Below, in pieces: positions 1 to 64,000 of a DNA stretch of 64,000 bases; the first letter of the stretch is position 1, and the number at the start of each line of letters is the position of its first letter. The notes under the pieces were generated by a model. That model searched no databases and was not told where the DNA came from. It saw only the letters and a list, made by a program, of their open reading frames with translations. Source of the DNA: Herbaspirillum sp. (GTDB taxonomy: Bacteria > Pseudomonadota > Gammaproteobacteria > Burkholderiales > Burkholderiaceae_D); NCBI RefSeq assembly GCF_035644555.1, contig NZ_DASQOH010000049.1:39839-103838 (forward strand). The letters run 5' to 3'. The position numbers and the translations under genes are program-made.

Positions 1-35
1 ACGATCTGCCCGATACGGTAAAGACGCTGCTGCAT
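1..35 (-). CDS. 5' end of an unidentified gene that runs off the left edge (partial)
   Basis: ATG at 35..33 is preceded by AAGGAG (complement of 44..49) at 8-nt spacing. Only 11 codons (MQQRLYRIGQI) are visible, so no product can be assigned. Confidence 0.3.
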   Translation of the reverse strand, partial: MQQRLYRIGQI

Positions 36-435
36 GTGAGGTTCTCCTTGATCTGCCATGGTCATGCGAAGTTCGCTAATTTGTAATGCATACACTATAT
101 TTAATCATTTCCACGATCTTTGCAACCGGGATTTTCCGGCGCACCAGCAGCGCCAGCAAAATCCCCTTTTATGTGCGATGCAGCACCAAATACGGGAGTT
201 TTAGACGCCCGGCCGCACCAGTTCGAGACCGCGCAATGCAGCATGGAAATTCGTGATTTACTTGGCATTATTGAGTGTGTACACTGTTTTTCGACAAGGC
301 CGGGCGAGGCTGCGGGACGGCCTGTCCGCAGGCGGGCATACTGGCCGCTGCAAGCGCATTGGCATGAAGGATGCTTCATGCGCTGACGATAGATCCAAGG
401 TAATGCCTGAGTAGGGCGCCGCAACACCAGAGACC

Positions 436-924
436 ATGCACAAGCAAGAACCCATCACCTTCCACGTCAACGGCCATGCGGCCACGCTGGACATTGCCGC
501 CGACGCGCCGCTGCTGAACGTGTTGCGCAACGACCTTTGCCTGAACGGTCCCAAATTCGGCTGCGGCCTGGGCGAGTGCGGTGCCTGTACCGTGCTGGTC
601 GATGGCGTGGCAGCGCGCTCCTGCGTGATCCCGCTGGCTGGCGTGGCCGGACGCCATGTGACCACGCTGGACGGCCTGGCCCAGGAGGGACGGCTGGACC
701 CGGTACAGCAGGCCTTCATCGATGAGCAGGGCGCACAATGCGGCTACTGCATGAACGGCATGATCATGACCATCAAGGCCCTGCTGCTGCGCTCGCCCAG
801 CCCGACCGAGGACGAGATCCGCAGCGAACTGGACTTCAACCTCTGCCGCTGCGGCACCCATGTGGAAATCATGCGCGCCGCCCTGCGCGCGGTCGAACTG
901 CAGCGCCAGGGTGCGGCGCAATGA
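436..924 (+). CDS. (2Fe-2S)-binding small subunit of an aldehyde/isoquinoline oxidoreductase-type molybdoenzyme (IorA-like)
   Basis: 162 aa. It carries the plant-type cluster motif CGLGECGACTV and a second cluster motif QCGYCMNGMIM...CRCG. Its stop overlaps the next start (ATGA at 921-924). Confidence 0.9.
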   Translation: MHKQEPITFHVNGHAATLDIAADAPLLNVLRNDLCLNGPKFGCGLGECGACTVLVDGVAARSCVIPLAGVAGRHVTTLDGLAQEGRLDPVQQAFIDEQGAQCGYCMNGMIMTIKALLLRSPSPTEDEIRSELDFNLCRCGTHVEIMRAALRAVELQRQGAAQ

Positions 925-3872
925 GTGCGCCCCTGCCCCAGCAGATGGCCGGCTCGCTGGCCACCGGCGGCGCAACATCCCTGCGTCATGCCCGCCTGGC
1001 CCTGCCGCCGCGACTGGACTGGCAACAGTCCCTCTACACTGGAGCCCGACTGCAGGGCATCGACAGCGAAGCCGCGCTACGCTGCCCGGGCACGCCACAG
1101 GTGGTGCAGCGCCGGCATCTGGTGGCGGTCCTCGCCGACAGCGATGAACAGGCCCGTCAGGCATGCCGCCAGTTGCGCCTGCGCTGGAGCGACGCCACGC
1201 CGCAGGACGGCACCCCACGCGTGCGCGCCGCGCAGACACTGCATGCCCGCGGCCAGGATTCCAGCGGCCTGCACGACATCACCATGGACGCCCACTACCA
1301 GTGGCGCGATGGGGAATCCGTATCCTCGGCCCTGTCATCGTCCCCTTTCCCTTTCCCCGCGACCGGCATCGCCGCCATGGCCAGCCCGATGGGCGCGAGC
1401 CTGCGACTGGACCTGCCCTTCGGCAATCCCGCGCTGATCGCCATGGAAGTGGCGGCCCTGCTATCCCTGCCCGTGGCCCAGGTGGAGGTGCGCAGCCACC
1501 GCCCGCCGGCCAGCGCGCAGGAGCGCAGCGCTGCCAGCGACGTGGCCGGCGTGGTGGCACTGCTGGCCCTGCAATGCGGGCAGGCCGTCTCGCTGGTGCT
1601 GGAGCCGACCCACTTCGCCAGCAGCCCGACCTCGCTGCAGCTGCATGGCGAACTGGACCAGGATGGCCGTCTCGGCAGCTACCACCTGCATATCGAGCAG
1701 GACGCCCCGCCGCCACCGCTGGCCTGGCTGCTGACGGAAACCGCCTATGCGCTGCAGGATGCCAGCGACCCGCGCGACGGCGCCGCCCTGGCCTCGCCCT
1801 ACGACTGGCAGGCGCTGGAGATCATCGGGCCGCCAGGCGCTGCCATCCCGGTGGCGGCGAGCACCTTCGCGCAGGAAATCTTTTTCGATGAACTGGCCCA
1901 GCGCATCGGCGAGGATGCCGTGCAATACCGTCTGCAGCACCTGCCCGATGCGCATGGCGCGGCGCTGGTGCGCTCGGTCGCCGAGGGGGCGGGCTGGAAC
2001 GGTCCGGCCCGGCAGGTGCAGGGCGGCATCCTGCGCGGACGCGGCTTTGCCTACGCCAGCACGCTGGAACAGGAACAGGGCCAGCCGGTACAGAGCTGGT
2101 CGGCCTGGGTGGCCGATGTGGAATACGACCGCGCCTCCGGCGAACTGAGCGTGACCCGGGTCACTGCCGGCCACGACCAGCGCGCGGGGACGACAGCGGC
2201 CGCCGCCCATGCCGCTGACGATCTGCTCGATGAAAAACAACGCGCCCTGCTGGGCGAGCAGGCCAGACTGGCGATGGCGCAGACGCTGGCGCCGGACCAG
2301 GGCTTCGACGCCTGGTCACGCGAACTGCGCCCCCTGCCGGGCCAGACCAGCGCCGGCCTGCCCCAGGTCGACCTCATCGGTGGCGGCACCACGCCGGCGC
2401 TGCGCGACATCCAGCTCAAGGCGGGTGGCGCCTTCACGCTGCCGGCGGCGGCGGCGATTTCCAACGCCATCCATGCCGCCACCGGCGTGCGTCTGCGCGA
2501 GGCGCCGTTTTCGGGTGAGCAGATCAGGCTGGCACTGGAACATCAGGAGGGTTCGGGCCAGCGGCCGGGCGGCTGGCGCCGCCTGCGCAAATACGGCTGG
2601 CTGGGGGGTGCTGTGGCGGCACTGGGCGCCACGCTGACCCTGGCAATGCCCTGGCGCGCCGAGATCGCACCGGTGGCGCGGCCTGCGGCCGACCTGTATT
2701 CGGCCGCCACCATCGAACGCGGGCGCCGGGTGGCACTGGCCGGCGATTGCGCGGTTTGCCACACGGCCCCGGGCGGGGTGGCCAATGCTGGCGGCCATGC
2801 CCTGCAGACGCCGTTCGGCACCGTCTACAGCACCAACATCACGCCCGACGAAAAGACCGGCATCGGCAACTGGTCCTATGCCGCCTTCGAACGCGCCATG
2901 CGCGAAGGCATCCACCGCGACGGACGGCATCTCTACCCGGCCTTCCCCTACACCGCCTTCGCCAAGATCAGCGAAGCCGACATGCAATCGCTGTACGCCT
3001 ACCTGATGGCCCAGCCGGCGGTCTCCAGCACGCCCCCGGACAACGATCTGCGCTTCCCCTTCAACATGCGTCCGCTGCTGGCCGGCTGGAATCTGCTGTT
3101 CCACAAGAATGAGGTGTTCCAGCCCGACCCGGACCGCTCGGCCCTGTGGAATCGCGGGGCCTATCTGGTGGAGGGGGCCGGTCACTGCACGGCCTGCCAT
3201 TCGCCGCGCAATGCCCTGGGCGCGGAACAGGGCGGACGCCAGTACCTGGGCGGTGGCACGGTCGATGGCTGGGAAGCCCCGGCGTTGACGGCGCTGTCGA
3301 AGTCGCCCACGCCCTGGACCGAGGATGAACTGTTCAGCTACCTGCGCAGCGGCTTCTCGGACCGCCACGGCATTGCCGCCGGACCGATGGCGCCGGTGGT
3401 GGCCGAACTGGCGCAACTGCCGGCCGGCGACGTGCGCGCCATCGCGCATTACCTGGCCTCGTTCCAGGCACCGGCCATCAGCACCACGGTACCGCTCCCG
3501 ATCACCACGGCCAGCCTCAGCGAGCGCCAGAAGCTGTCGCAGGCCAATGGCAAGCGGCTGTTCCAGGGTGCCTGCGCGGCCTGTCACATCGAAGGAACGG
3601 GACCGACACTGTTCGGCGTGCGGCCCTCGTTGCGGGTCAATACCAACCTGCACAGCGACACACCGGACAATCTGATCCACGTCATCCTGCACGGCATCCG
3701 CGAACCGGCCAACCCGGCGCTGGGCTACATGCCGGGCTTTGCCAACAGCTTCAGCGATGCCCAGGTGGGTGATCTGCTGGCCTATCTGCGCAGCGAGTTC
3801 GCCGCCGGCAAGCCGGCCTGGGAAGGCGTACCGGAGAGCATCGCCCGCTCGCGCACACAAGCCGGACATTGA
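921..3872 (+). CDS. Fusion protein: shortened xanthine-dehydrogenase-family (IorB-like) large-subunit region, one TM helix, and a tri-haem cytochrome c domain
   Basis: The ATG at 921 is in frame with ORF 738..3872. The N-terminal ~555 aa end in an IorB-like tail (GGAFTLPAAAAISNAIHAATGVRLREAPF). A hydrophobic segment (WLGGAVAALGATLTLAMPW) follows, then three CxxCH haem-c motifs (CAVCH at 2748-2762, CTACH, CAACH). Confidence 0.75.
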   Translation: MSAPLPQQMAGSLATGGATSLRHARLALPPRLDWQQSLYTGARLQGIDSEAALRCPGTPQVVQRRHLVAVLADSDEQARQACRQLRLRWSDATPQDGTPRVRAAQTLHARGQDSSGLHDITMDAHYQWRDGESVSSALSSSPFPFPATGIAAMASPMGASLRLDLPFGNPALIAMEVAALLSLPVAQVEVRSHRPPASAQERSAASDVAGVVALLALQCGQAVSLVLEPTHFASSPTSLQLHGELDQDGRLGSYHLHIEQDAPPPPLAWLLTETAYALQDASDPRDGAALASPYDWQALEIIGPPGAAIPVAASTFAQEIFFDELAQRIGEDAVQYRLQHLPDAHGAALVRSVAEGAGWNGPARQVQGGILRGRGFAYASTLEQEQGQPVQSWSAWVADVEYDRASGELSVTRVTAGHDQRAGTTAAAAHAADDLLDEKQRALLGEQARLAMAQTLAPDQGFDAWSRELRPLPGQTSAGLPQVDLIGGGTTPALRDIQLKAGGAFTLPAAAAISNAIHAATGVRLREAPFSGEQIRLALEHQEGSGQRPGGWRRLRKYGWLGGAVAALGATLTLAMPWRAEIAPVARPAADLYSAATIERGRRVALAGDCAVCHTAPGGVANAGGHALQTPFGTVYSTNITPDEKTGIGNWSYAAFERAMREGIHRDGRHLYPAFPYTAFAKISEADMQSLYAYLMAQPAVSSTPPDNDLRFPFNMRPLLAGWNLLFHKNEVFQPDPDRSALWNRGAYLVEGAGHCTACHSPRNALGAEQGGRQYLGGGTVDGWEAPALTALSKSPTPWTEDELFSYLRSGFSDRHGIAAGPMAPVVAELAQLPAGDVRAIAHYLASFQAPAISTTVPLPITTASLSERQKLSQANGKRLFQGACAACHIEGTGPTLFGVRPSLRVNTNLHSDTPDNLIHVILHGIREPANPALGYMPGFANSFSDAQVGDLLAYLRSEFAAGKPAWEGVPESIARSRTQAGH

Positions 3873-3876
3873 GCGT

Positions 3877-3917
3877 GACATTGCACGGCGCCCCGCGTAG
3901 GAGCGCCGTGCAATGTC
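3877..3917. terminator. Perfect 15-bp stem / 11-nt loop hairpin between convergent genes (candidate bidirectional terminator, no U-tract)
   Basis: gacattgcacggcgc (3877-3891) pairs perfectly with gcgccgtgcaatgtc (3903-3917). It lies between the stop at 3872 (+) and the stop at 3928 (-). Confidence 0.5.
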
Positions 3918-3927
3918 CGTCCAGCCC

Positions 3928-5964
3928 TCAGTGGCCGACCAACACCACCGGGCTGGCCAGAGCCTGCAGTTCGGCACCGACCAGCTCCACGTGTTCAGCG
4001 CTGGCGGCATGGACTCGCAACAGCGCCTGCCCGGCCTGCACCCGCTCACCCACCCGGCACAGCAAGTCCAGCCCCGCCCCCGGATACCCCGGGGCACCGG
4101 CGGTGCGCGCCAGTCCCGCGATGGCCCAGCCATCGACCTGACTGATCACGCCGGCCTGGCTGGCATGCCAGGTCAAGACCTCGGCGCAGGGCGCGGCCTC
4201 CACCTGGGGTGGTCCCTGGGCGGCGATGATGCGCGCCAGCGCGGCCTGGGCCGCACCGCTGTCCAGCAGTTCGGTGGCCTTTTGCAAGGCGACGTCGACC
4301 TCCCCCAGACGCGGATCGAAGGACAACAGATGCGCCGCGAACAGCAGTGCCTTGGCACGCAAATCCTGCGGCGCCTGCGGATCACCTGCCAGGACCTGGC
4401 GGATATCGCGCACTTCCAGCGCCGGACCGATGCCGCGCCCGATGGGCTGGCTGCCATCGGTGGCCAGCGCCCGCACTTGCATGCCCAGCCCCTGCCCTAC
4501 CTCTTCGAACAGTCGGCACAACTGCTGCGCCTGTTCCAGCGTCTGCTGCTTGGCATAGGGACCGTACGGCACATCCACTACCAGATGGGTGACGCCGGCG
4601 ATCGCCTTCTTGGACAGGATCGAGGCCACCGACCAGTGCGCCGTCTCCAGCCCGTAGGGCCGGGTGATGCGGTTCATCACTTCATCGATGATGGAATGGC
4701 TGATACGGCCATTCCAGGCGATGCAGGCCCGGGCCTGGCGCACGCAGCGGCGCACGGCCTCGCCATCCAGGTCGACATTGGCCAGCAGGGCCATGGTGTC
4801 GGCGGTGCCGGCGGCCGAGGTGATGGCGCGTGAGGACGCTTTGGGCATGGCCAGGCCCCAGGCCGCCACGATCGGAACCACGATGGGCGTGATGCGGCTG
4901 CCGGGGACACCGCCCAGGGAGTGCTTGTCGACCACCATGGGCTCGTCCCAGCTGATGCGCCGGGCCATGCGGCTGCGCGCCTGGGCCAGCGCCAGGGTTT
5001 CTTCGGCATCCAGGCCACGGGTGATGGAGACCAGCAAGGTGGTCAGCTCGGTGGTGCTGTAGCGGCCATCGACGGCATCCTGCAGGATGGCCTGGTACTG
5101 ATGTGCCGGCAGGCGTTCACCGCGCAGCTTGCGGCTCCACAAGGGACGGCTGGCCGGGGCCAGCAGGCGCAAGGCCTGCACCGTCTGAGCCGATCCAAGG
5201 CGCTGACGCAAGCCGGCGGGCAGCGCCAGCCAGGGGCTAGCATCGTGGCCGCCGTCGGGCCAATGATGGATGCGCACGTCGACCATGGCACCGGCCGCAG
5301 CGCGCAGGCGCAGGCGCGTGCCGGCCGCCCAGTGGCGCGGATGGGCATAGGCCACCGCCTCCTCCCCGGTCTCCACCGGCGCGGCGCGCACCACGCAATG
5401 TTGCAAGGGGGCGCGCAATACCGCCAGCAGGCGGGCAATGCCGGTGGCGGTATCGCTGTCGTTGGCCACTGTCTGGCGCAGGATGCCGGGCGGCGCGGGG
5501 TCGACCTGGCGCTGCAGGCGCGCCAGGATCTGCGCATGATCCTCACGCCCGCGCCCGGCGATGCGCTGCGCCAGCACCTCGGGCGGGGCCGAGATTTCCA
5601 CCACCACCAGGCTGGGCAGGCGCTGCGCCAGCGCTTCCACGGTGGCGCGCGAGCCATTGGCCACGACATGGCGACCGGCCGCCAGCTCGGCCAGCAACTG
5701 GCCCGGCAGGCCATAGGACAGGCCGTGCGCCTGCCAGGTCAGCAGGAACTCCCCGGCCGCCGCTCGGGCGGCGAAGCCGGCTTCGGTCTCGGCGTCATGG
5801 TCTTCACCGGGGGCGCCGGCCGGCCGCGTGATCACGCGGCGGGCAAAGACATAGTGCGCATCGGCCAGCGCATCGCGGGCGCCGCTCATCAGGGTGTCCT
5901 TGCCAGCCCCGCTGGGGCCGACCACCAGGAAGAAGGTGCCGGGCGCCGTGCTGGCCGGACTCAT
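3928..5964 (-). CDS. Fusion of a PhnN-like ribose 1,5-bisphosphokinase (N-terminal) with a thymidine/AMP phosphorylase family protein (C-terminal)
   Basis: Start re-picked at [25 protein letters not shown] (guanylate-kinase/PhnN-type P-loop). Its ATG at 5964 overlaps the nadC stop (ATGA). The C-terminal ~490 aa carry the pyrimidine-nucleoside-phosphorylase motif [10 protein letters not shown]...TSAAGTADT. Confidence 0.8.
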
Positions 5965-6794
5965 GCTTCGTCCAGGCCGATGTCCACGGCCGGCGCCGAT
6001 TGCGTGATCTTGCTGGTGGAGATGTAGTCCACCCCGGTCTCGGCCACCGGGCGGATGGTGGTCAGGCGGATGCCGCCGGAGGCCTCGACCTTGACGCGCC
6101 CATCGACGATGCCGACCGCTTCGCGCATGTCGGGCAGGGACATGTTGTCCAGCATGATCACGTCCACCCCGGCGGCCAGCGCCTCGCGCACCTGTTCCAC
6201 GCGGTCGCATTCCACTTCCAGCTTGGTCAGCACCGGCAGCTTGCGGCGCACCCGGGCCACGGCTTCCTTGATGCTGCCGCAGACGGCGATGTGGTTGTCC
6301 TTGATCATGACGCCGTTGTCCAGCGCCAGACGGTGGTTCAGGCCGCCACCGCAGAGCACGGCGTGCTTTTCCAGCATGCGCAGGCCGGGGGTGGTCTTGC
6401 GGCTGTCGATGAGCTGCGCCCGGGTACCGGCGATCTCGGCCACGTAGCGGGCGGTTTCGTTGGCGATGCCCGACAGGCGCTGCACCAGGTTCAGCGCGGT
6501 GCGCTCGGCAGTCAGGACGCTGCGCGCATTGCCCTTGACGGTCAGCAGGATGGCGCCGGCCTCGACCCGGCTGCCGTCGGCGTGATGCACCTGCACTGCC
6601 AGTGTGGCGTCGTATTTGCGGAAGACCCGGGCGGCCACCTCGATGCCGGAGACGATCAGGGATTCACGGGCATTCATGACGAAATGACCCTGCTCGTCCG
6701 GCTCGATCATGGTCTGGGCGGTCAGGTCGCAGGCGCCGATGTCTTCGGAGAGCCACAGGTCGATCAGTTTTTCGGTGGCGTAATGGTCGTACAT
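5961..6794 (-). CDS. nadC: Nicotinate-nucleotide diphosphorylase (carboxylating) / quinolinate phosphoribosyltransferase
   Basis: 277 aa with NadC hallmarks: [62 protein letters not shown] and GVDYIST. Confidence 0.9.
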
Positions 6795-6971
6795 GGTGAA
6801 TCCTTTCGTTGGCGTGGTGAGGGGCTGGCTGGCCCCGAAATGAATGACAAGTGGAATAGCAGCTACAATTAAGTTAGATATCGAACTATTTAAGAACGGA
6901 CTTCGGTGCGACGGATGTGATGCAGGGTGTTCAGGACTCCTGGAAAAAGGGAAGCGGTGGCGAGGTGGGGT

Positions 6972-7796
6972 TCAGCTCTTGCCCAGCCTGGACTGGTAAT
7001 CGACGATCAGTTGTTCCCACACCATCTCCAGCTCGTAGTCGATGGAGCGGGCCAGGCCATCCAGGCCGGGGAAGAGCGTGGCGGCGGTGATGTTCATCCG
7101 GTACAGCGCCCGCAGCGCCGGCTCGCGCAGCGCGGCCGGCAGGATGAACTTGCGGATCAGCGGTTCGCTGGCCTCGTAGCCGGCCAGCAGGCGTTCCAGA
7201 GGCGCCTCCAGCGTGCCCGGCACGACCAGGATGCCGGACTGCGCCACCAGGCGCGCATCCATCTGGTTGGGTTCACCGAACCACACCAGCGGCAAGGCGT
7301 TGCCGGCAAAATAACGCTGGTAGCTCTCGGGCTTGCGCAGGTCGATGGCTTCGCGGTTGAGCGTCGGATCGAAGCGCGGCGCCGCCTTCCACAGGGCCGG
7401 GGTATTGAGGGCATAGACGGCGGCATCGCCATGCAGTTGCTGCATGGCAAAAAAAGCCGCCACGAAGGGTGACTTGGTGAAATCGATCAGCCGCGTCGGT
7501 GCGCCATGGTGTTGCATCAGCGCCAGGCAGCGCAGGTCATCGTCCAGCACCGCCGCGTCATGCAGGAAGACATGGGCCTTGCGCCGGAACACCCGGATCG
7601 CCCGCTCCTCGCGCAGGGGCCACAGCGAGGGATCGGGGCAATAGCGCGCCAGGTGCCGGGTCAGCGAACTGACCAGCGGCCAGCGATGATCGGCCTGGCC
7701 ACGGAATACCCAGCCCTCCAGCTGGTCGCTGGCGGCAGCGAACTCATCCCAGCTGGACAGTACGACCTGATCGATGGCAGTGGCGAGAGACATCAT
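6972..7796 (-). CDS. FRG-domain protein of unknown function
   Basis: 274 aa. It has the eponymous motif GWVFRGQADHRWPL and the downstream conserved block MQHHGAPTRLIDFTKSPFVAAFFA. Confidence 0.75.
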   Translation of the reverse strand: MMSLATAIDQVVLSSWDEFAAASDQLEGWVFRGQADHRWPLVSSLTRHLARYCPDPSLWPLREERAIRVFRRKAHVFLHDAAVLDDDLRCLALMQHHGAPTRLIDFTKSPFVAAFFAMQQLHGDAAVYALNTPALWKAAPRFDPTLNREAIDLRKPESYQRYFAGNALPLVWFGEPNQMDARLVAQSGILVVPGTLEAPLERLLAGYEASEPLIRKFILPAALREPALRALYRMNITAATLFPGLDGLARSIDYELEMVWEQLIVDYQSRLGKS

Positions 7797-7925
7797 GACC
7801 CCGAAAATATTCTTCGATATCTACGATTATGCAAGATGCAGGCCAGCCTGTCATGGTGGCTTACCCTGCCCTCCCTGAGCGGGCTGCAAATGGGTATGAT
7901 TGCGTTATCTTAGATTTCTGATGAA

Positions 7926-8510
7926 ATGATGAAAGCCACACGATCCCGGCCACTGGCCGCCGCCCCGGTCGAACAAGATGAACCGGATGAACTGGAACAG
8001 GCACTGGAGGCCCTGGCCGCCGAACGCGTCGCCCACCTGGTCAAGGATGCGGCGCGTGCCTTCATCCGCAGCCTGCAGATCCGCCTGGCGCCGCATGCGG
8101 TCAGCTACGGCCACTGGACCATCCTGCGCGTGCTGTGGGAACACGACGGCCTGTCCCAGCGCGACCTGGCCGAGCGGGCCGGCGTGAGCGAAGCCACCAC
8201 CGCCACCGCCCTCAAGTCGCTGGAAGCCATCGGCTACGTCGAGCGCACCCATCTCCCGGGCGACAAGAAGAAGGTCCACGTCTTCCTTAGCAAGCAGGGC
8301 CGCGCCCTGAAGAAAAAGCTGGTGCCGCTGGCCGAGGACGTCAATGACCTGAGCCTGGAGGGTATCAGCGAGGAAGAGCTGGAGACCACCCGCAAGGTGC
8401 TCATCGCCATGGCCCTGAACCTGGCGCGGGACGAGCGCCAGGCGGTGGAAGCCGGCAAGCGCATGCCCTCCACCCAGGAAGTCGGACGCCTGGCTTCCGG
8501 GCTGGGCTGA
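7926..8510 (+). CDS. MarR-family transcriptional regulator
   Basis: 194 aa. It has a winged-HTH block (WTILRVLWEHDGLSQRDLAERAGVSEATTATALKSLEAIGYVER...DKKKVHVFLS) and is divergent from the FRG gene. Confidence 0.9.
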   Translation: MMKATRSRPLAAAPVEQDEPDELEQALEALAAERVAHLVKDAARAFIRSLQIRLAPHAVSYGHWTILRVLWEHDGLSQRDLAERAGVSEATTATALKSLEAIGYVERTHLPGDKKKVHVFLSKQGRALKKKLVPLAEDVNDLSLEGISEEELETTRKVLIAMALNLARDERQAVEAGKRMPSTQEVGRLASGLG

Positions 8511-8650
8511 ACCTCCCCGACGCTGCCCCATCCCTGTGCAGACGCACCAGCAAGTGACGTGCGTACAGCATAATTGCACCATCGGAGAAAGCGCCGTCGC
8601 TTGCCGGCCATGCATCTCCTTCGACACATGTTCTAAGATATCTAACTATA

Positions 8651-8667
8651 TTTTGCAGACTGCAAAA
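8651..8667. promoter_or_regulatory. Perfect 8-1-8 palindrome TTTTGCAG-A-CTGCAAAA (candidate protein-binding site / UAS)
   Basis: Read directly from the sequence. It lies 37 nt upstream of the sigma54-type -24 element in an AT-rich intergenic region. Confidence 0.45.
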
Positions 8668-8703
8668 GGACTTTCAGACGATTTTTTGATCGATATCTAA
8701 GCT

Positions 8704-8719
8704 TGGCACGTCGTTTGCA
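8704..8719 (+). promoter_or_regulatory. Sigma54 (RpoN) -24/-12 promoter for the ABC-transporter operon
   Basis: TGGCACgtcgtTTGCA has GG (8705-06) and GC (8717-18) exactly 12 nt apart, matching TGGCAC-N5-TTGCW. It is 77 nt upstream of the ATG at 8796. Confidence 0.6.
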
Positions 8720-8795
8720 TTGACAGCATCAAGTGCTTGCAGGTACGCCCCTTGCGAGTATCCGATTGCAGTGTCCATCACGTGTCGAGGAAATC

Positions 8796-9800
8796 ATGAA
8801 AAGCTTTTGCAAGAACCTGCAAGCTGTAGTGTCTCTCAGTGCTGCCCTGGTTGCAGTGGCTGTACCAGTCGCCCTCCCCGGTCTGGCCCGCGCCGAAGAA
8901 ATCTCGGTCACGCAATGGGGCACCAGCCTCTATGGCCTGCCCTATGCGATTGCCATCGAGCAAGGCTATTTCAAGAAGGCCGGGGTGGATATCACCGGCA
9001 TCCTCACCTCCGGCGGTGGCGGCACCACGGTGCGCAACATCCTGGCCAGCAAGCTGCCGTATGGCGAAGTGGCGGTCTCGGCCGCACTGGCCGCACAGCG
9101 CCAGGGGCTGGACGTGGTCATCGTCAATACAGGTACCCGCAGCGTGGCTGAAGCATCGGCCGTGACCATGCCCAATTCCCCCGTCAAGAGCATCGCCGAC
9201 CTGGCCGGCAAGAAGGTCGCCATCACCTCGCCCAAGGGCGTATCCGAAATGCTGCTGCTGATGGCGCTCAAGGCCAAGGGCGTGGATGCGGCCCAGGTGC
9301 AGCGCGTGGCCTCGGGCGGTTACATCAACGGCCTGACCATGCTGGAGCAGGGTTCGGTGGCTGCAGCCGTGCTGATCGAACCGCTGTCCATCGTGCGCAA
9401 GGATAAGTACCGCACCGTCTACAGCGCCGGCGAGGTGCTGCAACCGATGACCACCTCGGTGGGCATCACCACCCGCGCCTATGCCAAGGCCCATCCGGAG
9501 ATCATCCGCGCCATCATCGAAGGTCGCCAGCAAGGCGTGCGGGCGGTGTACCGCGATCCGGCCGCCGCCGCCAAGCTGCTGGAGAGCAGCTTCAAGCTCA
9601 GCCCGGAGGTGGCGCGCGAAGCGGTGGACAACATGGTGCGCGCGCGCATGTGGAGTGAGGGCGACTTCGACCAGGCCGAACTGGACCGCATGACCGACGG
9701 CCTCAAGCTGATCGGCGAGATCAAGGACAACGTGGAATGGGACAAGCTCATCGACAGCAGCATGCTGCCGCCGTCCATCAAGATCAAGAGCAAGCTGTGA
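8796..9800 (+). CDS. ABC transporter periplasmic substrate-binding protein (NMT1/THI5-like, NitT/TauT family)
   Basis: ATG at 8796 follows GAGGAA. The signal peptide is MKSFCKNLQAVVSLSAALVAVAVPVALPGLARA. The family call rests on operon context (NitT/TauT-type ATPase and permeases follow). Confidence 0.85.
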   Translation: MKSFCKNLQAVVSLSAALVAVAVPVALPGLARAEEISVTQWGTSLYGLPYAIAIEQGYFKKAGVDITGILTSGGGGTTVRNILASKLPYGEVAVSAALAAQRQGLDVVIVNTGTRSVAEASAVTMPNSPVKSIADLAGKKVAITSPKGVSEMLLLMALKAKGVDAAQVQRVASGGYINGLTMLEQGSVAAAVLIEPLSIVRKDKYRTVYSAGEVLQPMTTSVGITTRAYAKAHPEIIRAIIEGRQQGVRAVYRDPAAAAKLLESSFKLSPEVAREAVDNMVRARMWSEGDFDQAELDRMTDGLKLIGEIKDNVEWDKLIDSSMLPPSIKIKSKL

Positions 9801-9811
9801 GGGAGTCCGCC

Positions 9812-10666
9812 ATGAAGAGTGAACACACCGTCCTGGCCGCCGAGGCCCTCCTGCAGGACAGCCCGGCCACCACGCCCCGCGTGCCGCATGCCGTGCTGCA
9901 GGGTGTCACCCGCAAGTTCGGCAAGGCCGGCAGCGTCTTCCATGCCTTGGGCCCGATCGACCTGACGCTCTACCAGGGCGAGTTCTTTTCGGTGGTCGGC
10001 CCTTCCGGCTGCGGCAAGTCCACCTTGCTCGATACCCTGTCGGGCCTGGCCTCGCCCTCCGACGGCACGGTGCAGTTCGAGAACCGCGAGGTCAAGGGCG
10101 TACCCGATGGCGTGGGGGTGGTGTTCCAGGAAGACGCCTCCTTCCCCTGGCTGAACGTGCGCGACAACATCTCCTTCACGCTGCGCATGCGTGGCATGGA
10201 GGGGGCCGAGATCAAGCGCCGGGTCGACTACGCGCTGGCTTTCATGGGCTTGAAGGATTTCGCCACCGCCTATCCGGCGCAACTCTCGGGCGGCATGCGC
10301 CAGCGCGTGTGCATCGCCCGCACGCTGGTGCAACAGCCGCGCCTGATCCTGCTGGATGAACCCTTTGGCGCGCTGGACCAGCAGACCCGCCTGCTGATGG
10401 GCGACGAACTGCTGCGCCTGTGGCGCGAGACCGGCGCCACGGTGCTGCTGATCACCCACGCGCTGGACGAGGCGGCCATGCTGTCGGACCGGGTCGGCGT
10501 GATGTCCTCGCGGCCGGGCCTGTTCATCGACATCGTCGAAACCGGCTGGCCGCGTGACCGCGATAGCCGGGTGGTCTCCACACCACGTTTCGGCGAGGTC
10601 AATGCCCGCCTGTGGGAACGCCTGCGGGTGGAGTCGTTGAAGGTCATGGGAGCCAGCCATGGCTGA
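9812..10666 (+). CDS. ABC transporter ATP-binding protein
   Basis: Walker A GPSGCGKST, signature LSGGMRQR and Walker B LILLDEPFGALD. ATG at 9812 follows GGGAG. Confidence 0.9.
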   Translation: MKSEHTVLAAEALLQDSPATTPRVPHAVLQGVTRKFGKAGSVFHALGPIDLTLYQGEFFSVVGPSGCGKSTLLDTLSGLASPSDGTVQFENREVKGVPDGVGVVFQEDASFPWLNVRDNISFTLRMRGMEGAEIKRRVDYALAFMGLKDFATAYPAQLSGGMRQRVCIARTLVQQPRLILLDEPFGALDQQTRLLMGDELLRLWRETGATVLLITHALDEAAMLSDRVGVMSSRPGLFIDIVETGWPRDRDSRVVSTPRFGEVNARLWERLRVESLKVMGASHG

Positions 10667-11465
10667 AGCAAGCTCTGCTCATAGCGCTGCCGCCAGCCCG
10701 GCGCGCAGGTCGGCACATCAGCTCGATGGCCTGGTTCGTATTGCAGTGGTGATCGTACTGATCGGGCTGGTGGAACTGCTGTGCCGCAGCGGCCTCATCC
10801 AGCCCACCACCATGATCGCGCCCTCGGCCATGGCCCGCCACGCCTGGGAAATCCTGCGCGAAGGCAAGTTCGACAAGGACATCGCCATCAGCCTGGCCAA
10901 CATCGGCGCAGCCACGGTACTGGCGGTGATCCTCGGGTTCATCTGCGGCCTGCTGCTGCATGCGCTGCCGGGCCTGCGCAGCGCCATCGAACCCTTGCTG
11001 GCCAGCTATTACGCGGTGCCGACCTTCATCTTCTATCCGGTCTTCATCGTGCTCTTCGGCGTGGGCTCGGCGCCCATCATCGCCATCGCCGTGCTGCTGG
11101 CCATCGTCACCATGATCACCGCCACCCTCAACGGGCTGGACCGTATCCCGCGCGCCCTGCACAAGACCGCCCGGGTACTGCGGCTGACACCCTGGCAATC
11201 GGCGGTGCGCGTGAAGCTGCCGGCGGCACTGCCCTACCTCTTTACCGGGGTGAAGCTGGTGGTGGCCTATGCCTTCATCGGCGTGATCGCTTCCGAGTTC
11301 ATCCTCTCGGGCTCGGGAATAGGCTATGCGATCGGCTATGCCTACAACAACTTCGAGAACAACGACATGTATGCGCTGATGTTCCTGGTGCTGGCCAGCG
11401 TGACCCTCGTCAACCTCCTGCTGAACGCGCTGGACCGCCGCCTGCAGGCGCGCCTGCGGCGCTGA
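10659..11465 (+). CDS. ABC transporter permease
   Basis: 268 aa and multi-TM. It overlaps the ATPase gene by 8 nt. Called a BPD-type transporter permease from hydrophobicity pattern and context. Confidence 0.85.
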   Translation: MAEASSAHSAAASPARRSAHQLDGLVRIAVVIVLIGLVELLCRSGLIQPTTMIAPSAMARHAWEILREGKFDKDIAISLANIGAATVLAVILGFICGLLLHALPGLRSAIEPLLASYYAVPTFIFYPVFIVLFGVGSAPIIAIAVLLAIVTMITATLNGLDRIPRALHKTARVLRLTPWQSAVRVKLPAALPYLFTGVKLVVAYAFIGVIASEFILSGSGIGYAIGYAYNNFENNDMYALMFLVLASVTLVNLLLNALDRRLQARLRR

Positions 11466-11476
11466 AAGGACATGCC

Positions 11477-12226
11477 ATGAAACCGATGCGCGAGATGCAA
11501 ACCCCGCTGCTCTACGCCCTGCTGGCGGCCGGCCTGGCCGCATCCTGGCAGGGCCTGTACTGGATCAATGGTGGCAGTGCGCTGGCCTCGCCAGGGCAGG
11601 CCGTGCTGACCCTGGGCAGCATGATGCAGACCAGCGAGTTCTGGCTGCATGCGCTGGAAACCGGCAAGGCCCTGCTCTACGCCCTGCTGATCGGGCTGGT
11701 GGGTGGCCTGGCGGCGGGCCTGCTGCTGGGCGTGAACCGGATGGCACGCGACGTCTCCGAACCCATCCTCCTGAACATGTATGCCATCCCCAAGGTCACG
11801 CTCTATCCGCTGGTGCTGCTGGTGTTCGGGCTGGGCCTGTCGGCCAAGGTGGCCTTCGGGGTGATGCACGGCATCATCCCCATCATGGTCTTCACGATGA
11901 ATGCGATCCGCCAGATGCGCCCGGTGCTGTTGCGCGCCGGCCAGTCGATGCGGCTGACGCGCCGCCAGTCGCTGCTGCATATCGTGCTGCCGGCCATCCT
12001 GCCGGAAATCACGGCCGGCCTGCGCCTGGCGTTTTCGCTGACGCTGCTGGGGGTGCTGATCGGGGAGATGTTCGCCTCGCAGCGGGGGCTGGGTTTCCTG
12101 CTGACCAATGCCATGAACCTGGGCGACATCCGCACCATCATGGCGGTGGCATTGCTGCTGTCGGTCTTCGCCCTGGCCTGCAACGGCGGCCTGATGTTGC
12201 TGGGACGACGCCTGTCGCCGCGCTGA
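11477..12226 (+). CDS. ABC transporter permease (second subunit)
   Basis: ATG at 11477 is in frame with ORF 10781..12226. 249 aa, multi-TM, and paralogous in layout to the preceding permease. Confidence 0.85.
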   Translation: MKPMREMQTPLLYALLAAGLAASWQGLYWINGGSALASPGQAVLTLGSMMQTSEFWLHALETGKALLYALLIGLVGGLAAGLLLGVNRMARDVSEPILLNMYAIPKVTLYPLVLLVFGLGLSAKVAFGVMHGIIPIMVFTMNAIRQMRPVLLRAGQSMRLTRRQSLLHIVLPAILPEITAGLRLAFSLTLLGVLIGEMFASQRGLGFLLTNAMNLGDIRTIMAVALLLSVFALACNGGLMLLGRRLSPR

Positions 12227-12274
12227 AGCGCGGACTGGCCTGGACGGTTCCCTTGTGTCTGTGTTGGACACATT

Positions 12275-12306
12275 GATCCTGTGTGGAAACACACAGGATC
12301 TTTTTT
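12275..12306 (+). terminator. Rho-independent terminator of the ABC-transporter operon
   Basis: An 11-bp perfect stem (gatcctgtgtg / cacacaggatc) with a GAAA loop is followed by TTTTTT (12301-12306). Confidence 0.8.
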
Positions 12307-12324
12307 GCGTCAGCAAGGACCTGT

Positions 12325-12744
12325 TCAGTTGTCCTGATGCGCCCAGTTGAAGCTCAGCGAAGTCGGCTTCTGGCCCACCTCCACCTTGCTGGTCTTGGTG
12401 ACGCCGTTGTAGACCGCCTTCACCTCGTAGTGACCGGCCGGCAACTTGAGATTGGTCATCGGGCCGGCGCCGGGCAGGCTGAAGACGGTCTTTCCCTGGC
12501 TGTCATTGACGCTGAGCTTGACGTTGCTGACATAGGCGCCATCCTTGGCTTCGGAGAACAGCAGCCGCAGGTTGTAATCCTTGGCCGCCTCGCGCAGTTT
12601 GCTCTGTTCGCCCGCGCCGATGCCGCCGTTCATGTAGGCCACGCTACCCTGGGTATCCTGGGTCTGGGCCTGTGCGAAGGGTGCCGCCATGCCGGCCAGA
12701 CCGAAGACGATGGCGCTGATGGCGGTGATCTTGTTGATATCCAT
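12325..12744 (-). CDS. Small secreted protein of unknown function (beta-sandwich-like)
   Basis: ATG at 12744 follows AAGGAG at 7-nt spacing. The signal peptide is MDINKITAISAIVFGLAGMAAPFAQA. 139 aa. Confidence 0.6.
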   Translation of the reverse strand: MDINKITAISAIVFGLAGMAAPFAQAQTQDTQGSVAYMNGGIGAGEQSKLREAAKDYNLRLLFSEAKDGAYVSNVKLSVNDSQGKTVFSLPGAGPMTNLKLPAGHYEVKAVYNGVTKTSKVEVGQKPTSLSFNWAHQDN

Positions 12745-12891
12745 GATGGCTCTCCTTGTACGTGGTTGAGGACTTGAAGGATCAAGAGACGAAGCACGGT
12801 GCCACTGTCGAGCTGGCAACCGTCAGAGTCACTTTAGTGATGTAGTCTTAAATGATCCTTAACCCCGTAAAAGATTCCACCCGTACGCCGC

Positions 12892-13839
12892 TCAATCGAT
12901 GCGCAACACCCGCGCCGTTCCCTGCTGCAACAGGTGCTGCACCTGCTGCGACAGACCCGCCGCCACCTGCGACTGCCGTGCCAGGGCATCGTTGATGCCG
13001 CCGACGATGGCCACGCGCTTGCGGGCGCCATCGATGACATCGGCCATCGCCACATGGGCCTGATCGGCGCTGTGGCGACCGAGCGCCGCCTGCGACGCCG
13101 CCGCCTCGGCCTCGCGCAGGGCACTGCCGGAAGACTGGCTCAGCGAGGTGGCGATCTTGCCGATCTCCTTGCTGGATTGTCCGACCCGGCCGGCCAGCCG
13201 CTTGACCTCGGCCGCCACCACCGCGAAGCCGCGCCCGCTCTCGCCGGCACGGGCGGCCTCGATGGCCGCGTTCAGTGCCAGCAGGTTCGTCTGGCTGGCG
13301 ATTTCATGGATGGTCTCGACGATCTTGCCGATGGTCGCAGCCTGCTCCACCAGGGCGCGATAGGTCTGCAGCGACCCATCGATATAGCGGCTGATGGTGG
13401 CCACCGCCGTCACCGTCTGCTGCACGGCGGCCACCGCGCTATCGACACTGCCGCCGGATTGCCGCGCCACCACGCCGGCACGTGCCATGTCGGCGATGGT
13501 CTGCTCCAGCAGGGCCACCAGATCCTGCACGCGCGCATGCAGGTCCTGCATGCCGGCCTCGGCGACCATGTAGCCCTGGCTGGCCTGCTCCACCGGCAGT
13601 GGCTGCACCAGCTCGGTGGCCGGCGGCAGCATCTGCGCCACCGCCAGCTCCGTTCCGCGTCCGCGCAGGCCATTACCGCCTATCAGCAGACCGGCCGCCG
13701 CCAGCGGCAACAGCAAGGCCAGTGCCTGCGCACCCACGTCATGGGCCGCATTGAACAGGCGCCAGCCGGCGCCGACGATCAAGACGATCGATATGATCGA
13801 TACGGCCAGGCATAGCCGTTTGAGATTGCTCTTCCACAT
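12892..13839 (-). CDS. Methyl-accepting chemotaxis protein, minimal form (two TM helices, no sensor domain)
   Basis: It has the MCP hairpin-tip signature [46 protein letters not shown] precedes the start. Only 315 aa. Confidence 0.85.
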
Positions 13840-13921
13840 GCTGCTTTCCTCCCTGATGCTGCGTTTATCGTTTTTTATAGGGGTGTTGCCATGGTCCTGC
13901 CGTACATGCGCTCAAGCGTGG

Positions 13922-15502
13922 TCACACCTCCTGCGCCGGTTCACGCAATTGGCTCGCGCCTGCGTGCAGGCCACGCAGAAGGGACGCGATCTGGCCCAGG
14001 CGGCGCTGGCCGTCCAGGATGATCTGCTGCTTGTGCTGCAGTGCCTGATCCAGCGCCTGCAGGCGGGCCGCGCAGCGCTCGGCCAGGTCACCGGCCATGC
14101 GCTGCAGGCTGTCCTGCACGACCGCGCCCAGGGTCTCGTACAGCTTTTCATATGCGGCCGGCAAACCATCGGCCGGCGCACTGTCGTAGCCTAGATCGGC
14201 CGGCAGCTCCAGCGCGGTCTCCAGGGTGGGCAAGATGTGACTGTCCAGGCAGGCCTGGGCGTGTTGGGTGGCCGCCTGTTGCAGGGCTGCGTTCAATGCA
14301 GCCACCACTGCCGCTACGTCGGCCACCTCGGCATGCGCTTCCAGCAGATCGGCCAGCTGCGGCATCACCTCGCGCCAGGCCTGTTGCACCAGTCGCGCCT
14401 GCCGGGCCGGCAGGCTGTCCAGTTCCTCTTGCACCTGCTGGCGCAGGGCTGTCAGGGCCGGCATGGTCTGGTTCAGCAAGGGCGCTTCCACCTCCTCCTG
14501 CAGGTGATGCAGCAGGACTTCGGCCGGCTTGCGGGCGCGATAGGCCAGCGCGGGGGCCAGCAGTTCCAGCAGGGCTGCATAGAGGCGTTCGAAACCGGCC
14601 CCGGCCATGGCCTCTGCATCGGCGCCCGTGCTGCGCGCCACATAGGCCGAGACCGACACCGCCGGCTTCAGCTGGGCCGCCGCCACGCCCAGCGCCTGCA
14701 GCTTGTCGGCGGCGCGGTGGCCGACATCGGCTTCCTGGTCGGCGCGGTTGGCGTCGGACTTGTTGCGCAGGCACTTGACGATCTGGCCATCGACTTCGTC
14801 TTCGTCGATCACATCGCTGCGCGTCACCACCGGCAGCAGCGGCTTGCCCCGACGCAGTTCGCGGGCCAGTTCGTCGAGTTCCTGCACCTGTCCCGGCGAG
14901 GTCGAACTGGTCAGCCACAGCACCGCATCGGCGCTGTCCAGAAAGCGCTGGGTCAGGGCCGCATTGTCATCGGTGGCCGAATGCAGGCCGGGGGTATCCA
15001 GCAAGACCAGTCCATCGCCCAGGCACACCCCTTGCAGGCGCGCCGTGGTCTCGGTGGCGCCCTCGTGGAAGGCCTCGTCCGAGGCCAGCAGCTGGCCGCC
15101 CTGCAGATGGAAATACTGCACCGCCTGCCCATGCTGCCGGAAGCGCTCGGCCAGGAAGTTGCACAGCGAACTCTTGCCGGCATTGAACTTGCCGAACACC
15201 AGTACCATCAGCTTGCCCTCGAAGCGCTGCGCCAGGGCGCGTGCCGGTGCCAGTGCCAGCCATTGGGCTTCGCGCTGCTGATGCTGCTGCGCCAGTGCCT
15301 GATGCAGGCCGCCGATGCGCTGCGCCAGCGCGCAGCCGGGTTGCAGGCCACCGGCCTCGATCCGGCTGGCCGTGAGCGCCGCATCCAGCGAGGCCAGCCA
15401 GTCGCGCAACGCGGCGAGGAGGGTTTCCACATCCGCTTCGGCCCCGCCGGAGCTGCCGGAGCTGCCGATGATGTCGATGAAACGCTGTTCCGACGTCTTC
15501 AT
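13922..15502 (-). CDS. Dynamin-family large GTPase (bacterial dynamin-like protein, member 2 of a tandem pair)
   Basis: G1 GKFNAGKSS, G3 LLDTPGL and G4 VVTRSD, flanked by long Ala/Leu/Gln-rich helical regions. The start ATG overlaps the upstream stop (ATGA at 15499-15502). Confidence 0.8.
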   Translation of the reverse strand: MKTSEQRFIDIIGSSGSSGGAEADVETLLAALRDWLASLDAALTASRIEAGGLQPGCALAQRIGGLHQALAQQHQQREAQWLALAPARALAQRFEGKLMVLVFGKFNAGKSSLCNFLAERFRQHGQAVQYFHLQGGQLLASDEAFHEGATETTARLQGVCLGDGLVLLDTPGLHSATDDNAALTQRFLDSADAVLWLTSSTSPGQVQELDELARELRRGKPLLPVVTRSDVIDEDEVDGQIVKCLRNKSDANRADQEADVGHRAADKLQALGVAAAQLKPAVSVSAYVARSTGADAEAMAGAGFERLYAALLELLAPALAYRARKPAEVLLHHLQEEVEAPLLNQTMPALTALRQQVQEELDSLPARQARLVQQAWREVMPQLADLLEAHAEVADVAAVVAALNAALQQAATQHAQACLDSHILPTLETALELPADLGYDSAPADGLPAAYEKLYETLGAVVQDSLQRMAGDLAERCAARLQALDQALQHKQQIILDGQRRLGQIASLLRGLHAGASQLREPAQEV

Positions 15503-16779
15503 GCCAGCTCCACCGCGCGCAACTGCTCCAGCGCGTCCGCCGCGCGGGTGACGGCATGCAGCGCGGTGTCGGCGCGCGCCACTGCCTGCACCAAGGCCTG
15601 GCGATCTTCCGACAGTTCGTAGTAGTGCAGGAAGGACTGCGTCATCTGCCCGCGTCCGGCCGGCTCGCAGAAACGGCGGCGCAGGTCGGCGCGGTATTTG
15701 ATGGAAATGCCCATGACGGCCACCATCACCGTATCCAGGCTGGTGACCGAGGTTCGCTGGTCGGCCGGCAAGCCCTCTACCCCGTGCTTGATGAGATGGG
15801 CGCGGATGGCGATGCAGGCCCGCGAATAGGCGACGTGAATGCGCGCCCGCTCGCGCTTGCCGGCGGTGAGCTTGAATTCGTCGGCGGCCGTGTCCGGCAC
15901 CAGGGCCGGGTCGTCGCCTTCCACCTCCAGCACCGGCAGCAGGTCCTGATGCACCTTGTCCAGCACCGCCTCCAGGCCTTGTTCGAAATCCTGGCGCTGC
16001 TGGTGCTGCTGTTGCCGCAGTGCCTGCAACTGTGTTTGGGCGCTGCGTTGCTGGTGCTGCAGTTGCTGGTCGATCTCGTCCAGCAGCAGTGCGCGCTCAT
16101 GGCGGCGCGCCGCCGGGACCTGTGCCGTGACATCGCGCAGCCAGGCCTGCAGGGCGGGGATGCCACTCTTTTCCAGCAACAGCTTCTTGCCGCCTTCGAT
16201 GCCGCTGCGGTGGCGCGTGGACGACACCGGATGGAGCGTCAGGCCCGGCGCCTGTGCGGCGATGGCGCTGCGCACCCGCTCCAGTTGCGCCTCGTCGGCC
16301 ATCTGGTCGACCTGGGTCAGGACGAACAGGGTCTGGCGGCGCGTGCGCTGCTGGTCGTCGCGCAGGGCCTGCAACAGCGCACGCTCGGCGGCATCCAGTT
16401 CGCCCTCCTTGGCGGCATGCACGAACAGGCGGATATCGGCCTGCAGCCAGGTCGCCTCCTGGGCATGGCTGTCGTCCTGCTCGGCCACGTCGGCGTCCAG
16501 CCCGGGGGCATCCAGCCAGCGCACATCGGCATGCCGGTGTTCGGACAGGCGCACCGTCTCGCGGCGGTCGGCGACGGCAAAGACGTCACTGCCCATCAGT
16601 TCGTTCAACAGGCGGCTCTTGCCGTGGTTGTACTTGCCCACCACGGTCACCGTGGCGGGCGCAGCCCGTTGCGCCAGCACCCGCAGTCGCGCCAGGTCAT
16701 GCGCGCGGCCGGGCGCCACGGCCTGGATCTCGCTGGCCAGGGGGGCGAAGGGGTCGGTGGATCCGGTATTTTCTTGCAT
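15499..16779 (-). CDS. Dynamin-family large GTPase (member 1 of a tandem pair)
   Basis: G1 GKYNHGKSR, G3 WLDAPGLD, G4-like LTQVD, and a Q-rich coiled-coil C-terminus. The preferred start is ATG 16779, with GGAG 6 nt upstream. The alternative ATG at 16800 overlaps the benE stop (ATGA). Confidence 0.75.
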   Translation of the reverse strand: MQENTGSTDPFAPLASEIQAVAPGRAHDLARLRVLAQRAAPATVTVVGKYNHGKSRLLNELMGSDVFAVADRRETVRLSEHRHADVRWLDAPGLDADVAEQDDSHAQEATWLQADIRLFVHAAKEGELDAAERALLQALRDDQQRTRRQTLFVLTQVDQMADEAQLERVRSAIAAQAPGLTLHPVSSTRHRSGIEGGKKLLLEKSGIPALQAWLRDVTAQVPAARRHERALLLDEIDQQLQHQQRSAQTQLQALRQQQHQQRQDFEQGLEAVLDKVHQDLLPVLEVEGDDPALVPDTAADEFKLTAGKRERARIHVAYSRACIAIRAHLIKHGVEGLPADQRTSVTSLDTVMVAVMGISIKYRADLRRRFCEPAGRGQMTQSFLHYYELSEDRQALVQAVARADTALHAVTRAADALEQLRAVELA

Positions 16780-16796
16780 TGCAGTCTCCATGCAGC

Positions 16797-17966
16797 TCAT
16801 GCTGTTTTTCTGGGGCGTCCGATCAGCCAGTAGGCGGCCATGCCGAACACCACGCCCCAGAAGGCCGCGCCCAGTCCGAACAGGCTCATGCCCGAGGCCG
16901 TGGCCAGGAAGGTGATGACGGAGGGTTCGACATAGCCGCCCTCCTCGCTCATCAGACGGATGTTGGACACGATGGCGCCGATCAGGGCCAGGCCGGCCAG
17001 TGCGGCGATCAATTCCTTGGGGAAGGCGGTGAACAATTTGACGATGGAAGCCGCGAAGGTACCGCCGATGAGATAGAACACGCCATTGGCGATGCCGGCC
17101 AGGTAGCGCTTGCCGGGTTCGGGATGCGCATCCCTGCCGGTACAGAGGGCCGCCGTGATGGCCGCCAGGACGATGGTGATGCCACCGAAGCAGGCGGTCA
17201 CCAGCGAGGCCAGGCCGGCGCCGGTGACCACGGCGCGGGTGGGCGGATGGTAGCCGGCCAGCTGCAATACCGCCATGCCGGGCAGGAACTGCCCGGTCAG
17301 GCTCACCAGCACGAGCGGGATGGTAAAGCTGAAGAACACGCCCAGGCTGAACTGCGGCGCGATGAAGACCGGCTGCGCCAGTTCCAGCCCCAGCTCGCCG
17401 AGATGGGTACGACCGCTGGCGAAGGCCACCGCGAAACCCGCCAGCGCCACCACCACGATGCCGTAGCGCGGCCACCAGCGGCGCCCGGCCAGGTAGGCGG
17501 CCAGCATGACCAGCACCAGCAGGGGTGCCTGTACGCTGGAGCGGAAGGCTTGCACCCCGAACTGGAACAGGATGCCGGCCATCATGCCGGCGGCGATACC
17601 CTTGGGGATGAAGGCCAGGATCTTCTCGAAGTAACCGGTCACGCCGATGAGGATCAGCAGCAGCGCCGCCATCACATAGGCGCCCACCACCTCGGGCATG
17701 CTGATGCCGGGGAACAGGCTCAGCAGCAGCGCCGTTCCTGGGGCCGACCAGGCGGTGATGATGGGCATGCGGAACCACCAGCTCAACAGCAGGCCGCTCA
17801 CCCCGGCTCCCATGGAAATGCCCCAGACCCAGGACACCAGTTGCGAGGTCGGGACCTGACCGGCGTGCGCGGCCTGCACGAAGATCACCAGCGGCCCCGC
17901 ATAGGAAATCAGTACTGCCAGGAAACCGGCCACCCACGCCGTGAGCGAGCCTTGTCGATGGACCAT
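16797..17966 (-). CDS. benE: BenE-family benzoate:H+ symporter
   Basis: 389 aa with ~12 TM segments. The N-terminal pattern WVAGFLAVLISYAGPLVIFVQAA...SWVWGISMG is typical of BenE. Confidence 0.85.
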   Translation of the reverse strand: MVHRQGSLTAWVAGFLAVLISYAGPLVIFVQAAHAGQVPTSQLVSWVWGISMGAGVSGLLLSWWFRMPIITAWSAPGTALLLSLFPGISMPEVVGAYVMAALLLILIGVTGYFEKILAFIPKGIAAGMMAGILFQFGVQAFRSSVQAPLLVLVMLAAYLAGRRWWPRYGIVVVALAGFAVAFASGRTHLGELGLELAQPVFIAPQFSLGVFFSFTIPLVLVSLTGQFLPGMAVLQLAGYHPPTRAVVTGAGLASLVTACFGGITIVLAAITAALCTGRDAHPEPGKRYLAGIANGVFYLIGGTFAASIVKLFTAFPKELIAALAGLALIGAIVSNIRLMSEEGGYVEPSVITFLATASGMSLFGLGAAFWGVVFGMAAYWLIGRPRKTA

Positions 17967-18051
17967 GAATCGTTCCTTGCTGCATGCTGCGTGCCGTCCA
18001 GCGACCGGCCGCGAAATGGGAGAGAGCCGGTTGTGCCCTGCCTCCTCTGAT

Positions 18052-18095
18052 GGTCAAAAGGCCAGGCGCCGCGATGGCAGAACCATCGCAGCGCC
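18052..18095 (-). terminator. Candidate terminator after benK
   Basis: A 13-bp stem (18065-18077 / 18083-18095, one mismatch) with a 5-nt loop. A U-run on the minus strand (complement of AAAA at 18056-59) sits 5 nt after the stem. Confidence 0.4.
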
Positions 18096-18120
18096 GGACC
18101 GCCGTCCTGAAGTTGCGATC

Positions 18121-19494
18121 TTAAACGCTACGCGACACCGATGCTGGCGACACGCCATTCGCACCGACACTGTTGGCACTGGCGCCCTGGCCGGCATGCC
18201 GGTAGCGCAGCATGAAGATGCCGATCGCCAGCGCCGCCACCAGGCCGGGGATGGCGAAGACCAGGAAGTTCATCTTCAGCGGCAGGGCTGCCGCCATCAG
18301 CGCACCGCCCAGCAAGGGGCCGACGATGGCGCCCGAGCGACCCACGCCCGAAGCCCAGCCCAGACCGGTGGAACGGATCGCCAGCGGGTAGAACTGCGCG
18401 GTGTTGGCATACAGCAGGATCTGCGTACCGATGGTGGTGGCGCCGGCCACGATGATGAGCAGGTACAGCACCGGCGTGGGGCTGTTGAAGCCCAGCAGCG
18501 CGATGGCCACGGTCCCCACGGCGAAGAAGCTGATCACCACCTTGGGCAGGGTGAAGCGATCGCCCAGCCAGCCACCGCCGATAGCACCGACCACGCCACC
18601 GAAGTTCAGGGCCAGCAGGAAGGACAGCGAGGAGCCCAGGCTATAACCGGCGCTGGCCATCAGCTTGGGCAGCCAGGAACCGAGTGCATACACCATCAGC
18701 AGGCAGCAGAAGAAGGACACCCAGATCATCAGCGTACCGACGCTGCGGTCCTGCTTGAACAGGTCCAGCATGGGTGCACCGGCGCCCTTGGCGTCGGCCT
18801 GGACCAGGTGGTCGCCGGTGGCGATGCTGCCTTGCGGGGCGATCCGCATAAGCATGGCGCGCGCCTGATCATGCTTGCCCTGGCGCAGCAGGAAGCCCAC
18901 CGATTCCGGCAGCTTCCACAGGATCAGCGGCAGCAGCACCAGCGGTACGGCGGCGGCGAAGAACATCGACTGCCAGCCGAAGTTGGGCAGCATCCAGATG
19001 CCCAGGCCGGCACACAGCACACCACCCAGCGAATAACCACTGAACATGATGGCCACCAGGGTGCTGCGCAGGCGCTTGGGTGCGTACTCGTTCATCAGCG
19101 CCACCGCATTGGGCATCAGGCCGCCGCAGCCCAGACCGGCCAGGAAGCGATACACGCCGAACTCGGTGGGCGAGGTGGAGAAGCCGCTCAGGAAGGTGGA
19201 GACGCTAAAGAGCACGAAGCTGATCGCCACGCCCTTCTTGCGACCGATGCGGTCGGCCAGCGGGCCGAAGATGAAGGCGCCGAACATCATGCCGAACAGG
19301 GCATAGCTGCCCAGTGCGCCGGCCTGCACCGGCGACAGGCTCCACTCCTTCATCAGCACCGGCAGCACGGCGCCGTAGATGAACAGGTCATAGCCGTCGA
19401 ACACCAGCAGCAATGCGCACAGGCACATCACCATCCAGTGGAATTTGGTAAAGCGCGCGCCGTCGATGATCTGGCTAACTTCCAGGGTCTTCAT
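18121..19494 (-). CDS. benK: MFS aromatic acid:H+ symporter (BenK/PcaK-like)
   Basis: 457 aa. MFS motif GPLADRIGRKKG lies after TM2. It sits inside the ben cluster. Confidence 0.85.
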   Translation of the reverse strand: MKTLEVSQIIDGARFTKFHWMVMCLCALLLVFDGYDLFIYGAVLPVLMKEWSLSPVQAGALGSYALFGMMFGAFIFGPLADRIGRKKGVAISFVLFSVSTFLSGFSTSPTEFGVYRFLAGLGCGGLMPNAVALMNEYAPKRLRSTLVAIMFSGYSLGGVLCAGLGIWMLPNFGWQSMFFAAAVPLVLLPLILWKLPESVGFLLRQGKHDQARAMLMRIAPQGSIATGDHLVQADAKGAGAPMLDLFKQDRSVGTLMIWVSFFCCLLMVYALGSWLPKLMASAGYSLGSSLSFLLALNFGGVVGAIGGGWLGDRFTLPKVVISFFAVGTVAIALLGFNSPTPVLYLLIIVAGATTIGTQILLYANTAQFYPLAIRSTGLGWASGVGRSGAIVGPLLGGALMAAALPLKMNFLVFAIPGLVAALAIGIFMLRYRHAGQGASANSVGANGVSPASVSRSV

Positions 19495-19540
19495 GGGTTT
19501 CTCCTCCGTCGTTTCGGTTGTAGTCCGTTGTTGTAGTTTC

Positions 19541-19981
19541 TTATGGTTGGGGTGCTGCGCTTGCCTGGTGTCTGGTCTCCGCGTCGTTGCGAAGATGCGC
19601 CACGGCCTTGATCTCCACGATGTAGCCGGGCGCGCCGCCCAGCATGTGGGCGCCGATGGCGGTCCAGGCCGGTAACGGATAACGCGTCAGGTAACGGTTG
19701 CGCACCTTGATGAACAGCGGCAGGTCGCGCATGTCGGTGTGGAAGCTGGTGAGGTCGACGATATCGTCCAGCGTGCCGCCGGCGGTCTCCAGCACCTGCT
19801 TGAGGTTTTCGAAGGCCTGCACGATCTGGGCTTCGCGTGGCTCGACCAGTTGCATGGCGTGGTTGCGGCCGATCTGGCCGGACACGTAAAGCGTGCTGCC
19901 CACCAGCACACCGGGGGCGTAACCGATCTTTTCGTAGACGTCTTCCATTCCCTTGGGAATGATGGCCTGGCGTTCTGGCAT
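19541..19981 (-). CDS. RidA/YjgF-family protein
   Basis: 146 aa with the YjgF/RidA pattern YAPGVLVGSTLYVSGQIG...IVDLTSFHTDM. Confidence 0.85.
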   Translation of the reverse strand: MPERQAIIPKGMEDVYEKIGYAPGVLVGSTLYVSGQIGRNHAMQLVEPREAQIVQAFENLKQVLETAGGTLDDIVDLTSFHTDMRDLPLFIKVRNRYLTRYPLPAWTAIGAHMLGGAPGYIVEIKAVAHLRNDAETRHQASAAPQP

Positions 19982-20003
19982 GGCGTAGCTCCGTATCGTT
20001 GGG

Positions 20004-20777
20004 TCAGCCGTTGTCGCCGCCGGCTACCGGCAATACGGCACCGGTGATGTAGCTGGCGTCATCGGAGGCGAGGAAGAGGATCGGGGCGATCTGCTCTTCC
20101 AGCGTGGCGTAGCGTTTGAAATAGGTGGAACCGGTGACCTGCTGCACGGCTTCCTGCATCCACGCCTGTTCGCGCGCGCTGTCGCCCTCTGCATTGCGCG
20201 GCACGCGGCGTGGTGGCGCCTGGGTGCCGCCGGGGGCGGCGGCGACCACGCGGATGCCCTGTTCGCCATACTCCATGGCCAGCGCGACGGTCAGGGCATT
20301 GACGCCGCCCTTGGCGGCCGAATACGGCACGCGGCGGATACCGCGGGTGGCATTGGAAGAAACATTGACGATGGTGCCGCCGCCCTGCCGCAACAGATGG
20401 GGCAGCACCGCATGGCAGCCATACAGGGCGGGCATGAGCGAGCGGCGGATTTCAGCGTCGATCTGGGACGGTTCGAATTCGGCGAAGGGTCGCATGCGGA
20501 TGGCGCCGCCTACGCCGTTGATCAGCACATCGATGCGGCCGAAGCGGGAAATGGCATGGGCCATCGCCGCCTGGGCGCCGTCATGGGTTTCCAGATCGGC
20601 GACAAAGCCTGCAGCGCGACCATCGGCGGCCTCGGCTGCCACCTCATGGACGAACTCGGCGCGGTCCACCAGCAGCACCCGGCCGCCCTCCGCGGCGATG
20701 CCCAGCGCCACGCCGCGCAGGATGCCCTGGGCGGCGCCGGTGACCACCACCACCTTGTCCTGGAAGCGGGCCTTCAT
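20004..20777 (-). CDS. benD: 1,6-dihydroxycyclohexa-2,4-diene-1-carboxylate dehydrogenase
   Basis: Start re-picked at MKARFQDKVVVVTGAAQGI (SDR Rossmann motif). It has the YSAAK catalytic motif and lies directly downstream of benABC. Confidence 0.9.
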   Translation of the reverse strand: MKARFQDKVVVVTGAAQGILRGVALGIAAEGGRVLLVDRAEFVHEVAAEAADGRAAGFVADLETHDGAQAAMAHAISRFGRIDVLINGVGGAIRMRPFAEFEPSQIDAEIRRSLMPALYGCHAVLPHLLRQGGGTIVNVSSNATRGIRRVPYSAAKGGVNALTVALAMEYGEQGIRVVAAAPGGTQAPPRRVPRNAEGDSAREQAWMQEAVQQVTGSTYFKRYATLEEQIAPILFLASDDASYITGAVLPVAGGDNG

Positions 20778-20788
20778 GGACGCGCCGC

Positions 20789-21820
20789 TCACGCCGCCAC
20801 CGCCACCGGGGTCGGCAGGCTGGTGACGAACTTCTCGTAGTAGAAGCTGGCCGGGCTGATGCCCTGGGCCTGGAAGTGCTTCTGCACCGCCTCCACCATC
20901 GGCGGCGGCCCGCACAGGTAGACATCCACCGCGCCATCGTGCAGCACCTCGGCCGGCATGTGCTGGGTCACGTAACCCTGGCGCGGATGGGCGGTGGCGG
21001 CATCGGCCACGCAGGTGGTGAAGCTGAAGCCGGGCAGGCGGCGGGCATAGTCTTCCAGGCGCTCCACCAGTACCAGATCCTGGTCGCGGGTGACGCCGTA
21101 GATCATGTGCACCGGCTGGTCGATGCCCTGGCGCAGCATCTCCTCCAGCATCGACAGGAAAGGCGCCAGCCCGGTACCGCCGGCCAGCATCAGCACCGGC
21201 CGGGTCACCGGTCGCAGGTAGAAGCTGCCCAGCGGCCCCGTCAGGTCGAGAGCATCACCCGGCTGGGCAGTAGCCAGCCAGCTGCTCATCAGGCCGCCCG
21301 GCACGTTCTTGATCAGGAAGCTCATGCGGGCAGCACCCGAGGCCGAACTGAAGGAGTAGGCGCGATGCTGGTCGCTGCCCGGTACGCCGATGTTGACGTA
21401 CTGTCCCGGCAGGAAAGCCGGTGCATCGGCCGCCACCTCCAGCACCAGCTCGAAGGCGGCGCCGGCAAACCCGGTCACCTGCGCCACCTTGCCGCCGAAG
21501 CGGGCGCTGCCTGTCTTGCAGGCGGTGGAGGCGACCGGTACGGCCACCACGCAATCCGACTGCGGCACCATCTGGCAGGTCAGCACCAGGCCGGCATCGG
21601 CCTCGTCGCTGCTCAGGGCATCGTCGATGTAGTCGTCACCCAGGTCGTAGCGACCGCTCTCGGCACGGCACTTGCAGGTGCCGCACACGCCATCGGAGCA
21701 ATCCATGGGCAGGTTGATGCGCTGGCGGAAGGCGGCGTCCAGGACTTTTTCCTTGGGGCCGCAATCGATGACGCGGGTCACGCCGTCTTCGAAGTTGAGG
21801 GCGATACGGTAGCTGCTCAT
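20789..21820 (-). CDS. benC: Benzoate 1,2-dioxygenase electron-transfer (ferredoxin-NADH reductase) component
   Basis: An N-terminal plant-type 2Fe-2S motif (CSDGVCGTCKC) followed by an FNR-like FAD/NAD domain (RAYSFSS, MLAGGTGLAP). Confidence 0.9.
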   Translation of the reverse strand: MSSYRIALNFEDGVTRVIDCGPKEKVLDAAFRQRINLPMDCSDGVCGTCKCRAESGRYDLGDDYIDDALSSDEADAGLVLTCQMVPQSDCVVAVPVASTACKTGSARFGGKVAQVTGFAGAAFELVLEVAADAPAFLPGQYVNIGVPGSDQHRAYSFSSASGAARMSFLIKNVPGGLMSSWLATAQPGDALDLTGPLGSFYLRPVTRPVLMLAGGTGLAPFLSMLEEMLRQGIDQPVHMIYGVTRDQDLVLVERLEDYARRLPGFSFTTCVADAATAHPRQGYVTQHMPAEVLHDGAVDVYLCGPPPMVEAVQKHFQAQGISPASFYYEKFVTSLPTPVAVAA

Positions 21821-21842
21821 TTGCTGTCTCCTGCCGCCGGTC

Positions 21843-22346
21843 TCAGACGTGATAGACGTCGATGACCTGGCGGATATAGTCGTTCTTCAGTGCGATCTTC
21901 TTGCGGGTGATGACGAAACCACCCGGGGTGCCCGCGCTCTTCCTGAGCGTGGCCAGCACCGTCCCGAAGAACTGGTCGGTGATCTTGTAGCGGTGCGACA
22001 GGGTGTGGAAGTTGTAGCGCACGTCCACGGCGTCATCCCGCTCGGCCAGGATTTCCACGTTGGCGATCATGTGGCTGGTGCGCGGCTCCGGCATGGAGGC
22101 GCTGGAACGCTCGGTCTTGATCCGGAACACGCGGTCTTCCAGGCCTTCCCGGTTGGCGTAGTACATCAGCGAGATTTCGCGCTGTGGGTCCTGGGTCATC
22201 TGGTCATCGTCATCCCAGGCCGGCATCCAGTACTCGACATCGGGAGCGTACAGTTCCAGCCAGGATTCCCATTCACGCTCGTCCAGGTGGCGTGCCTCGC
22301 GATAGAGGAAGGCGCATACCGCGCCCAGTTCGACGGTGCTGCTCAT
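21843..22346 (-). CDS. benB: Benzoate 1,2-dioxygenase small (beta) subunit
   Basis: 167 aa. Called a ring-hydroxylating dioxygenase beta subunit from size and position. It overlaps the benA stop by 4 nt. Confidence 0.9.
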
Positions 22347-23728
22347 GCTTGTGCTCCTTCCTGTGCCGCTTGCAGCGCGGAGCGCTCCTTGTCGACCGCC
22401 TTGCGCATCTGCTCGGTCCAGTAGTGGTGCTGGCAGACAAACAGGCCTTCATCCTCGCTGCGCTCACCGCTCAACTTGGGGTTCATGCCCATCTTGCGGG
22501 CGTTCTCGTCGGGGCCTTGCTTCCACAGCGGGGCGCCACGGCTCATGTCGTTCCAGCGCACGGTCGAACCGGCATAGCCAGCCTGGCAGGCACGGAATTC
22601 TTCCAGGTCATCGGCGGTACCCATGCCGGAGACATTGAAGAAATCTTCATACTGGCGAATGCGCAGCCGACGGTCTTCATCACTCTCGCCCTTGGGGCCG
22701 AAGCAGAAGATGCTGATCTCGGTCTTGTCCACGCTGATGGGACGGGCCACGCGGATCTGTGTGCCGAACTGGTCCATCAGAAACACGTTGGGATACAGGC
22801 ACAGGTTGCGGGTCTGGGCCACGATGGTGTCGGCGCGGGCCTGGCCGACGCGGGCGGCCAGTTCTTCGCGCTGGTTCCAGATCGGGCGCACTTCCGGGTT
22901 GAGGGTATTGGTCCACAACAGGATGTGGCCATTCTCGAAGCCATAGACGCCGGCCACCGCCTTGCTCCAGTTGTTGGCGTCGGTGGCCTTGGTGCCGCCT
23001 TCCTTGCGGCGGCCCATGGTAGCCGCGTAGTTCCAGTGGACGGTGCTGACGTGATAGCCGTCGCAGCCGTTTTCCATCTGCATCTTCCAGTTGCCGTCGT
23101 AGATGTAGCTGGAGTTGCCGCGCAGGACTTCCAGTCCGTTGGGCGCCTGGTCAACGATCTGGTCGATGATCACGCGGGTCTCGCCCAGGTACTCTTCCAG
23201 CGGCAGCACGTCCTCCGACAGGCTACCGAAGAGGAAGCCCCGATAGCTCTGGAAGCGTGCCACCCGGGTCAGGTCGTGCGAGCCGTCCTTGTTGAAGGAG
23301 ACCGGGTATTCGGTAGTCTTCTCGTCCTTCACCTTGAGCAGCTTGCCGCTGTTGCTGAAGGTCCAGCCGTGGAAGGGGCAGGTGAAGCTGCTCTTGTTGC
23401 CGTGCTTGCGACGGCACAGCATGGCACCCTTGTGGGCGCAGGCATTGATGACGGCGTTCAACTGGCCGGTCTTGTCGCGGGTGATGACCACCGGCTGACG
23501 ACCGATCCAGGTGGTGTAGTAGTCGTTGATCTCGGGGATCTGGCTCTCGTGGGCCAGATAGACCCAGTTCGATTCGAACAGGTGCTTCATCTCCAGCTCG
23601 AACAGCTCGGGGTTGGTGAAGATGTCACGACGGCAGCGGAAGATGCCATTGGCGGGGTCTTCCTGCAGGGCGCTGTCGAGCAGGCTGTCGACGGCTTGGT
23701 ACTTGTCAGCGGCGGCGAGGATGTTCAT
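22343..23728 (-). CDS. benA: Benzoate 1,2-dioxygenase large (alpha) subunit
   Basis: Rieske motif CAHKGAML...FTCPFHGW and a catalytic mononuclear-iron region ([11 protein letters not shown]). 461 aa. Confidence 0.95.
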
Positions 23729-23814
23729 GGTGCGGTTTCTCCAGGGTACAAGCCGCCCCCCGCGATGGTGGCCATCGCGGCTTCACTGCGGCGGGGGGTG
23801 GACGAAGTGGCGCG

Positions 23815-24750
23815 TCAGGCAGCCAGACGCGGGCGATCGACGATCTGGTTGTCGGCGCCGTTGACCAGGGCGGTCAGCGAGATGTCGAAGACGATCTCGG
23901 CAAACGGTCCCTCCAGGCCTTCGGCCTTGATGCTGGCGGCATCGGTACGCTCGACCAGCGGCGGCACCAGGCCTTCGCGGGTGGCGTAGGCGAAGTCGTC
24001 ATAGATCAGCGGATCGCCTTCGATGTTGATCTGCGTGGTCAGCTTGCGATGACCTTCGGCGGTGACGAAGAAGTGGATGTGCGCCGGACGGTTGCCGTGA
24101 CGACCCAGTTCATTGAGCAGGCCCTGGGTGGGACCGGCGGGCGGGCAGCCGTAGGCAGCCGGCATGATGCTGCGGAATTTGTACCGACCCTGGGCGTCTG
24201 TGATGATGGTGCGACGCATGTTGAACGGCTTTTGCTCGCCGGTCGGGTCGAAGTGCGAATAGAAGCCCTTGGTATTGGCATGCCAGACTTCCACCTGCGC
24301 GCCCGGCAATGGTTTGCCGTGGGCATCGTAGACGGTGCCGTGCATGATGATGGTCTGGCCGGCCTGGTCACTGCCGTCATCCAGGCGGGCAAAGCCCTGC
24401 TCCACCGGTGCACCGGCGACGTAGAGCGGACCTTCGATGGTGCGCGGGGTGCCACCGGTGATGCCCAGGGCGGCGTCTTCGGCATCCATGCGCATGTCCA
24501 GGAAGCGGTCCAGGCCCAGGCCCGGCGACAGCAGGCCGGCCTCGCTGGAAGCGCCCAGGCGGTTGATGTAGGCCACGCCGGCCCAGTATTCGTCGGAGGT
24601 GATTTCCAGATCTTCGATGGTCTTGAACAGGTCCGAGAGGATGCGATGCACGATCTGCTTGGTGCGCGGGCTGCCGCCTTCGGTGTCCAGGCCGCTGGCC
24701 AGACGCAGGAAATCTTGTACTTCGGGGGTGCTGAAAATCTTGGCTGCCAT
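23815..24750 (-). CDS. catA: Catechol 1,2-dioxygenase
   Basis: 311 aa. The intradiol dioxygenase signature RTIEGPLYV...GRPAHIHFFV is present. Confidence 0.95.
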   Translation of the reverse strand: MAAKIFSTPEVQDFLRLASGLDTEGGSPRTKQIVHRILSDLFKTIEDLEITSDEYWAGVAYINRLGASSEAGLLSPGLGLDRFLDMRMDAEDAALGITGGTPRTIEGPLYVAGAPVEQGFARLDDGSDQAGQTIIMHGTVYDAHGKPLPGAQVEVWHANTKGFYSHFDPTGEQKPFNMRRTIITDAQGRYKFRSIMPAAYGCPPAGPTQGLLNELGRHGNRPAHIHFFVTAEGHRKLTTQINIEGDPLIYDDFAYATREGLVPPLVERTDAASIKAEGLEGPFAEIVFDISLTALVNGADNQIVDRPRLAA

Positions 24751-24800
24751 GGTTGAGTCTCCTATTGGATTTATCGATCGGGGAAAGTGATTTTTTTGTT

Positions 24801-26015
24801 TTATCCGACCAGTGCGGTCGGCCTCGCTGCTGTCACTGTGGTCACGGTAGCGCCTTGCCGGCGGTCGCGACGGAAGTATTGCACACGCTCTTCATCGAGC
24901 ACGATGCCAAGGCCGGGGCCTTGCGGAATGGCGAGGTGGAAGTCCTGGTACTGCAGGGGCGTGGCCAGGATTTCCTCGGTCAGCAGCAGCGGCCCGAACA
25001 GTTCGGTGCCCCACTGCAGTTCACGGAAGGTGGCGAAGGCGTGCGCCGAGGCGATGGTGCCGATGGCGCCCTCCAGCATGGTGCCGCCGTAGAGTTCGAT
25101 GCCGGCGGCGTCGCCGATGGCGGCCACCTGTTGGGCCGCGCGCAGGCCGCCGGATTGTTCGATCTTGATGGCAAAGACGTCGGCGCCGCCGATGCGCGCC
25201 AGGGCGAAGGCCGAGGCCGGACCGGTCAGCGATTCATCGGCCATCACCGCGATGGCATGCTTGCCCTTCAGGCGCGCCAGCGCCTGGGGCGAGGCCACCG
25301 GCTGCTCCACCAGTTCGCAGCCGGCATCGACCAGGCCGGCCAGGCCGCGCTGGGCTTCAAGTTCGCTCCAGGCCATGTTGACGTCCACCCGCACCGAACC
25401 GCGGTCACCAAGAGCCTTCTTGATGGCGGCCACGTGGGCGACGTCGGCGTCGACCTCGCGCCGGCCGATCTTGAGTTTGAAGATATTGTGGCGACGCTGG
25501 GCCAGCATGCGCTCGGCTTCGTCGATGTCCTTGGCGGTATCACCCGAGGCCAGGGTCCAGGCCACCGGCAGGCTGTCACGGGCCGGTCCGCCCAGCAGCT
25601 GCGAGACCGGCAGGCCGGTGCGCTGGCCCAGGGCATCGAACAGCGCGGTCTCGATGGCGCACTTGGCGAAGCGGTTGTCCTGGATGGCCTTGTTCAGGCG
25701 TGCCATCAGGGCCGGGATGGCGCTGGCGTTGGCCCCCAGCAGCAGGGGTGCGAAATAGGTATCGATGGCCAGCTTCATGCCCTCGGGCGACTCCGCGCCG
25801 TAGGCCAGGCCGCCGATGGTGGTGCCCTCGCCCACACCGACACTGCCGTCGGAGCAATACAGGCGTACCAGCATCAGGGTCTGCCCGTTCATGGTCGCCA
25901 TCGACAATTGATGGGGGCGGATGGTGGGCAGATCGACCAGGAAGGTCTCGACCCGCTCGATGCTCGCCGGGGCTGCCGCAGTATGAAGGTGTTGTTGGGT
26001 ATCCATGGCTTGCAT
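24801..26015 (-). CDS. catB: Muconate cycloisomerase
   Basis: Muconate-lactonizing enzyme pattern (VDLPTIRPHQLSMATM, FKLKIG, VRVDVNMAW, EQPV). The start at 26015 or 26006 is uncertain. Confidence 0.9.
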   Translation of the reverse strand: MQAMDTQQHLHTAAAPASIERVETFLVDLPTIRPHQLSMATMNGQTLMLVRLYCSDGSVGVGEGTTIGGLAYGAESPEGMKLAIDTYFAPLLLGANASAIPALMARLNKAIQDNRFAKCAIETALFDALGQRTGLPVSQLLGGPARDSLPVAWTLASGDTAKDIDEAERMLAQRRHNIFKLKIGRREVDADVAHVAAIKKALGDRGSVRVDVNMAWSELEAQRGLAGLVDAGCELVEQPVASPQALARLKGKHAIAVMADESLTGPASAFALARIGGADVFAIKIEQSGGLRAAQQVAAIGDAAGIELYGGTMLEGAIGTIASAHAFATFRELQWGTELFGPLLLTEEILATPLQYQDFHLAIPQGPGLGIVLDEERVQYFRRDRRQGATVTTVTAARPTALVG

Positions 26016-26064
26016 TGAACACCCGAAAGCCCTGCCATTGCCAACACCAAATACATCTAGTTTC

Positions 26065-26079
26065 ATACCTTTTTTATAT
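26065..26079. promoter_or_regulatory. Candidate CatR/BenM-type LysR recognition site (ATAC-N7-ATAT)
   Basis: ATACcttttttATAT lies in the 135-nt catB/catR divergent region and resembles the ATAC-N7-GTAT sites of CatR/BenM regulators. Confidence 0.35.
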
Positions 26080-26150
26080 AGTTTTGCAGTGCACCCAAAG
26101 AAATCAAAGAATTAGACATCTTTTGTTCCCGTGCGATATGATTTTTGACC

Positions 26151-27104
26151 ATGGACATCAGACAACTGAAATACTTCGTCGCCGTCGCCAATACGCGCAA
26201 TTTCACGCGGGCCTCGGAGCAGCTGCACATCGCGCAGCCGCCCTTGAGCCGCCAGATCCAGCTGCTGGAAGAAGAACTGGGTGTGCAGCTGCTCCTGCGC
26301 AACAGCCGCCCGCTGCGCCTGACCGAGGCCGGCCGGGTGTTCTACGAGCAGGCGCTGCAGATCCTCAACCGCCTGGAGCAGCTGAAGAACGCCACCCAGC
26401 AGATCGGCCTGAACCAGCGCCAGACGCTGTCGATCGGCTTCGTCGCCTCGACCCTCTACGGTGGCCTGCCGGTACTGGTGCGCAAGCTGCGCCAGCACTA
26501 CCCGGAGGTGGATATCCAGTTGGTGGAACTGACCTCGATGCAGCAGTTCGCGGCCCTCAAGTCGGGCCGCATCGACATCGGCTTCGGCCGCATCCGCAGC
26601 AACGACGCCACGGTGGCGCGCATCGTCCTGCGCGAGGAAAAGCTGGTGCTGGCGATCCCGCCCTCCTTCCCGCTGGCGGCCAGCCACCAGCGCGTGAGCC
26701 TGAAGGAAGTGCATGGCCAGAAGCTGATCGTCTATCCCAAGGAACCGCGGCCCAGCTTTGCCGACCACATCCTGAGCCTGCTCAACGACCAGGACATCCA
26801 TCCCGCCGAAGTGCATGAGGTGCGCGAAATCCAGACCGCCCTGGGCCTGGTGGCGGCGGAGTCGGGCCTGTGCCTGATCCCGGCCTCGGCGCGCCTGCGC
26901 AATGATCTGCATTACCGGCTGATCGACGACCCGCGTGCCACCTCGCCCATCATCCTGACCCACCGCATCAACGACAACGCCTGGTACATCGAGGCCGTCA
27001 AGCAACTGGTGGCGGACATGTACGCCGAGCGCCCGGCCTGGCTGGACATCGAGACCAGCTCCTTCCCGGCCACCGGCTTCCCCAATCCCGAGCGGCACGA
27101 GTGA
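26151..27104 (+). CDS. catR: LysR-family regulator of the cat/ben genes (CatR/BenM-like)
   Basis: It has the LysR HTH MDIRQLKYFVAVANTRNFTRASEQLHIAQPPLSRQIQLLEEELG and is divergent from catB. The track start at 26145 is a TTG. Confidence 0.9.
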   Translation: MDIRQLKYFVAVANTRNFTRASEQLHIAQPPLSRQIQLLEEELGVQLLLRNSRPLRLTEAGRVFYEQALQILNRLEQLKNATQQIGLNQRQTLSIGFVASTLYGGLPVLVRKLRQHYPEVDIQLVELTSMQQFAALKSGRIDIGFGRIRSNDATVARIVLREEKLVLAIPPSFPLAASHQRVSLKEVHGQKLIVYPKEPRPSFADHILSLLNDQDIHPAEVHEVREIQTALGLVAAESGLCLIPASARLRNDLHYRLIDDPRATSPIILTHRINDNAWYIEAVKQLVADMYAERPAWLDIETSSFPATGFPNPERHE

Positions 27105-27174
27105 GGGCTGCAGTGGTGCTGCTGAGGTACAGCTGCATGCGTGCTTCATTGATGCACTGCGCTGTCGTCCCAGG

Positions 27175-27204
27175 TTGACATCCTCACCGGCACACGCCTA
27201 CACT
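27175..27204 (+). promoter_or_regulatory. Candidate sigma70 promoter for catC-catD (TTGACA-N18-TACACT)
   Basis: TTGACA at 27175-27180 and TACACT at 27199-27204, about 100 nt upstream of catC. Confidence 0.4.
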
Positions 27205-27225
27205 CGGTTGTGCGAATAAAGGATT

Positions 27226-27246
27226 AATGTTCGTTAATCGAACATT
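27226..27246. promoter_or_regulatory. 8-5-8 perfect inverted repeat AATGTTCG-ttaat-CGAACATT (candidate operator)
   Basis: Read directly from the sequence. It lies between the candidate promoter and the catC RBS. Confidence 0.35.
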
Positions 27247-27307
27247 CCATCTGAGGCTTCAGCCCTCGCCCCCACCATAATCACAACGCGATAACGGAGA
27301 AAACATC

Positions 27308-27595
27308 ATGCTGTTCATGGTCCAAATGCAAGTCAACATCCCCGCCACCCTGGACAAGGCGGTCGCCGACCAGTTGAAGAAGGACGAGAAGGAGATGGCG
27401 CAGAAGCTGCAGCGCGAAGGCAAGTGGCGCGACCTGTGGCGTGTGGTGGGTCAGTATGCGAATGTGAGCATCTTCAATGTCTCGGGCAATGACGAGCTGC
27501 ACAACATCCTCTCGGCGCTGCCGCTGTATCCCTTCATGAGCATCTCGGTCACCCCGCTGACCCAGCACCCCTCGGCCATCGCACAGATCGGCTGA
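27308..27595 (+). CDS. catC: Muconolactone delta-isomerase
   Basis: 95 aa. MLFMVQMQVNIP...REGKWRDLWRV is characteristic of CatC. Confidence 0.95.
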   Translation: MLFMVQMQVNIPATLDKAVADQLKKDEKEMAQKLQREGKWRDLWRVVGQYANVSIFNVSGNDELHNILSALPLYPFMSISVTPLTQHPSAIAQIG

Positions 27596-27668
27596 GCCTC
27601 CCCCTTCCCTGCTGACCACCATCGCGCGCCCCCGGCCTGATGCCGGCCGGCGCGTCAAGGATTGATCC

Positions 27669-28448
27669 ATGCCATTCGCAACACTGAACGGAATCAAGCT
27701 GCACTATCAACTCGACGGCGACGCCTCGCTGCCGGTGCTGGTGTTTTCCAATTCGCTGGGAACCTCGCTGGCGATGTGGGAGCCGCAGATGGCCGAACTG
27801 AGCCAGCACTTCCGCGTGCTGCGCTACGACACCCGCGGCCACGGCCAGTCGGAGGTCACGCCCGGCCCCTATACCATCGCCCAGCTGGGGGCTGACGTCA
27901 TCGCCCTGCTGGACCATCTGCAGATCGCCCAGGCGCATTTCTGCGGCCTTTCCATGGGCGGCAGCACCTTCATGTGGCTGGCGGTGCATCATCCGGAGCG
28001 GGTCAGGAAACTCATCCTCAGCAATACCGGGGCCAAGATCGGCACCCCCGAGGCATGGAACAGCCGCATCGAGACCGTGCAGCGCGAAGGCCTGTCTGCC
28101 ATCGCGTCGGCCGTAGTGTCACGCTGGCTGACGCCGGAGTATGCGGCCCAGCATCCGCAGCAGGTGCAAGCCCTGACCACGATGCTGTTGGCGACCCCGG
28201 CCGAAGGCTATGCCGGCGCCTGCGCAGCGGTGCGAGACAACGACCTGCGCGCAGCCATCGCCGGCATCACTGCCCCGACCCTGGTGATCGCTGGCAGCGG
28301 CGATGTGCCCACCCCGCCGGCCGACGGACAATTCATGCGCGACACCATCCCGGGCGCGCTGTATGTGGAATTCGATGCCGCCCACATCTCCAACCAGCAG
28401 CAGCCCAAGGCCTTTACCCAGGCCGTGCTGCAGTTCCTGAGCTCATAA
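27669..28448 (+). CDS. pcaD: 3-oxoadipate enol-lactonase
   Basis: An alpha/beta hydrolase (VFSNSLGTSLAMWEPQ, nucleophile elbow GLSMGG). 259 aa, following catC. Confidence 0.9.
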   Translation: MPFATLNGIKLHYQLDGDASLPVLVFSNSLGTSLAMWEPQMAELSQHFRVLRYDTRGHGQSEVTPGPYTIAQLGADVIALLDHLQIAQAHFCGLSMGGSTFMWLAVHHPERVRKLILSNTGAKIGTPEAWNSRIETVQREGLSAIASAVVSRWLTPEYAAQHPQQVQALTTMLLATPAEGYAGACAAVRDNDLRAAIAGITAPTLVIAGSGDVPTPPADGQFMRDTIPGALYVEFDAAHISNQQQPKAFTQAVLQFLSS

Positions 28449-28485
28449 ACCGCCGCGCCGTCCTCAACCCCGCCACCCTCATGCT

Positions 28486-30066
28486 TCAAGCGCGGGCGCG
28501 CGGCGGCGGACGGCGCAGCTCCAATTGCGCCAGGGTGTCGATATCGACCGGCTTGACCAGGTAGTCATCGACCCCGGCGTCGAAGGCTTCGCGCTTGTCT
28601 TCATCGCTGCTGAAACCGGAGCAGGCCAACAGATAGATGTCGCTGGTACGCGGATCGGCACGCAGGCTGCGCACCAGGTCGTGACCAGTCATGTCCTTGA
28701 GGCCGATGTCCAGCAACACCGCATCGGGCACCCATTCCTGGGCGCGGGCGATCGCCTTGCGGCCGCTGTAAACCGCGTCCACTTCATGCCCCAGCAATTC
28801 CATCAGTTCCTTCATGGTGTCGGCGATATCGACGTTGTCGTCCACCACCAGCACCCGCAGAGCGGCGCGCGGAACACTGGCGCCAGGCTCGGAGACGGCG
28901 CCGGCCGGGCCCTCCGCCGTCACCGCCCGGCTCTCTGTGGCCACCGGTAGCTCGCCCAGGTCGCGCTCCGGCGCGGCGCACGGCAGTTCGATACGGAACA
29001 GGCTGCCATGCCCGAGACCGGCGCTCTGCGCGGTCAGGCTCCCCCCATGCAGTTCGACCAGGCTGCGGGCCAGCGACAGACCGATGCCCAGGCCATCCTG
29101 GCGATCATGACCCAGGGCATTGGCCTGCGCGAACATGCCGAAGATATCGCCGAGGCGTTCGGCGGCGATGCCGATGCCCTCATCCCTGACCGTCAACACC
29201 ACCCGCTCGCCTTCGCCGCGCGCGGCCAGGTAGATGTGGCCGCCGTCCGGGCTGAACTTGGCGGCATTGTGCAGCAGGTTGATCAGGACCTGGGCCAGTC
29301 GGACTTCATCGCCCTCTACCGCCAGCGTGGCATCGGCCATGTCCAGGTGCAATTGCTGGTGCTTGCGCTCCATCAGCTGCTGGGTCGAATCCAGGGCATT
29401 GTCGATGACTTCGGCGACGCGGGTACGCCGCAACTGCAGGGCCAGCTTGTTGTGCGACAGGCGCGATACGTCCAGCAGATCGTCCACCAGCCGCACCATA
29501 TGGTCGAGGTGATTGGAGATGGTGGTGCGGGCCCGCATTTCCCACTCGGGTGCATGCGGGGCGCGCGTATTGAGGATGCCGATGGCATTGCGCATGGGGA
29601 CCAGCGGATTGCGCAGCTCGTGCGCCAGGATGGCCAGGAATTCATCCTTGCGCCGATCCATCTCGCGCAACTCGTTCTCCACCTTGGCCAGGCGCAGCAG
29701 CGCATGCACGTTGGCCACCAGCTCGGCCGGCTCGATCGGTTCGAACAGGTAGTTGTCGGCCCCGCCTTCGAGCGCACGGATCTTGTCGGCCACGCCGATG
29801 TAGGACGCCGAGGTCTGCAGCACCAGGCTGGATGCGGTCGCCGGATCGGCCTTGAGCCGGGCGCAGACTTCCATGCCATGGATGTCGGGCAGCTTCACAT
29901 CCAGCAGGATAAGCGCCGGCCGCAGCTCGCGCGCCAGGGCCAGCGCCTCGGTGCCGCTGGCGGCCTCCACCACGTGCAGCCCGGCCTTGGTCAGGATACG
30001 CGTGCGCGCATAGCGGGCGGCATCGGTGTCATCGACGTTGAGGATCAGTTGTTCTGGATGGCTCAT
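28486..30066 (-). CDS. Hybrid sensor histidine kinase (REC-HisKA-HATPase-REC)
   Basis: N-terminal receiver (LLDVKLPD), H-box LAHELRNPL, HATPase region (DEGIGI, GLGIGLSL) and a C-terminal receiver (VLLDIGLKD). Confidence 0.85.
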   Translation of the reverse strand: MSHPEQLILNVDDTDAARYARTRILTKAGLHVVEAASGTEALALARELRPALILLDVKLPDIHGMEVCARLKADPATASSLVLQTSASYIGVADKIRALEGGADNYLFEPIEPAELVANVHALLRLAKVENELREMDRRKDEFLAILAHELRNPLVPMRNAIGILNTRAPHAPEWEMRARTTISNHLDHMVRLVDDLLDVSRLSHNKLALQLRRTRVAEVIDNALDSTQQLMERKHQQLHLDMADATLAVEGDEVRLAQVLINLLHNAAKFSPDGGHIYLAARGEGERVVLTVRDEGIGIAAERLGDIFGMFAQANALGHDRQDGLGIGLSLARSLVELHGGSLTAQSAGLGHGSLFRIELPCAAPERDLGELPVATESRAVTAEGPAGAVSEPGASVPRAALRVLVVDDNVDIADTMKELMELLGHEVDAVYSGRKAIARAQEWVPDAVLLDIGLKDMTGHDLVRSLRADPRTSDIYLLACSGFSSDEDKREAFDAGVDDYLVKPVDIDTLAQLELRRPPPRARA

Positions 30067-30086
30067 GGCAGCATGGATACGGTTGT

Positions 30087-31889
30087 TCAGGCATTGACCT
30101 CGCGCATGGCGATTTCGTTTCGGGGCTGTGGCATGTCCACCAGCGAGCGCAGCGCCGCCAGCAGCTCATCACGTCCCATTGGCTTGAGGAAATAGGCATC
30201 CGCGCCCAGCCCCATGGCCTTGCTCTTGTCATCCACGTCGGAGGCGATGATGACCGGGACATCGCAGCGGGCGGGATCGTTCTTGATCTGCACCAGCCAG
30301 TGCCAGGCGTCCTTGCCATCCAGCAGGATATCCAATACCACGGCACAGGGTTCGCCGTTGCGCCACAGGGTTTCGGCCTCGCTCACGGAGGAAGCAGGTA
30401 CCACCCGGAACTCGGACTGATGCAGGTAGCGCTGGTACAGCAGGCGCAACTCGGGCCGGTCTTCCACCACCAGCACCGGCAGGCTGGCCAGCGCCGGTTC
30501 GGCCGGTTCGCGCGGGGCCAGCGACAGCCGCTCTGCCGCACCATCGGCCTGGTCATGGATGACCGGGATCACGGTACTGAAGGTGGAGCCTTCGCCCTGG
30601 CGGCTGCCCACCGTCACTTCACCGCCCAGCAGCGTGGCCAGCTGGCGGCACAACGGCAGACCCAGGCCGGTGCCCTTGACATGGCGTTGCAGATGGTTTT
30701 CCACCTGCGAGAATTCTTCGAAGATGATGCCGATGTGTTCGGGCGGAATGCCGATGCCGGTATCGGTCACCGAGAAACGCACCGCGCCGCCATGCGGCAG
30801 TGGCTCGGCCGTGACGGTGATACTGCCCTGCTCGGTGAACTTGATGGCGTTGGAAATGAAGTTGCGCAGAATCTGCGACAGCTTGCCTTCGTCGGTGAAC
30901 ATCTCGCAATCCTCGGGGGCGAAAAAGCTCAGGCGCAGCCGGTCCGACACCAGCAGGGGACGCAGCATACCGCGCAAGGCGCTGAAGAGCTCGGCCACCT
31001 GGAAGCGGCTGGGATGGATCTCGACCTTGCCGGCTTCGATCTTGGCCAGGTCCAGCAGGTCATTGACCAGTTCCGACAAGGCGCCGGCACTGTCGAGGAT
31101 GTAGCGCACCTGGCGTTCCTGCTCGGTGCTGAGTTCGCCATCGACCCGGTCCAGCAGCAATTTGGCCAGCGCCCGGATGGATGACAGCGGGGTGCGGAAT
31201 TCATGGCTCATGTTGGACAGGAAGCGTGACTTGGCCTCGTCGGCACGACGCAGGTGGTCGGCCTTTTCATCCAGCTCGGCATACAGCGCGACCACGCCGC
31301 GGTTGGTGTCTTCGAGTTCGCGGGTCAGTTGCAGCAATTCTTCCTGGCGGCCCTTGAGTTCGGCCAGGGTGGCCAGCAGCTCCTGGTTCTGCTGCTGGGT
31401 CTCGAACAGCGCCAGCCCGGCCGGCGCGGCCGCCAGCGCGGCACCGATCTCGCCGGCCACGCGCGGCGTGATCAGGCGCGCGGTGGGCGGCAGCAGCTTG
31501 CGCAGCAGCACGGTGGTGCCCTGCCCGCTGGCGGTCTGGATCTCGAAGGCATCCATGAGCTTGCGCGCGCCCAGCAGACCCAGCCCCATGCCGGTACTGG
31601 AACGATAGCGGCCGGACAGCACCAGTTCCACGTCGGCGATGCCCGGGCCCTGGTCGCGCACACCCATGAGCAGAGTCTGCGGAGCGGTCCTGCCTTCGAT
31701 GGAGAACTCCACCTGCCCGCGCCCGGCATAGCGGTAGGCATTGCGCGCCAACTCCGAAATGCTGGTAGCGATGCGCACCTGGTCCTGCGCATTGAAACCG
31801 CACAGGTCAGCGATCTGCCGGGCGCGCTGGCGCGCCCCGACCACGTCGACTTCATTGCCGATCGCCACAGTGAGCAAGCGCAGGCTCAT
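30087..31889 (-). CDS. Histidine kinase with an N-terminal RsbW/RsbT-like GHKL domain, coiled coil, HisKA-HATPase and a C-terminal REC
   Basis: N-terminal ELARNAYRYAG...DQGPGI...GMGLGLLGARKLMD (anti-sigma-kinase type). H-box MSHEFRTPL, then DTGIGI and GTGLGL. Receiver LVVEDRPE...VLDILL. Confidence 0.85.
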   Translation of the reverse strand: MSLRLLTVAIGNEVDVVGARQRARQIADLCGFNAQDQVRIATSISELARNAYRYAGRGQVEFSIEGRTAPQTLLMGVRDQGPGIADVELVLSGRYRSSTGMGLGLLGARKLMDAFEIQTASGQGTTVLLRKLLPPTARLITPRVAGEIGAALAAAPAGLALFETQQQNQELLATLAELKGRQEELLQLTRELEDTNRGVVALYAELDEKADHLRRADEAKSRFLSNMSHEFRTPLSSIRALAKLLLDRVDGELSTEQERQVRYILDSAGALSELVNDLLDLAKIEAGKVEIHPSRFQVAELFSALRGMLRPLLVSDRLRLSFFAPEDCEMFTDEGKLSQILRNFISNAIKFTEQGSITVTAEPLPHGGAVRFSVTDTGIGIPPEHIGIIFEEFSQVENHLQRHVKGTGLGLPLCRQLATLLGGEVTVGSRQGEGSTFSTVIPVIHDQADGAAERLSLAPREPAEPALASLPVLVVEDRPELRLLYQRYLHQSEFRVVPASSVSEAETLWRNGEPCAVVLDILLDGKDAWHWLVQIKNDPARCDVPVIIASDVDDKSKAMGLGADAYFLKPMGRDELLAALRSLVDMPQPRNEIAMREVNA

Positions 31890-32935
31890 CCAGCCTCTCC
31901 CCGGCGCAGCACCATGACGCTGACATCGTCACGGCCGCGATAGAAATCACGATAGAGCACGGCCGCAATCACGGCCGCGTGGGACTGTTCCAGCCCCGGA
32001 TAGGCGTCCAGCGACCAGCGGCTGGTGAGCCCGTCGGAATGGAGGATGAGCAACATCCCCTCCTGCCAGGGTGTCTCGAACTGCTGCACCTTGCGCAGGT
32101 TGTGACCGACGATGCCATTGACCGAGACCAGGTGGCGGCGCTGCCCCTCCAGGCTGGTGCAACAGGCGATATTGCCGACCCCGGCATAACATACCCGGCC
32201 GGCCTGCACGTCGACACCGGCGATGGCCACCGCCGCACCACGCGTCTTCTGCAAGGCGCCATGCATGCGCTGCGCCAGCTCGGCGGGCGGCAGGACGCGG
32301 CTGGCCGCGGTCATGTCGGTCATCACCTGCACGGCGGCATCGGCCGCCTCGGCGGCGGCATCGCCATGCCCCAGGCCGTCGGCCAGCACGAGCAGCAGCC
32401 CGTCATCGATGGTCGCGGCCCAGCCGGCGTCGCCGCACTGCCGTTCGCCCGGCAGCGGCAGGCATACCAGACCGCACTGCCAGTCCTGGCGCACGCCCGG
32501 GGTCTCCCACAGGACCGCGCGCAGCACCGTGCCGCGCCCGGGCCAGGAATAGAGGTCGAACTCATCGGACTGGCGCCGGATCGCGCCCAGCCCCACCCCA
32601 TAGGTGCCGGCGGTGGAATTGCCGTCGGCCATGGCGGCCTGGGCATCGTCCATGCCGGCACCATCGTCGATGGCCAGCATCTCGATGCCACGCACCGCCA
32701 CGGCCGCCGGTGTGCTTCCCATGACGGTACGCAGCAAGACTTCGCCATGCCCGGCATGCTTGAGAATATTGGTCGCCGCTTCCGTCACCACCAGCGCCAG
32801 TCGCGCCGCCGGTTCGGCCGCGAAGGCCAGCCGCCGCGTCAGATCGGCTGCCGCCCGGCGGGCTGCCGCGACATCCACGGTTTCATTGACGGCGATGCAT
32901 TCCTCGGTCCGCGAGGCCGTCAGAACAGTTTCCAT
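31886..32935 (-). CDS. RsbW-like GHKL domain fused to a SpoIIE/PP2C phosphatase
   Basis: N-terminal TEAATNILKHAG...DDGAGM...GVGLGAIRR. The C-terminal PP2C pattern is CGDAG...VLADGLGHGDAAA...LHSDGL. It overlaps both neighbours (16 nt and 4 nt). Confidence 0.85.
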   Translation of the reverse strand: METVLTASRTEECIAVNETVDVAAARRAAADLTRRLAFAAEPAARLALVVTEAATNILKHAGHGEVLLRTVMGSTPAAVAVRGIEMLAIDDGAGMDDAQAAMADGNSTAGTYGVGLGAIRRQSDEFDLYSWPGRGTVLRAVLWETPGVRQDWQCGLVCLPLPGERQCGDAGWAATIDDGLLLVLADGLGHGDAAAEAADAAVQVMTDMTAASRVLPPAELAQRMHGALQKTRGAAVAIAGVDVQAGRVCYAGVGNIACCTSLEGQRRHLVSVNGIVGHNLRKVQQFETPWQEGMLLILHSDGLTSRWSLDAYPGLEQSHAAVIAAVLYRDFYRGRDDVSVMVLRRGEAG

Positions 32936-33330
32936 TTGATGATGCTTACCTGGGTTCCCGCGCCCGGCGCGGTATCGATCTCGAATTCATCGGCCAGCCG
33001 TTTGGCACCGGAAAGTCCCAGCCCAAGGCCGCCGCCGGTGGTGTAGCCATCGGTGAGGGCCAGCGCCACGTCGGCAATGCCCGGCCCCTGGTCGGCGAAC
33101 ACCAGCCGCAGGCCACGCCTGCTGCCATTGTGCAGCTCGTCCACGCGGGCTACTCCACCACCACCGTAGCGCAGTGTATTGCGCGCCAGTTCGCTGGCCG
33201 CCGTCACCATCTTGGTCTGCTCCACCAGCGAAAAGCCCAGCCGTACCAGATGGTCGCGCACCAGCTTGCGCAGGCGCACCACATCTTCATCGCTCTGCAG
33301 GGACTGGGTCAGCAGTTGCTGTTCATCCAC
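32920..33330 (-). CDS. rsbT: Anti-sigma regulatory factor-type Ser/Thr kinase (RsbT-like)
   Basis: 136 aa with ASELARNTLRYGGGG...DQGPGI...GLGLGLSGAKRLADEF. Confidence 0.85.
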   Translation of the reverse strand: MDEQQLLTQSLQSDEDVVRLRKLVRDHLVRLGFSLVEQTKMVTAASELARNTLRYGGGGVARVDELHNGSRRGLRLVFADQGPGIADVALALTDGYTTGGGLGLGLSGAKRLADEFEIDTAPGAGTQVSIIKWKLF

Positions 33331-33363
33331 CGGGTACCTCGCACTTCATGCAGGGCGAGGTCA

Positions 33364-33720
33364 TCAGTCCATCTCCGACTCGAGCAACTTGACGCCGCGT
33401 TCCACGTTCAGGGCGGTGCGCACGCCTTCCAGCGTCAGGCCCAGTTCCACCAGAGTGATGGCCACGGCCGGCTGCATGCCCACCACCACGGTCCGGGCGT
33501 CCAGCACGCGCGCCATCGAGGCGGTATTGCTGATCATGCGGCCGATGAAGGAATCCACCACGTCCAGCGCGGAGATATCGATCAGCACACCGCGCGCACG
33601 GTCCCTGACGATACGCTCGGTCAGGTCGTCCTGCAGCGCCATGGCCAGGCGGTCGTGCATGTCGACCTGGATGGTCACCAGCAACAATCGCCCCATGCGC
33701 AGGATAGGGATGCGTTCCAT
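33364..33720 (-). CDS. rsbS: STAS-domain stressosome scaffold protein (RsbS-like)
   Basis: 118 aa, single STAS domain (IPILRMGRLLLVTIQVDMHD...IDISALDVVDS...ELGL). Confidence 0.9.
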   Translation of the reverse strand: MERIPILRMGRLLLVTIQVDMHDRLAMALQDDLTERIVRDRARGVLIDISALDVVDSFIGRMISNTASMARVLDARTVVVGMQPAVAITLVELGLTLEGVRTALNVERGVKLLESEMD

Positions 33721-33723
33721 GGA

Positions 33724-34590
33724 TTACTGCTCCGAATTCTGGACAGTGACCCGCGAACCGGTCTTCTTGAGCGCGATCATGAAGGCATCGGCCAGGGTGG
33801 CCTTGGTGGTCACATCTTCCAGGTTCACGCCCAGGTGCACGATGGTCTGGGCGATCTGCGGACGGATGCCGCTGATGATGCAGTCCGCGCCCATCAGACG
33901 GGCGGCGGCGATGGTCTTGAGCAGGTGCTGGGCCACCAGGGTATCGACAGTGGGCACGCCGGTGATGTCGATGATGGCGATCATGGCGCCGGTCTCGACG
34001 ATCTTCTGCAGCAGGCTTTCCATCACCACCTGGGTACGCGCGCTGTCGAGCGTGCCGATCAGCGGCAGCGCCAGCACGTTCTGCCACAGCTGCACCACCG
34101 GCGTGGACAGCTCCAGCAGTTCCTGCTGCTGACGCAGGATGACCTGCTCGCGCGCCTTCTGGTGCACTTCGATGGTGTACAGGCCCAGCTTGTCGAACAG
34201 CGAACTGGTGGCTGCGATCTCCCGTGCCAGGAGGGCCGGTTCACCGCCCAGGGCGCTACGCAGATGGTCGTAGATCGGCTCCTTGAGGGCGAACACGAAG
34301 CTGGCCGTATCCAGCGAGGAAAAGCCCTGCAGGGCGCGGGTGCGCGAGACTTCGCCCAGCAGGTGGCGCACGTCGGCCCAGTCGCCACCGTCGGTATCGC
34401 TGCCGGCGCCGCTGGACAGGGTACGCGCCAGCAGCGACAGGAACTGTTCGGCTTGGCGGCGGATCTCGAATTCACCGCTCTTTTCCTTGCGGCCCAGTTT
34501 CGAAGTCAGGGTCTGCAGCCATTGGTCGAGCAGGCGGTGCTGGTGGTCGTTGAGAATCAGGGTCAGTTGTGGCAGTTGCGCGGAAGTCAT
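33724..34590 (-). CDS. rsbR: RsbR-like stressosome sensor (N-terminal helical sensor domain plus C-terminal STAS)
   Basis: 288 aa. The C-terminal STAS is VVQLWQNVLALPLIGTLDSART...IDITGVPTVDT. The N-terminal ~140 aa are helical. Confidence 0.85.
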   Translation of the reverse strand: MTSAQLPQLTLILNDHQHRLLDQWLQTLTSKLGRKEKSGEFEIRRQAEQFLSLLARTLSSGAGSDTDGGDWADVRHLLGEVSRTRALQGFSSLDTASFVFALKEPIYDHLRSALGGEPALLAREIAATSSLFDKLGLYTIEVHQKAREQVILRQQQELLELSTPVVQLWQNVLALPLIGTLDSARTQVVMESLLQKIVETGAMIAIIDITGVPTVDTLVAQHLLKTIAAARLMGADCIISGIRPQIAQTIVHLGVNLEDVTTKATLADAFMIALKKTGSRVTVQNSEQ

Positions 34591-34853
34591 CTTCTTTTTC
34601 TATCCTTGACGGGCTGGCCATCCGCGCTGCCACCAGGACGAGGACAAGGGCGGTGCGCGATGGCGTGATGGAAAGGTGGCCGGCGTCAGCGGTCCCCCTG
34701 GACGCACGGTCCCGCCCATTCTAGGTGACCCGGCTTTGAAGCTATGCAAGACAACACCTACAAGCCTTGTAGGAATCCATTACCTTGTCCGCCGACGCGA
34801 CCGTTTTTCCTGCCGCCTGGCAATGGCGATGCTCCGGTTTCCTGGCCATCCCT

Positions 34854-34883
34854 TTGGCAGGCTCACGTGGTGCTGTTTATAAT
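34854..34883 (+). promoter_or_regulatory. Candidate sigma70 promoter TTGGCA-N18-TATAAT
   Basis: TTGGCA at 34854-34859 and a consensus TATAAT at 34878-34883, about 28 nt upstream of the small-gene start. Confidence 0.45.
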
Positions 34884-34910
34884 GCGGCCGAAACCATAGG
34901 AGGAAAACAG

Positions 34911-35219
34911 TTGGGCCAACGTGCAAACATGATCTCTTGTTACGAAGTGACGGGACATTCTTCGCCGTTCATGTTCAGGGTATGGTGCGCCACCCGCGCC
35001 GACACCTGGTTCGTCAGCGGTGTCGAAATCCGTCACCAGTCGCTGGGGCAGCTCTTCCCCAAGCGTTCCCTGCCGGGCCTTTACGACTCCAAGCCCCTGG
35101 CCCTGGCCCGCGGCATCCACTGGTGCGAATGCGTGGCCCATCAATTGCTGGAGGCCGAGGTACCGGAAGTCCCCTCCGGCCTCTTGCCTCCCGGACGGAT
35201 AGTGCGCGAGTTGCGCTGA
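34911..35219 (+). CDS. Small hypothetical protein (102 aa), no recognisable domain
   Basis: TTG at 34911 has a perfect AGGAGG (34898-34903) at 7-nt spacing and is in frame with ORF 34785..35219. An alternative ATG is at 34929. A hairpin follows the stop. Confidence 0.5.
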   Translation: MGQRANMISCYEVTGHSSPFMFRVWCATRADTWFVSGVEIRHQSLGQLFPKRSLPGLYDSKPLALARGIHWCECVAHQLLEAEVPEVPSGLLPPGRIVRELR

Positions 35220-35220
35220 T

Positions 35221-35247
35221 GCAGGGCGCCACTGCCGCGCCTGCTTT
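35221..35247 (+). terminator. Candidate terminator hairpin between the convergent small gene and jetD
   Basis: gcagggcgc / gcgcctgc stem (one bulge) with a 7-nt loop, followed by TTT. Confidence 0.35.
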
Positions 35248-35251
35248 CGCC

Positions 35252-36478
35252 TTACAACCAGGCTTCCTGCTCGGCCTTGCGTCCCTCGGTTTGCATCGCC
35301 TCGCACAGGGCGCGTAGCGAAGCCGGCAGCGAAGGGCGTGCCAGCAACACGCCCAGCAAGCGGCGATCATGTGCATTCAGCGGCCAGCGCTGGGTAGTGC
35401 TCTGCCATTGGGCGAGCCCCATCTGGTAGGGTTCCCAGGTCAGGCCGGCCTGCTCCCATCGACTACCGACCGTGCAGGCAATGTCGACACCGGCCGGGTC
35501 GGCATCGGCACTGATCCACGCCGGCGCAGGTGCCAGTTGCAGCAAGTGCGACACCGTCGCCAGCCAGGCCGGTGAGGGACGCCCGGGCATCCACAGCAGT
35601 GCCACGCCGGCTGGGCGCTGACGTGCCTGCAGTTCGAAGCTGGTACGGTTTTCGATCAGCCACCATTGCCGTGGCGCAGTGAGGGCATCGGCAACCAGCA
35701 GATCGTCCAGTGGCAGGCCGACGCAATGCAGCGGCGCCAGTTCCAGCCGACGTCCTTGCCAGGAGAAGACCAGATCGCCGGAGAGCCACCCCACCTGGGC
35801 AAAACTGGCGATGTTCAATCGTTCGAGATCGAATAACGCCTCCAGCCAGCGCCATTCACTTGCACTGAGCGACTTGGTCAGGTCACGCGCTTGGAGCGCA
35901 AAGTTGCGCCGCAATCCCTGCTGGCCACTGTCGTGCCAAGCCGCCAGCGCCCGCAGCAGGCCCAGGCGAGCTTCCAGCACGTCGGCGCGCAGGGACTTGT
36001 CCTCTTCCAGTGCCTTGAGGGCGAGCGTAAGTTCATCCAGCAGGTCGGGGTCCAGCAACGTCTGCTGGACATTGCCGCGTTCGAGCAGCCACTGCCGGGC
36101 CTGCTCCAGCATGGCTTGTCGCGCCTGCTTTCGTTGCTCGGCATGGATGATGCCCAACAAACCCTGCAGGCGGCGCAAGTCGCGCCAGGCAATAGTCTTC
36201 CACAGCCAGTTACCCCCCTTGAGCTCCTCGCGCCGGCTGATCCAGCCCTCTTGCAGCAGACGTTGACACAGGCGTTCGGCACGTTCGATGCCCAGCCCTA
36301 CCGACTGTGCCTCCTTGAGCATGGCGTCACGGCTGCGGGAGCCGGCCTCGCCTCGTGCCCAGCGTTCCAGCGCGGCACGCTCTTCCTTGTCCAGCAGCAG
36401 CAAGCTGTCTGGCACCGCATGCGCGGCGACCAGATCATGCTGGTTGCGGCCATGCGGCGTCTCTAGCAGCGCACTCAT
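35252..36478 (-). CDS. jetD: Wadjet/Mks nuclease subunit JetD (MksG-like, Toprim domain)
   Basis: 408 aa. C-terminal Toprim-like motifs WWLIENRTSFE (catalytic Glu) and WISADADPAGVDI (DxD). It is the last gene of a four-gene SMC-like cassette. Confidence 0.8.
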   Translation of the reverse strand: MSALLETPHGRNQHDLVAAHAVPDSLLLLDKEERAALERWARGEAGSRSRDAMLKEAQSVGLGIERAERLCQRLLQEGWISRREELKGGNWLWKTIAWRDLRRLQGLLGIIHAEQRKQARQAMLEQARQWLLERGNVQQTLLDPDLLDELTLALKALEEDKSLRADVLEARLGLLRALAAWHDSGQQGLRRNFALQARDLTKSLSASEWRWLEALFDLERLNIASFAQVGWLSGDLVFSWQGRRLELAPLHCVGLPLDDLLVADALTAPRQWWLIENRTSFELQARQRPAGVALLWMPGRPSPAWLATVSHLLQLAPAPAWISADADPAGVDIACTVGSRWEQAGLTWEPYQMGLAQWQSTTQRWPLNAHDRRLLGVLLARPSLPASLRALCEAMQTEGRKAEQEAWL

Positions 36479-36489
36479 GGTCCGGTGCT

Positions 36490-39303
36490 TCAGGCATCCA
36501 GCCGCAGCCGCCGCTGCAACACCCCGATGGGCGGCGCCCAGCGGGCCTCACGCGGTTTCTTCGAGGTCACCAGCGTGATATCGGCCGGCTCGAACACTTC
36601 CACGTTGTGGGTGATCGGTGTGGTCAGCACGTACTGCGCGCGGGTCGACTTGAGGAAGTTGCCGACCAGCTGGATGTTGCGTACATCCAGGTGGGCAAAG
36701 GGTTCGTCGATGAAGACGAAGCCGCCCGGCATGTCGTCATCCTTCAACAAGCCCACCAGCAGGATCAGCGACTTGATGACCTGCTGCCCGCCTGAGGCTT
36801 CGCCGTCGTTCAGGCCGATCTCGCCCTTGCCGTCGAAGTTGAAGCTGACCTTCAGCTCGGCCTGGCGCAACACGGTGTCGTCGTTGTCCAGGTGCGGCAG
36901 GTCGGCGCTGACGATCACGCCGGCCAGCGCACCGAGATCGACGATGTTCTTGCGATAGCGCCGCACGGTGGCGCGCAGCACGTCGATGTAGCGCTCGCGG
37001 GCATTGCCCACCGCTTCCTCGGCCTGGGCGTTGCTGATCTTGCGCGAGTCCAGTTCGTTGCGCTGGTTGCCCACCGTGCCTTGCATGATGAGGTGCTTGT
37101 CTTCGACGGTGCCGTCCTTTTCCCACTGGCCGCTTTCCAGCTCGGTTTCCACCGCCGCCATGCGCAGTTCGGCCTGCTTGGCGTTGCTGTATTTCTCGTA
37201 CAGCGCCTGCACGGCATCGGCGCCGATCCAGCGTTGCGGGAAGCGCCCCTTCTGCGCCCGCGAGGCCAGCGCGCGGGCGCGCTGCTCGTCGTGGCGGGTG
37301 CGCCAGTCGCGCTCCTGGCCGGCCAGGTCGCCTTCGGTGTCGCGCAGGCGGCGCTGCAGGCCCTGGTACTTGCCATCGATGATGGTGCGCTGTTCGATCG
37401 CGTCGGCATGCTGCGCATCCAGTTGCGTCCAGCGTTCACTGGCGGCCACGCGGGCTGCGCGCAGCGACGGCAGCTGGCGTCTGGCCTGCTCGAATTCTTC
37501 ACTGCGAGCAGCCAGTTCCTCGGCGGCCAGGTGGCCTTCGGTGGCTTTCTTGGCGGCCTCCAGCTGGCGCTTGACCTCGCTCTGCTTGAGCACGACATCG
37601 GTGAGCTGATCGTCCAGCGTGGCCAGGCGTTTCTGGATCGAGGCCTGGCGCGAGGCCATGGCGGCGGCGCCAAACTGATAGTCACCCGGATCGCGCCAGA
37701 CGCTGCGTCCGCCCCGACCGTCGCGCCAATAGGCTTGCGGCGTGATCCATTCGCCGCCCAGACGCGCACCCTCGACGGTATCGTCCACGCGGCGGATCTG
37801 CGCCAGCTGGCGCAGCAGCCAAGACGGTGCCTTGGCGGAGAAACGCAGCACCGCCAGCAGGCTGTCCGCGGCCGGCTGGGCCGGTGCGGTGGTGGCGTCC
37901 GACACCACGTAGTGACGATAGCGCTCGCGCTCGGCCAGGGCCATGGCGGCGGCTTCATCCTTGGGGTCGTCCAGCACCACCACCCAGCAGGAAGCGCGCA
38001 GCACCCCTTCGGCGGCGGCGCGCCAGTGGTCGTCGCCGATCTCGATGACATCGGCCAGGATGTGGTGCGCAATGCCGGCCTGGCGCAGACTGCGGCTGAA
38101 CTGCTGCACATCGCCCGGCTTGGGCGCCAGGCGCTGTCCGCTCAGGCCTTCCAGGGCGCCCTGAGCTTCCTTGCGCTGCTGCTCCAGGTCGCGCCAGCGG
38201 TCGTTCAATGCGCCCTTCTGCTGTTCCAGTTCTTCCACCCGTGACAGCAGTTGCGCGGCATCGCCTTCCACTGCCGACAGGGCCAGCAGTTCATCGGCCT
38301 GCTTGACCAGTTCCTCGACCGGCTTTTCGGCATCGCGCGCCTTTTGCTGGGCCTGCTGGGCCTCGGCCTTGTCGCGTTCCAGCGTGCTCACCTTTTCGCG
38401 GGCGGCCTGCTGTTGCGTCAGCAGTGACGACAGCTGCAGCGCATCGCTGCTGCGCTGGCGACGCTGCTCGTTGTGATGCAGGCGCTGGCGATGCAATTCG
38501 CGCAGGCGGCCGGCCGTGGTCTGGCGCTCTTCATGCCAGCGCAGCACGGGGATCACTTCGGCGGCCAGGATTTCACGCTCGCGCAGCTTGCCCTGGTATT
38601 GCCGATACAGGGTCACGCGGCTGTCGAGCTGCGCCAGTTGCGCCTCGCTATAGGCCAGTTCCTGCTCGGCCAGCGTTACTTCTGCGGCGAGGTCGCGCTG
38701 GTGGCGGCGGGCTTCTTCGTAGCGGTCCAGCACCTCCTGGTCACCGAAGACCTCGAACACCAGCCGCAGCAATTCCTTGGGCGAGAATTCACAGAGGCGG
38801 TCGGTCTGGCCCTGCTCCAGCGCCAGCACGCGGGCAATCGCGCGCGACAGCCCGGCACCTTCCAGACGCTTGCGCCAGTGGTCCAGGCCCAGCCAGTCCT
38901 TCTCCGGCAGTTGCGCCAGGGTTTCGATGGCGACATCGCCATCACTCATGCAGTAGCGTCGTTGCCAGTCGCCACCGTTGCGCTCGATGCGGCAGGCCAG
39001 CGTGACCTGATCGGCATAGAGCAGGTTGCGGGCGAACGGACGGGTGGAGGTCTGGCGGCCATGCGGACGGTTGTCCACCGTGGCGCGCAGCCAGGTGGTG
39101 TCGGCATTGGCGTGCCGGGCATAGGTCTTGTAGCTGCGCCCACCCGAGCACTCCAGCCCGAGCAGGGTACGCATGGCGTCCAGCAGCGTGGTCTTGCCGG
39201 AGCCGTTGGGGCCGGCGATGGTGATGATGGAGCCGTCCAGGGGCAGCGTCAGGCGCTGGCAATAGTCCCACTGCAGCAGTTCCAGCGATTGCAGGTGGAA
39301 CAT
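36490..39303 (-). CDS. jetC: SMC/Rad50-like ABC ATPase JetC (MksB-like)
   Basis: Walker A GPNGSGKT (39190-39213), Q-loop LEQGQ, signature ASGGQ, and Walker B/D-loop FVFIDEPFAHLD (36685-36720). The central part is a long E/Q/R/A/L-rich coiled coil. A strong AAGGAG RBS sits inside the jetB 3' end. Confidence 0.85.
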   Translation of the reverse strand: MFHLQSLELLQWDYCQRLTLPLDGSIITIAGPNGSGKTTLLDAMRTLLGLECSGGRSYKTYARHANADTTWLRATVDNRPHGRQTSTRPFARNLLYADQVTLACRIERNGGDWQRRYCMSDGDVAIETLAQLPEKDWLGLDHWRKRLEGAGLSRAIARVLALEQGQTDRLCEFSPKELLRLVFEVFGDQEVLDRYEEARRHQRDLAAEVTLAEQELAYSEAQLAQLDSRVTLYRQYQGKLREREILAAEVIPVLRWHEERQTTAGRLRELHRQRLHHNEQRRQRSSDALQLSSLLTQQQAAREKVSTLERDKAEAQQAQQKARDAEKPVEELVKQADELLALSAVEGDAAQLLSRVEELEQQKGALNDRWRDLEQQRKEAQGALEGLSGQRLAPKPGDVQQFSRSLRQAGIAHHILADVIEIGDDHWRAAAEGVLRASCWVVVLDDPKDEAAAMALAERERYRHYVVSDATTAPAQPAADSLLAVLRFSAKAPSWLLRQLAQIRRVDDTVEGARLGGEWITPQAYWRDGRGGRSVWRDPGDYQFGAAAMASRQASIQKRLATLDDQLTDVVLKQSEVKRQLEAAKKATEGHLAAEELAARSEEFEQARRQLPSLRAARVAASERWTQLDAQHADAIEQRTIIDGKYQGLQRRLRDTEGDLAGQERDWRTRHDEQRARALASRAQKGRFPQRWIGADAVQALYEKYSNAKQAELRMAAVETELESGQWEKDGTVEDKHLIMQGTVGNQRNELDSRKISNAQAEEAVGNARERYIDVLRATVRRYRKNIVDLGALAGVIVSADLPHLDNDDTVLRQAELKVSFNFDGKGEIGLNDGEASGGQQVIKSLILLVGLLKDDDMPGGFVFIDEPFAHLDVRNIQLVGNFLKSTRAQYVLTTPITHNVEVFEPADITLVTSKKPREARWAPPIGVLQRRLRLDA

Positions 39304-40031
39304 CAGAATTCTCCTTCTTCGTCTGCCGGCTGCACGGGCGTGGATGCAGGCGTGGGCGTGGCCTGGTCAACCGCTGCCGCTTCTTCACGGGCAGTGGCGC
39401 GGGCCAGCACTTCGCCCAGGGCGCCATCGAGGATGCGCGGCGCCAGGGCGTCGTAGTCCAGCAGCAGGTCCAGCAAGGGGCCTTCGGCGATGTCGTCACC
39501 GCGTCGCACGATGAAGCCGTGAGCTTCCAGGCGACGCAGGTTGCCGTCCATGCGCATCTTCTTACCCAGCTGCGTGCCGAAGTCGGCCAGCAGCGATCGA
39601 TAGGACACCACCGGGCTGACCTCGGCGGCGCTGGGCATGGGCTTGTCGGTGTGGAACATCTCTTCCTGCTGCTCGCCAGCGTCACCGGCGGCGCGCGCCG
39701 ACTGGCGCTCGCGCTTGGGCAGCACGATCAGCGACCACAGCACCACCAGCAGCGAGATCGCATCGCGTGGCAGGTCGATGTTGTTGTTGGCGTTCATGCC
39801 GGCTTCGCCGAAGACGGCATACTCGGCTGGGCGCACCAGCGCCACGCTGATATGGTCGGCGTGGATATTGTCCACCAGCCGCAAACCCACCTGCGCCAGC
39901 CGGTCCTGCAGCGCCTGCCACAGGTCGGCATCGATCAGGGCGCGGCGCACGCGGGGATGCTTGCGCGGCAGCCAGCGGCGGGCCAGCAGTTCGGCGGCCA
40001 GCAGGCCGGCCTCGTCTAGGGTCTCACTCAT
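39303..40031 (-). CDS. jetB: Small Wadjet/Mks subunit JetB (MksE-like)
   Basis: 242 aa. Start re-picked at MSETLDEAG (ATG 40031), overlapping the jetA 3' end by 8 nt; its stop shares 1 nt with the jetC ATG. The call rests on size and position in the cassette, with no sequence motif read. Confidence 0.65.
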   Translation of the reverse strand: MSETLDEAGLLAAELLARRWLPRKHPRVRRALIDADLWQALQDRLAQVGLRLVDNIHADHISVALVRPAEYAVFGEAGMNANNNIDLPRDAISLLVVLWSLIVLPKRERQSARAAGDAGEQQEEMFHTDKPMPSAAEVSPVVSYRSLLADFGTQLGKKMRMDGNLRRLEAHGFIVRRGDDIAEGPLLDLLLDYDALAPRILDGALGEVLARATAREEAAAVDQATPTPASTPVQPADEEGEF

Positions 40032-41388
40032 TCGGTCTTTCCCGGGATGGATCTGGATGGATGGCGCCGCCACTGATGGCGGCGACATCCGGGTCATCGA
40101 TTTTCTCGACCAGCGGCAGGAAGCCGGCCTGCCACGGCAGGCGCGCCAGGTCGCCGGTCTGGCCCTGCAGGGTCTGCGCCTGGCGGTCGCCCAATAGCGG
40201 CAGCAACTGCAGGCGATAGGCGGCCTTGCCGAAGCTGCCACCCAGTACCACGGTGGACAGCGGCAACGACTGCGGCTGGCCCTCGTCGCCCTCTTCCGGC
40301 ATGGCGCCCAGCCGGCCCAGCTGGGCGATCAAATCCCCCAGTTCGACCGGCATGTGCAGCGCTTCGATCTTGCCCTCCACCGCCTGGGCGGGGGGCGGCA
40401 GGCCTTGCGAGCGTTGCGCGTCGGGGCGGTCGCGTTCGAACTCGCCCTCGGCCACGTCCAGCAATTCGTGGCCGCTGACGAAGACCGGCTTGACGCCCAT
40501 GGACAGCGCCTCCCCCATCAGGGAGGACAGGTCGGGATGGCTCTGCAACCAGCGCCGCACGTCCGAACTGGTCACGCCGGTGCTGCCGAGCGTGACGCGC
40601 TGGCGATCAGCCTGTTGCAGGGCGCGGGTGAACTGGCTGGCCATGGTCAGCAGACGGGCCTGGCCATTGCCCAGGGCGCGGGCTTCGCGCTCCAGACGGG
40701 CATCGGCATGTTCGCTGCGGATCAGGGCGGTCAGGGCCTCACCGGCGCGGTTGACCAGCTTCAGGGCGCGTTCGAAACGCGGCTGCGCTTCGCGCAGCAG
40801 GGCTTCGGAGCCACTTTCGATGGCATCGGCGAACTGGTCGTGCAGGCGCGCCAGCTGGGCATGCAGGTGGCGGATCTGGCTGGCGTCGGACAGGCCCAGG
40901 GCCTGGGCCCCGGCCACCTGCGAGAGCAGCGCGGCCATCTCGTCATCCTCGCCCACGGCGCGCGTGAGCGGCGCCAGCAGGGCTTGCACCTGCTGGGCGA
41001 TGGGCGAGAGCTGGTAATCCTGGTCGGTGGCATCCCAGACCAGCAGGCCCAGGTCACGCAGGCGCTTGAGCGCGGCGTCCATGGCCTCGGGTTTCAGGGC
41101 GTAGAACAGCTGGTTCAGGTCCTCGCGCTGCAGCCGCCCTTGCGGCTGGGCCGCCAGTTCCAGGAACACCCAGATGCGCAGGCGTGCCGCCGCCTGGCCA
41201 CCGGAGACCAGGCCGCGCAGGGCGTCCAGCACATCCAGCCGCTGGCCCAGGCCCCAGGCCAGGGGCGCTTCGGCGGCCTGCGTGGGATCGCGGAAATAGC
41301 TCTCGAAGGAGCCTGATTCATGCTCGTCCGCAAGGGGAGCGGGGTCGAATTCTTCTGTCAATTTGTCGTGGAGGTTGGCCAGGACCAT
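40024..41388 (-). CDS. jetA: Kleisin-like Wadjet/Mks subunit JetA (MksF-like)
   Basis: 454 aa, largely helical, and the first gene of the cassette. The call rests on size, order and coupling to jetB/C/D; no diagnostic motif was read. Confidence 0.65.
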   Translation of the reverse strand: MVLANLHDKLTEEFDPAPLADEHESGSFESYFRDPTQAAEAPLAWGLGQRLDVLDALRGLVSGGQAAARLRIWVFLELAAQPQGRLQREDLNQLFYALKPEAMDAALKRLRDLGLLVWDATDQDYQLSPIAQQVQALLAPLTRAVGEDDEMAALLSQVAGAQALGLSDASQIRHLHAQLARLHDQFADAIESGSEALLREAQPRFERALKLVNRAGEALTALIRSEHADARLEREARALGNGQARLLTMASQFTRALQQADRQRVTLGSTGVTSSDVRRWLQSHPDLSSLMGEALSMGVKPVFVSGHELLDVAEGEFERDRPDAQRSQGLPPPAQAVEGKIEALHMPVELGDLIAQLGRLGAMPEEGDEGQPQSLPLSTVVLGGSFGKAAYRLQLLPLLGDRQAQTLQGQTGDLARLPWQAGFLPLVEKIDDPDVAAISGGAIHPDPSRERPNE

Positions 41389-41524
41389 GCCTGGAACCCG
41401 CCCTGCACAGTGGGCGGATCGGCAAGTTTAGCAGGCCCGGGGGTTGGCCTCCAGCAAAGCGGGTGGGAGAGCGGTGGAAGCGAGGAACAGATTATTGCTT
41501 ACGAACAACAAACCACCTTGTTAT

Positions 41525-42703
41525 TCACCGCCCCAGCCTGATCGCCTCATACGGCGTCTGCAGATCGCGCTCGGGGATTTCCCATACCACCAGCTTGGGC
41601 GGTGTCTGGGTGAAGGCAGGGTTGGAGAAATACTCGTTGGCGCTGCCGGAGAATTTGCCGCCATCCTTGGCGAAGCTGCCGATCTTCGCACCCAGCGCCT
41701 GCTGCAGGAAGCCCACGAAATTGGAATTGCGCGAGAACGAGGTGCCGATCAAGGCCACATTGGGCAGTTGCTGGTCGCCCAGCAGGTCGTCCAGGTCGTC
41801 GCCCCCTTTGGCGGCTTCGGCCGGTGCAGTCGGTGCAGGCCCCGCTGCTGCCACTTCCTTGAATTCGGTGGCCGCGACCTCTTCCGGCTGGGGTTGCCAG
41901 CGCAGTGGCAGCCAGTCCAGGCCGGCCAGGTGGACCAGGTCGCCGGGGCGGCGCGCCAGCGGGCCGGGCTGGGCCTGATAGGCCTGCGCCGGTGTGGGCT
42001 GCAGGCCGGCGGCACGCACCTGCGCGGCAATCACAGCAGCCGCGGCCTGCGCGCCGGTTTCGTTCCAGTGGGTATCGGTGCGTAGCCAGGCCGAGGCACC
42101 GAGCGGTGCCAGCGTGGGGGCCAGGTCGATGGCACGCACACCGGCCTGCTGCAGGCCGGCGACCCATTGGGTGGCACGTGCTTCCAGCTGGGCCGGGCGC
42201 GACAGGCCGCACAACTGCGCGGCGGCGATGCGGCTCTTGTCGGGCACCACCGCCACCAGCAGGGCGATGTCGCGCTGGGCCAGCTTCTGGCGCAGCGCGA
42301 TGACGGCCTGCAGCTTGGCCTGGGCGTTGGCCTGGGCGTCGCGATGGACCTGCAATTCCTCGGTCAGGAACAGCCAGCCGGGGCAACCGCTGCGCACCCG
42401 GGGGCCGGTGTCATGCAGCAACAGCCAGCTGCCGGCGCGTTCCAGCCGGGCGGCCTGTTCCGGCAGCCAGGCATTGGACAACTGCTTGGCGATGCGATGG
42501 GTCAGTTCCCCATGCAGGGCATCGTCACGGGTCCAGCTGGCGGGCAGCCATTCGATCTTGCCGGCATAGACCAGCCAGCCACAGCCCAGCAGGCCGGCTG
42601 CCAGCACCACGGCCAGGACCAGGCCGGCCCAGCGGCTGGCGCGCCGGGCCAGGGCGCTGGGGGCGGCCGGCGTGGCGGGAGCGGAGACGGGAGGCGTGCT
42701 CAT
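41525..42703 (-). CDS. wssI: AlgJ/AlgX-like polysaccharide O-acetylation protein (WssI-like)
   Basis: 392 aa with an N-terminal membrane anchor. It has the SGNH-like AlgJ pattern (VVPDKSRI, LRTDTHWN) and follows the MBOAT gene. Confidence 0.8.
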   Translation of the reverse strand: MSTPPVSAPATPAAPSALARRASRWAGLVLAVVLAAGLLGCGWLVYAGKIEWLPASWTRDDALHGELTHRIAKQLSNAWLPEQAARLERAGSWLLLHDTGPRVRSGCPGWLFLTEELQVHRDAQANAQAKLQAVIALRQKLAQRDIALLVAVVPDKSRIAAAQLCGLSRPAQLEARATQWVAGLQQAGVRAIDLAPTLAPLGASAWLRTDTHWNETGAQAAAAVIAAQVRAAGLQPTPAQAYQAQPGPLARRPGDLVHLAGLDWLPLRWQPQPEEVAATEFKEVAAAGPAPTAPAEAAKGGDDLDDLLGDQQLPNVALIGTSFSRNSNFVGFLQQALGAKIGSFAKDGGKFSGSANEYFSNPAFTQTPPKLVVWEIPERDLQTPYEAIRLGR

Positions 42704-42718
42704 GGCGGACTCGCGGGA

Positions 42719-44134
42719 TCAGAACTGGAAGTAGAGGAAAGGCACCGTCTCGCGGCTGGCAATCAGCGCGAAGGACAGCAGGAAGCCGGCCACCGGCCAC
42801 AGCCGGAGGAACCAGAGATACACCGCGCTATCGGCCCAGCGCGCCTGGCTGGCCTCCTGCCACAGGGGCGCGACGATCCAGAACAGGCCCAGCAGCACGG
42901 CCAGCGCCTGCACCGGGCGCAAGACCACGGCCAGTGCATCGCTCAAACCCATGCCGTGCAGCCCGAACTGGCCGGCATACATGGTGGCGGCGGTGGCGAA
43001 GTCGGGCGAGCGGAACAGGGTCCAGGCCAGGCAGACGAACAGCAGCGTCAGCACATGTGCCAGCCAGCCCGGGATGGCTGGCAGGGACGAGCGCGACCAG
43101 GCGCGATCCAGGCACAGGGCCAGCCCGTGGGCCGAGCCCCAGAGCAGGTAGTTCCAGCTGTCGCCGCCATGCCAGAGACCGGCGATGGCCATGGTCAGGA
43201 ACAGGTTGCGGTAGGTCTTCCACACCCCATGGCGGTTACCGCCCAGGCCGATGTAGAGATAGTCGCGCAGCCAGCTGGAGAGCGAGATGTGCCAGCGCCG
43301 CCAGAAATCCTGGATGCTGCCGGCGAGGTAGGGATGGTTGAAGTTTTCCGGGAAGTGGAAACCCAGCATCAGCCCCAGGCCGATGGCCATGGCGCTGTAG
43401 CCGGAAAAGTCGAAGAACAGCTGCAGCGAATAGGCCAGGCAACCGATCCAGGCATCCACGAAGCTGGGCTGCTGCAGGTGGAAGGCGGCATCCACCACCG
43501 GCGAGAGGGTGTCGGCCACCAGCACCTTCATGGCCATGCCGACCATGAAGCGGCGCGCGCCCAGGGAAAAATTCTCCCGGTTGAACCAGCGCTGGGTCAG
43601 TTCGCGCTGCACCCAGTCGTAACGGATGATGGGGCCGGCGATCGAATGGCCGAACATGGAAATGTAGGTGGCGTAGTTGATGAAGCTGCGCTCCACCGCC
43701 ACCGTGCGCCGGTGCACGTCCACCAGATAGGAGATCGCCTGCAGCACAATAAAGGACAGGCCCGCCGGCAGCGCCACCTTCTGCCAGGCCAGCGGCATGG
43801 CGCCGTACTGGACCATCAGGTCGCTGAAGGTGGCAGCGACGATGTTGGCGTACTTGTACCAGACCAGCACGGCGGTATTGAAGACCACCAGTGCCGTGAG
43901 CAGGCGCACGCGCCCTCGCCCGTCCTCGCGCGAGCGGTCCACCAGCAGGCCGCCGACCCAGGCCACGATGGTCAGCACCACGTGCAGCGACAGGAACAGC
44001 GGGCTCAGCCAGCCATAGAACAGCCAGCTGCCCAGCAGCAGCACGAGGTTGCGCCCGCGCTGCGGCACCACCGCATAGACCAGCAGGAACAGCGGCAGGA
44101 ACAGCGTCAGGAATTCAAGCGAGGCAAAGACCAT
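42719..44134 (-). CDS. wssH: MBOAT-family membrane O-acyltransferase (AlgI/WssH-like)
   Basis: 471 aa and multi-TM, with the conserved FWRRWHISLSSWLRDYLYIGLGGNR block including the catalytic His. Confidence 0.9.
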   Translation of the reverse strand: MVFASLEFLTLFLPLFLLVYAVVPQRGRNLVLLLGSWLFYGWLSPLFLSLHVVLTIVAWVGGLLVDRSREDGRGRVRLLTALVVFNTAVLVWYKYANIVAATFSDLMVQYGAMPLAWQKVALPAGLSFIVLQAISYLVDVHRRTVAVERSFINYATYISMFGHSIAGPIIRYDWVQRELTQRWFNRENFSLGARRFMVGMAMKVLVADTLSPVVDAAFHLQQPSFVDAWIGCLAYSLQLFFDFSGYSAMAIGLGLMLGFHFPENFNHPYLAGSIQDFWRRWHISLSSWLRDYLYIGLGGNRHGVWKTYRNLFLTMAIAGLWHGGDSWNYLLWGSAHGLALCLDRAWSRSSLPAIPGWLAHVLTLLFVCLAWTLFRSPDFATAATMYAGQFGLHGMGLSDALAVVLRPVQALAVLLGLFWIVAPLWQEASQARWADSAVYLWFLRLWPVAGFLLSFALIASRETVPFLYFQF

Positions 44135-44159
44135 GGCGGCAGCGCAGTCGGGCGATGGA

Positions 44160-44828
44160 TCAGTTGGCCAGCTTGTCGGTCGCCGCCAGCAGGCGCGGTC
44201 CCTTGTCCGACGGCAGCAGCAGCACGCTGTAGCGTTCGCCCGCCTTCAGTTCACCCAGGTCCAGCGCCGGGCCGGTGTTGGCACCGCCGCACACCAGTTG
44301 CACCGACAGCTTGACCGGGTTGATCGAGCGTCGTTGCAGGCTGCCCTGCTTGACGTCCTTGAACAGGTCGGCGTTACGCCCGGCCGGGCGCAGTGCGGCC
44401 CCGGCGCAGGAAGCATCCAGGTTGAAGAAAGCCAGCGAGGCCTTCAGGCCATTGAAGTCGTCCGGGTTGTCCTGCACCGTCACCTGGCTGATGCCCTTGG
44501 CACCGGGCAGCACCACCACCGTGGCGAATTCGCCAGGCTTGGCCTGCACGCCCAGCTCCAGGCTCCTGGCGCCGACCGTGAGGGTACCCTTGATGGTCGA
44601 CTTGGCCGTCACCGGGAAGAAGGACGAGACCGGCTTGGCCGCTTCCAGCTTCAGCGGCGGCTGGCCCTTCTGCGCCAGCACCTGCAAGGGCTCGGCAGTG
44701 CCGTTGACGAAGCGGATGAAGGCCGCATCCTCGGCCGGGCCGGTGGGATAGAGCGGGATGTCGGCGGCCAGCGCGCTGGCGCCGCACAGCAGGGCCGCAG
44801 CGGCGGCCAGTGCCTGCATCACCTTCAT
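44160..44828 (-). CDS. wssG: AlgF-like periplasmic acetylation protein (WssG-like)
   Basis: Start re-picked at MKVMQALAAAAALLCGASALA (signal peptide). The ATG at 44828 overlaps the wssF stop (ATGA). 222 aa. Confidence 0.7.
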   Translation of the reverse strand: MKVMQALAAAAALLCGASALAADIPLYPTGPAEDAAFIRFVNGTAEPLQVLAQKGQPPLKLEAAKPVSSFFPVTAKSTIKGTLTVGARSLELGVQAKPGEFATVVVLPGAKGISQVTVQDNPDDFNGLKASLAFFNLDASCAGAALRPAGRNADLFKDVKQGSLQRRSINPVKLSVQLVCGGANTGPALDLGELKAGERYSVLLLPSDKGPRLLAATDKLAN

Positions 44829-45496
44829 TTCTTGGCTCCCTTGCTGCTCACGGCATCGGCCGGCAGCTTGGCCAGCGCGTCGCCGATGGCATTGCCCCAG
44901 GACTTGTAGCCGGCCACGGTGAAGTGCTGGCCATCGGTGGTGATCCACTGGCCGGGCTTGGACATGGTGAGCGAATCGATATAGGTGCAGGGCGCCACGT
45001 TGGAGGCCAGGAAACGCGACATCAGCTGGGTGCGCGCGTCGTTCTTGCCGTACATGCCGCCGGCCTTGCCCCAGGCCGGGCCGACCCACGCACACTTGGT
45101 GCCGGTGGCGGCAATCGCCTTGGTCAGGCCGGTCACGCTTTGCCACGCCCAGGCCTTGGGGAAGTCCGGCTTGTCGTAGGAGGCCATGGTGTCGCCGATG
45201 ACCAGCACCACCAGATCCGGCTTGTCCTTGGCAATGAGCTGGCCGATCGGGGTGGTGGTGGCTTCGCGACCCTTGATCTGGATCTTGCCGTTGTCGATCT
45301 GTTCGGCGCCGCAATCGACCTTCTTGGTGGTCAGCCAGTCGCCGGCGCTGGCGCCGCAGGCGCCGATGGAATGGACCTTGGCGCCCAGCTGGGTCAGCTT
45401 GGCGTTGAGGGGTTCGGTGAGGTGGTCGGCCAGACTCATGTGGCTCTCGCCAAGCACCAGGATAGTCAGACCTGCCAGAACGGATGCAGTAGCCAT
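44825..45496 (-). CDS. wssF: SGNH/GDSL-like hydrolase-acetyltransferase (WssF-like)
   Basis: 223 aa. The LVLGESH block I matches the GDSx motif, followed by a later DGQHFT block. It lies between bcsC and wssG. Confidence 0.7.
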   Translation of the reverse strand: MATASVLAGLTILVLGESHMSLADHLTEPLNAKLTQLGAKVHSIGACGASAGDWLTTKKVDCGAEQIDNGKIQIKGREATTTPIGQLIAKDKPDLVVLVIGDTMASYDKPDFPKAWAWQSVTGLTKAIAATGTKCAWVGPAWGKAGGMYGKNDARTQLMSRFLASNVAPCTYIDSLTMSKPGQWITTDGQHFTVAGYKSWGNAIGDALAKLPADAVSSKGAKK

Positions 45497-45518
45497 AGCG
45501 ATATATCGATAAAAAGGA

Positions 45519-48500
45519 TCAGTTGGAATAAGGAGAACGGTACGGACTGACCGGCAGGGTCAGGAAGCTGCCCTGCATGTCCTCCAGCGTGTAACGCAGA
45601 TACATGGCGACGTTGAGTTCGCGGAAGTCGCTCGAATTGTTCAGACGCAGTGCGCCACCGACGAACAGGCGGGGCGCGAAGCGGTATTCGCCGTTGCCTT
45701 CCAGGCTATAGCCCAGGCCGGTCTTGGTCTGCTGCGCATACTGGCGACCGCTGGCGGCCTGCAGGGCGGCATCGGTGGGGAAGTAGTCAGCCCCATCCTG
45801 GCGGAAATACTGCATCCCCACCGAGCCCTTGAGCTGGAAGGTGAACTTGTCGGAACGCTTGGCCCAGGTGACGGGCACGCCCAGTCCCAGGTAGGCCTGC
45901 GGACTGAAGTAACCGCCATGACCGTAGGTATAGAAGTTCTGGTTGTTGGCGTAGCTGATGACGGTGGCCGACACGCCGGCGGTCATCTTCTCGTCCTCGG
46001 CATTGGTGAGGTACTGGTAGGCGCCGCCGCCCAGTTCCACCCGGGTGTTGGATTCCACATTGCTGCCGCGCAGGCTGTGCAGCGCGCCATAGGCGTAGAC
46101 CCCGGTCTGGGCGTCGTCCGAACTCATCTCGGCACGACCACCGTTGGCAGTCACGCCGCCCCAGGACAGACCGGCGCGGGGATCGGTACTGCCGGCGAAC
46201 GAGGTAACGCTGTCATTGACCGCGCGGCGCGATACGTTCACTGCGAAGCGGTTGGTGCTGCTGCCGGGGAAGGACTGCTCCACGCTCACCCCGCCGACGA
46301 TGTTGGGATGCTTGAAACCACGCGGCGTGGTGCCGAGGTCGGCCTTGACGCCATCCTCGGGACGCTCGTAGGCCACTGCCACCCCGACGCCGCTGGCACT
46401 CTGCTTGCCCAGGCCGGCGGCACTGCTGCCGCCACCGCCGAAGCGGCTGGCCGGTTCGTCGCCGAGGGTACCGCCATCCAGCGAGACCGGCGTGATGCGC
46501 ACGGCCACGCGGTCATTACCGACGGGCATGTTCACTTCCAGCGGGGCCTCGATATCGTTCATGCGGCTCAGGCCCGACTCGCTGGCATTGCCGCGCACCA
46601 CCACGCCTTGCGTGACATAGGCGCTGCGCGATTGCAGGATGTCATTCAGGGCGCGCTGGGCCGGGCTCAGGTTGTCCACCGCCGCGCCATTGGCGGACGG
46701 CCCCTGCATGGCCAGCAGGGCGCGCTGGGTGGCCGTGGCGGCGCCGGGCAGCGCGGTGGTGGGGGCGTTGGCGACGTTGACATTTCTGGCGCGCGCCCCC
46801 GGCTGAGCCTGGGCATAGGCCCCCTGCACCGGTGCTGCGGCCACCGGAGCGGCCGAACTGAACACCGGGCCCAGTGCGGTGCCATAGGCCGGCGCCTGCT
46901 GGGCCTGTTGTGCCTGCAGGGCTTGCTGCGCCTGCAACTGGCGCTGTGCCATGGCCGCATTGGCCGGCATGGGCAGCGTATCCACCGCGACCGGCGCAGC
47001 CATGGCCACCGGGCGCAGCAGGGTCTCGGCCGGCGGCGGAATGGCGGCCATGTCGTCGCTGCCCGGCAGGCGACGCTGGGTGCGGAAGGGATTGATGGCC
47101 GGATCGAAGCCATTGCCCTGCGCCGCCAGCGTACGCTGACGCGCACCGTTTTCAATCGCCACGGCCTTGCGCAGCAGTGCGGTGGCCTCACCGGTCTTGC
47201 CCAGGGCGCGATAGATGCGGGCCGCCTCGGTCAGGGTGGTGGGGTCACTGCTGTCGAGCTTGCCGAACTGGTCCAGCAGCTTCAGGGCATAGGCATTCTC
47301 GCGCGCCTGCACGGCGGTATCGGCCGCACCCAGCAGGACGTTGGCGTCGCGCGGATTGCGCTGCACCAGCGGCTGGTACAGGGCCAAGGCGCGCAGGTTG
47401 TCGCCGGCCGCATTGAACATGCGGGCCAGGGCGGCGATGGCGTCGGTATCGGTAGGTCGCTGGGCCAGCGCCGGGGCCAGGGTGTCGTAGGCGGCCGCCA
47501 GGTCGCCGCCCTGGCGCAGGCGCTCAGCCTGGCGCACACGGTAGAGGAAACGCAGGTCGTCGTATTGCTTGCGGGTGGCCGCATTCATGTTCTGGTTCTG
47601 CAGGGCGGTCAGCACACCGTAGACCTGCGCATCCTCACCGGCCTTGAGCAGGATGGAGGCGTATTGCAGGCGGGTGGACACCGACGGCGTAGCCGGCGGA
47701 TTGACCAGCGGCTGCATCATCGCCATGGCGCGCGGCGTATCGCCGGCGTCGACATAGGCGGAGGCCAGGATGCCAGTACGTTCCGGATTGCCAGCGGCTT
47801 GCGGCTGGACGCGATCCAGCAGGACCAGGGCTTCCTGACGCTGGCCGGTCTTGACCAGTTCGGTGGCGTGATTGACCTGAATGGTCAGCGTCACCTGATT
47901 GGCCAGCTCGTTCATGGCAGCGCTGCGGCGCTGATCGGGGATGCGGCGCAGGGTATCCAGAGCGTCCTGCCACTGTTCCATTTCCACCGACAGCAAGGCG
48001 CTGGCATACAGGGCGTCGACGTTGTCGCGGTGTTCGCGGGTGAAGTCGTCGATGGTGGTGCGGGCCTGCTTGGCCTGGCCGGCCTTGACGTACAGGCGCG
48101 CCAGGTCGAACGTGGTCCAGACGTTGTCGGGGTCGTTCTTGACCGCTTCGCGCATGGCCGCCAGGGCGCCATCGATGTCGTTGCGCTGCTCGGCCAGGGT
48201 GGCCTGCTGGCGCGCGCGCAGAGCGCGCAGGCGGCCCTGGTCGCCGAATTCGTTCTGCTGCGCCGGGGTCAGCTGATCCAGCAGGCGCAGGGCTTCATCG
48301 GCGTGCCCGGTCTGCGCCAGCACGTTGACCAGGCCACGGATGGCCGGCACCTGCTTGGGCTGCGCGGCCAGCACCTGACGGTAATTGGCAGCGGCGGCTT
48401 CGTACTGCCCCCCACTGGCCTGGATGTCGGCAATGGCCACCCGACCATCGAGGCTCTTGGGGTCCAGACGCAAGGCCTGGGCCAGGGCGTCCTGCGCCTG

Positions 48501-49592
48501 CGCGGTCTGGCCGCGTGCCTGCAGATCACGGCCACGCTGGATCAGCAGCCAGTAGCGCACGCTGTCCAGGGCCTTTTTCCAGGACGCGCCGCCCTTGGCG
48601 ACCGCGCGGGCGAGCAAGGGCTCGGCCTCGGCCAGACGGTTCTGCTGCTGGCGGATGACACCCATGCCACCCAGGGCATCGGCATCGTCGGGATGCGAGG
48701 ACAGGCGCTCCTGGAAGGCCTTCTCGGCTTCCTGCAGATCGCCCTTTTCCAGGGCCTGCAGGCCGCGTCCGACCACGGTCGGCTGCTGAGCGCCGGCCAC
48801 CTGCTGGCGGCCCTTGGCCAGCAAATCGCGGATCTGCTGGTCGTCGGGGTGGCTTTTGATGAATTCTTCGAACAGCGGATACTGCGCCGGCGATGGCGGC
48901 CCCAGCCAGGTCAGCGCCAGGCGCCAGCTCTCGTCGGCGTCGCCGCCGATGTCGGTCTTCTTCGACAGGCGTGCCAACTGGCGGATGCCTTCCACCCGGC
49001 TATCCTCGTGGCGCGCCAGCTGCTTGGCGTAGAACAGGGCCAGGATGCTGTCGTCCGGGGTTTCGCGTAACAGCCGTTCCATGCCCTTGCGCGCTTCCGG
49101 CCAGCTGGCGTCGTTGAAGGCCAGGTTGTTGTAGTACTCGCGCCCTATCGTGCCTTGCGGCGTGAGTCCGTTGAACATCTTGCGGAAGGTGTCGGTGGCG
49201 CGATCGCGTTCGCCGGCATCGACCAGGCGGCGGGCTTCAGCCAGCAGGGCCTTGTTTTCCGGCTTGGCCAGGGCGATGTCCTGCTCCAGCTGGTTGGCCT
49301 GCCAGGGTTGCGGCGACAGCGCCTGCAGGCGGTCCAGGTACTGCTTGGCCTGCTGCGGCTTGTTCTGCTTCACGCCGATCAGGCCCATGCCGTAGAGGGC
49401 GTTGACCTGGTTGGCATCCAGCTGCAATACCTTCTGCCAGACCTCGGCGGCGCGCTGCGCATTGTCGCGCGCCTGCCAGTACTGGCCCTGTTCGACCAGT
49501 TGGGCCGCCAGCTCCGGGTCGGCCGCATGGGCCGAGACACCGAGCAACGCGGTCAGGACTCCAATGGCTAGCGTTGTACGGCGCGCACGCAT
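45519..49592 (-). CDS. bcsC: Cellulose synthase outer-membrane/TPR subunit
   Basis: 1357 aa. Signal peptide, many TPR-like repeats, and a C-terminal beta-barrel ending in ...YRSPYSN. Confidence 0.9.
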   Translation of the reverse strand: MRARRTTLAIGVLTALLGVSAHAADPELAAQLVEQGQYWQARDNAQRAAEVWQKVLQLDANQVNALYGMGLIGVKQNKPQQAKQYLDRLQALSPQPWQANQLEQDIALAKPENKALLAEARRLVDAGERDRATDTFRKMFNGLTPQGTIGREYYNNLAFNDASWPEARKGMERLLRETPDDSILALFYAKQLARHEDSRVEGIRQLARLSKKTDIGGDADESWRLALTWLGPPSPAQYPLFEEFIKSHPDDQQIRDLLAKGRQQVAGAQQPTVVGRGLQALEKGDLQEAEKAFQERLSSHPDDADALGGMGVIRQQQNRLAEAEPLLARAVAKGGASWKKALDSVRYWLLIQRGRDLQARGQTAQAQDALAQALRLDPKSLDGRVAIADIQASGGQYEAAAANYRQVLAAQPKQVPAIRGLVNVLAQTGHADEALRLLDQLTPAQQNEFGDQGRLRALRARQQATLAEQRNDIDGALAAMREAVKNDPDNVWTTFDLARLYVKAGQAKQARTTIDDFTREHRDNVDALYASALLSVEMEQWQDALDTLRRIPDQRRSAAMNELANQVTLTIQVNHATELVKTGQRQEALVLLDRVQPQAAGNPERTGILASAYVDAGDTPRAMAMMQPLVNPPATPSVSTRLQYASILLKAGEDAQVYGVLTALQNQNMNAATRKQYDDLRFLYRVRQAERLRQGGDLAAAYDTLAPALAQRPTDTDAIAALARMFNAAGDNLRALALYQPLVQRNPRDANVLLGAADTAVQARENAYALKLLDQFGKLDSSDPTTLTEAARIYRALGKTGEATALLRKAVAIENGARQRTLAAQGNGFDPAINPFRTQRRLPGSDDMAAIPPPAETLLRPVAMAAPVAVDTLPMPANAAMAQRQLQAQQALQAQQAQQAPAYGTALGPVFSSAAPVAAAPVQGAYAQAQPGARARNVNVANAPTTALPGAATATQRALLAMQGPSANGAAVDNLSPAQRALNDILQSRSAYVTQGVVVRGNASESGLSRMNDIEAPLEVNMPVGNDRVAVRITPVSLDGGTLGDEPASRFGGGGSSAAGLGKQSASGVGVAVAYERPEDGVKADLGTTPRGFKHPNIVGGVSVEQSFPGSSTNRFAVNVSRRAVNDSVTSFAGSTDPRAGLSWGGVTANGGRAEMSSDDAQTGVYAYGALHSLRGSNVESNTRVELGGGAYQYLTNAEDEKMTAGVSATVISYANNQNFYTYGHGGYFSPQAYLGLGVPVTWAKRSDKFTFQLKGSVGMQYFRQDGADYFPTDAALQAASGRQYAQQTKTGLGYSLEGNGEYRFAPRLFVGGALRLNNSSDFRELNVAMYLRYTLEDMQGSFLTLPVSPYRSPYSN

Positions 49593-50800
49593 GACTTCTC
49601 CCAGGGCAAATTAAGCGTTCCGTCATCGCGGAACTGATAGCGTTTCTCGGCCCATCCCAATCCGAACAGGCCTAGCATGACGTTGTAGTACAGGATTTCG
49701 GGGCGCGGGTCCGGCTGTGCCAGCCCGCTCTCCAGTTGTTGCGCGACGGTGCGCTGCAGTTGCACCGCCAGCGTGGTATCGCCCTTGGCGATCAGGTAGG
49801 GCAGGAGTGCGGCGGAAAAGCCGAACGGCGCCTGTCCTTCGGTGGCGCCCGAGGTCACCTGGACCTTTTCGGGCGGCGCACCGGTGGCGGCCAGTACCCG
49901 GCGCATGCCGTCCAGCGCCGCCAGCAGCGGCGCGGCAGCGGTATCGCGAGGCGAGGTCATGCCGGCCCACAGATAGACACGGATCGCATCGTAACTGCCC
50001 AGGTCGCCCTTGGCAGGATCGACCTCGAACTGCCCGGACTGGACCGTCAGCATCCGGTAGCCCACCCAGTCGGCCACGAAGCCGCGCGGCGCCGAGGCCT
50101 GGATCATGCGCACCGTGTTGTCGGCCACCTGCTGCCAGGGGCCGGCTGGTCTTTCCTTGTGCAGCCGGCGCAGCAGCGGCAAAGGCAGGTAGCTGGGATT
50201 GAGTGTCCACTGGACATTGCGCTGGCTGAAACCCTGCGGTCCCGGCAACAGCATCTTGCCCAGGCCAGGCAGATCTACCACCAGCCTGGCTTCGATATTG
50301 TCGAGCAGGGCCTGCGCCTGCTTGCGGTAGTTCGGACGCTGCCACAGGCGCGCCGCTTCCAGCAGGGTGTAGGCGATCCAGAGGTCGGCATCCGAGGCCG
50401 AATTGGCGTCCTGCATCTGCCACTTGCCGTCACTACCCTGCCCCCACAGCCAGCCCGGCAGGATCTTGCCGGGGTCGTTGCCGAGCATGTTGTGCAGCGT
50501 CCAGTCCCATACCTTGGCGAAGCGCTCAGGGTCGTTGGCGACCAGCGCCAGCAGCATGTGGTAGGACTGGCCTTCGGAGGTGGTGTGGTTGGGCAGCAGG
50601 CTGGAGTGCAGCACCCGCCCGTCATCCTGGACATGGGCCGCAGCCCAGGATTGCCATGCCGGCCAGTCCTGGGACGTACAACCGGACGCACCGGCCGCGG
50701 CCATGGCCGGCAGCCAGGGCGCCGCCGCCAGGCCGGCCAGCAGGCCGATCACCTGGCGCCGGCGCGACAGCGGCACGGCGGCATACCTGGTGTTACGCAT
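49568..50800 (-). CDS. bcsZ: Periplasmic endo-1,4-beta-glucanase (GH8)
   Basis: 410 aa with a Tat-like signal (SRRRQVIGLLAGLAAAPW). GH8 pattern TSEGQSYHMLLAL ... ASDADLWIAYTLLEA. Confidence 0.9.
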   Translation of the reverse strand: MRNTRYAAVPLSRRRQVIGLLAGLAAAPWLPAMAAAGASGCTSQDWPAWQSWAAAHVQDDGRVLHSSLLPNHTTSEGQSYHMLLALVANDPERFAKVWDWTLHNMLGNDPGKILPGWLWGQGSDGKWQMQDANSASDADLWIAYTLLEAARLWQRPNYRKQAQALLDNIEARLVVDLPGLGKMLLPGPQGFSQRNVQWTLNPSYLPLPLLRRLHKERPAGPWQQVADNTVRMIQASAPRGFVADWVGYRMLTVQSGQFEVDPAKGDLGSYDAIRVYLWAGMTSPRDTAAAPLLAALDGMRRVLAATGAPPEKVQVTSGATEGQAPFGFSAALLPYLIAKGDTTLAVQLQRTVAQQLESGLAQPDPRPEILYYNVMLGLFGLGWAEKRYQFRDDGTLNLPWEKSCVRAVQR

Positions 50801-53078
50801 TGAGCCGCTTTCTCGCCTTGGCGCGCAGGGTCAGGTAAGCCAGACCGCCCAGCAGCAGGATACCCAGCGCCACCATCAGGAACATGCTGATCACGTGCTG
50901 CGACAGCCACCAGCGCAGCATGCGCAACGGCGACATGCTGCCCACGAAATACTGTTGCTCGGCCAGCAGCGGTTCGATGCTCTCGCCCCGCACCGCCACC
51001 AGGCTACCCTGCACGGCGCCGGATTCGGCTTCCTTGCTGGCCAGCGCGGACATGATCTGCGACAGGCCCAGCTTGTCGCCGCCGGCCAGCACCACCACGC
51101 TGCGGTCGCCATCCAGCGGCGATTCGAAACCGGTCAGGTAGGAGGTCGGGTCGCCGCCCGAGAACGCCATCTGCAGACGGGTGCGACGCTGCGCAGCCTT
51201 CGGGTCCAGGCCCAGCCAGCCACCTACGCGCAGCGACAGATCGGACAGGTCGAAGCGCTGCTTGTCACCGGTCACCACCGTGGGCAGGCGGTCGGCCCAC
51301 TGCTTGAGCAGCGGCTGGTTCTGGCCCGAAGCCATCACCAGCAGGTCCTTGCCACTGAACTTGGCAACCTGGGCCGCCTGGGTCACGGTAACGGCGGTGG
51401 CCGGATAACCGGTGGCGCTACCGAAGCGGCCCAGCACGGTCAGGTAGGCGCTGAGGTCGGCATCGCTGGCGTTGTCCGGCAGGACCACGGCGGTCTCGGA
51501 CAGATCGGCCATGCGCGTGAAGGGGAAGCCGGCATCCTTGAACACGCCCAGGTTGGGCATGGCCATGAAGTGGTCGTAGCCGCGCAGGTCCAGGGTGGAT
51601 TCAGGATCGATGCTGCCGCGCACGTTGTCGATGATGATGTCGGCACACTCGCCCTGCTTCACGTAGTCATACATGTAGCGCAATTGCAGGCGCGATTGCA
51701 GCGCCGCAGTATCGAGCGGCAGGCGCACCGTCATCTCGCGCTCCAGCGTATCGCTCTTGATGGCGGCCAGCAGGCCCTGGTCCAGCTTGTCCTTGGGCAG
51801 CAGCACATCGGACTTGATCAGGCCATCGTTGAAGCTGACGATCAGCGAGGAATTGCTCGAACGCGGCTGCGGCGTGTAGCGGTAGTGCAGATCCAGCTTG
51901 GCACCGTCCTGGCGCCAGCTCGACAGCGCCGGCGGGAAGTTCAGCGGAATGGTGATGTCGCCCGGGTTGTAGCCGGACACATTGAGGCGCTTGGCGTCGA
52001 TCAGTTCGGCCAGTTTCACCGGACGGTCGGTGGGCAGCCAGTTGGGGGCGTCGTAGGGCTTGCGCGGGGCCACCGGCTGCAGCTTGTCGATCACCACCGA
52101 ATTGCCCGAGACCGCCTTGTTGCCCAGCGCCGCAGCCGCGGCCGCACGCTTGAGTTCTTCGGCATTGCGACCGGTCACCAGCAGCAGCTTGCCGTTGGGA
52201 TCGTTGGGGTTGGTCACCATGGTCAGGGTCGGCCCCTTGGGCGCGGCGATTTCCAGTGCGCCGATCTGGCTGGCGCCTTCACCGCTGACCAGCACCACGC
52301 CATTGCCCTTGGCCGGCAGTGCGTTGAGCTGTACCGGGAAGCGCGCGCCGCGATAGCTGGCCAGTGCCCCGAACCAGGACGACAGCGCACCGGCGGCTTC
52401 CAGGGTGCCATTGTCGGGAGCGGCGACGAAGACGAAGGGCAGGTTCAGCATGCGCATGTCGCGGCGGTCGAAGAATGGCAGCGGCATGATGGCCAGGTCA
52501 TCCTTGAGCGGCAGCGGCGTGGTCTGCAGCGCCAGCACCGAATCGTTGCTCACCCGCGCCCACAGGCTGGAGTGCAGCGGGTTTTCGCAACCCATGGTGT
52601 AGTGGCCGATGAACTGCAGGCTCAGGCGGTTGAATTCGGTGATCAGCTTGGGCGGAATCTCGACCTTGGTGGTCTGCAGGGCGCCGGCGTTTTCCTTGGG
52701 CAGCGGGATGCTGCCGGCCACCACGTCGTTGACCATCACGTTGATCTGCGACAGGTCCGGCAGCAGCGCGGGCGAATAGGTGTATTGCAGCGTCACGTTG
52801 GCGCCGGTTACCACCTGGTTGGCCGGCACGTCGAAGCCGACGCTGTCGCTGGCGTCCACGCCGTGCAGCGTGATCGGATACCCGCGACCCAGCTGGGTGA
52901 GGCTGAAATTGTAGGGATCACCGGCCATCGGCGTGGTGGCCGCAGCGGCCGGCGCGGCGGGAGCGGCTGCCAGCACCTGCAGAGGCAAACTGCCCGAGGC
53001 GACTACCCCGGCCATGACCAGACAGAGGGAGCGCCGGCGGAAAGTCGTATTCCTTCCAGGAGACTGCTTGATTTTCAT
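50793..53078 (-). CDS. bcsB: Cellulose synthase periplasmic regulatory subunit
   Basis: 761 aa with a signal peptide and a C-terminal TM anchor. Its position between bcsA and bcsZ supports the call. Confidence 0.9.
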   Translation of the reverse strand: MKIKQSPGRNTTFRRRSLCLVMAGVVASGSLPLQVLAAAPAAPAAAATTPMAGDPYNFSLTQLGRGYPITLHGVDASDSVGFDVPANQVVTGANVTLQYTYSPALLPDLSQINVMVNDVVAGSIPLPKENAGALQTTKVEIPPKLITEFNRLSLQFIGHYTMGCENPLHSSLWARVSNDSVLALQTTPLPLKDDLAIMPLPFFDRRDMRMLNLPFVFVAAPDNGTLEAAGALSSWFGALASYRGARFPVQLNALPAKGNGVVLVSGEGASQIGALEIAAPKGPTLTMVTNPNDPNGKLLLVTGRNAEELKRAAAAAALGNKAVSGNSVVIDKLQPVAPRKPYDAPNWLPTDRPVKLAELIDAKRLNVSGYNPGDITIPLNFPPALSSWRQDGAKLDLHYRYTPQPRSSNSSLIVSFNDGLIKSDVLLPKDKLDQGLLAAIKSDTLEREMTVRLPLDTAALQSRLQLRYMYDYVKQGECADIIIDNVRGSIDPESTLDLRGYDHFMAMPNLGVFKDAGFPFTRMADLSETAVVLPDNASDADLSAYLTVLGRFGSATGYPATAVTVTQAAQVAKFSGKDLLVMASGQNQPLLKQWADRLPTVVTGDKQRFDLSDLSLRVGGWLGLDPKAAQRRTRLQMAFSGGDPTSYLTGFESPLDGDRSVVVLAGGDKLGLSQIMSALASKEAESGAVQGSLVAVRGESIEPLLAEQQYFVGSMSPLRMLRWWLSQHVISMFLMVALGILLLGGLAYLTLRAKARKRLNA

Positions 53079-55462
53079 TGTTTTTCCATTGATTTATCGA
53101 ATGCCTGAATCACCTGGTCGGCCCGTACCGTTTCGGTCACCGCCACTGCCGACGCTCCCGCTGCCGCCGGGGCGGCCTGCACTATCGGCTCGGCCTTGGC
53201 GGCAGCCGCCGAGGCCGCCGCCGCACGCCGCGTATCACGCCACAGGTGCAACTGGATCAGGGTGGCGCGGATCAGCTCCTTGACGCCGTTGATACCGATC
53301 AGCGAGACCTCGCGCAGCGCCTTCAGCGGCGTATCGCGGCGGCTCTTGCCCCAGTTGTTGGCCCAGATGTCGGCGCGCGAGAAGGTCAGCCGCACCAGTT
53401 CACTGTTCTGACGCAGGCTCAGCTCATGGAACTGGGCGCCGACCATTTCGCCACGGCTGAACACCACGACGGCCGGGAACTCTTTCTCTTGCTGGTTGCG
53501 GAACAGCGTGACCTGGATGTGCTGGCCGCGTGCGATCGTCACACCCTGCGGCACACGCAAGCCGATGCCTTTCTGCGAAAAGTCCAGCGTAGTGCCGCTG
53601 ATCTCGGTGCCATCGGCCAGCTTGACGCGTACCGGCAGCTCGGCCGCCACCCGCGGCTCGCTGCGCACCTGGCGGGTTTCGGAAGCCACCGCCATGGCGG
53701 CGCTGCTGATGATGACGTTGTACAGCGTCCAGGCCATGTTGATGAGGATGGTGGTCATCGCATTGGGGTCGCCCATCACCAGCTGCCAGACGCCGAAGAC
53801 CATGCCCAGCAGGTTCAGCAGCAGCAGCACGATGTAGGGGCGCGCCAGTTTCCAGTCGAAGTGCTTGTCGAGGATGATGCCGCCCTTGTCGGTGACGTTG
53901 AAGCCGCCCAGCTTGGGGTTCACCAGCGCCAGCAGCACCGGGCCGAGGATGTACCAGGCCAGCACGGTCTCGTAGACCTCGTTCCAGAACGAATGGCGGA
54001 AACGCCCCTGGATGCGCGAGTTGGTCAGGCTGGCGTGCAGCACGTGCGGCAGCACGTAGGCAGTGATCATCAGCGCCGAAGCGTGGAAGATGTGGGCGCC
54101 GAAGAACAGATAGGTCAGCGGCGCGGTCAGGAAGATCAGGCGCGGCAGGCCATAGAAGAAGTGCAGCATGGCGTTGAGGTAGCAGAACCGCTGCCCCAGC
54201 TTCAGGCCCTTGCCGCGCAGGGGGTTGTCGACCCGGAAGATCTGCGCCATGCCACGCGCCCAGCGCACCCGCTGGCGGATGTGACGCGCCAGGTTCTCGG
54301 TGGCCAGACCGGCCGCCTGGGGGATGGCCAGATAGGCGGTGTTGTAACCGGCACGGTTCATCTTCAGCGCCGTGTGAGCATCCTCGGTCAGGGTCTCGAC
54401 GGCGATGCCGCCGATCTCCATCAATGCGGTACGGCGCATGACGGCGCAGGAGCCGCAGAAGAAGGCAGCGTTCCAGAGGTCGTTGCCATCCTGTACCAGC
54501 CCGTAGAACAGTTCACCTTCATTGGGCACGGAACGGAAGGTATTGAGGTTCTTCTCGAAGGGATCGGGCGAGAAGAAGAAGTGCGGCGTCTGCAGCATCG
54601 CCAGCTTGGGGTCCTTGTAGAACCAGCCCATGCAGATCTGCAGGAAGGAGCGGGTCGGCACGTGGTCGGCATCGAAGATGGCCACGAATTCGCCGTCGGT
54701 GACCTTGAGCGCTTCGTTGAGGTTGCCGGCCTTGGCGTGCTTGTTGTCCGAGCGCACCAGGTAGTTCACGCCGATGTTGTTGCAGAACTCACGGAAGTCT
54801 TCGCGACGACCGTCGTCCAGCACGTGCACACGCAGCTTCTCCTGCGGCCAGTCGATGGCCTGGGCGGCGAAGATGGTCAGCGAAACGATGTCCAGCGACT
54901 CGTTGTAGGACGGGATGAAGACGTCCACCGTCGGCCATTCCGAGGGCGGCATGGTCAGCATCTGCGGCTTGCGGCGCAAGGGCCAGGCGGTCTGCAGGTA
55001 GCCCAGCGTGAGCACGATGAGCGAATAGATTTCGGCCGCCAGCAGGCCATAGCCGAAGACGATGTCGAGCCAGTCTTCGAAGGCCAGGGTGGAGGTGATG
55101 CGCCAGTACATGTAGCGCATCGACACGATCAGCGAGAGCGTGATCAGCACCAGCACCGGGAAGCGGCCGGACTGCTTGCGCAGCACCAGCGCCGCCACGA
55201 AGCAGCCGATGGCGAAGATGCACTGGGTATAGAACTCCAGCGGCACCGACACGATGAGCATGGCCAGCAGTACGGCCAGCAACAGCAGACCGAGCTGCAG
55301 CCAGCGGCGCGGCCGGCGCGGCAGCGCCTCCAGGCGCTCGCCCCAGGTCTGGATCCAGCTCTGCAGGCGGTTGGAGGTGGGTGCGGCCGGATCCGCTGCG
55401 GCGGCGGACGCGGTGGATGCGGTGGAAGAACGGGCTTGCGACTGCGCTTGCGATTGACTCAT
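53075..55462 (-). CDS. bcsA: Cellulose synthase catalytic subunit with a c-di-GMP-binding PilZ domain
   Basis: GT2 motifs HVLDDG, FDADHVP, TLTEDAHT and QRVRWARG. PilZ motifs RQVRSEPR and DFSQKG. Confidence 0.95.
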   Translation of the reverse strand: MSQSQAQSQARSSTASTASAAAADPAAPTSNRLQSWIQTWGERLEALPRRPRRWLQLGLLLLAVLLAMLIVSVPLEFYTQCIFAIGCFVAALVLRKQSGRFPVLVLITLSLIVSMRYMYWRITSTLAFEDWLDIVFGYGLLAAEIYSLIVLTLGYLQTAWPLRRKPQMLTMPPSEWPTVDVFIPSYNESLDIVSLTIFAAQAIDWPQEKLRVHVLDDGRREDFREFCNNIGVNYLVRSDNKHAKAGNLNEALKVTDGEFVAIFDADHVPTRSFLQICMGWFYKDPKLAMLQTPHFFFSPDPFEKNLNTFRSVPNEGELFYGLVQDGNDLWNAAFFCGSCAVMRRTALMEIGGIAVETLTEDAHTALKMNRAGYNTAYLAIPQAAGLATENLARHIRQRVRWARGMAQIFRVDNPLRGKGLKLGQRFCYLNAMLHFFYGLPRLIFLTAPLTYLFFGAHIFHASALMITAYVLPHVLHASLTNSRIQGRFRHSFWNEVYETVLAWYILGPVLLALVNPKLGGFNVTDKGGIILDKHFDWKLARPYIVLLLLNLLGMVFGVWQLVMGDPNAMTTILINMAWTLYNVIISSAAMAVASETRQVRSEPRVAAELPVRVKLADGTEISGTTLDFSQKGIGLRVPQGVTIARGQHIQVTLFRNQQEKEFPAVVVFSRGEMVGAQFHELSLRQNSELVRLTFSRADIWANNWGKSRRDTPLKALREVSLIGINGVKELIRATLIQLHLWRDTRRAAAASAAAAKAEPIVQAAPAAAGASAVAVTETVRADQVIQAFDKSMEKQ

Positions 55463-56865
55463 GATGCACGACCACCGACGTGGGCGGATTTGGCGACCTC
55501 TGCGTGCAGTTGTTCGCTGATGGACTGGAGCTGTTCATAGGCCGGCGAATGCCCGGCCTTGATCAGGGGATTGAAACCATAGGCCAGGCCTTCGCTGATG
55601 GCATGGTCGAGGCCGATGACGCCGGCCAGACGCGGCCCCATCCAGCGCTTGAGCACTTCCAGCATGTCCTGGCAGAAGGTACGGGAGCCATCGTACTTGT
55701 TGACGATGTAGCGGCAATTGTTGCGGCCGTGCAGGGCCTGGCGCATGTGTTCCAGCGCCAGGAAGGAACCGGCATCGGGCGTGACCACCGCCACCACCTG
55801 GTCGGCCGCCTGCAGCGCCTGGTCCAGGTACGCGGTCTGGCCGGCCGGCAGGTCCAGCAGGACCACATCGCCCGGCTGCAGCTGCATTGCTTGCAGCTGG
55901 CGCATGAGCCATTGCGGGTCCTGCGCCATCTGGCGGGCGAGGGCGGCCTCGCCTTCGCGGGCCAGTACGGCGTGGGTCACCACCCGGGTGCCGGCACTGC
56001 CGTCGCGCCAGGCGGCACGCCAGTCGGGCGCCACATCGGCGGCGGGTACCGCCGCCGGGGCGGTGGCCGCGCTCACGCCCAGATGGTATTGCAGGGCATC
56101 CTGGGGATCGAGATCGATGGCGACCACCCGGCCATGCCGGGCCAGTGTGCAGGCCAGGGCCGAGCACAGCGTGGTCTTGCCGACCCCGCCCTTGGGCGAG
56201 ACGATGGCAATGACCTGGGCCGGGGTGGACGGCAGCAGCGCGGGAGCGCTCGGCGGCGTGTCGGACTGCCCGGCTGCCTGCCGGGACTGGCGCTGCTGGG
56301 TCACTTCCCCAAGCAGGGAACGCAATACCGAGGGCACGGCGGCATCGGCCACCACGGTGGGCATCACGGCGGCTGCCGTGGTCGATACCAGGGGCTTGAC
56401 GCGGCTTACGGGGGGCTGGGGCACCAGCGGGATAGCCGCGACCGGCGGCGCAGCGACTTCCACCAGCGGTGCGGCCGGCTGGGCCGGCGCCACTGGCGCG
56501 GCGGGAAACGCCTCATCCAGCACCGACGCGGCAGGCGCCGGCAGCGGCGTGGAAGGCAGGGGCGACTCGACCGGCGCGACGACGCTGGTCACCACGGGAT
56601 CCATCACCGGCTCGATGCGCTGCAGGGGAGAAACCGACTTGGCCACCACCGGCGGCGGGAGGATGCCGGAGGCGGCCGGAACGGCGGCATCGGCCACTGC
56701 CGCCACTGCGGCCACTTGCGCAGCCGGCTGCGCTGCCTCGACCATGAGCTTGGGTGCCTTGGGCTTGCGCGCCGGCTCCTTGTAGTCGATCGCTGCCTCG
56801 ATCTCGAGATAGCCATCCACCGCTGCCCCGAACTTGCTCAGCAAGTTGGAGATATCGTTTCCCAT
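55459..56865 (-). CDS. bcsQ: BcsQ/WssA-type ParA/MinD-like ATPase with a ~215-aa N-terminal extension (short conserved head plus Pro/Ala/Val-rich linker)
   Basis: Deviant Walker A IVSPKGGVGKTT at about residue 220. The N-terminus is MGNDISNLLSKFGAAVDGYLEIE, followed by a low-complexity A/P/V region. GGGAG RBS. Confidence 0.8.
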   Translation of the reverse strand: MGNDISNLLSKFGAAVDGYLEIEAAIDYKEPARKPKAPKLMVEAAQPAAQVAAVAAVADAAVPAASGILPPPVVAKSVSPLQRIEPVMDPVVTSVVAPVESPLPSTPLPAPAASVLDEAFPAAPVAPAQPAAPLVEVAAPPVAAIPLVPQPPVSRVKPLVSTTAAAVMPTVVADAAVPSVLRSLLGEVTQQRQSRQAAGQSDTPPSAPALLPSTPAQVIAIVSPKGGVGKTTLCSALACTLARHGRVVAIDLDPQDALQYHLGVSAATAPAAVPAADVAPDWRAAWRDGSAGTRVVTHAVLAREGEAALARQMAQDPQWLMRQLQAMQLQPGDVVLLDLPAGQTAYLDQALQAADQVVAVVTPDAGSFLALEHMRQALHGRNNCRYIVNKYDGSRTFCQDMLEVLKRWMGPRLAGVIGLDHAISEGLAYGFNPLIKAGHSPAYEQLQSISEQLHAEVAKSAHVGGRAS

Positions 56866-57500
56866 TTCTCTGCTCCCTGCTCAGGATCTCGTCTGCCGGC
56901 TTTTGGCCAAGGGCATCGGACCTGCCACAAACCTAGTTAAGAACCGCCAAAATCTTCCAATTTTCGCCATGTCTGGCGATGTGCAGTGCTCCGCTCTGCC
57001 GGCGGTCCTGTTCCCCGGAGTGATTCGGAGACGTCCCCATCTGTCCCGATTCAGAAATGTTATAAAATCGACCACACTTCGGTGTTGTGATTAAAACAAA
57101 CAAATCCTGATATCGCAACCTGCTTTGTTAGCAAACCTGCAAATAAAAGTTAAGTAACAACAGTCATTTCCTTATGGGAAATGGTGAACAACGAGGGCAG
57201 CATCTTATCTTTCACACAAGGCTGTTGTCGCCTATTTGTGACATAGCGCAATGAAAACCGTCGCAGATTTGGCACATCCTGCCCTCACGGAGACCCGATA
57301 TTTCCCGTTGAAAACAGTACTGTCACATCTGCACCGCGTTGGCTGGGATCACGCTAGGCTGCCTGCGGCTCCCCTGCCCAGTGCACCGCTATCGTATGCG
57401 AACACAAAAAACTGTCACTCGGGAAAAACCTGATACGCCCCGCGCCGCCAGAGGACGGCGCCGTGAGCAGATGAGCAACAAGCGGGCCAGGCCGGAAGAC

Positions 57501-59816
57501 TCAGGCGCCGCCGGCCCCGGCCGCCCCCTGCTCCAGTTGCCACCAGCCGGGCAGCAGGGCCTGGACCTCGGGCCGGGCGAAGCGCTGGTCGATCAGCCAG
57601 ACCGTGCCCTGATCGGTTTCGGTGCGGATGACCCGTCCCGCCGCCTGCACCACTTTCTGCAGGCCGGGAAAGAGGTAGGTGTAGTCGTAGCCGGCACCGA
57701 ACAGGCTGTCCATGCGCTGGCGCAGCTGTTCATTGACCGGATTGAACTGCGGCAGGCCCAGGGTGGCGACGAAGGCACCGATCAGGCGTTCGCCCGGCAG
57801 ATCGACACCCTCGCCGAAGGAGCCGCCGAGCACCGCGAAACCGATGCCCTGCCCGCCGCAGGTGAAACGCGCCAGGAAAGCCTCGCGCTCGGCTTCGGCC
57901 ATGCGGCGCGACTGCTGCCAGGTGGGGATGTCGGGGTGTAGCTCGCGCAGGGCGTCGTGCGCCTGCTGCAGGTAGTCGAAGCTGGAGAAGAAGGCCAGGT
58001 AGTTGCCCGGCCGGTGCCGGTACTGGCGCGCCATGAGAGCGCAGATCGGCGCCAGCGAGGCGGCGCGGCGCTGCCAGGTGGTGGAAATCTCCCGCGCCAC
58101 GCGCACCTGCAGCTGGCTGGCGTGGAAGGGCGAATCGACATCGATCCAGGCGGTCGACGACGGCATCCCCAGCAGGTCGGCGAAGTAATGCCAGGGCGCC
58201 AGCGTGGCCGAGAATAGCGTGGTCGACTGGGCAAAGGCAAAGCGCGGCCCCAGGAAAGGCGCCGGCACCACATTGCGGATGCACAACAGGTTGTCACGCT
58301 GGTCGTGGCGCGTCAGGTCGAACAACGAATGCGGGCCGAAGGACTCCGCCAGCCGGACGAAGGCCATGGCATCGAAATGGAAGTCGCGCAGGGCCGGTTC
58401 CAGCGGCACCGCCACCTGGGCCAGGTAGTCGTTGATGGTGGCGATGCAGTTGCTCAGGGCATCGACCAGGCGCGCCGGTGGCGTCTCCAGCACCTGATAC
58501 GGCAGGCCGGCGTCCTTGGTGGCCGTGGTCCAGGCACGCGCCAGCTGCTGCAGCGGCCGCGCCACGGCCGGTGGTGCCACCGCCCGGGCCGCGCGCAGGC
58601 CAGCGCGACTCAACTGGGCGCTGTACATGCTGCGCGCGCGGGCCACCAGGTTGTGCGCTTCGTCGGCCAGCACGCTCACCCGCCAGTCATGCGCCTGGGC
58701 CATGGCATAGAGCATGGCGCCGCCATCGAACCAGTAGTTGTAGTCGCCGACGATGACATCGCTCCAGCGGGTCATCTCGCTGCCCAGGTAGTAGGGGCAG
58801 ACCTGGTGCTGCAGGGCAATCTCCTGCAGCCGCTGGCGATCCAGCAAGGGCGCCTGCAGGCAGGCCGCGCGCGCCTCCGGCAAGCGGTCGTAGAAGCCCT
58901 GCGCCAGCGGACAGGAGTCGCCCCGGCACAGGCGGTCCGGATATTGGCAGGCCTTGTCGCGGGCACACAGCTCCAGCACCCGCAGCGGCAGGCCTTGGCC
59001 ATCCCGGCCCTTGAGGGTGGCGGCGGCGTCCAGCGCCAGTTGTCGGCCAGGGGTCTTGGCGGCGAGGAAGAGGATTTTGTCCAGTCGCTGCTCCGGCGCT
59101 GCCTTGAGCGCCGGGAACAGGGTACCCAGGGTCTTGCCGATACCGGTCGGCGCTTGCGCCAGCAGGCAGCGGCGGCTGCGATGGGCGCGAAACACGGCCT
59201 CCGCCAGTTGCCGTTGACCGGGCCGGAAATCCCCATGCGGAAACGCCAGGGTCTGCAGGGCAGTATCGCGGGCGGCGCGATGCGCCAGTTCCTGCGCGGC
59301 CCAGTCGGCGAAACGTTGGCACTGGCTGGCGAAGAGGCTGGCCAATTCTTCGCGGGGCCGGGTCTCCTCAAAGCGGGTTTCCTGCTGGCTGCCGATCTCG
59401 AAGTACACCAGCGCCAGCCTGATCTGCTGCAGGTCCAGCTTTTCGCACATCAGATGACCATACACGCGCAGTTGCGCCCAGTGCAGCTGACGATGGTTCT
59501 CGGGCTGGCTGGAGAGCTGGCCGCGATAGGTCTTGACCTCTTCCAGCAGTTGCTGCTGCGGGTCGTAGCCGTCGGCGCGACCGCGCACGTGCAAGGAGCC
59601 ATGCTCGGCCGCCAGCGCCACCTCGCTCTGGTAGTGCGCGCCGCGACGGGCGGCGACCACCGCATGGCCGGCGATGCCTTCCTGCGCGGTCGGGGTGGGC
59701 GTGAAGCGCAGGTCCAGGTCACCGACCTTGGCGGTGAATTCGCACAGGGCGCGAACCGAGACGCGATAGCGCGAGGTATCCTGCACCGGAGCGGGAGGCG
59801 CGGCGACCGAGCTCAT
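57501..59816 (-). CDS. PD-(D/E)XK nuclease domain fused to a DinG/XPD-type Fe-S DNA helicase
   Basis: Start re-picked at MSSVAAPP; the ATG at 59816 overlaps the upstream stop. Nuclease-like GRADGY...LEEVKT. Helicase motif I AQAPTGIGKT and DEAH box ADEAHNL. A 4-Cys cluster is CARDKACQYPDRLCRGDSC. Confidence 0.85.
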   Translation of the reverse strand: MSSVAAPPAPVQDTSRYRVSVRALCEFTAKVGDLDLRFTPTPTAQEGIAGHAVVAARRGAHYQSEVALAAEHGSLHVRGRADGYDPQQQLLEEVKTYRGQLSSQPENHRQLHWAQLRVYGHLMCEKLDLQQIRLALVYFEIGSQQETRFEETRPREELASLFASQCQRFADWAAQELAHRAARDTALQTLAFPHGDFRPGQRQLAEAVFRAHRSRRCLLAQAPTGIGKTLGTLFPALKAAPEQRLDKILFLAAKTPGRQLALDAAATLKGRDGQGLPLRVLELCARDKACQYPDRLCRGDSCPLAQGFYDRLPEARAACLQAPLLDRQRLQEIALQHQVCPYYLGSEMTRWSDVIVGDYNYWFDGGAMLYAMAQAHDWRVSVLADEAHNLVARARSMYSAQLSRAGLRAARAVAPPAVARPLQQLARAWTTATKDAGLPYQVLETPPARLVDALSNCIATINDYLAQVAVPLEPALRDFHFDAMAFVRLAESFGPHSLFDLTRHDQRDNLLCIRNVVPAPFLGPRFAFAQSTTLFSATLAPWHYFADLLGMPSSTAWIDVDSPFHASQLQVRVAREISTTWQRRAASLAPICALMARQYRHRPGNYLAFFSSFDYLQQAHDALRELHPDIPTWQQSRRMAEAEREAFLARFTCGGQGIGFAVLGGSFGEGVDLPGERLIGAFVATLGLPQFNPVNEQLRQRMDSLFGAGYDYTYLFPGLQKVVQAAGRVIRTETDQGTVWLIDQRFARPEVQALLPGWWQLEQGAAGAGGA

Positions 59817-61495
59817 GCAACCAGCGCCTCCCACTGCAGGTAGCACACCGAGACCGGCATGCCGTGGCGGGCGCAATAGTCCAGCCAGCGCAGCTGGTTG
59901 TCCTGCAGCTTGTCGCCGGGGCCCTTGACTTCGATCATGCGGTAGCTGCGCTGCTGCGGCCAGAACTGGATCAGATCGGGAAAACCACTGCGGTTCTCGC
60001 GCACGTCGTCCAGGATGCGCAGGCACCACAGGCGCAGGTGCGAGGGCGGGATGCAGTCCAGCGCCAGTTCCAGCAGGTCGCGCGTGATGCCGCCCCAGGC
60101 CACGAAGGGCGACTGGATGCCGGCCTTGACCTCATGAGTCGCCAGGATCGCGGCGCGATGGCTGCCATCGTCCAGCCGTGACAAGCAACGCTCGAACTGC
60201 ACACGCCGACGCCCATGGAAGTCGGCGCTGAAGAGGTCGGCCGGCTCGCGCTGGAAGGGGTGGAAGAAGGCCCCCGGAATGGCAGCGAAGATGGCCTCCC
60301 AGCACAGCAGACCGAACAGCGCATTGGCCAGCACATTCTCGACATAGAACACCGGTGCCTGCGGCTGCTGCCGTTGCAGGTAATCGCCCACCGCCTGTTC
60401 GACCCGTGCAGCGCCCTGTCGAGGCAGGCTCAGGTCCAGGCGATCGACGGCGGCGGCACGGGGGCGCGCCGGGGCCGGTTGCCCCAGCTGACGCGCCAGT
60501 CGCGGCGCGATGCGCGCCAGATGCTGGCGCTCCGCTTCGCTTTCCGGCGACTGTTGCGCAGTGCGCAGCAAGCTGTGCGCGGCGCCGAAGCGGCCCAGTT
60601 TTTCCAGCACGCGGATGGCACGCGCGCGGGCCCCCGGATAGGCGCAGCCTGCATAGACGGCGTGGGCCTGGGACAGGTCCTGCTCCTTCTCGAACAACTG
60701 GCCGATGCGGAACATCAACCGCTGGCGCCGGCTGTCCAGCCAGGGATTGTCGAACGCGCCGTGGGGCAGCATGGGCAACAGGCTGCCCGCGGCGGTGCCG
60801 GCCTCGTAGGCCTGGCGACAGGCGTGCAGCTGCAGGTAGAGATCGATGTCGCCACGGCTGCGAAAACCCCTGGCCTGCGGCCCCAGCGCGACCCGCTCAT
60901 AACGCAGGGTGCCGATATCGGCCAGCACGAATTCGCTCCAGTCCTGGCGCAGGTTGCCGAAGAACATCAGCCGCAGGCGCTCGCATAGGGGCCGGTTCAG
61001 CAAGCGCACGGCCTGGTCGCTGCCCTTGTGCTGCCATTGCGAAAAGGGCCGCGGATGACCGTGGGCGGCATCCTCGGCCAGCAGGGACAACAAGGCGTCC
61101 TTGCGCAGGGCCTTGCACGCAGGCGAGCGCAAGGCCGGCGAATCGAACTGCACCAGCAGCTCGGCCCGGGTAGATAGCTGGGCGAACTGCTGCAGGCTCA
61201 GCACAGGGTCGTGTTCGACGCAGGCCCCCGGCAGGCCACGTAAAGCCTGCAATGAACAATCGATCTCCGGATAGGCCAGTTTACTGACGCGAAAGAGTTC
61301 ACCTTTACGCATCATCATGCGCACGAACAGCGCGCGCGAAGCCAGCGGTAAGCCAGGGAAGGCGGTGATGAAGTCGCGTTCTTCCGCGTTCAGCAGATCG
61401 CCATAGCGCTGCGCCAGCCAGTCCAGAACCTGCTGGAAGTTGCCGAGATAGTAAAAACGGTGGGTGGGGTCCAAAACGGCGGCCATGGGATGCAT
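59813..61495 (-). CDS. FAN1-like VRR-NUC domain nuclease
   Basis: 560 aa. The C-terminal VRR-NUC motif is GFPDLIQFW...YRMIEVKGPGDKLQDNQLRWL. The N-terminal helical/TPR-like region resembles bacterial FAN1 homologues. Confidence 0.85.
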   Translation of the reverse strand: MHPMAAVLDPTHRFYYLGNFQQVLDWLAQRYGDLLNAEERDFITAFPGLPLASRALFVRMMMRKGELFRVSKLAYPEIDCSLQALRGLPGACVEHDPVLSLQQFAQLSTRAELLVQFDSPALRSPACKALRKDALLSLLAEDAAHGHPRPFSQWQHKGSDQAVRLLNRPLCERLRLMFFGNLRQDWSEFVLADIGTLRYERVALGPQARGFRSRGDIDLYLQLHACRQAYEAGTAAGSLLPMLPHGAFDNPWLDSRRQRLMFRIGQLFEKEQDLSQAHAVYAGCAYPGARARAIRVLEKLGRFGAAHSLLRTAQQSPESEAERQHLARIAPRLARQLGQPAPARPRAAAVDRLDLSLPRQGAARVEQAVGDYLQRQQPQAPVFYVENVLANALFGLLCWEAIFAAIPGAFFHPFQREPADLFSADFHGRRRVQFERCLSRLDDGSHRAAILATHEVKAGIQSPFVAWGGITRDLLELALDCIPPSHLRLWCLRILDDVRENRSGFPDLIQFWPQQRSYRMIEVKGPGDKLQDNQLRWLDYCARHGMPVSVCYLQWEALVA

Positions 61496-61506
61496 CTGGG
61501 GCGTTT

Positions 61507-61526
61507 AACTGTATATAAGAACAGTA
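61507..61526. promoter_or_regulatory. LexA (SOS) box
   Basis: AACTGTATATAAGAACAGTA fits CTGT-N8-ACAG perfectly and is near the TACTGTATATATATACAGTA consensus. It begins 12 nt upstream of the ATG at 61495. Confidence 0.7.
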
Positions 61527-61554
61527 TAACGCCTCTCCCCTTCCGACTGCCCGC

Positions 61555-61577
61555 AAGGACCATCGGAAGGACCATCG
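61555..61577. repeat. Tandem direct repeat, 2 x AAGGACCATCG with a 12-nt period (plus a partial third copy)
   Basis: Read directly: aaggaccatcg-g-aaggaccatcg-caagg. It lies between the LysR stop and the SOS box. Confidence 0.6.
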
Positions 61578-61586
61578 CAAGGGCGA

Positions 61587-62492
61587 TTACAGGCGCGGGG
61601 CCAATGCCTCGGCGAAGAACTCCGTCACCGCCCGCACCCGGGCCGGGATGAAGCGGCGGCGCGGCCAGACCAGGCAGATGTCGCGGGTGTCGTCGATGAA
61701 GTCATCGAGGACGGTGATGATCCCCGCGTCCTGCAGCGTTCCCCTGCCCCGCCCTTGCTCCGGCTCCACCAGCGAGGCGCGATTGAACATGCCGATGCCC
61801 AGGCCCGCCTGCACGGCGCTGAGGATGGTCTCCACGGTATTGGACGAGAGGTTGCCGCTGACCGGCACGCTGAACCGCCCCTGGGGACCGGTGAAGTGCC
61901 ATTCACGCATGTCCTTGTAGATGAGGCAGTTGTGGTGTGCCAGCGCCTGCGGCGTGGCCGGCACCCCGTGCTGCGCGAAATAGTGGCGCGAACCGGCGCA
62001 CACCAGCGGGCTGCTGGTGATGCGCTTGACCACCGCATCCGGATGGCGCTCCGGACTGACCCGAATGGCCAGGTCGATGCCCTCGGCCAGCAGGTCGTTG
62101 ACGCCATCGGCCAGTTGCAGGTCCAGCCGTACCCCGGGGTAGCGCGCCAGCAGCGCCGGCAGCAGCGGCAGGACGTGCAGCCGGCCGAAGGTCGCCGCCG
62201 CCGCGACCCGCACCGGGCCGGAGATCTCCAGCGTAGTGCGCATGATCTCGCCATCGGCCTGGGCCATCTCTTCCAGCAGCGGCTGGGTGCGCTCGTAGTA
62301 TTGGCGCCCGTGCTCGGTCAACCGCACGCTGCGCGTGCTCCGCTGCAATAACTGCACGCCCAGGCGCTTTTCCAGCGCGTTGACCGACTTGCTGATGGCC
62401 GACTGCGAATCGCCCAGCCGCCGCGCCGCCGCCGAGAAGCCACCGGCTTCCACTACGGCGACAAAGGCGCTCAGCTCATGAAATCTGTCCAT
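61587..62492 (-). CDS. LysR-family transcriptional regulator
   Basis: HTH MDRFHELSAFVAVVEAGGFSAAARRLGDSQSAISKSVNALEKRLG. 301 aa, divergent from the SDR gene. Confidence 0.9.
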   Translation of the reverse strand: MDRFHELSAFVAVVEAGGFSAAARRLGDSQSAISKSVNALEKRLGVQLLQRSTRSVRLTEHGRQYYERTQPLLEEMAQADGEIMRTTLEISGPVRVAAAATFGRLHVLPLLPALLARYPGVRLDLQLADGVNDLLAEGIDLAIRVSPERHPDAVVKRITSSPLVCAGSRHYFAQHGVPATPQALAHHNCLIYKDMREWHFTGPQGRFSVPVSGNLSSNTVETILSAVQAGLGIGMFNRASLVEPEQGRGRGTLQDAGIITVLDDFIDDTRDICLVWPRRRFIPARVRAVTEFFAEALAPRL

Positions 62493-62557
62493 CTTCCGTC
62501 TTCCTCGGTGTTGCCCTGCCTTGCCTTCGTCCTGTCATCAGGATGGCGAACAAGGAT

Positions 62558-62576
62558 TTATTCCATATTGGAATAA
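62558..62576. promoter_or_regulatory. 8-3-8 perfect inverted repeat TTATTCCA-tat-TGGAATAA (LysR T-N11-A-type site)
   Basis: Read directly, in the LysR/SDR divergent intergenic region. Confidence 0.5.
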
Positions 62577-62719
62577 GAGTAATCGAATTACGCCAGATTA
62601 TCATCAACATCGACAGGAATTACGATCTCCTCACGTTGACCGGGCGGCCTTTGGCTTCCCGACCGGCACCGGCCCGCGATCGCGGCGCCCCGTGAACATT
62701 CCTTTGAGGAGAATTGAAC

Positions 62720-63490
62720 ATGAGCACATCTACACATCAGCCTATCTCTGCAGCCCCCTCCCTGAACCTCGCCGGCAAGAAGGTGGTGGTGGTCGGCGGC
62801 AAGAGCGGCATCGGCCTGGGCATTGCGCAGGCGGCGCAGGCGGCGGGGGCCCAGGTCGTGGTTGCCAGCCGCCGGGTGGCGACCATTCAGGAACGAGCAG
62901 ACCTGGGCAGCTTCGAACAGGTCAGCCTGGACATGCGCGACGAAGCCTCGGTACGCCAGGCCTTCGCGGGCATCGGCGCCTTCGATCACCTGATCGTGAC
63001 CGCCGCACCCGACATCGGCAGCTGGGGCGGTTTCATGGACGCCGACATGCAAGGCGCGCGCAGCTACATGGAAGGCAAGTACCTCGGCAGCTGGGCCTGT
63101 GCCCGCCATGCCGCGCCGCTGCTGCGTGCCGGGGGCTCGATCACCTTCCTCAGCGGTGGCCTGGCGGTACGTCCCAAGCCCGGCTTCGCGGCCGTCACGC
63201 CGGCCTTTGCGGCCGTGGAAGCCTTGTCGGCCGCGCTGGCCATCGAACTGGCCCCGACCCGCGTGAACACCCTGCGCCCCGGCTTTACCGATACCGACAT
63301 GTGGGGCTTCCTGCCGGCCGAGGTGCGCGCCGGCCTGAAGCAGAAAGTGGCCGCAGCATTCCCGGCCCGCCGCGTCGGCCGCGCCGAGGACATCGGCCAT
63401 GCCGCCCTGTTCCTGATGACCAATCCCTACGTCACCGGCACCGTGGTGGAAGTCTCCGGCGGCGAAACCCTGGTCGACAGCGTGTCCTGA
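62720..63490 (+). CDS. Short-chain dehydrogenase/reductase
   Basis: ATG at 62720 follows GAGGAG at 8-nt spacing (the track start at 62714 is a TTG). Rossmann motif VVVVGGKSGIGLG. Confidence 0.9.
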   Translation: MSTSTHQPISAAPSLNLAGKKVVVVGGKSGIGLGIAQAAQAAGAQVVVASRRVATIQERADLGSFEQVSLDMRDEASVRQAFAGIGAFDHLIVTAAPDIGSWGGFMDADMQGARSYMEGKYLGSWACARHAAPLLRAGGSITFLSGGLAVRPKPGFAAVTPAFAAVEALSAALAIELAPTRVNTLRPGFTDTDMWGFLPAEVRAGLKQKVAAAFPARRVGRAEDIGHAALFLMTNPYVTGTVVEVSGGETLVDSVS

Positions 63491-63661
63491 GGCGGCTTGC
63501 CCGGCGGGCGCAGGGGGCGGCCATCGTGGCAGCACCCTGCGCCTGGAGGGTCAGCCGAGGCGGGACAAAACAGAATCGCCATTGCCGGATAAGATTGGCA
63601 CCCGGCAAACCCGGTTTGCCCTCTCAACAACGATCATCGCCAAAGACCCACGGAGACCCAG

Positions 63662-64000
63662 GTGTACAAACTTTCCACGATTGCCCTTGCCAGCGCCCTG
63701 CTGGCCCTGACGGCCCCGCTGCATGCCCAGCAACCGCAGCAACAGCAGCCATCGCAGCCACAACAGCAGCAGCAACGCCACGACGAATTCTTCTGGCTGG
63801 GCGAGATCAACAAGGCCACTGCCGTCATCAATACCGACGAAGGCCTGCTGGACAAATCGATGACCCCGCTCATCGTCAAGGGCATCCGCAAGGTATTGGC
63901 CGATGCCGAACAGCCGGGCGCCAAGCGCCCTACCCTGGTCATCACCTTCGAGCCGCTGCTGATCCAGGCGGCCGGCCCGCAGATCACCTTGCTGCATGCC
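63662..64000 (+). CDS. Secreted protein, partial; possibly fumarate-lyase/argininosuccinate-lyase superfamily
   Basis: GTG at 63662 with GGAG 6 nt upstream. Signal peptide (M)YKLSTIALASALLALTAPLHA, then a Gln-rich stretch QQPQQQQPSQPQQQQQ. It is open to the window end (113 codons) and ends ...ITLLHA, as found before the HxGRS motif of lyase_1 proteins. It is absent from the ORF track because no stop lies in the window. Confidence 0.4.
   Translation, partial: MYKLSTIALASALLALTAPLHAQQPQQQQPSQPQQQQQRHDEFFWLGEINKATAVINTDEGLLDKSMTPLIVKGIRKVLADAEQPGAKRPTLVITFEPLLIQAAGPQITLLHA

Follow-up and report, generated by a model that had tools for sequence, protein, structure and literature searches.

What kind of SMC complex is encoded by the four-gene cassette at positions 35252 to 41388 of the analyzed Herbaspirillum sp. 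DNA, and what does it do? The first-pass annotation had read it as a Wadjet/MksBEFG system. Our analysis supported the architecture, which comprises an SMC ATPase, a small partner, a protein in the kleisin position and a Toprim nuclease, whereas membership of a described type was not supported. We regard the cassette as a diverged Wadjet/MksBEFG-type SMC complex with restriction of incoming plasmids as its most likely role, and assign to this reading a probability of roughly 0.68. The features, numbered along the whole analyzed stretch of 64,000 nt (the window), are as follows.

41525-42703, wssI-like gene (ALGX domain), upstream of A
41389..41524, minus strand, 136-nt spacer from the wssI-like gene to A; it may hold an own promoter or be crossed by read-through
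40024..41388, minus strand, gene A, 454 aa, orphan family, kleisin position (ORF list)
39303..40031, minus strand, gene B, 242 aa, putative KITE subunit, distant JetB/MukE-like (DUF4194), with an acidic variable tail
36490..39303, minus strand, gene C, 937 aa, SMC-type ABC ATPase with heads, two coiled-coil arms and a hinge
39190..39213, minus strand, Walker A of C, GPNGSGKT, residues 31-38 of the translation, invariant in 71 sequences
37669..38121, minus strand, putative hinge of C, approximately residues 395-545, placed by a conservation block with approximate boundaries
36703..36798, minus strand, signature ASGGQ (836-840) to Walker B FVFIDE (862-867) of C, invariant in 71 sequences
35252..36478, minus strand, gene D, 408 aa, CAP-arm-Toprim nuclease (JetD / MksG / Top6A-like)
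35279..35794, minus strand, Toprim domain of D, approximately residues 229-400, with E276 at 35651-35653 and D325-x-D327 at 35498-35506

According to the ORF list and to direct reading of the junctions, genes A to D are co-directional and ordered as jetA-jetB-jetC-jetD. The A/B junction ATGAGTGA is an 8-nt overlap, the B/C junction TGATG a 1-nt overlap and the C/D junction AGCACCGGACC an 11-nt gap, exactly as the first-pass annotation had described the packing, and every motif quoted there was located in the translations of C and D. The four genes are translationally coupled. The start ATG of B sits within a longer GTG ORF and is kept in 38 homologues. The reported 136-nt gap upstream of A was found again; it contained no terminator-like sites, and a site scan of 41389..41524 gave no sigma-70-like site.

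Within the window the cassette is neighboured by the cellulose operon on one side and a stressosome-like module on the other, with no mobile-element or defence genes beside it. A genomic-island setting in the window was rejected, as tRNA, Rfam matches and flanking repeats were all absent. The GC content of the cassette is 0.674 vs 0.663 for the whole window.

Gene C encodes an SMC-type ABC ATPase. SMC_N matched with 54 bits (cut-off 40), AAA_29 and AAA_23 matched as well, and Walker A, signature, Walker B and H-loop were invariant in 71 homologues, among which C has 298 invariant residues. Residues 1-200 and 775-930 were highly conserved, residues 395-545 moderately and those in between less, the central conserved block being flanked by two less conserved arms rich in E/Q/R/A/L. 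C thus combines the ABC ATPase, coiled-coil arms and hinge expected of an SMC-like JetC. The best defence-library matches of C were eight JetC1 models, ranked first by PADLOC (E 7.5e-21) and aligned mainly across arms and hinge; C is not assignable to any JetC subtype. It differs from type I Wadjet in length, falling ~160 aa short of E. coli JetC when the latter is taken to have ~1100 aa, as in the first-pass annotation, and judged by the 1097-1215 positions of the PADLOC JetC1 models. The short JetC that had been listed as unusual turned out to be normal within its own family, since all full copies are 934-948 aa long.

For the 408-aa product of gene D the proposed Toprim fold was confirmed by an AF2 model (pLDDT 92) and Foldseek, with Top6A, Spo11 and C. 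glutamicum MksG (8b7f) matching at E 2.6e-8 to 1e-5 and a probability of 1.0; JetD of E. coli and P. aeruginosa were not among the significant Foldseek matches. PF09664 (DUF2399), the only Pfam match of D, scored 26.7 bits against a gathering cut-off of 23.4, and PADLOC JetD1 matched with an E of 1.8e-7. D carries the motifs LIENR (residues 274-278) and SADADPAGV (residues 323-331). Within these, E276, D325 and D327 were invariant in 52 database homologues as well as in the window copy and 36 locus copies. The 52 database homologues had no invariant tyrosine anywhere in D. The invariant E and DxD together with the missing conserved tyrosine fit a hydrolytic JetD/MksG-type nuclease better than a topoisomerase. 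Topoisomerase VI A and Spo11, the best structural matches, share with D the CAP plus Toprim arrangement and the E + DxD metal site, but D lacks the conserved tyrosine and a Top6B-like partner and is encoded alongside an SMC motor. The CAP-arm-Toprim fold is common to D and C. glutamicum MksG. JetD itself has been described as arm-CAP plus Toprim, with E248A as nuclease-dead mutant (10.1101/2023.11.03.565488), and D, as a Toprim nuclease with CAP/arm and DUF2399 (alternatively DUF2220/DUF3322 in this group), has the features of a JetD.

An ATPase next to a Toprim protein could also belong to another SMC-like defence system, either Lamassu/DdmABC-like or a PARIS/Gabija/OLD-like ATPase plus Toprim, which would sense phage or DNA ends without loop extrusion. 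Defence systems frequently pair an ATPase with a Toprim protein (PMC11464382), and the models of LmuB, AriA, MADS3, PtuA and GajA matched the ATPase head of C. These head matches were, however, confined to the P-loop/signature regions or weaker than JetC1, while the hinge-like centre and the strictly length-conserved arms of C resemble those of true SMC proteins. Moreover, with its CAP and arm the Toprim part of D belongs with Top6A/MksG and not with OLD/AriB. Two further subunits occupy the kleisin and KITE positions of the cassette and an LmuA-type effector is missing, unlike in the Lamassu/DdmABC set of LmuB with LmuA and LmuC and no kleisin/KITE; PADLOC gave no LmuA or LmuC match for A, B or D, and its LmuB match to C was weaker than those of JetC1. 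We therefore consider such a system very unlikely.

The relationship of gene B to known families is distant. B members consist of ~215 conserved residues followed by an acidic tail of variable sequence. Their only recurrent family match was PF13835 (DUF4194/JetB), which 37 of 38 members hit at E <= 0.1 (best 4.7e-6). The Pfam cut-off was never reached by any of the 38, and the window copy scored 19.3 bits (cut-off 32.7). PADLOC JetB1 and JetB3 matches were weak (E >= 0.0036), sequence and profile searches of PDB chains gave no JetB or MukE match, and hhalign of the B family against the single E. coli MukE sequence gave a probability of 0.3%. This weak sequence signal would make B a sub-threshold relative of JetB/MukE (DUF4194).

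Gene A had no family match in Pfam, PADLOC or NCBIfam. A JetA, MksF or MukF signal was absent from all libraries for A, for 47 relatives and for 10 distant relatives. The most distant relatives of A (representative search, then Pfam) were family-less too and gave no bridge to a known family. The AF2 model (pLDDT 72) predicts an N-terminal winged helix at residues 65-127, long helices at 150-262, a disordered linker at 298-344 and a C-terminal winged helix at 348-445. This predicted layout (wHD, helical region, linker, wHD) is that of JetA/MukF. In a Foldseek search of 350,542 PDB chains the four best matches were MukF and E. coli JetA, with non-significant E-values of 0.02-0.16, a resemblance that is suggestive at the level of the model. 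The sole PDB match by sequence or profile was that of the N-terminal wHTH to a PadR-type regulator (E 0.0011), and hhalign of the A family against the single E. coli MukF sequence gave a probability of 1%. What makes A look like a kleisin is thus its gene position, its predicted architecture and its non-significant top folds. A sequence match to the DUF3375 (or DUF2397) family of JetA was not obtained.

The first-pass annotation had named a lack of significant JetA, JetB and JetD family matches as evidence against its own reading. Such a lack applies to A, by half to B and not to D. Sequence and profile searches of A to D against the solved JetABCD and MukBEF chains gave no sequence match, and the cassette could not be assigned to Wadjet type I, II or III.

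The cassette shares its gene order and four-subunit logic with type I Wadjet, known as JetABCD in E. coli GF4-3 and P. aeruginosa PA14, as MksBEFG in C. glutamicum and as EptABCD in M. smegmatis. B leans to DUF4194, the best PADLOC matches of C and D are the JetC1 and JetD1 models, and protein sizes are similar, B equalling in length E. coli JetB, which has 242 aa (10.1101/2025.03.10.642339). On the other hand, A has no DUF3375/JetA signal, B remains under threshold, the nuclease gene is frequently absent in the family of the window cassette and the sole Pfam match of D is DUF2399. This domain reportedly marks Wadjet types II and III, type I being marked by DUF2220/DUF3322.

In the E. coli MukBEF operon the genes run F-E-B and mukE overlaps mukB by 1 nt, as found for B/C, and MukF is the non-significant top fold match of A. 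However, MukB has 1486 aa vs 937 aa of C, the profile comparisons named above showed no similarity of A to MukF or B to MukE, and none of the cassette proteins matched the MukB, MukE or MukF families in Pfam or NCBIfam. MukBEF is also nuclease-free and has an essential housekeeping role in its own hosts.

By analogy with these systems, C would dimerise via its hinge to form an ATP-driven motor and A would be the kleisin closing the ring of C. The N-terminal winged helix of A may pair two motors as in JetA and MukF, a dimer of the KITE subunit B may sit on the middle of A, and D would dock onto the loaded complex as CAP-arm-Toprim nuclease. The motor would then extrude DNA like type I Wadjet; on a small circular DNA that is fully extruded the complex would stall and D would cut. 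Our computations show the operon structure, the intact ATPase motifs, the fold and catalytic residues of D, the domain layout of A and the weak relationship of B to JetB. That the proteins assemble into a complex, extrude loops, sense circular DNA and act against plasmids is what we infer here, and from such extrusion and cutting, restriction of incoming plasmids would follow as the most likely role in this Herbaspirillum.

The same gene set recurs more than chance would allow, in 309 or more of the 185,579 species genomes. The family is small, patchy and found mainly in Burkholderiales. The order jetA-jetB-jetC-jetD was kept in 41 related loci. The exact D protein was present in only 5 contigs, from Burkholderia pseudomallei. 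Location of the cassette varies between genera and also within Herbaspirillum, and D-plus copies are neighboured by AbiEii/AbiEi, HipAB or a resolvase, or lie within an AlpA/DUF3987 island. The distribution is accessory and defence-like. No phage carriage was detected in IMG/VR, and plasmid carriage was limited to IS-disrupted fragments on Variovorax megaplasmids. Public records label the proteins as hypothetical, AAA ATPase or DUF2399 only, and a literature search found no paper on this clade.

Some related copies are broken by IS elements, transposases or foreign genes, and GC3 of D (0.75) is below that of A, B and C (0.83-0.85). Both might indicate a decaying or non-functional remnant in the window genome. 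This is extremely improbable in view of four intact reading frames with coupled junctions, the full set of catalytic motifs and omega values vs the nearest relative, which lie at 0.04-0.19 in the case of A, B and C and at 0.16 in that of D, the latter value reflecting purifying selection.

The presence of D is itself variable. Considering the 72 loci with sufficient downstream DNA, D was absent in 31 (~45% of loci), which thus carry a nuclease-free trio, while D is intact in the window. In H. huttiense a clean gene-sized gap between the stop of C and the next conserved segment was found where D is absent. Neither tblastn nor a D-profile search of downstream ORFs detected a D-like ORF within the fetched D-less loci; as these searches were empty and the neighbours metabolic, a hidden or replaced effector was rejected. 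Parsimony on the C tree indicated ~8 or more independent losses, which are recent, repeated and seen between sister species. Omega of A, B and C in D-less pairs was 0.03-0.26, the same as in D-plus pairs, and purifying selection on the three genes is equally strong whether D is present or not. As D is dispensable in ~45% of related loci, the motor must also do something that does not require the nuclease.

These data keep alive, for the D-less relatives, an Mks-like explanation in which ABC, as the core, serves as an additional condensin of the MksBEF kind for chromosome organisation or segregation, D is an optional accessory and the main role is not defence. P. aeruginosa MksBEF, a nuclease-free kleisin-KITE-SMC trio beside the main SMC, has been proposed to descend from JetABCD via loss of JetD (PMC10586767), and in their gene content the D-less relatives look like the same transition. 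In addition to the losses and the selection just described, the examined D-less loci have metabolic or housekeeping genes as neighbours, identity across genera amounts to 61-80% for A, B and C, and the C tree agrees with taxonomy for the most part. For the window cassette we nevertheless consider a condensin unlikely: its D is intact, under selection and tightly coupled to C, with invariant catalytic residues, and the family as a whole is far too patchy for a housekeeping function, with locations not conserved and some copies IS-broken.

Within the preferred reading of a diverged Wadjet-type complex, the family may possibly represent a fourth, previously unclassified Wadjet-like lineage, having its own kleisin family and a facultative nuclease that was shed ~8 or more times while the motor remained under full selection. 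We put this forward only tentatively. If true, the nuclease-free motor would have a function of its own, e.g. cleavage-free plasmid control or a condensin-like role, and sister species such as H. frisingense, which has D, and H. huttiense, which lacks it, would capture the proposed evolutionary transition of a defence SMC into a chromosomal one. Reviews propose that Mks-/Muk-type condensins arose from Wadjet via JetD loss, and the matched natural D-plus/D-less pairs offer a test of Wadjet motor function without nuclease. The orphan protein A would widen the known sequence range of kleisins.

With the PADLOC, Pfam and NCBIfam models tried, A and B get no usable match, the sub-threshold DUF4194 hit of B being the best. 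Defence censuses of Burkholderiales, including Burkholderia pseudomallei and plant-associated Herbaspirillum, probably under-count SMC-based plasmid restriction, which bears on the genetic tractability of these bacteria.

Horizontal swapping of D was considered for two loci (L010 and L011), in which D has 49-53% identity vs 83-92% for A, and was rejected in view of the congruence between the trees of D and C; these low-identity D sequences are long branches, not foreign alleles. In Aquabacterium, synteny of the D-less form was kept in one subclade only.

The four genes of the cassette, here named A to D, were located by ORF listing on the minus strand at exactly the positions assigned to them in the first-pass annotation:

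40024-41388, minus strand: gene A, protein in the kleisin position, 454 aa
39303-40031, minus strand: gene B, small partner, 242 aa
36490-39303, minus strand: gene C, SMC-type ATPase, 937 aa
35252-36478, minus strand: gene D, putative Toprim nuclease, 408 aa

Genes A and B overlap by 8 nt (ATGAGTGA) and genes B and C by 1 nt (TGATG), and an 11-nt spacer lies between C and D. The ATG of B is nested within a longer GTG ORF and represents the correct start, since the N-terminus M-x4-D-x-A-x2-L was conserved in 38 homologues. Translation confirmed all motifs described previously, and the 136-nt gap between the cassette and the upstream ALGX-domain (wssI-like) gene indeed lacked a terminator-like site. 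The GC content of the cassette was 0.674 compared with 0.663 for the window. A search around the cassette in the window found neither a tRNA nor an Rfam match, and no repeats flank it. Protein A was 100% identical to its counterpart in Herbaspirillum frisingense GSF30.

In the region downstream of the cassette (26000-34590, minus strand), an RsbR/RsbS/RsbT-like stressosome module comes first, and genes for a SpoIIE phosphatase and two hybrid histidine kinases come after it. An ORF of 102 aa (34911-35219, plus strand) is orientated convergently with D and has a sigma-70-like promoter of near-consensus sequence ahead of it (TTGGCA-18-TATAAT, 11/12; region from 34854). It matched no Pfam family; metagenome contigs include it among their called genes, and it is kept in H. 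huttiense, where D is missing.

Protein D scored 26.7 bits against DUF2399 (cut-off 23.4) and matched the PADLOC model JetD1 (E 1.8e-7). The AlphaFold2 model (pLDDT 92) had a strand-helix winged-helix region at the N-terminus, long helices, and an alpha/beta domain at the C-terminus. Foldseek returned eleven PDB matches at E <= 0.001, comprising only topoisomerase VI-A, Spo11 and the MksG nuclease of C. glutamicum (8b7f), with E-values from 2.6e-8 to 1.1e-5 and a probability of 1.0; the Toprim-like reading of the 408-aa protein is thus borne out by its predicted fold. Residues E276, D325 and D327 were invariant in 52 database homologues as well as in the window copy and 36 locus copies, and none of these sets contained an invariant tyrosine. 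This pattern fits a hydrolytic nuclease of the JetD/MksG type.

Protein C exceeded the Pfam cut-off for SMC_N and also matched AAA_29. Its best PADLOC matches were eight JetC1 models (best E 7.5e-21), but most of the aligned stretch falls in the arms and hinge, so that their specificity is low. Searches of NCBIfam and the PDB gave nothing beyond generic SMC and Rad50 head matches. An alignment of 71 copies contained 298 invariant residues, including Walker A (31-38), Q164/Q166, ASGGQ (836-840), FVFIDE (862-867) and H899. The two halves of the head were highly conserved (residues 1-200 and 775-930) and the arms less so; a central block (~395-545), read here as the putative hinge, showed moderate conservation. 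The first-pass annotation had regarded the short JetC as unusual. The protein is short, but since all full copies measured 934-948 aa, this is a fixed trait of the cassette family rather than an anomaly within it.

Of 38 members of the B family, 37 matched DUF4194 (now JetB in Pfam), the only family to recur. The window protein reached 19.3 bits, below the cut-off of 32.7, the best E-value across the B family was just 4.7e-6, and the PADLOC JetB matches were marginal. The C-terminal tail of B (39303-39390, minus strand; columns 220-324 of alignment A3) is acidic and variable; it is longer in a mostly D-less Aquabacterium clade, where it carries a LPLALTQPPLEE-like motif.

For A, no family was found in any library searched with the window protein, 47 relatives and ten relatives at ~20-30% identity. 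Its model (pLDDT 72) had two winged helices, the first followed by long helices and then by a disordered linker that leads to the second, which is the layout reported for JetA (10.1101/2023.11.03.565488). The top four fold matches were MukF (9gm7_C, 7nz2_C1) and E. coli JetA (8as8_E, 9qxt_E), all non-significant (E 0.02-0.16). In the PDB, a broad A-family profile matched nothing except a PadR-type winged helix.

The best-supported reading of the cassette is a Wadjet/MksBEFG-type machine. Beyond the domain content we infer that C would form a dimer closed into a ring by the kleisin A, with a dimer of B seated on A. D would dock onto the loaded complex and cut once the motor has extruded all of the DNA. 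Such an extrude-then-cut mechanism has been demonstrated for type I Wadjet (PMC10586767; 10.1101/2023.11.03.565488).

While the predicted working mode is like that of Wadjet, A lies outside the sequence definition of JetA and B below the JetB threshold. The cassette leans towards type I through DUF4194, JetC1 and JetD1, but combines these with DUF2399. Our literature search found no description of such a clade or of a fourth Wadjet type. The family is probably a blind spot for defence-system finders.

D was absent from 31 of the 72 loci with sufficient DNA downstream of C, and a D-profile search over the downstream ORFs of these loci gave no match. The loci of H. huttiense and H. aquaticum are homologous to the window up to the stop codon of C and again from 35219, just past the D stop; as they have only ~50 nt in between, the gap is of the size of the gene. 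In a neighbour-joining tree, C grouped largely by genus, with D-less loci at about eight or more separate positions. The D tree was congruent with the C tree, which argues that D is ancestral to the cassette and was repeatedly lost; gain or exchange of D was rejected on the same ground. One Aquabacterium subclade shares an atp-operon context between one D-plus locus and D-less loci, pointing to loss in place. The D-less loci examined sit amid metabolic genes.

These D-less relatives back the main rival explanation, in which ABC is an Mks-like condensin and D an accessory. By the Nei-Gojobori method, omega of A, B and C was alike in D-less (0.03-0.26) and D-plus pairs (0.04-0.23), and that of D was 0.10-0.41. 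The motor is thus kept up in loci that have lost its nuclease. In this window D is intact, under selection and tightly coupled to C, which favours a nuclease-armed machine here. The family offers a natural series for testing how a Wadjet motor behaves after nuclease loss.

With a GC3 of 0.75, D lies below A, B and C (0.83-0.85) and the flanking genes (0.84-0.91), and this codon-usage difference is limited to D in the window. The D genes of two further Herbaspirillum strains (L010, 14902-16158; L011, 14920-16158) have very long branches; they are 49-53% identical to the window D, beside an A at 83-92%, with catalytic residues intact and D-less sister lineages.

A pattern scan detected A relatives in at least 309 of 185,579 species genomes; all of the best 80 belonged to Burkholderiales, to one Azonexus or to unclassified proteobacterial MAGs. 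When 1.84 billion representatives were searched exhaustively with a profile, only 230 clusters reached E <= 0.001. Distant branches occurred in Janthinobacterium and Luteimonas, every one named 'hypothetical'. Identity across genera was 61-77% for A, 66-81% for B, 63-75% for C and merely 38-64% for D.

The wss (cellulose operon) and Rsb flanks were common to the H. frisingense/huttiense group only, and the cassette lies elsewhere in other Herbaspirillum species. D-plus copies adjoin AbiEii/AbiEi in B. pseudomallei, HipAB and a resolvase in Xylophilus, and an AlpA/DUF3987/YagK island in Herminiimonas; the identical B. pseudomallei D protein was found on only five contigs. No member was found in IMG/VR, and plasmid occurrence was limited to IS-broken fragments on Variovorax megaplasmids. 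This distribution marks the cassette as an accessory gene set rather than a housekeeping one.

In Hydrogenophaga sp. MI9 (L054, 11850-13400) B is truncated and the B/C boundary holds an inserted IS3-type transposase, and in Aquabacterium fontiphilum (L045, 11950-14000) insertion of two genes, for a TetR regulator and a DAPG-hydrolase-like protein, separates B from C. On a megaplasmid of Variovorax sp. WDL1 (L088, 8025-9488), an IS66 element and an IS1071 transposase flank a stranded fragment, the N-terminal half of a C homologue (53% identity), which adjoins an antirestriction gene and kle and kor genes of IncP type. Finally, a megaplasmid of Miltoncostaea oceani (L089, 4333-8151) encodes a trio of 374, 182 and 718 aa, the last an ATPase with a head 26% identical to C; the trio may represent a miniature kleisin-KITE-SMC-like set without nuclease.
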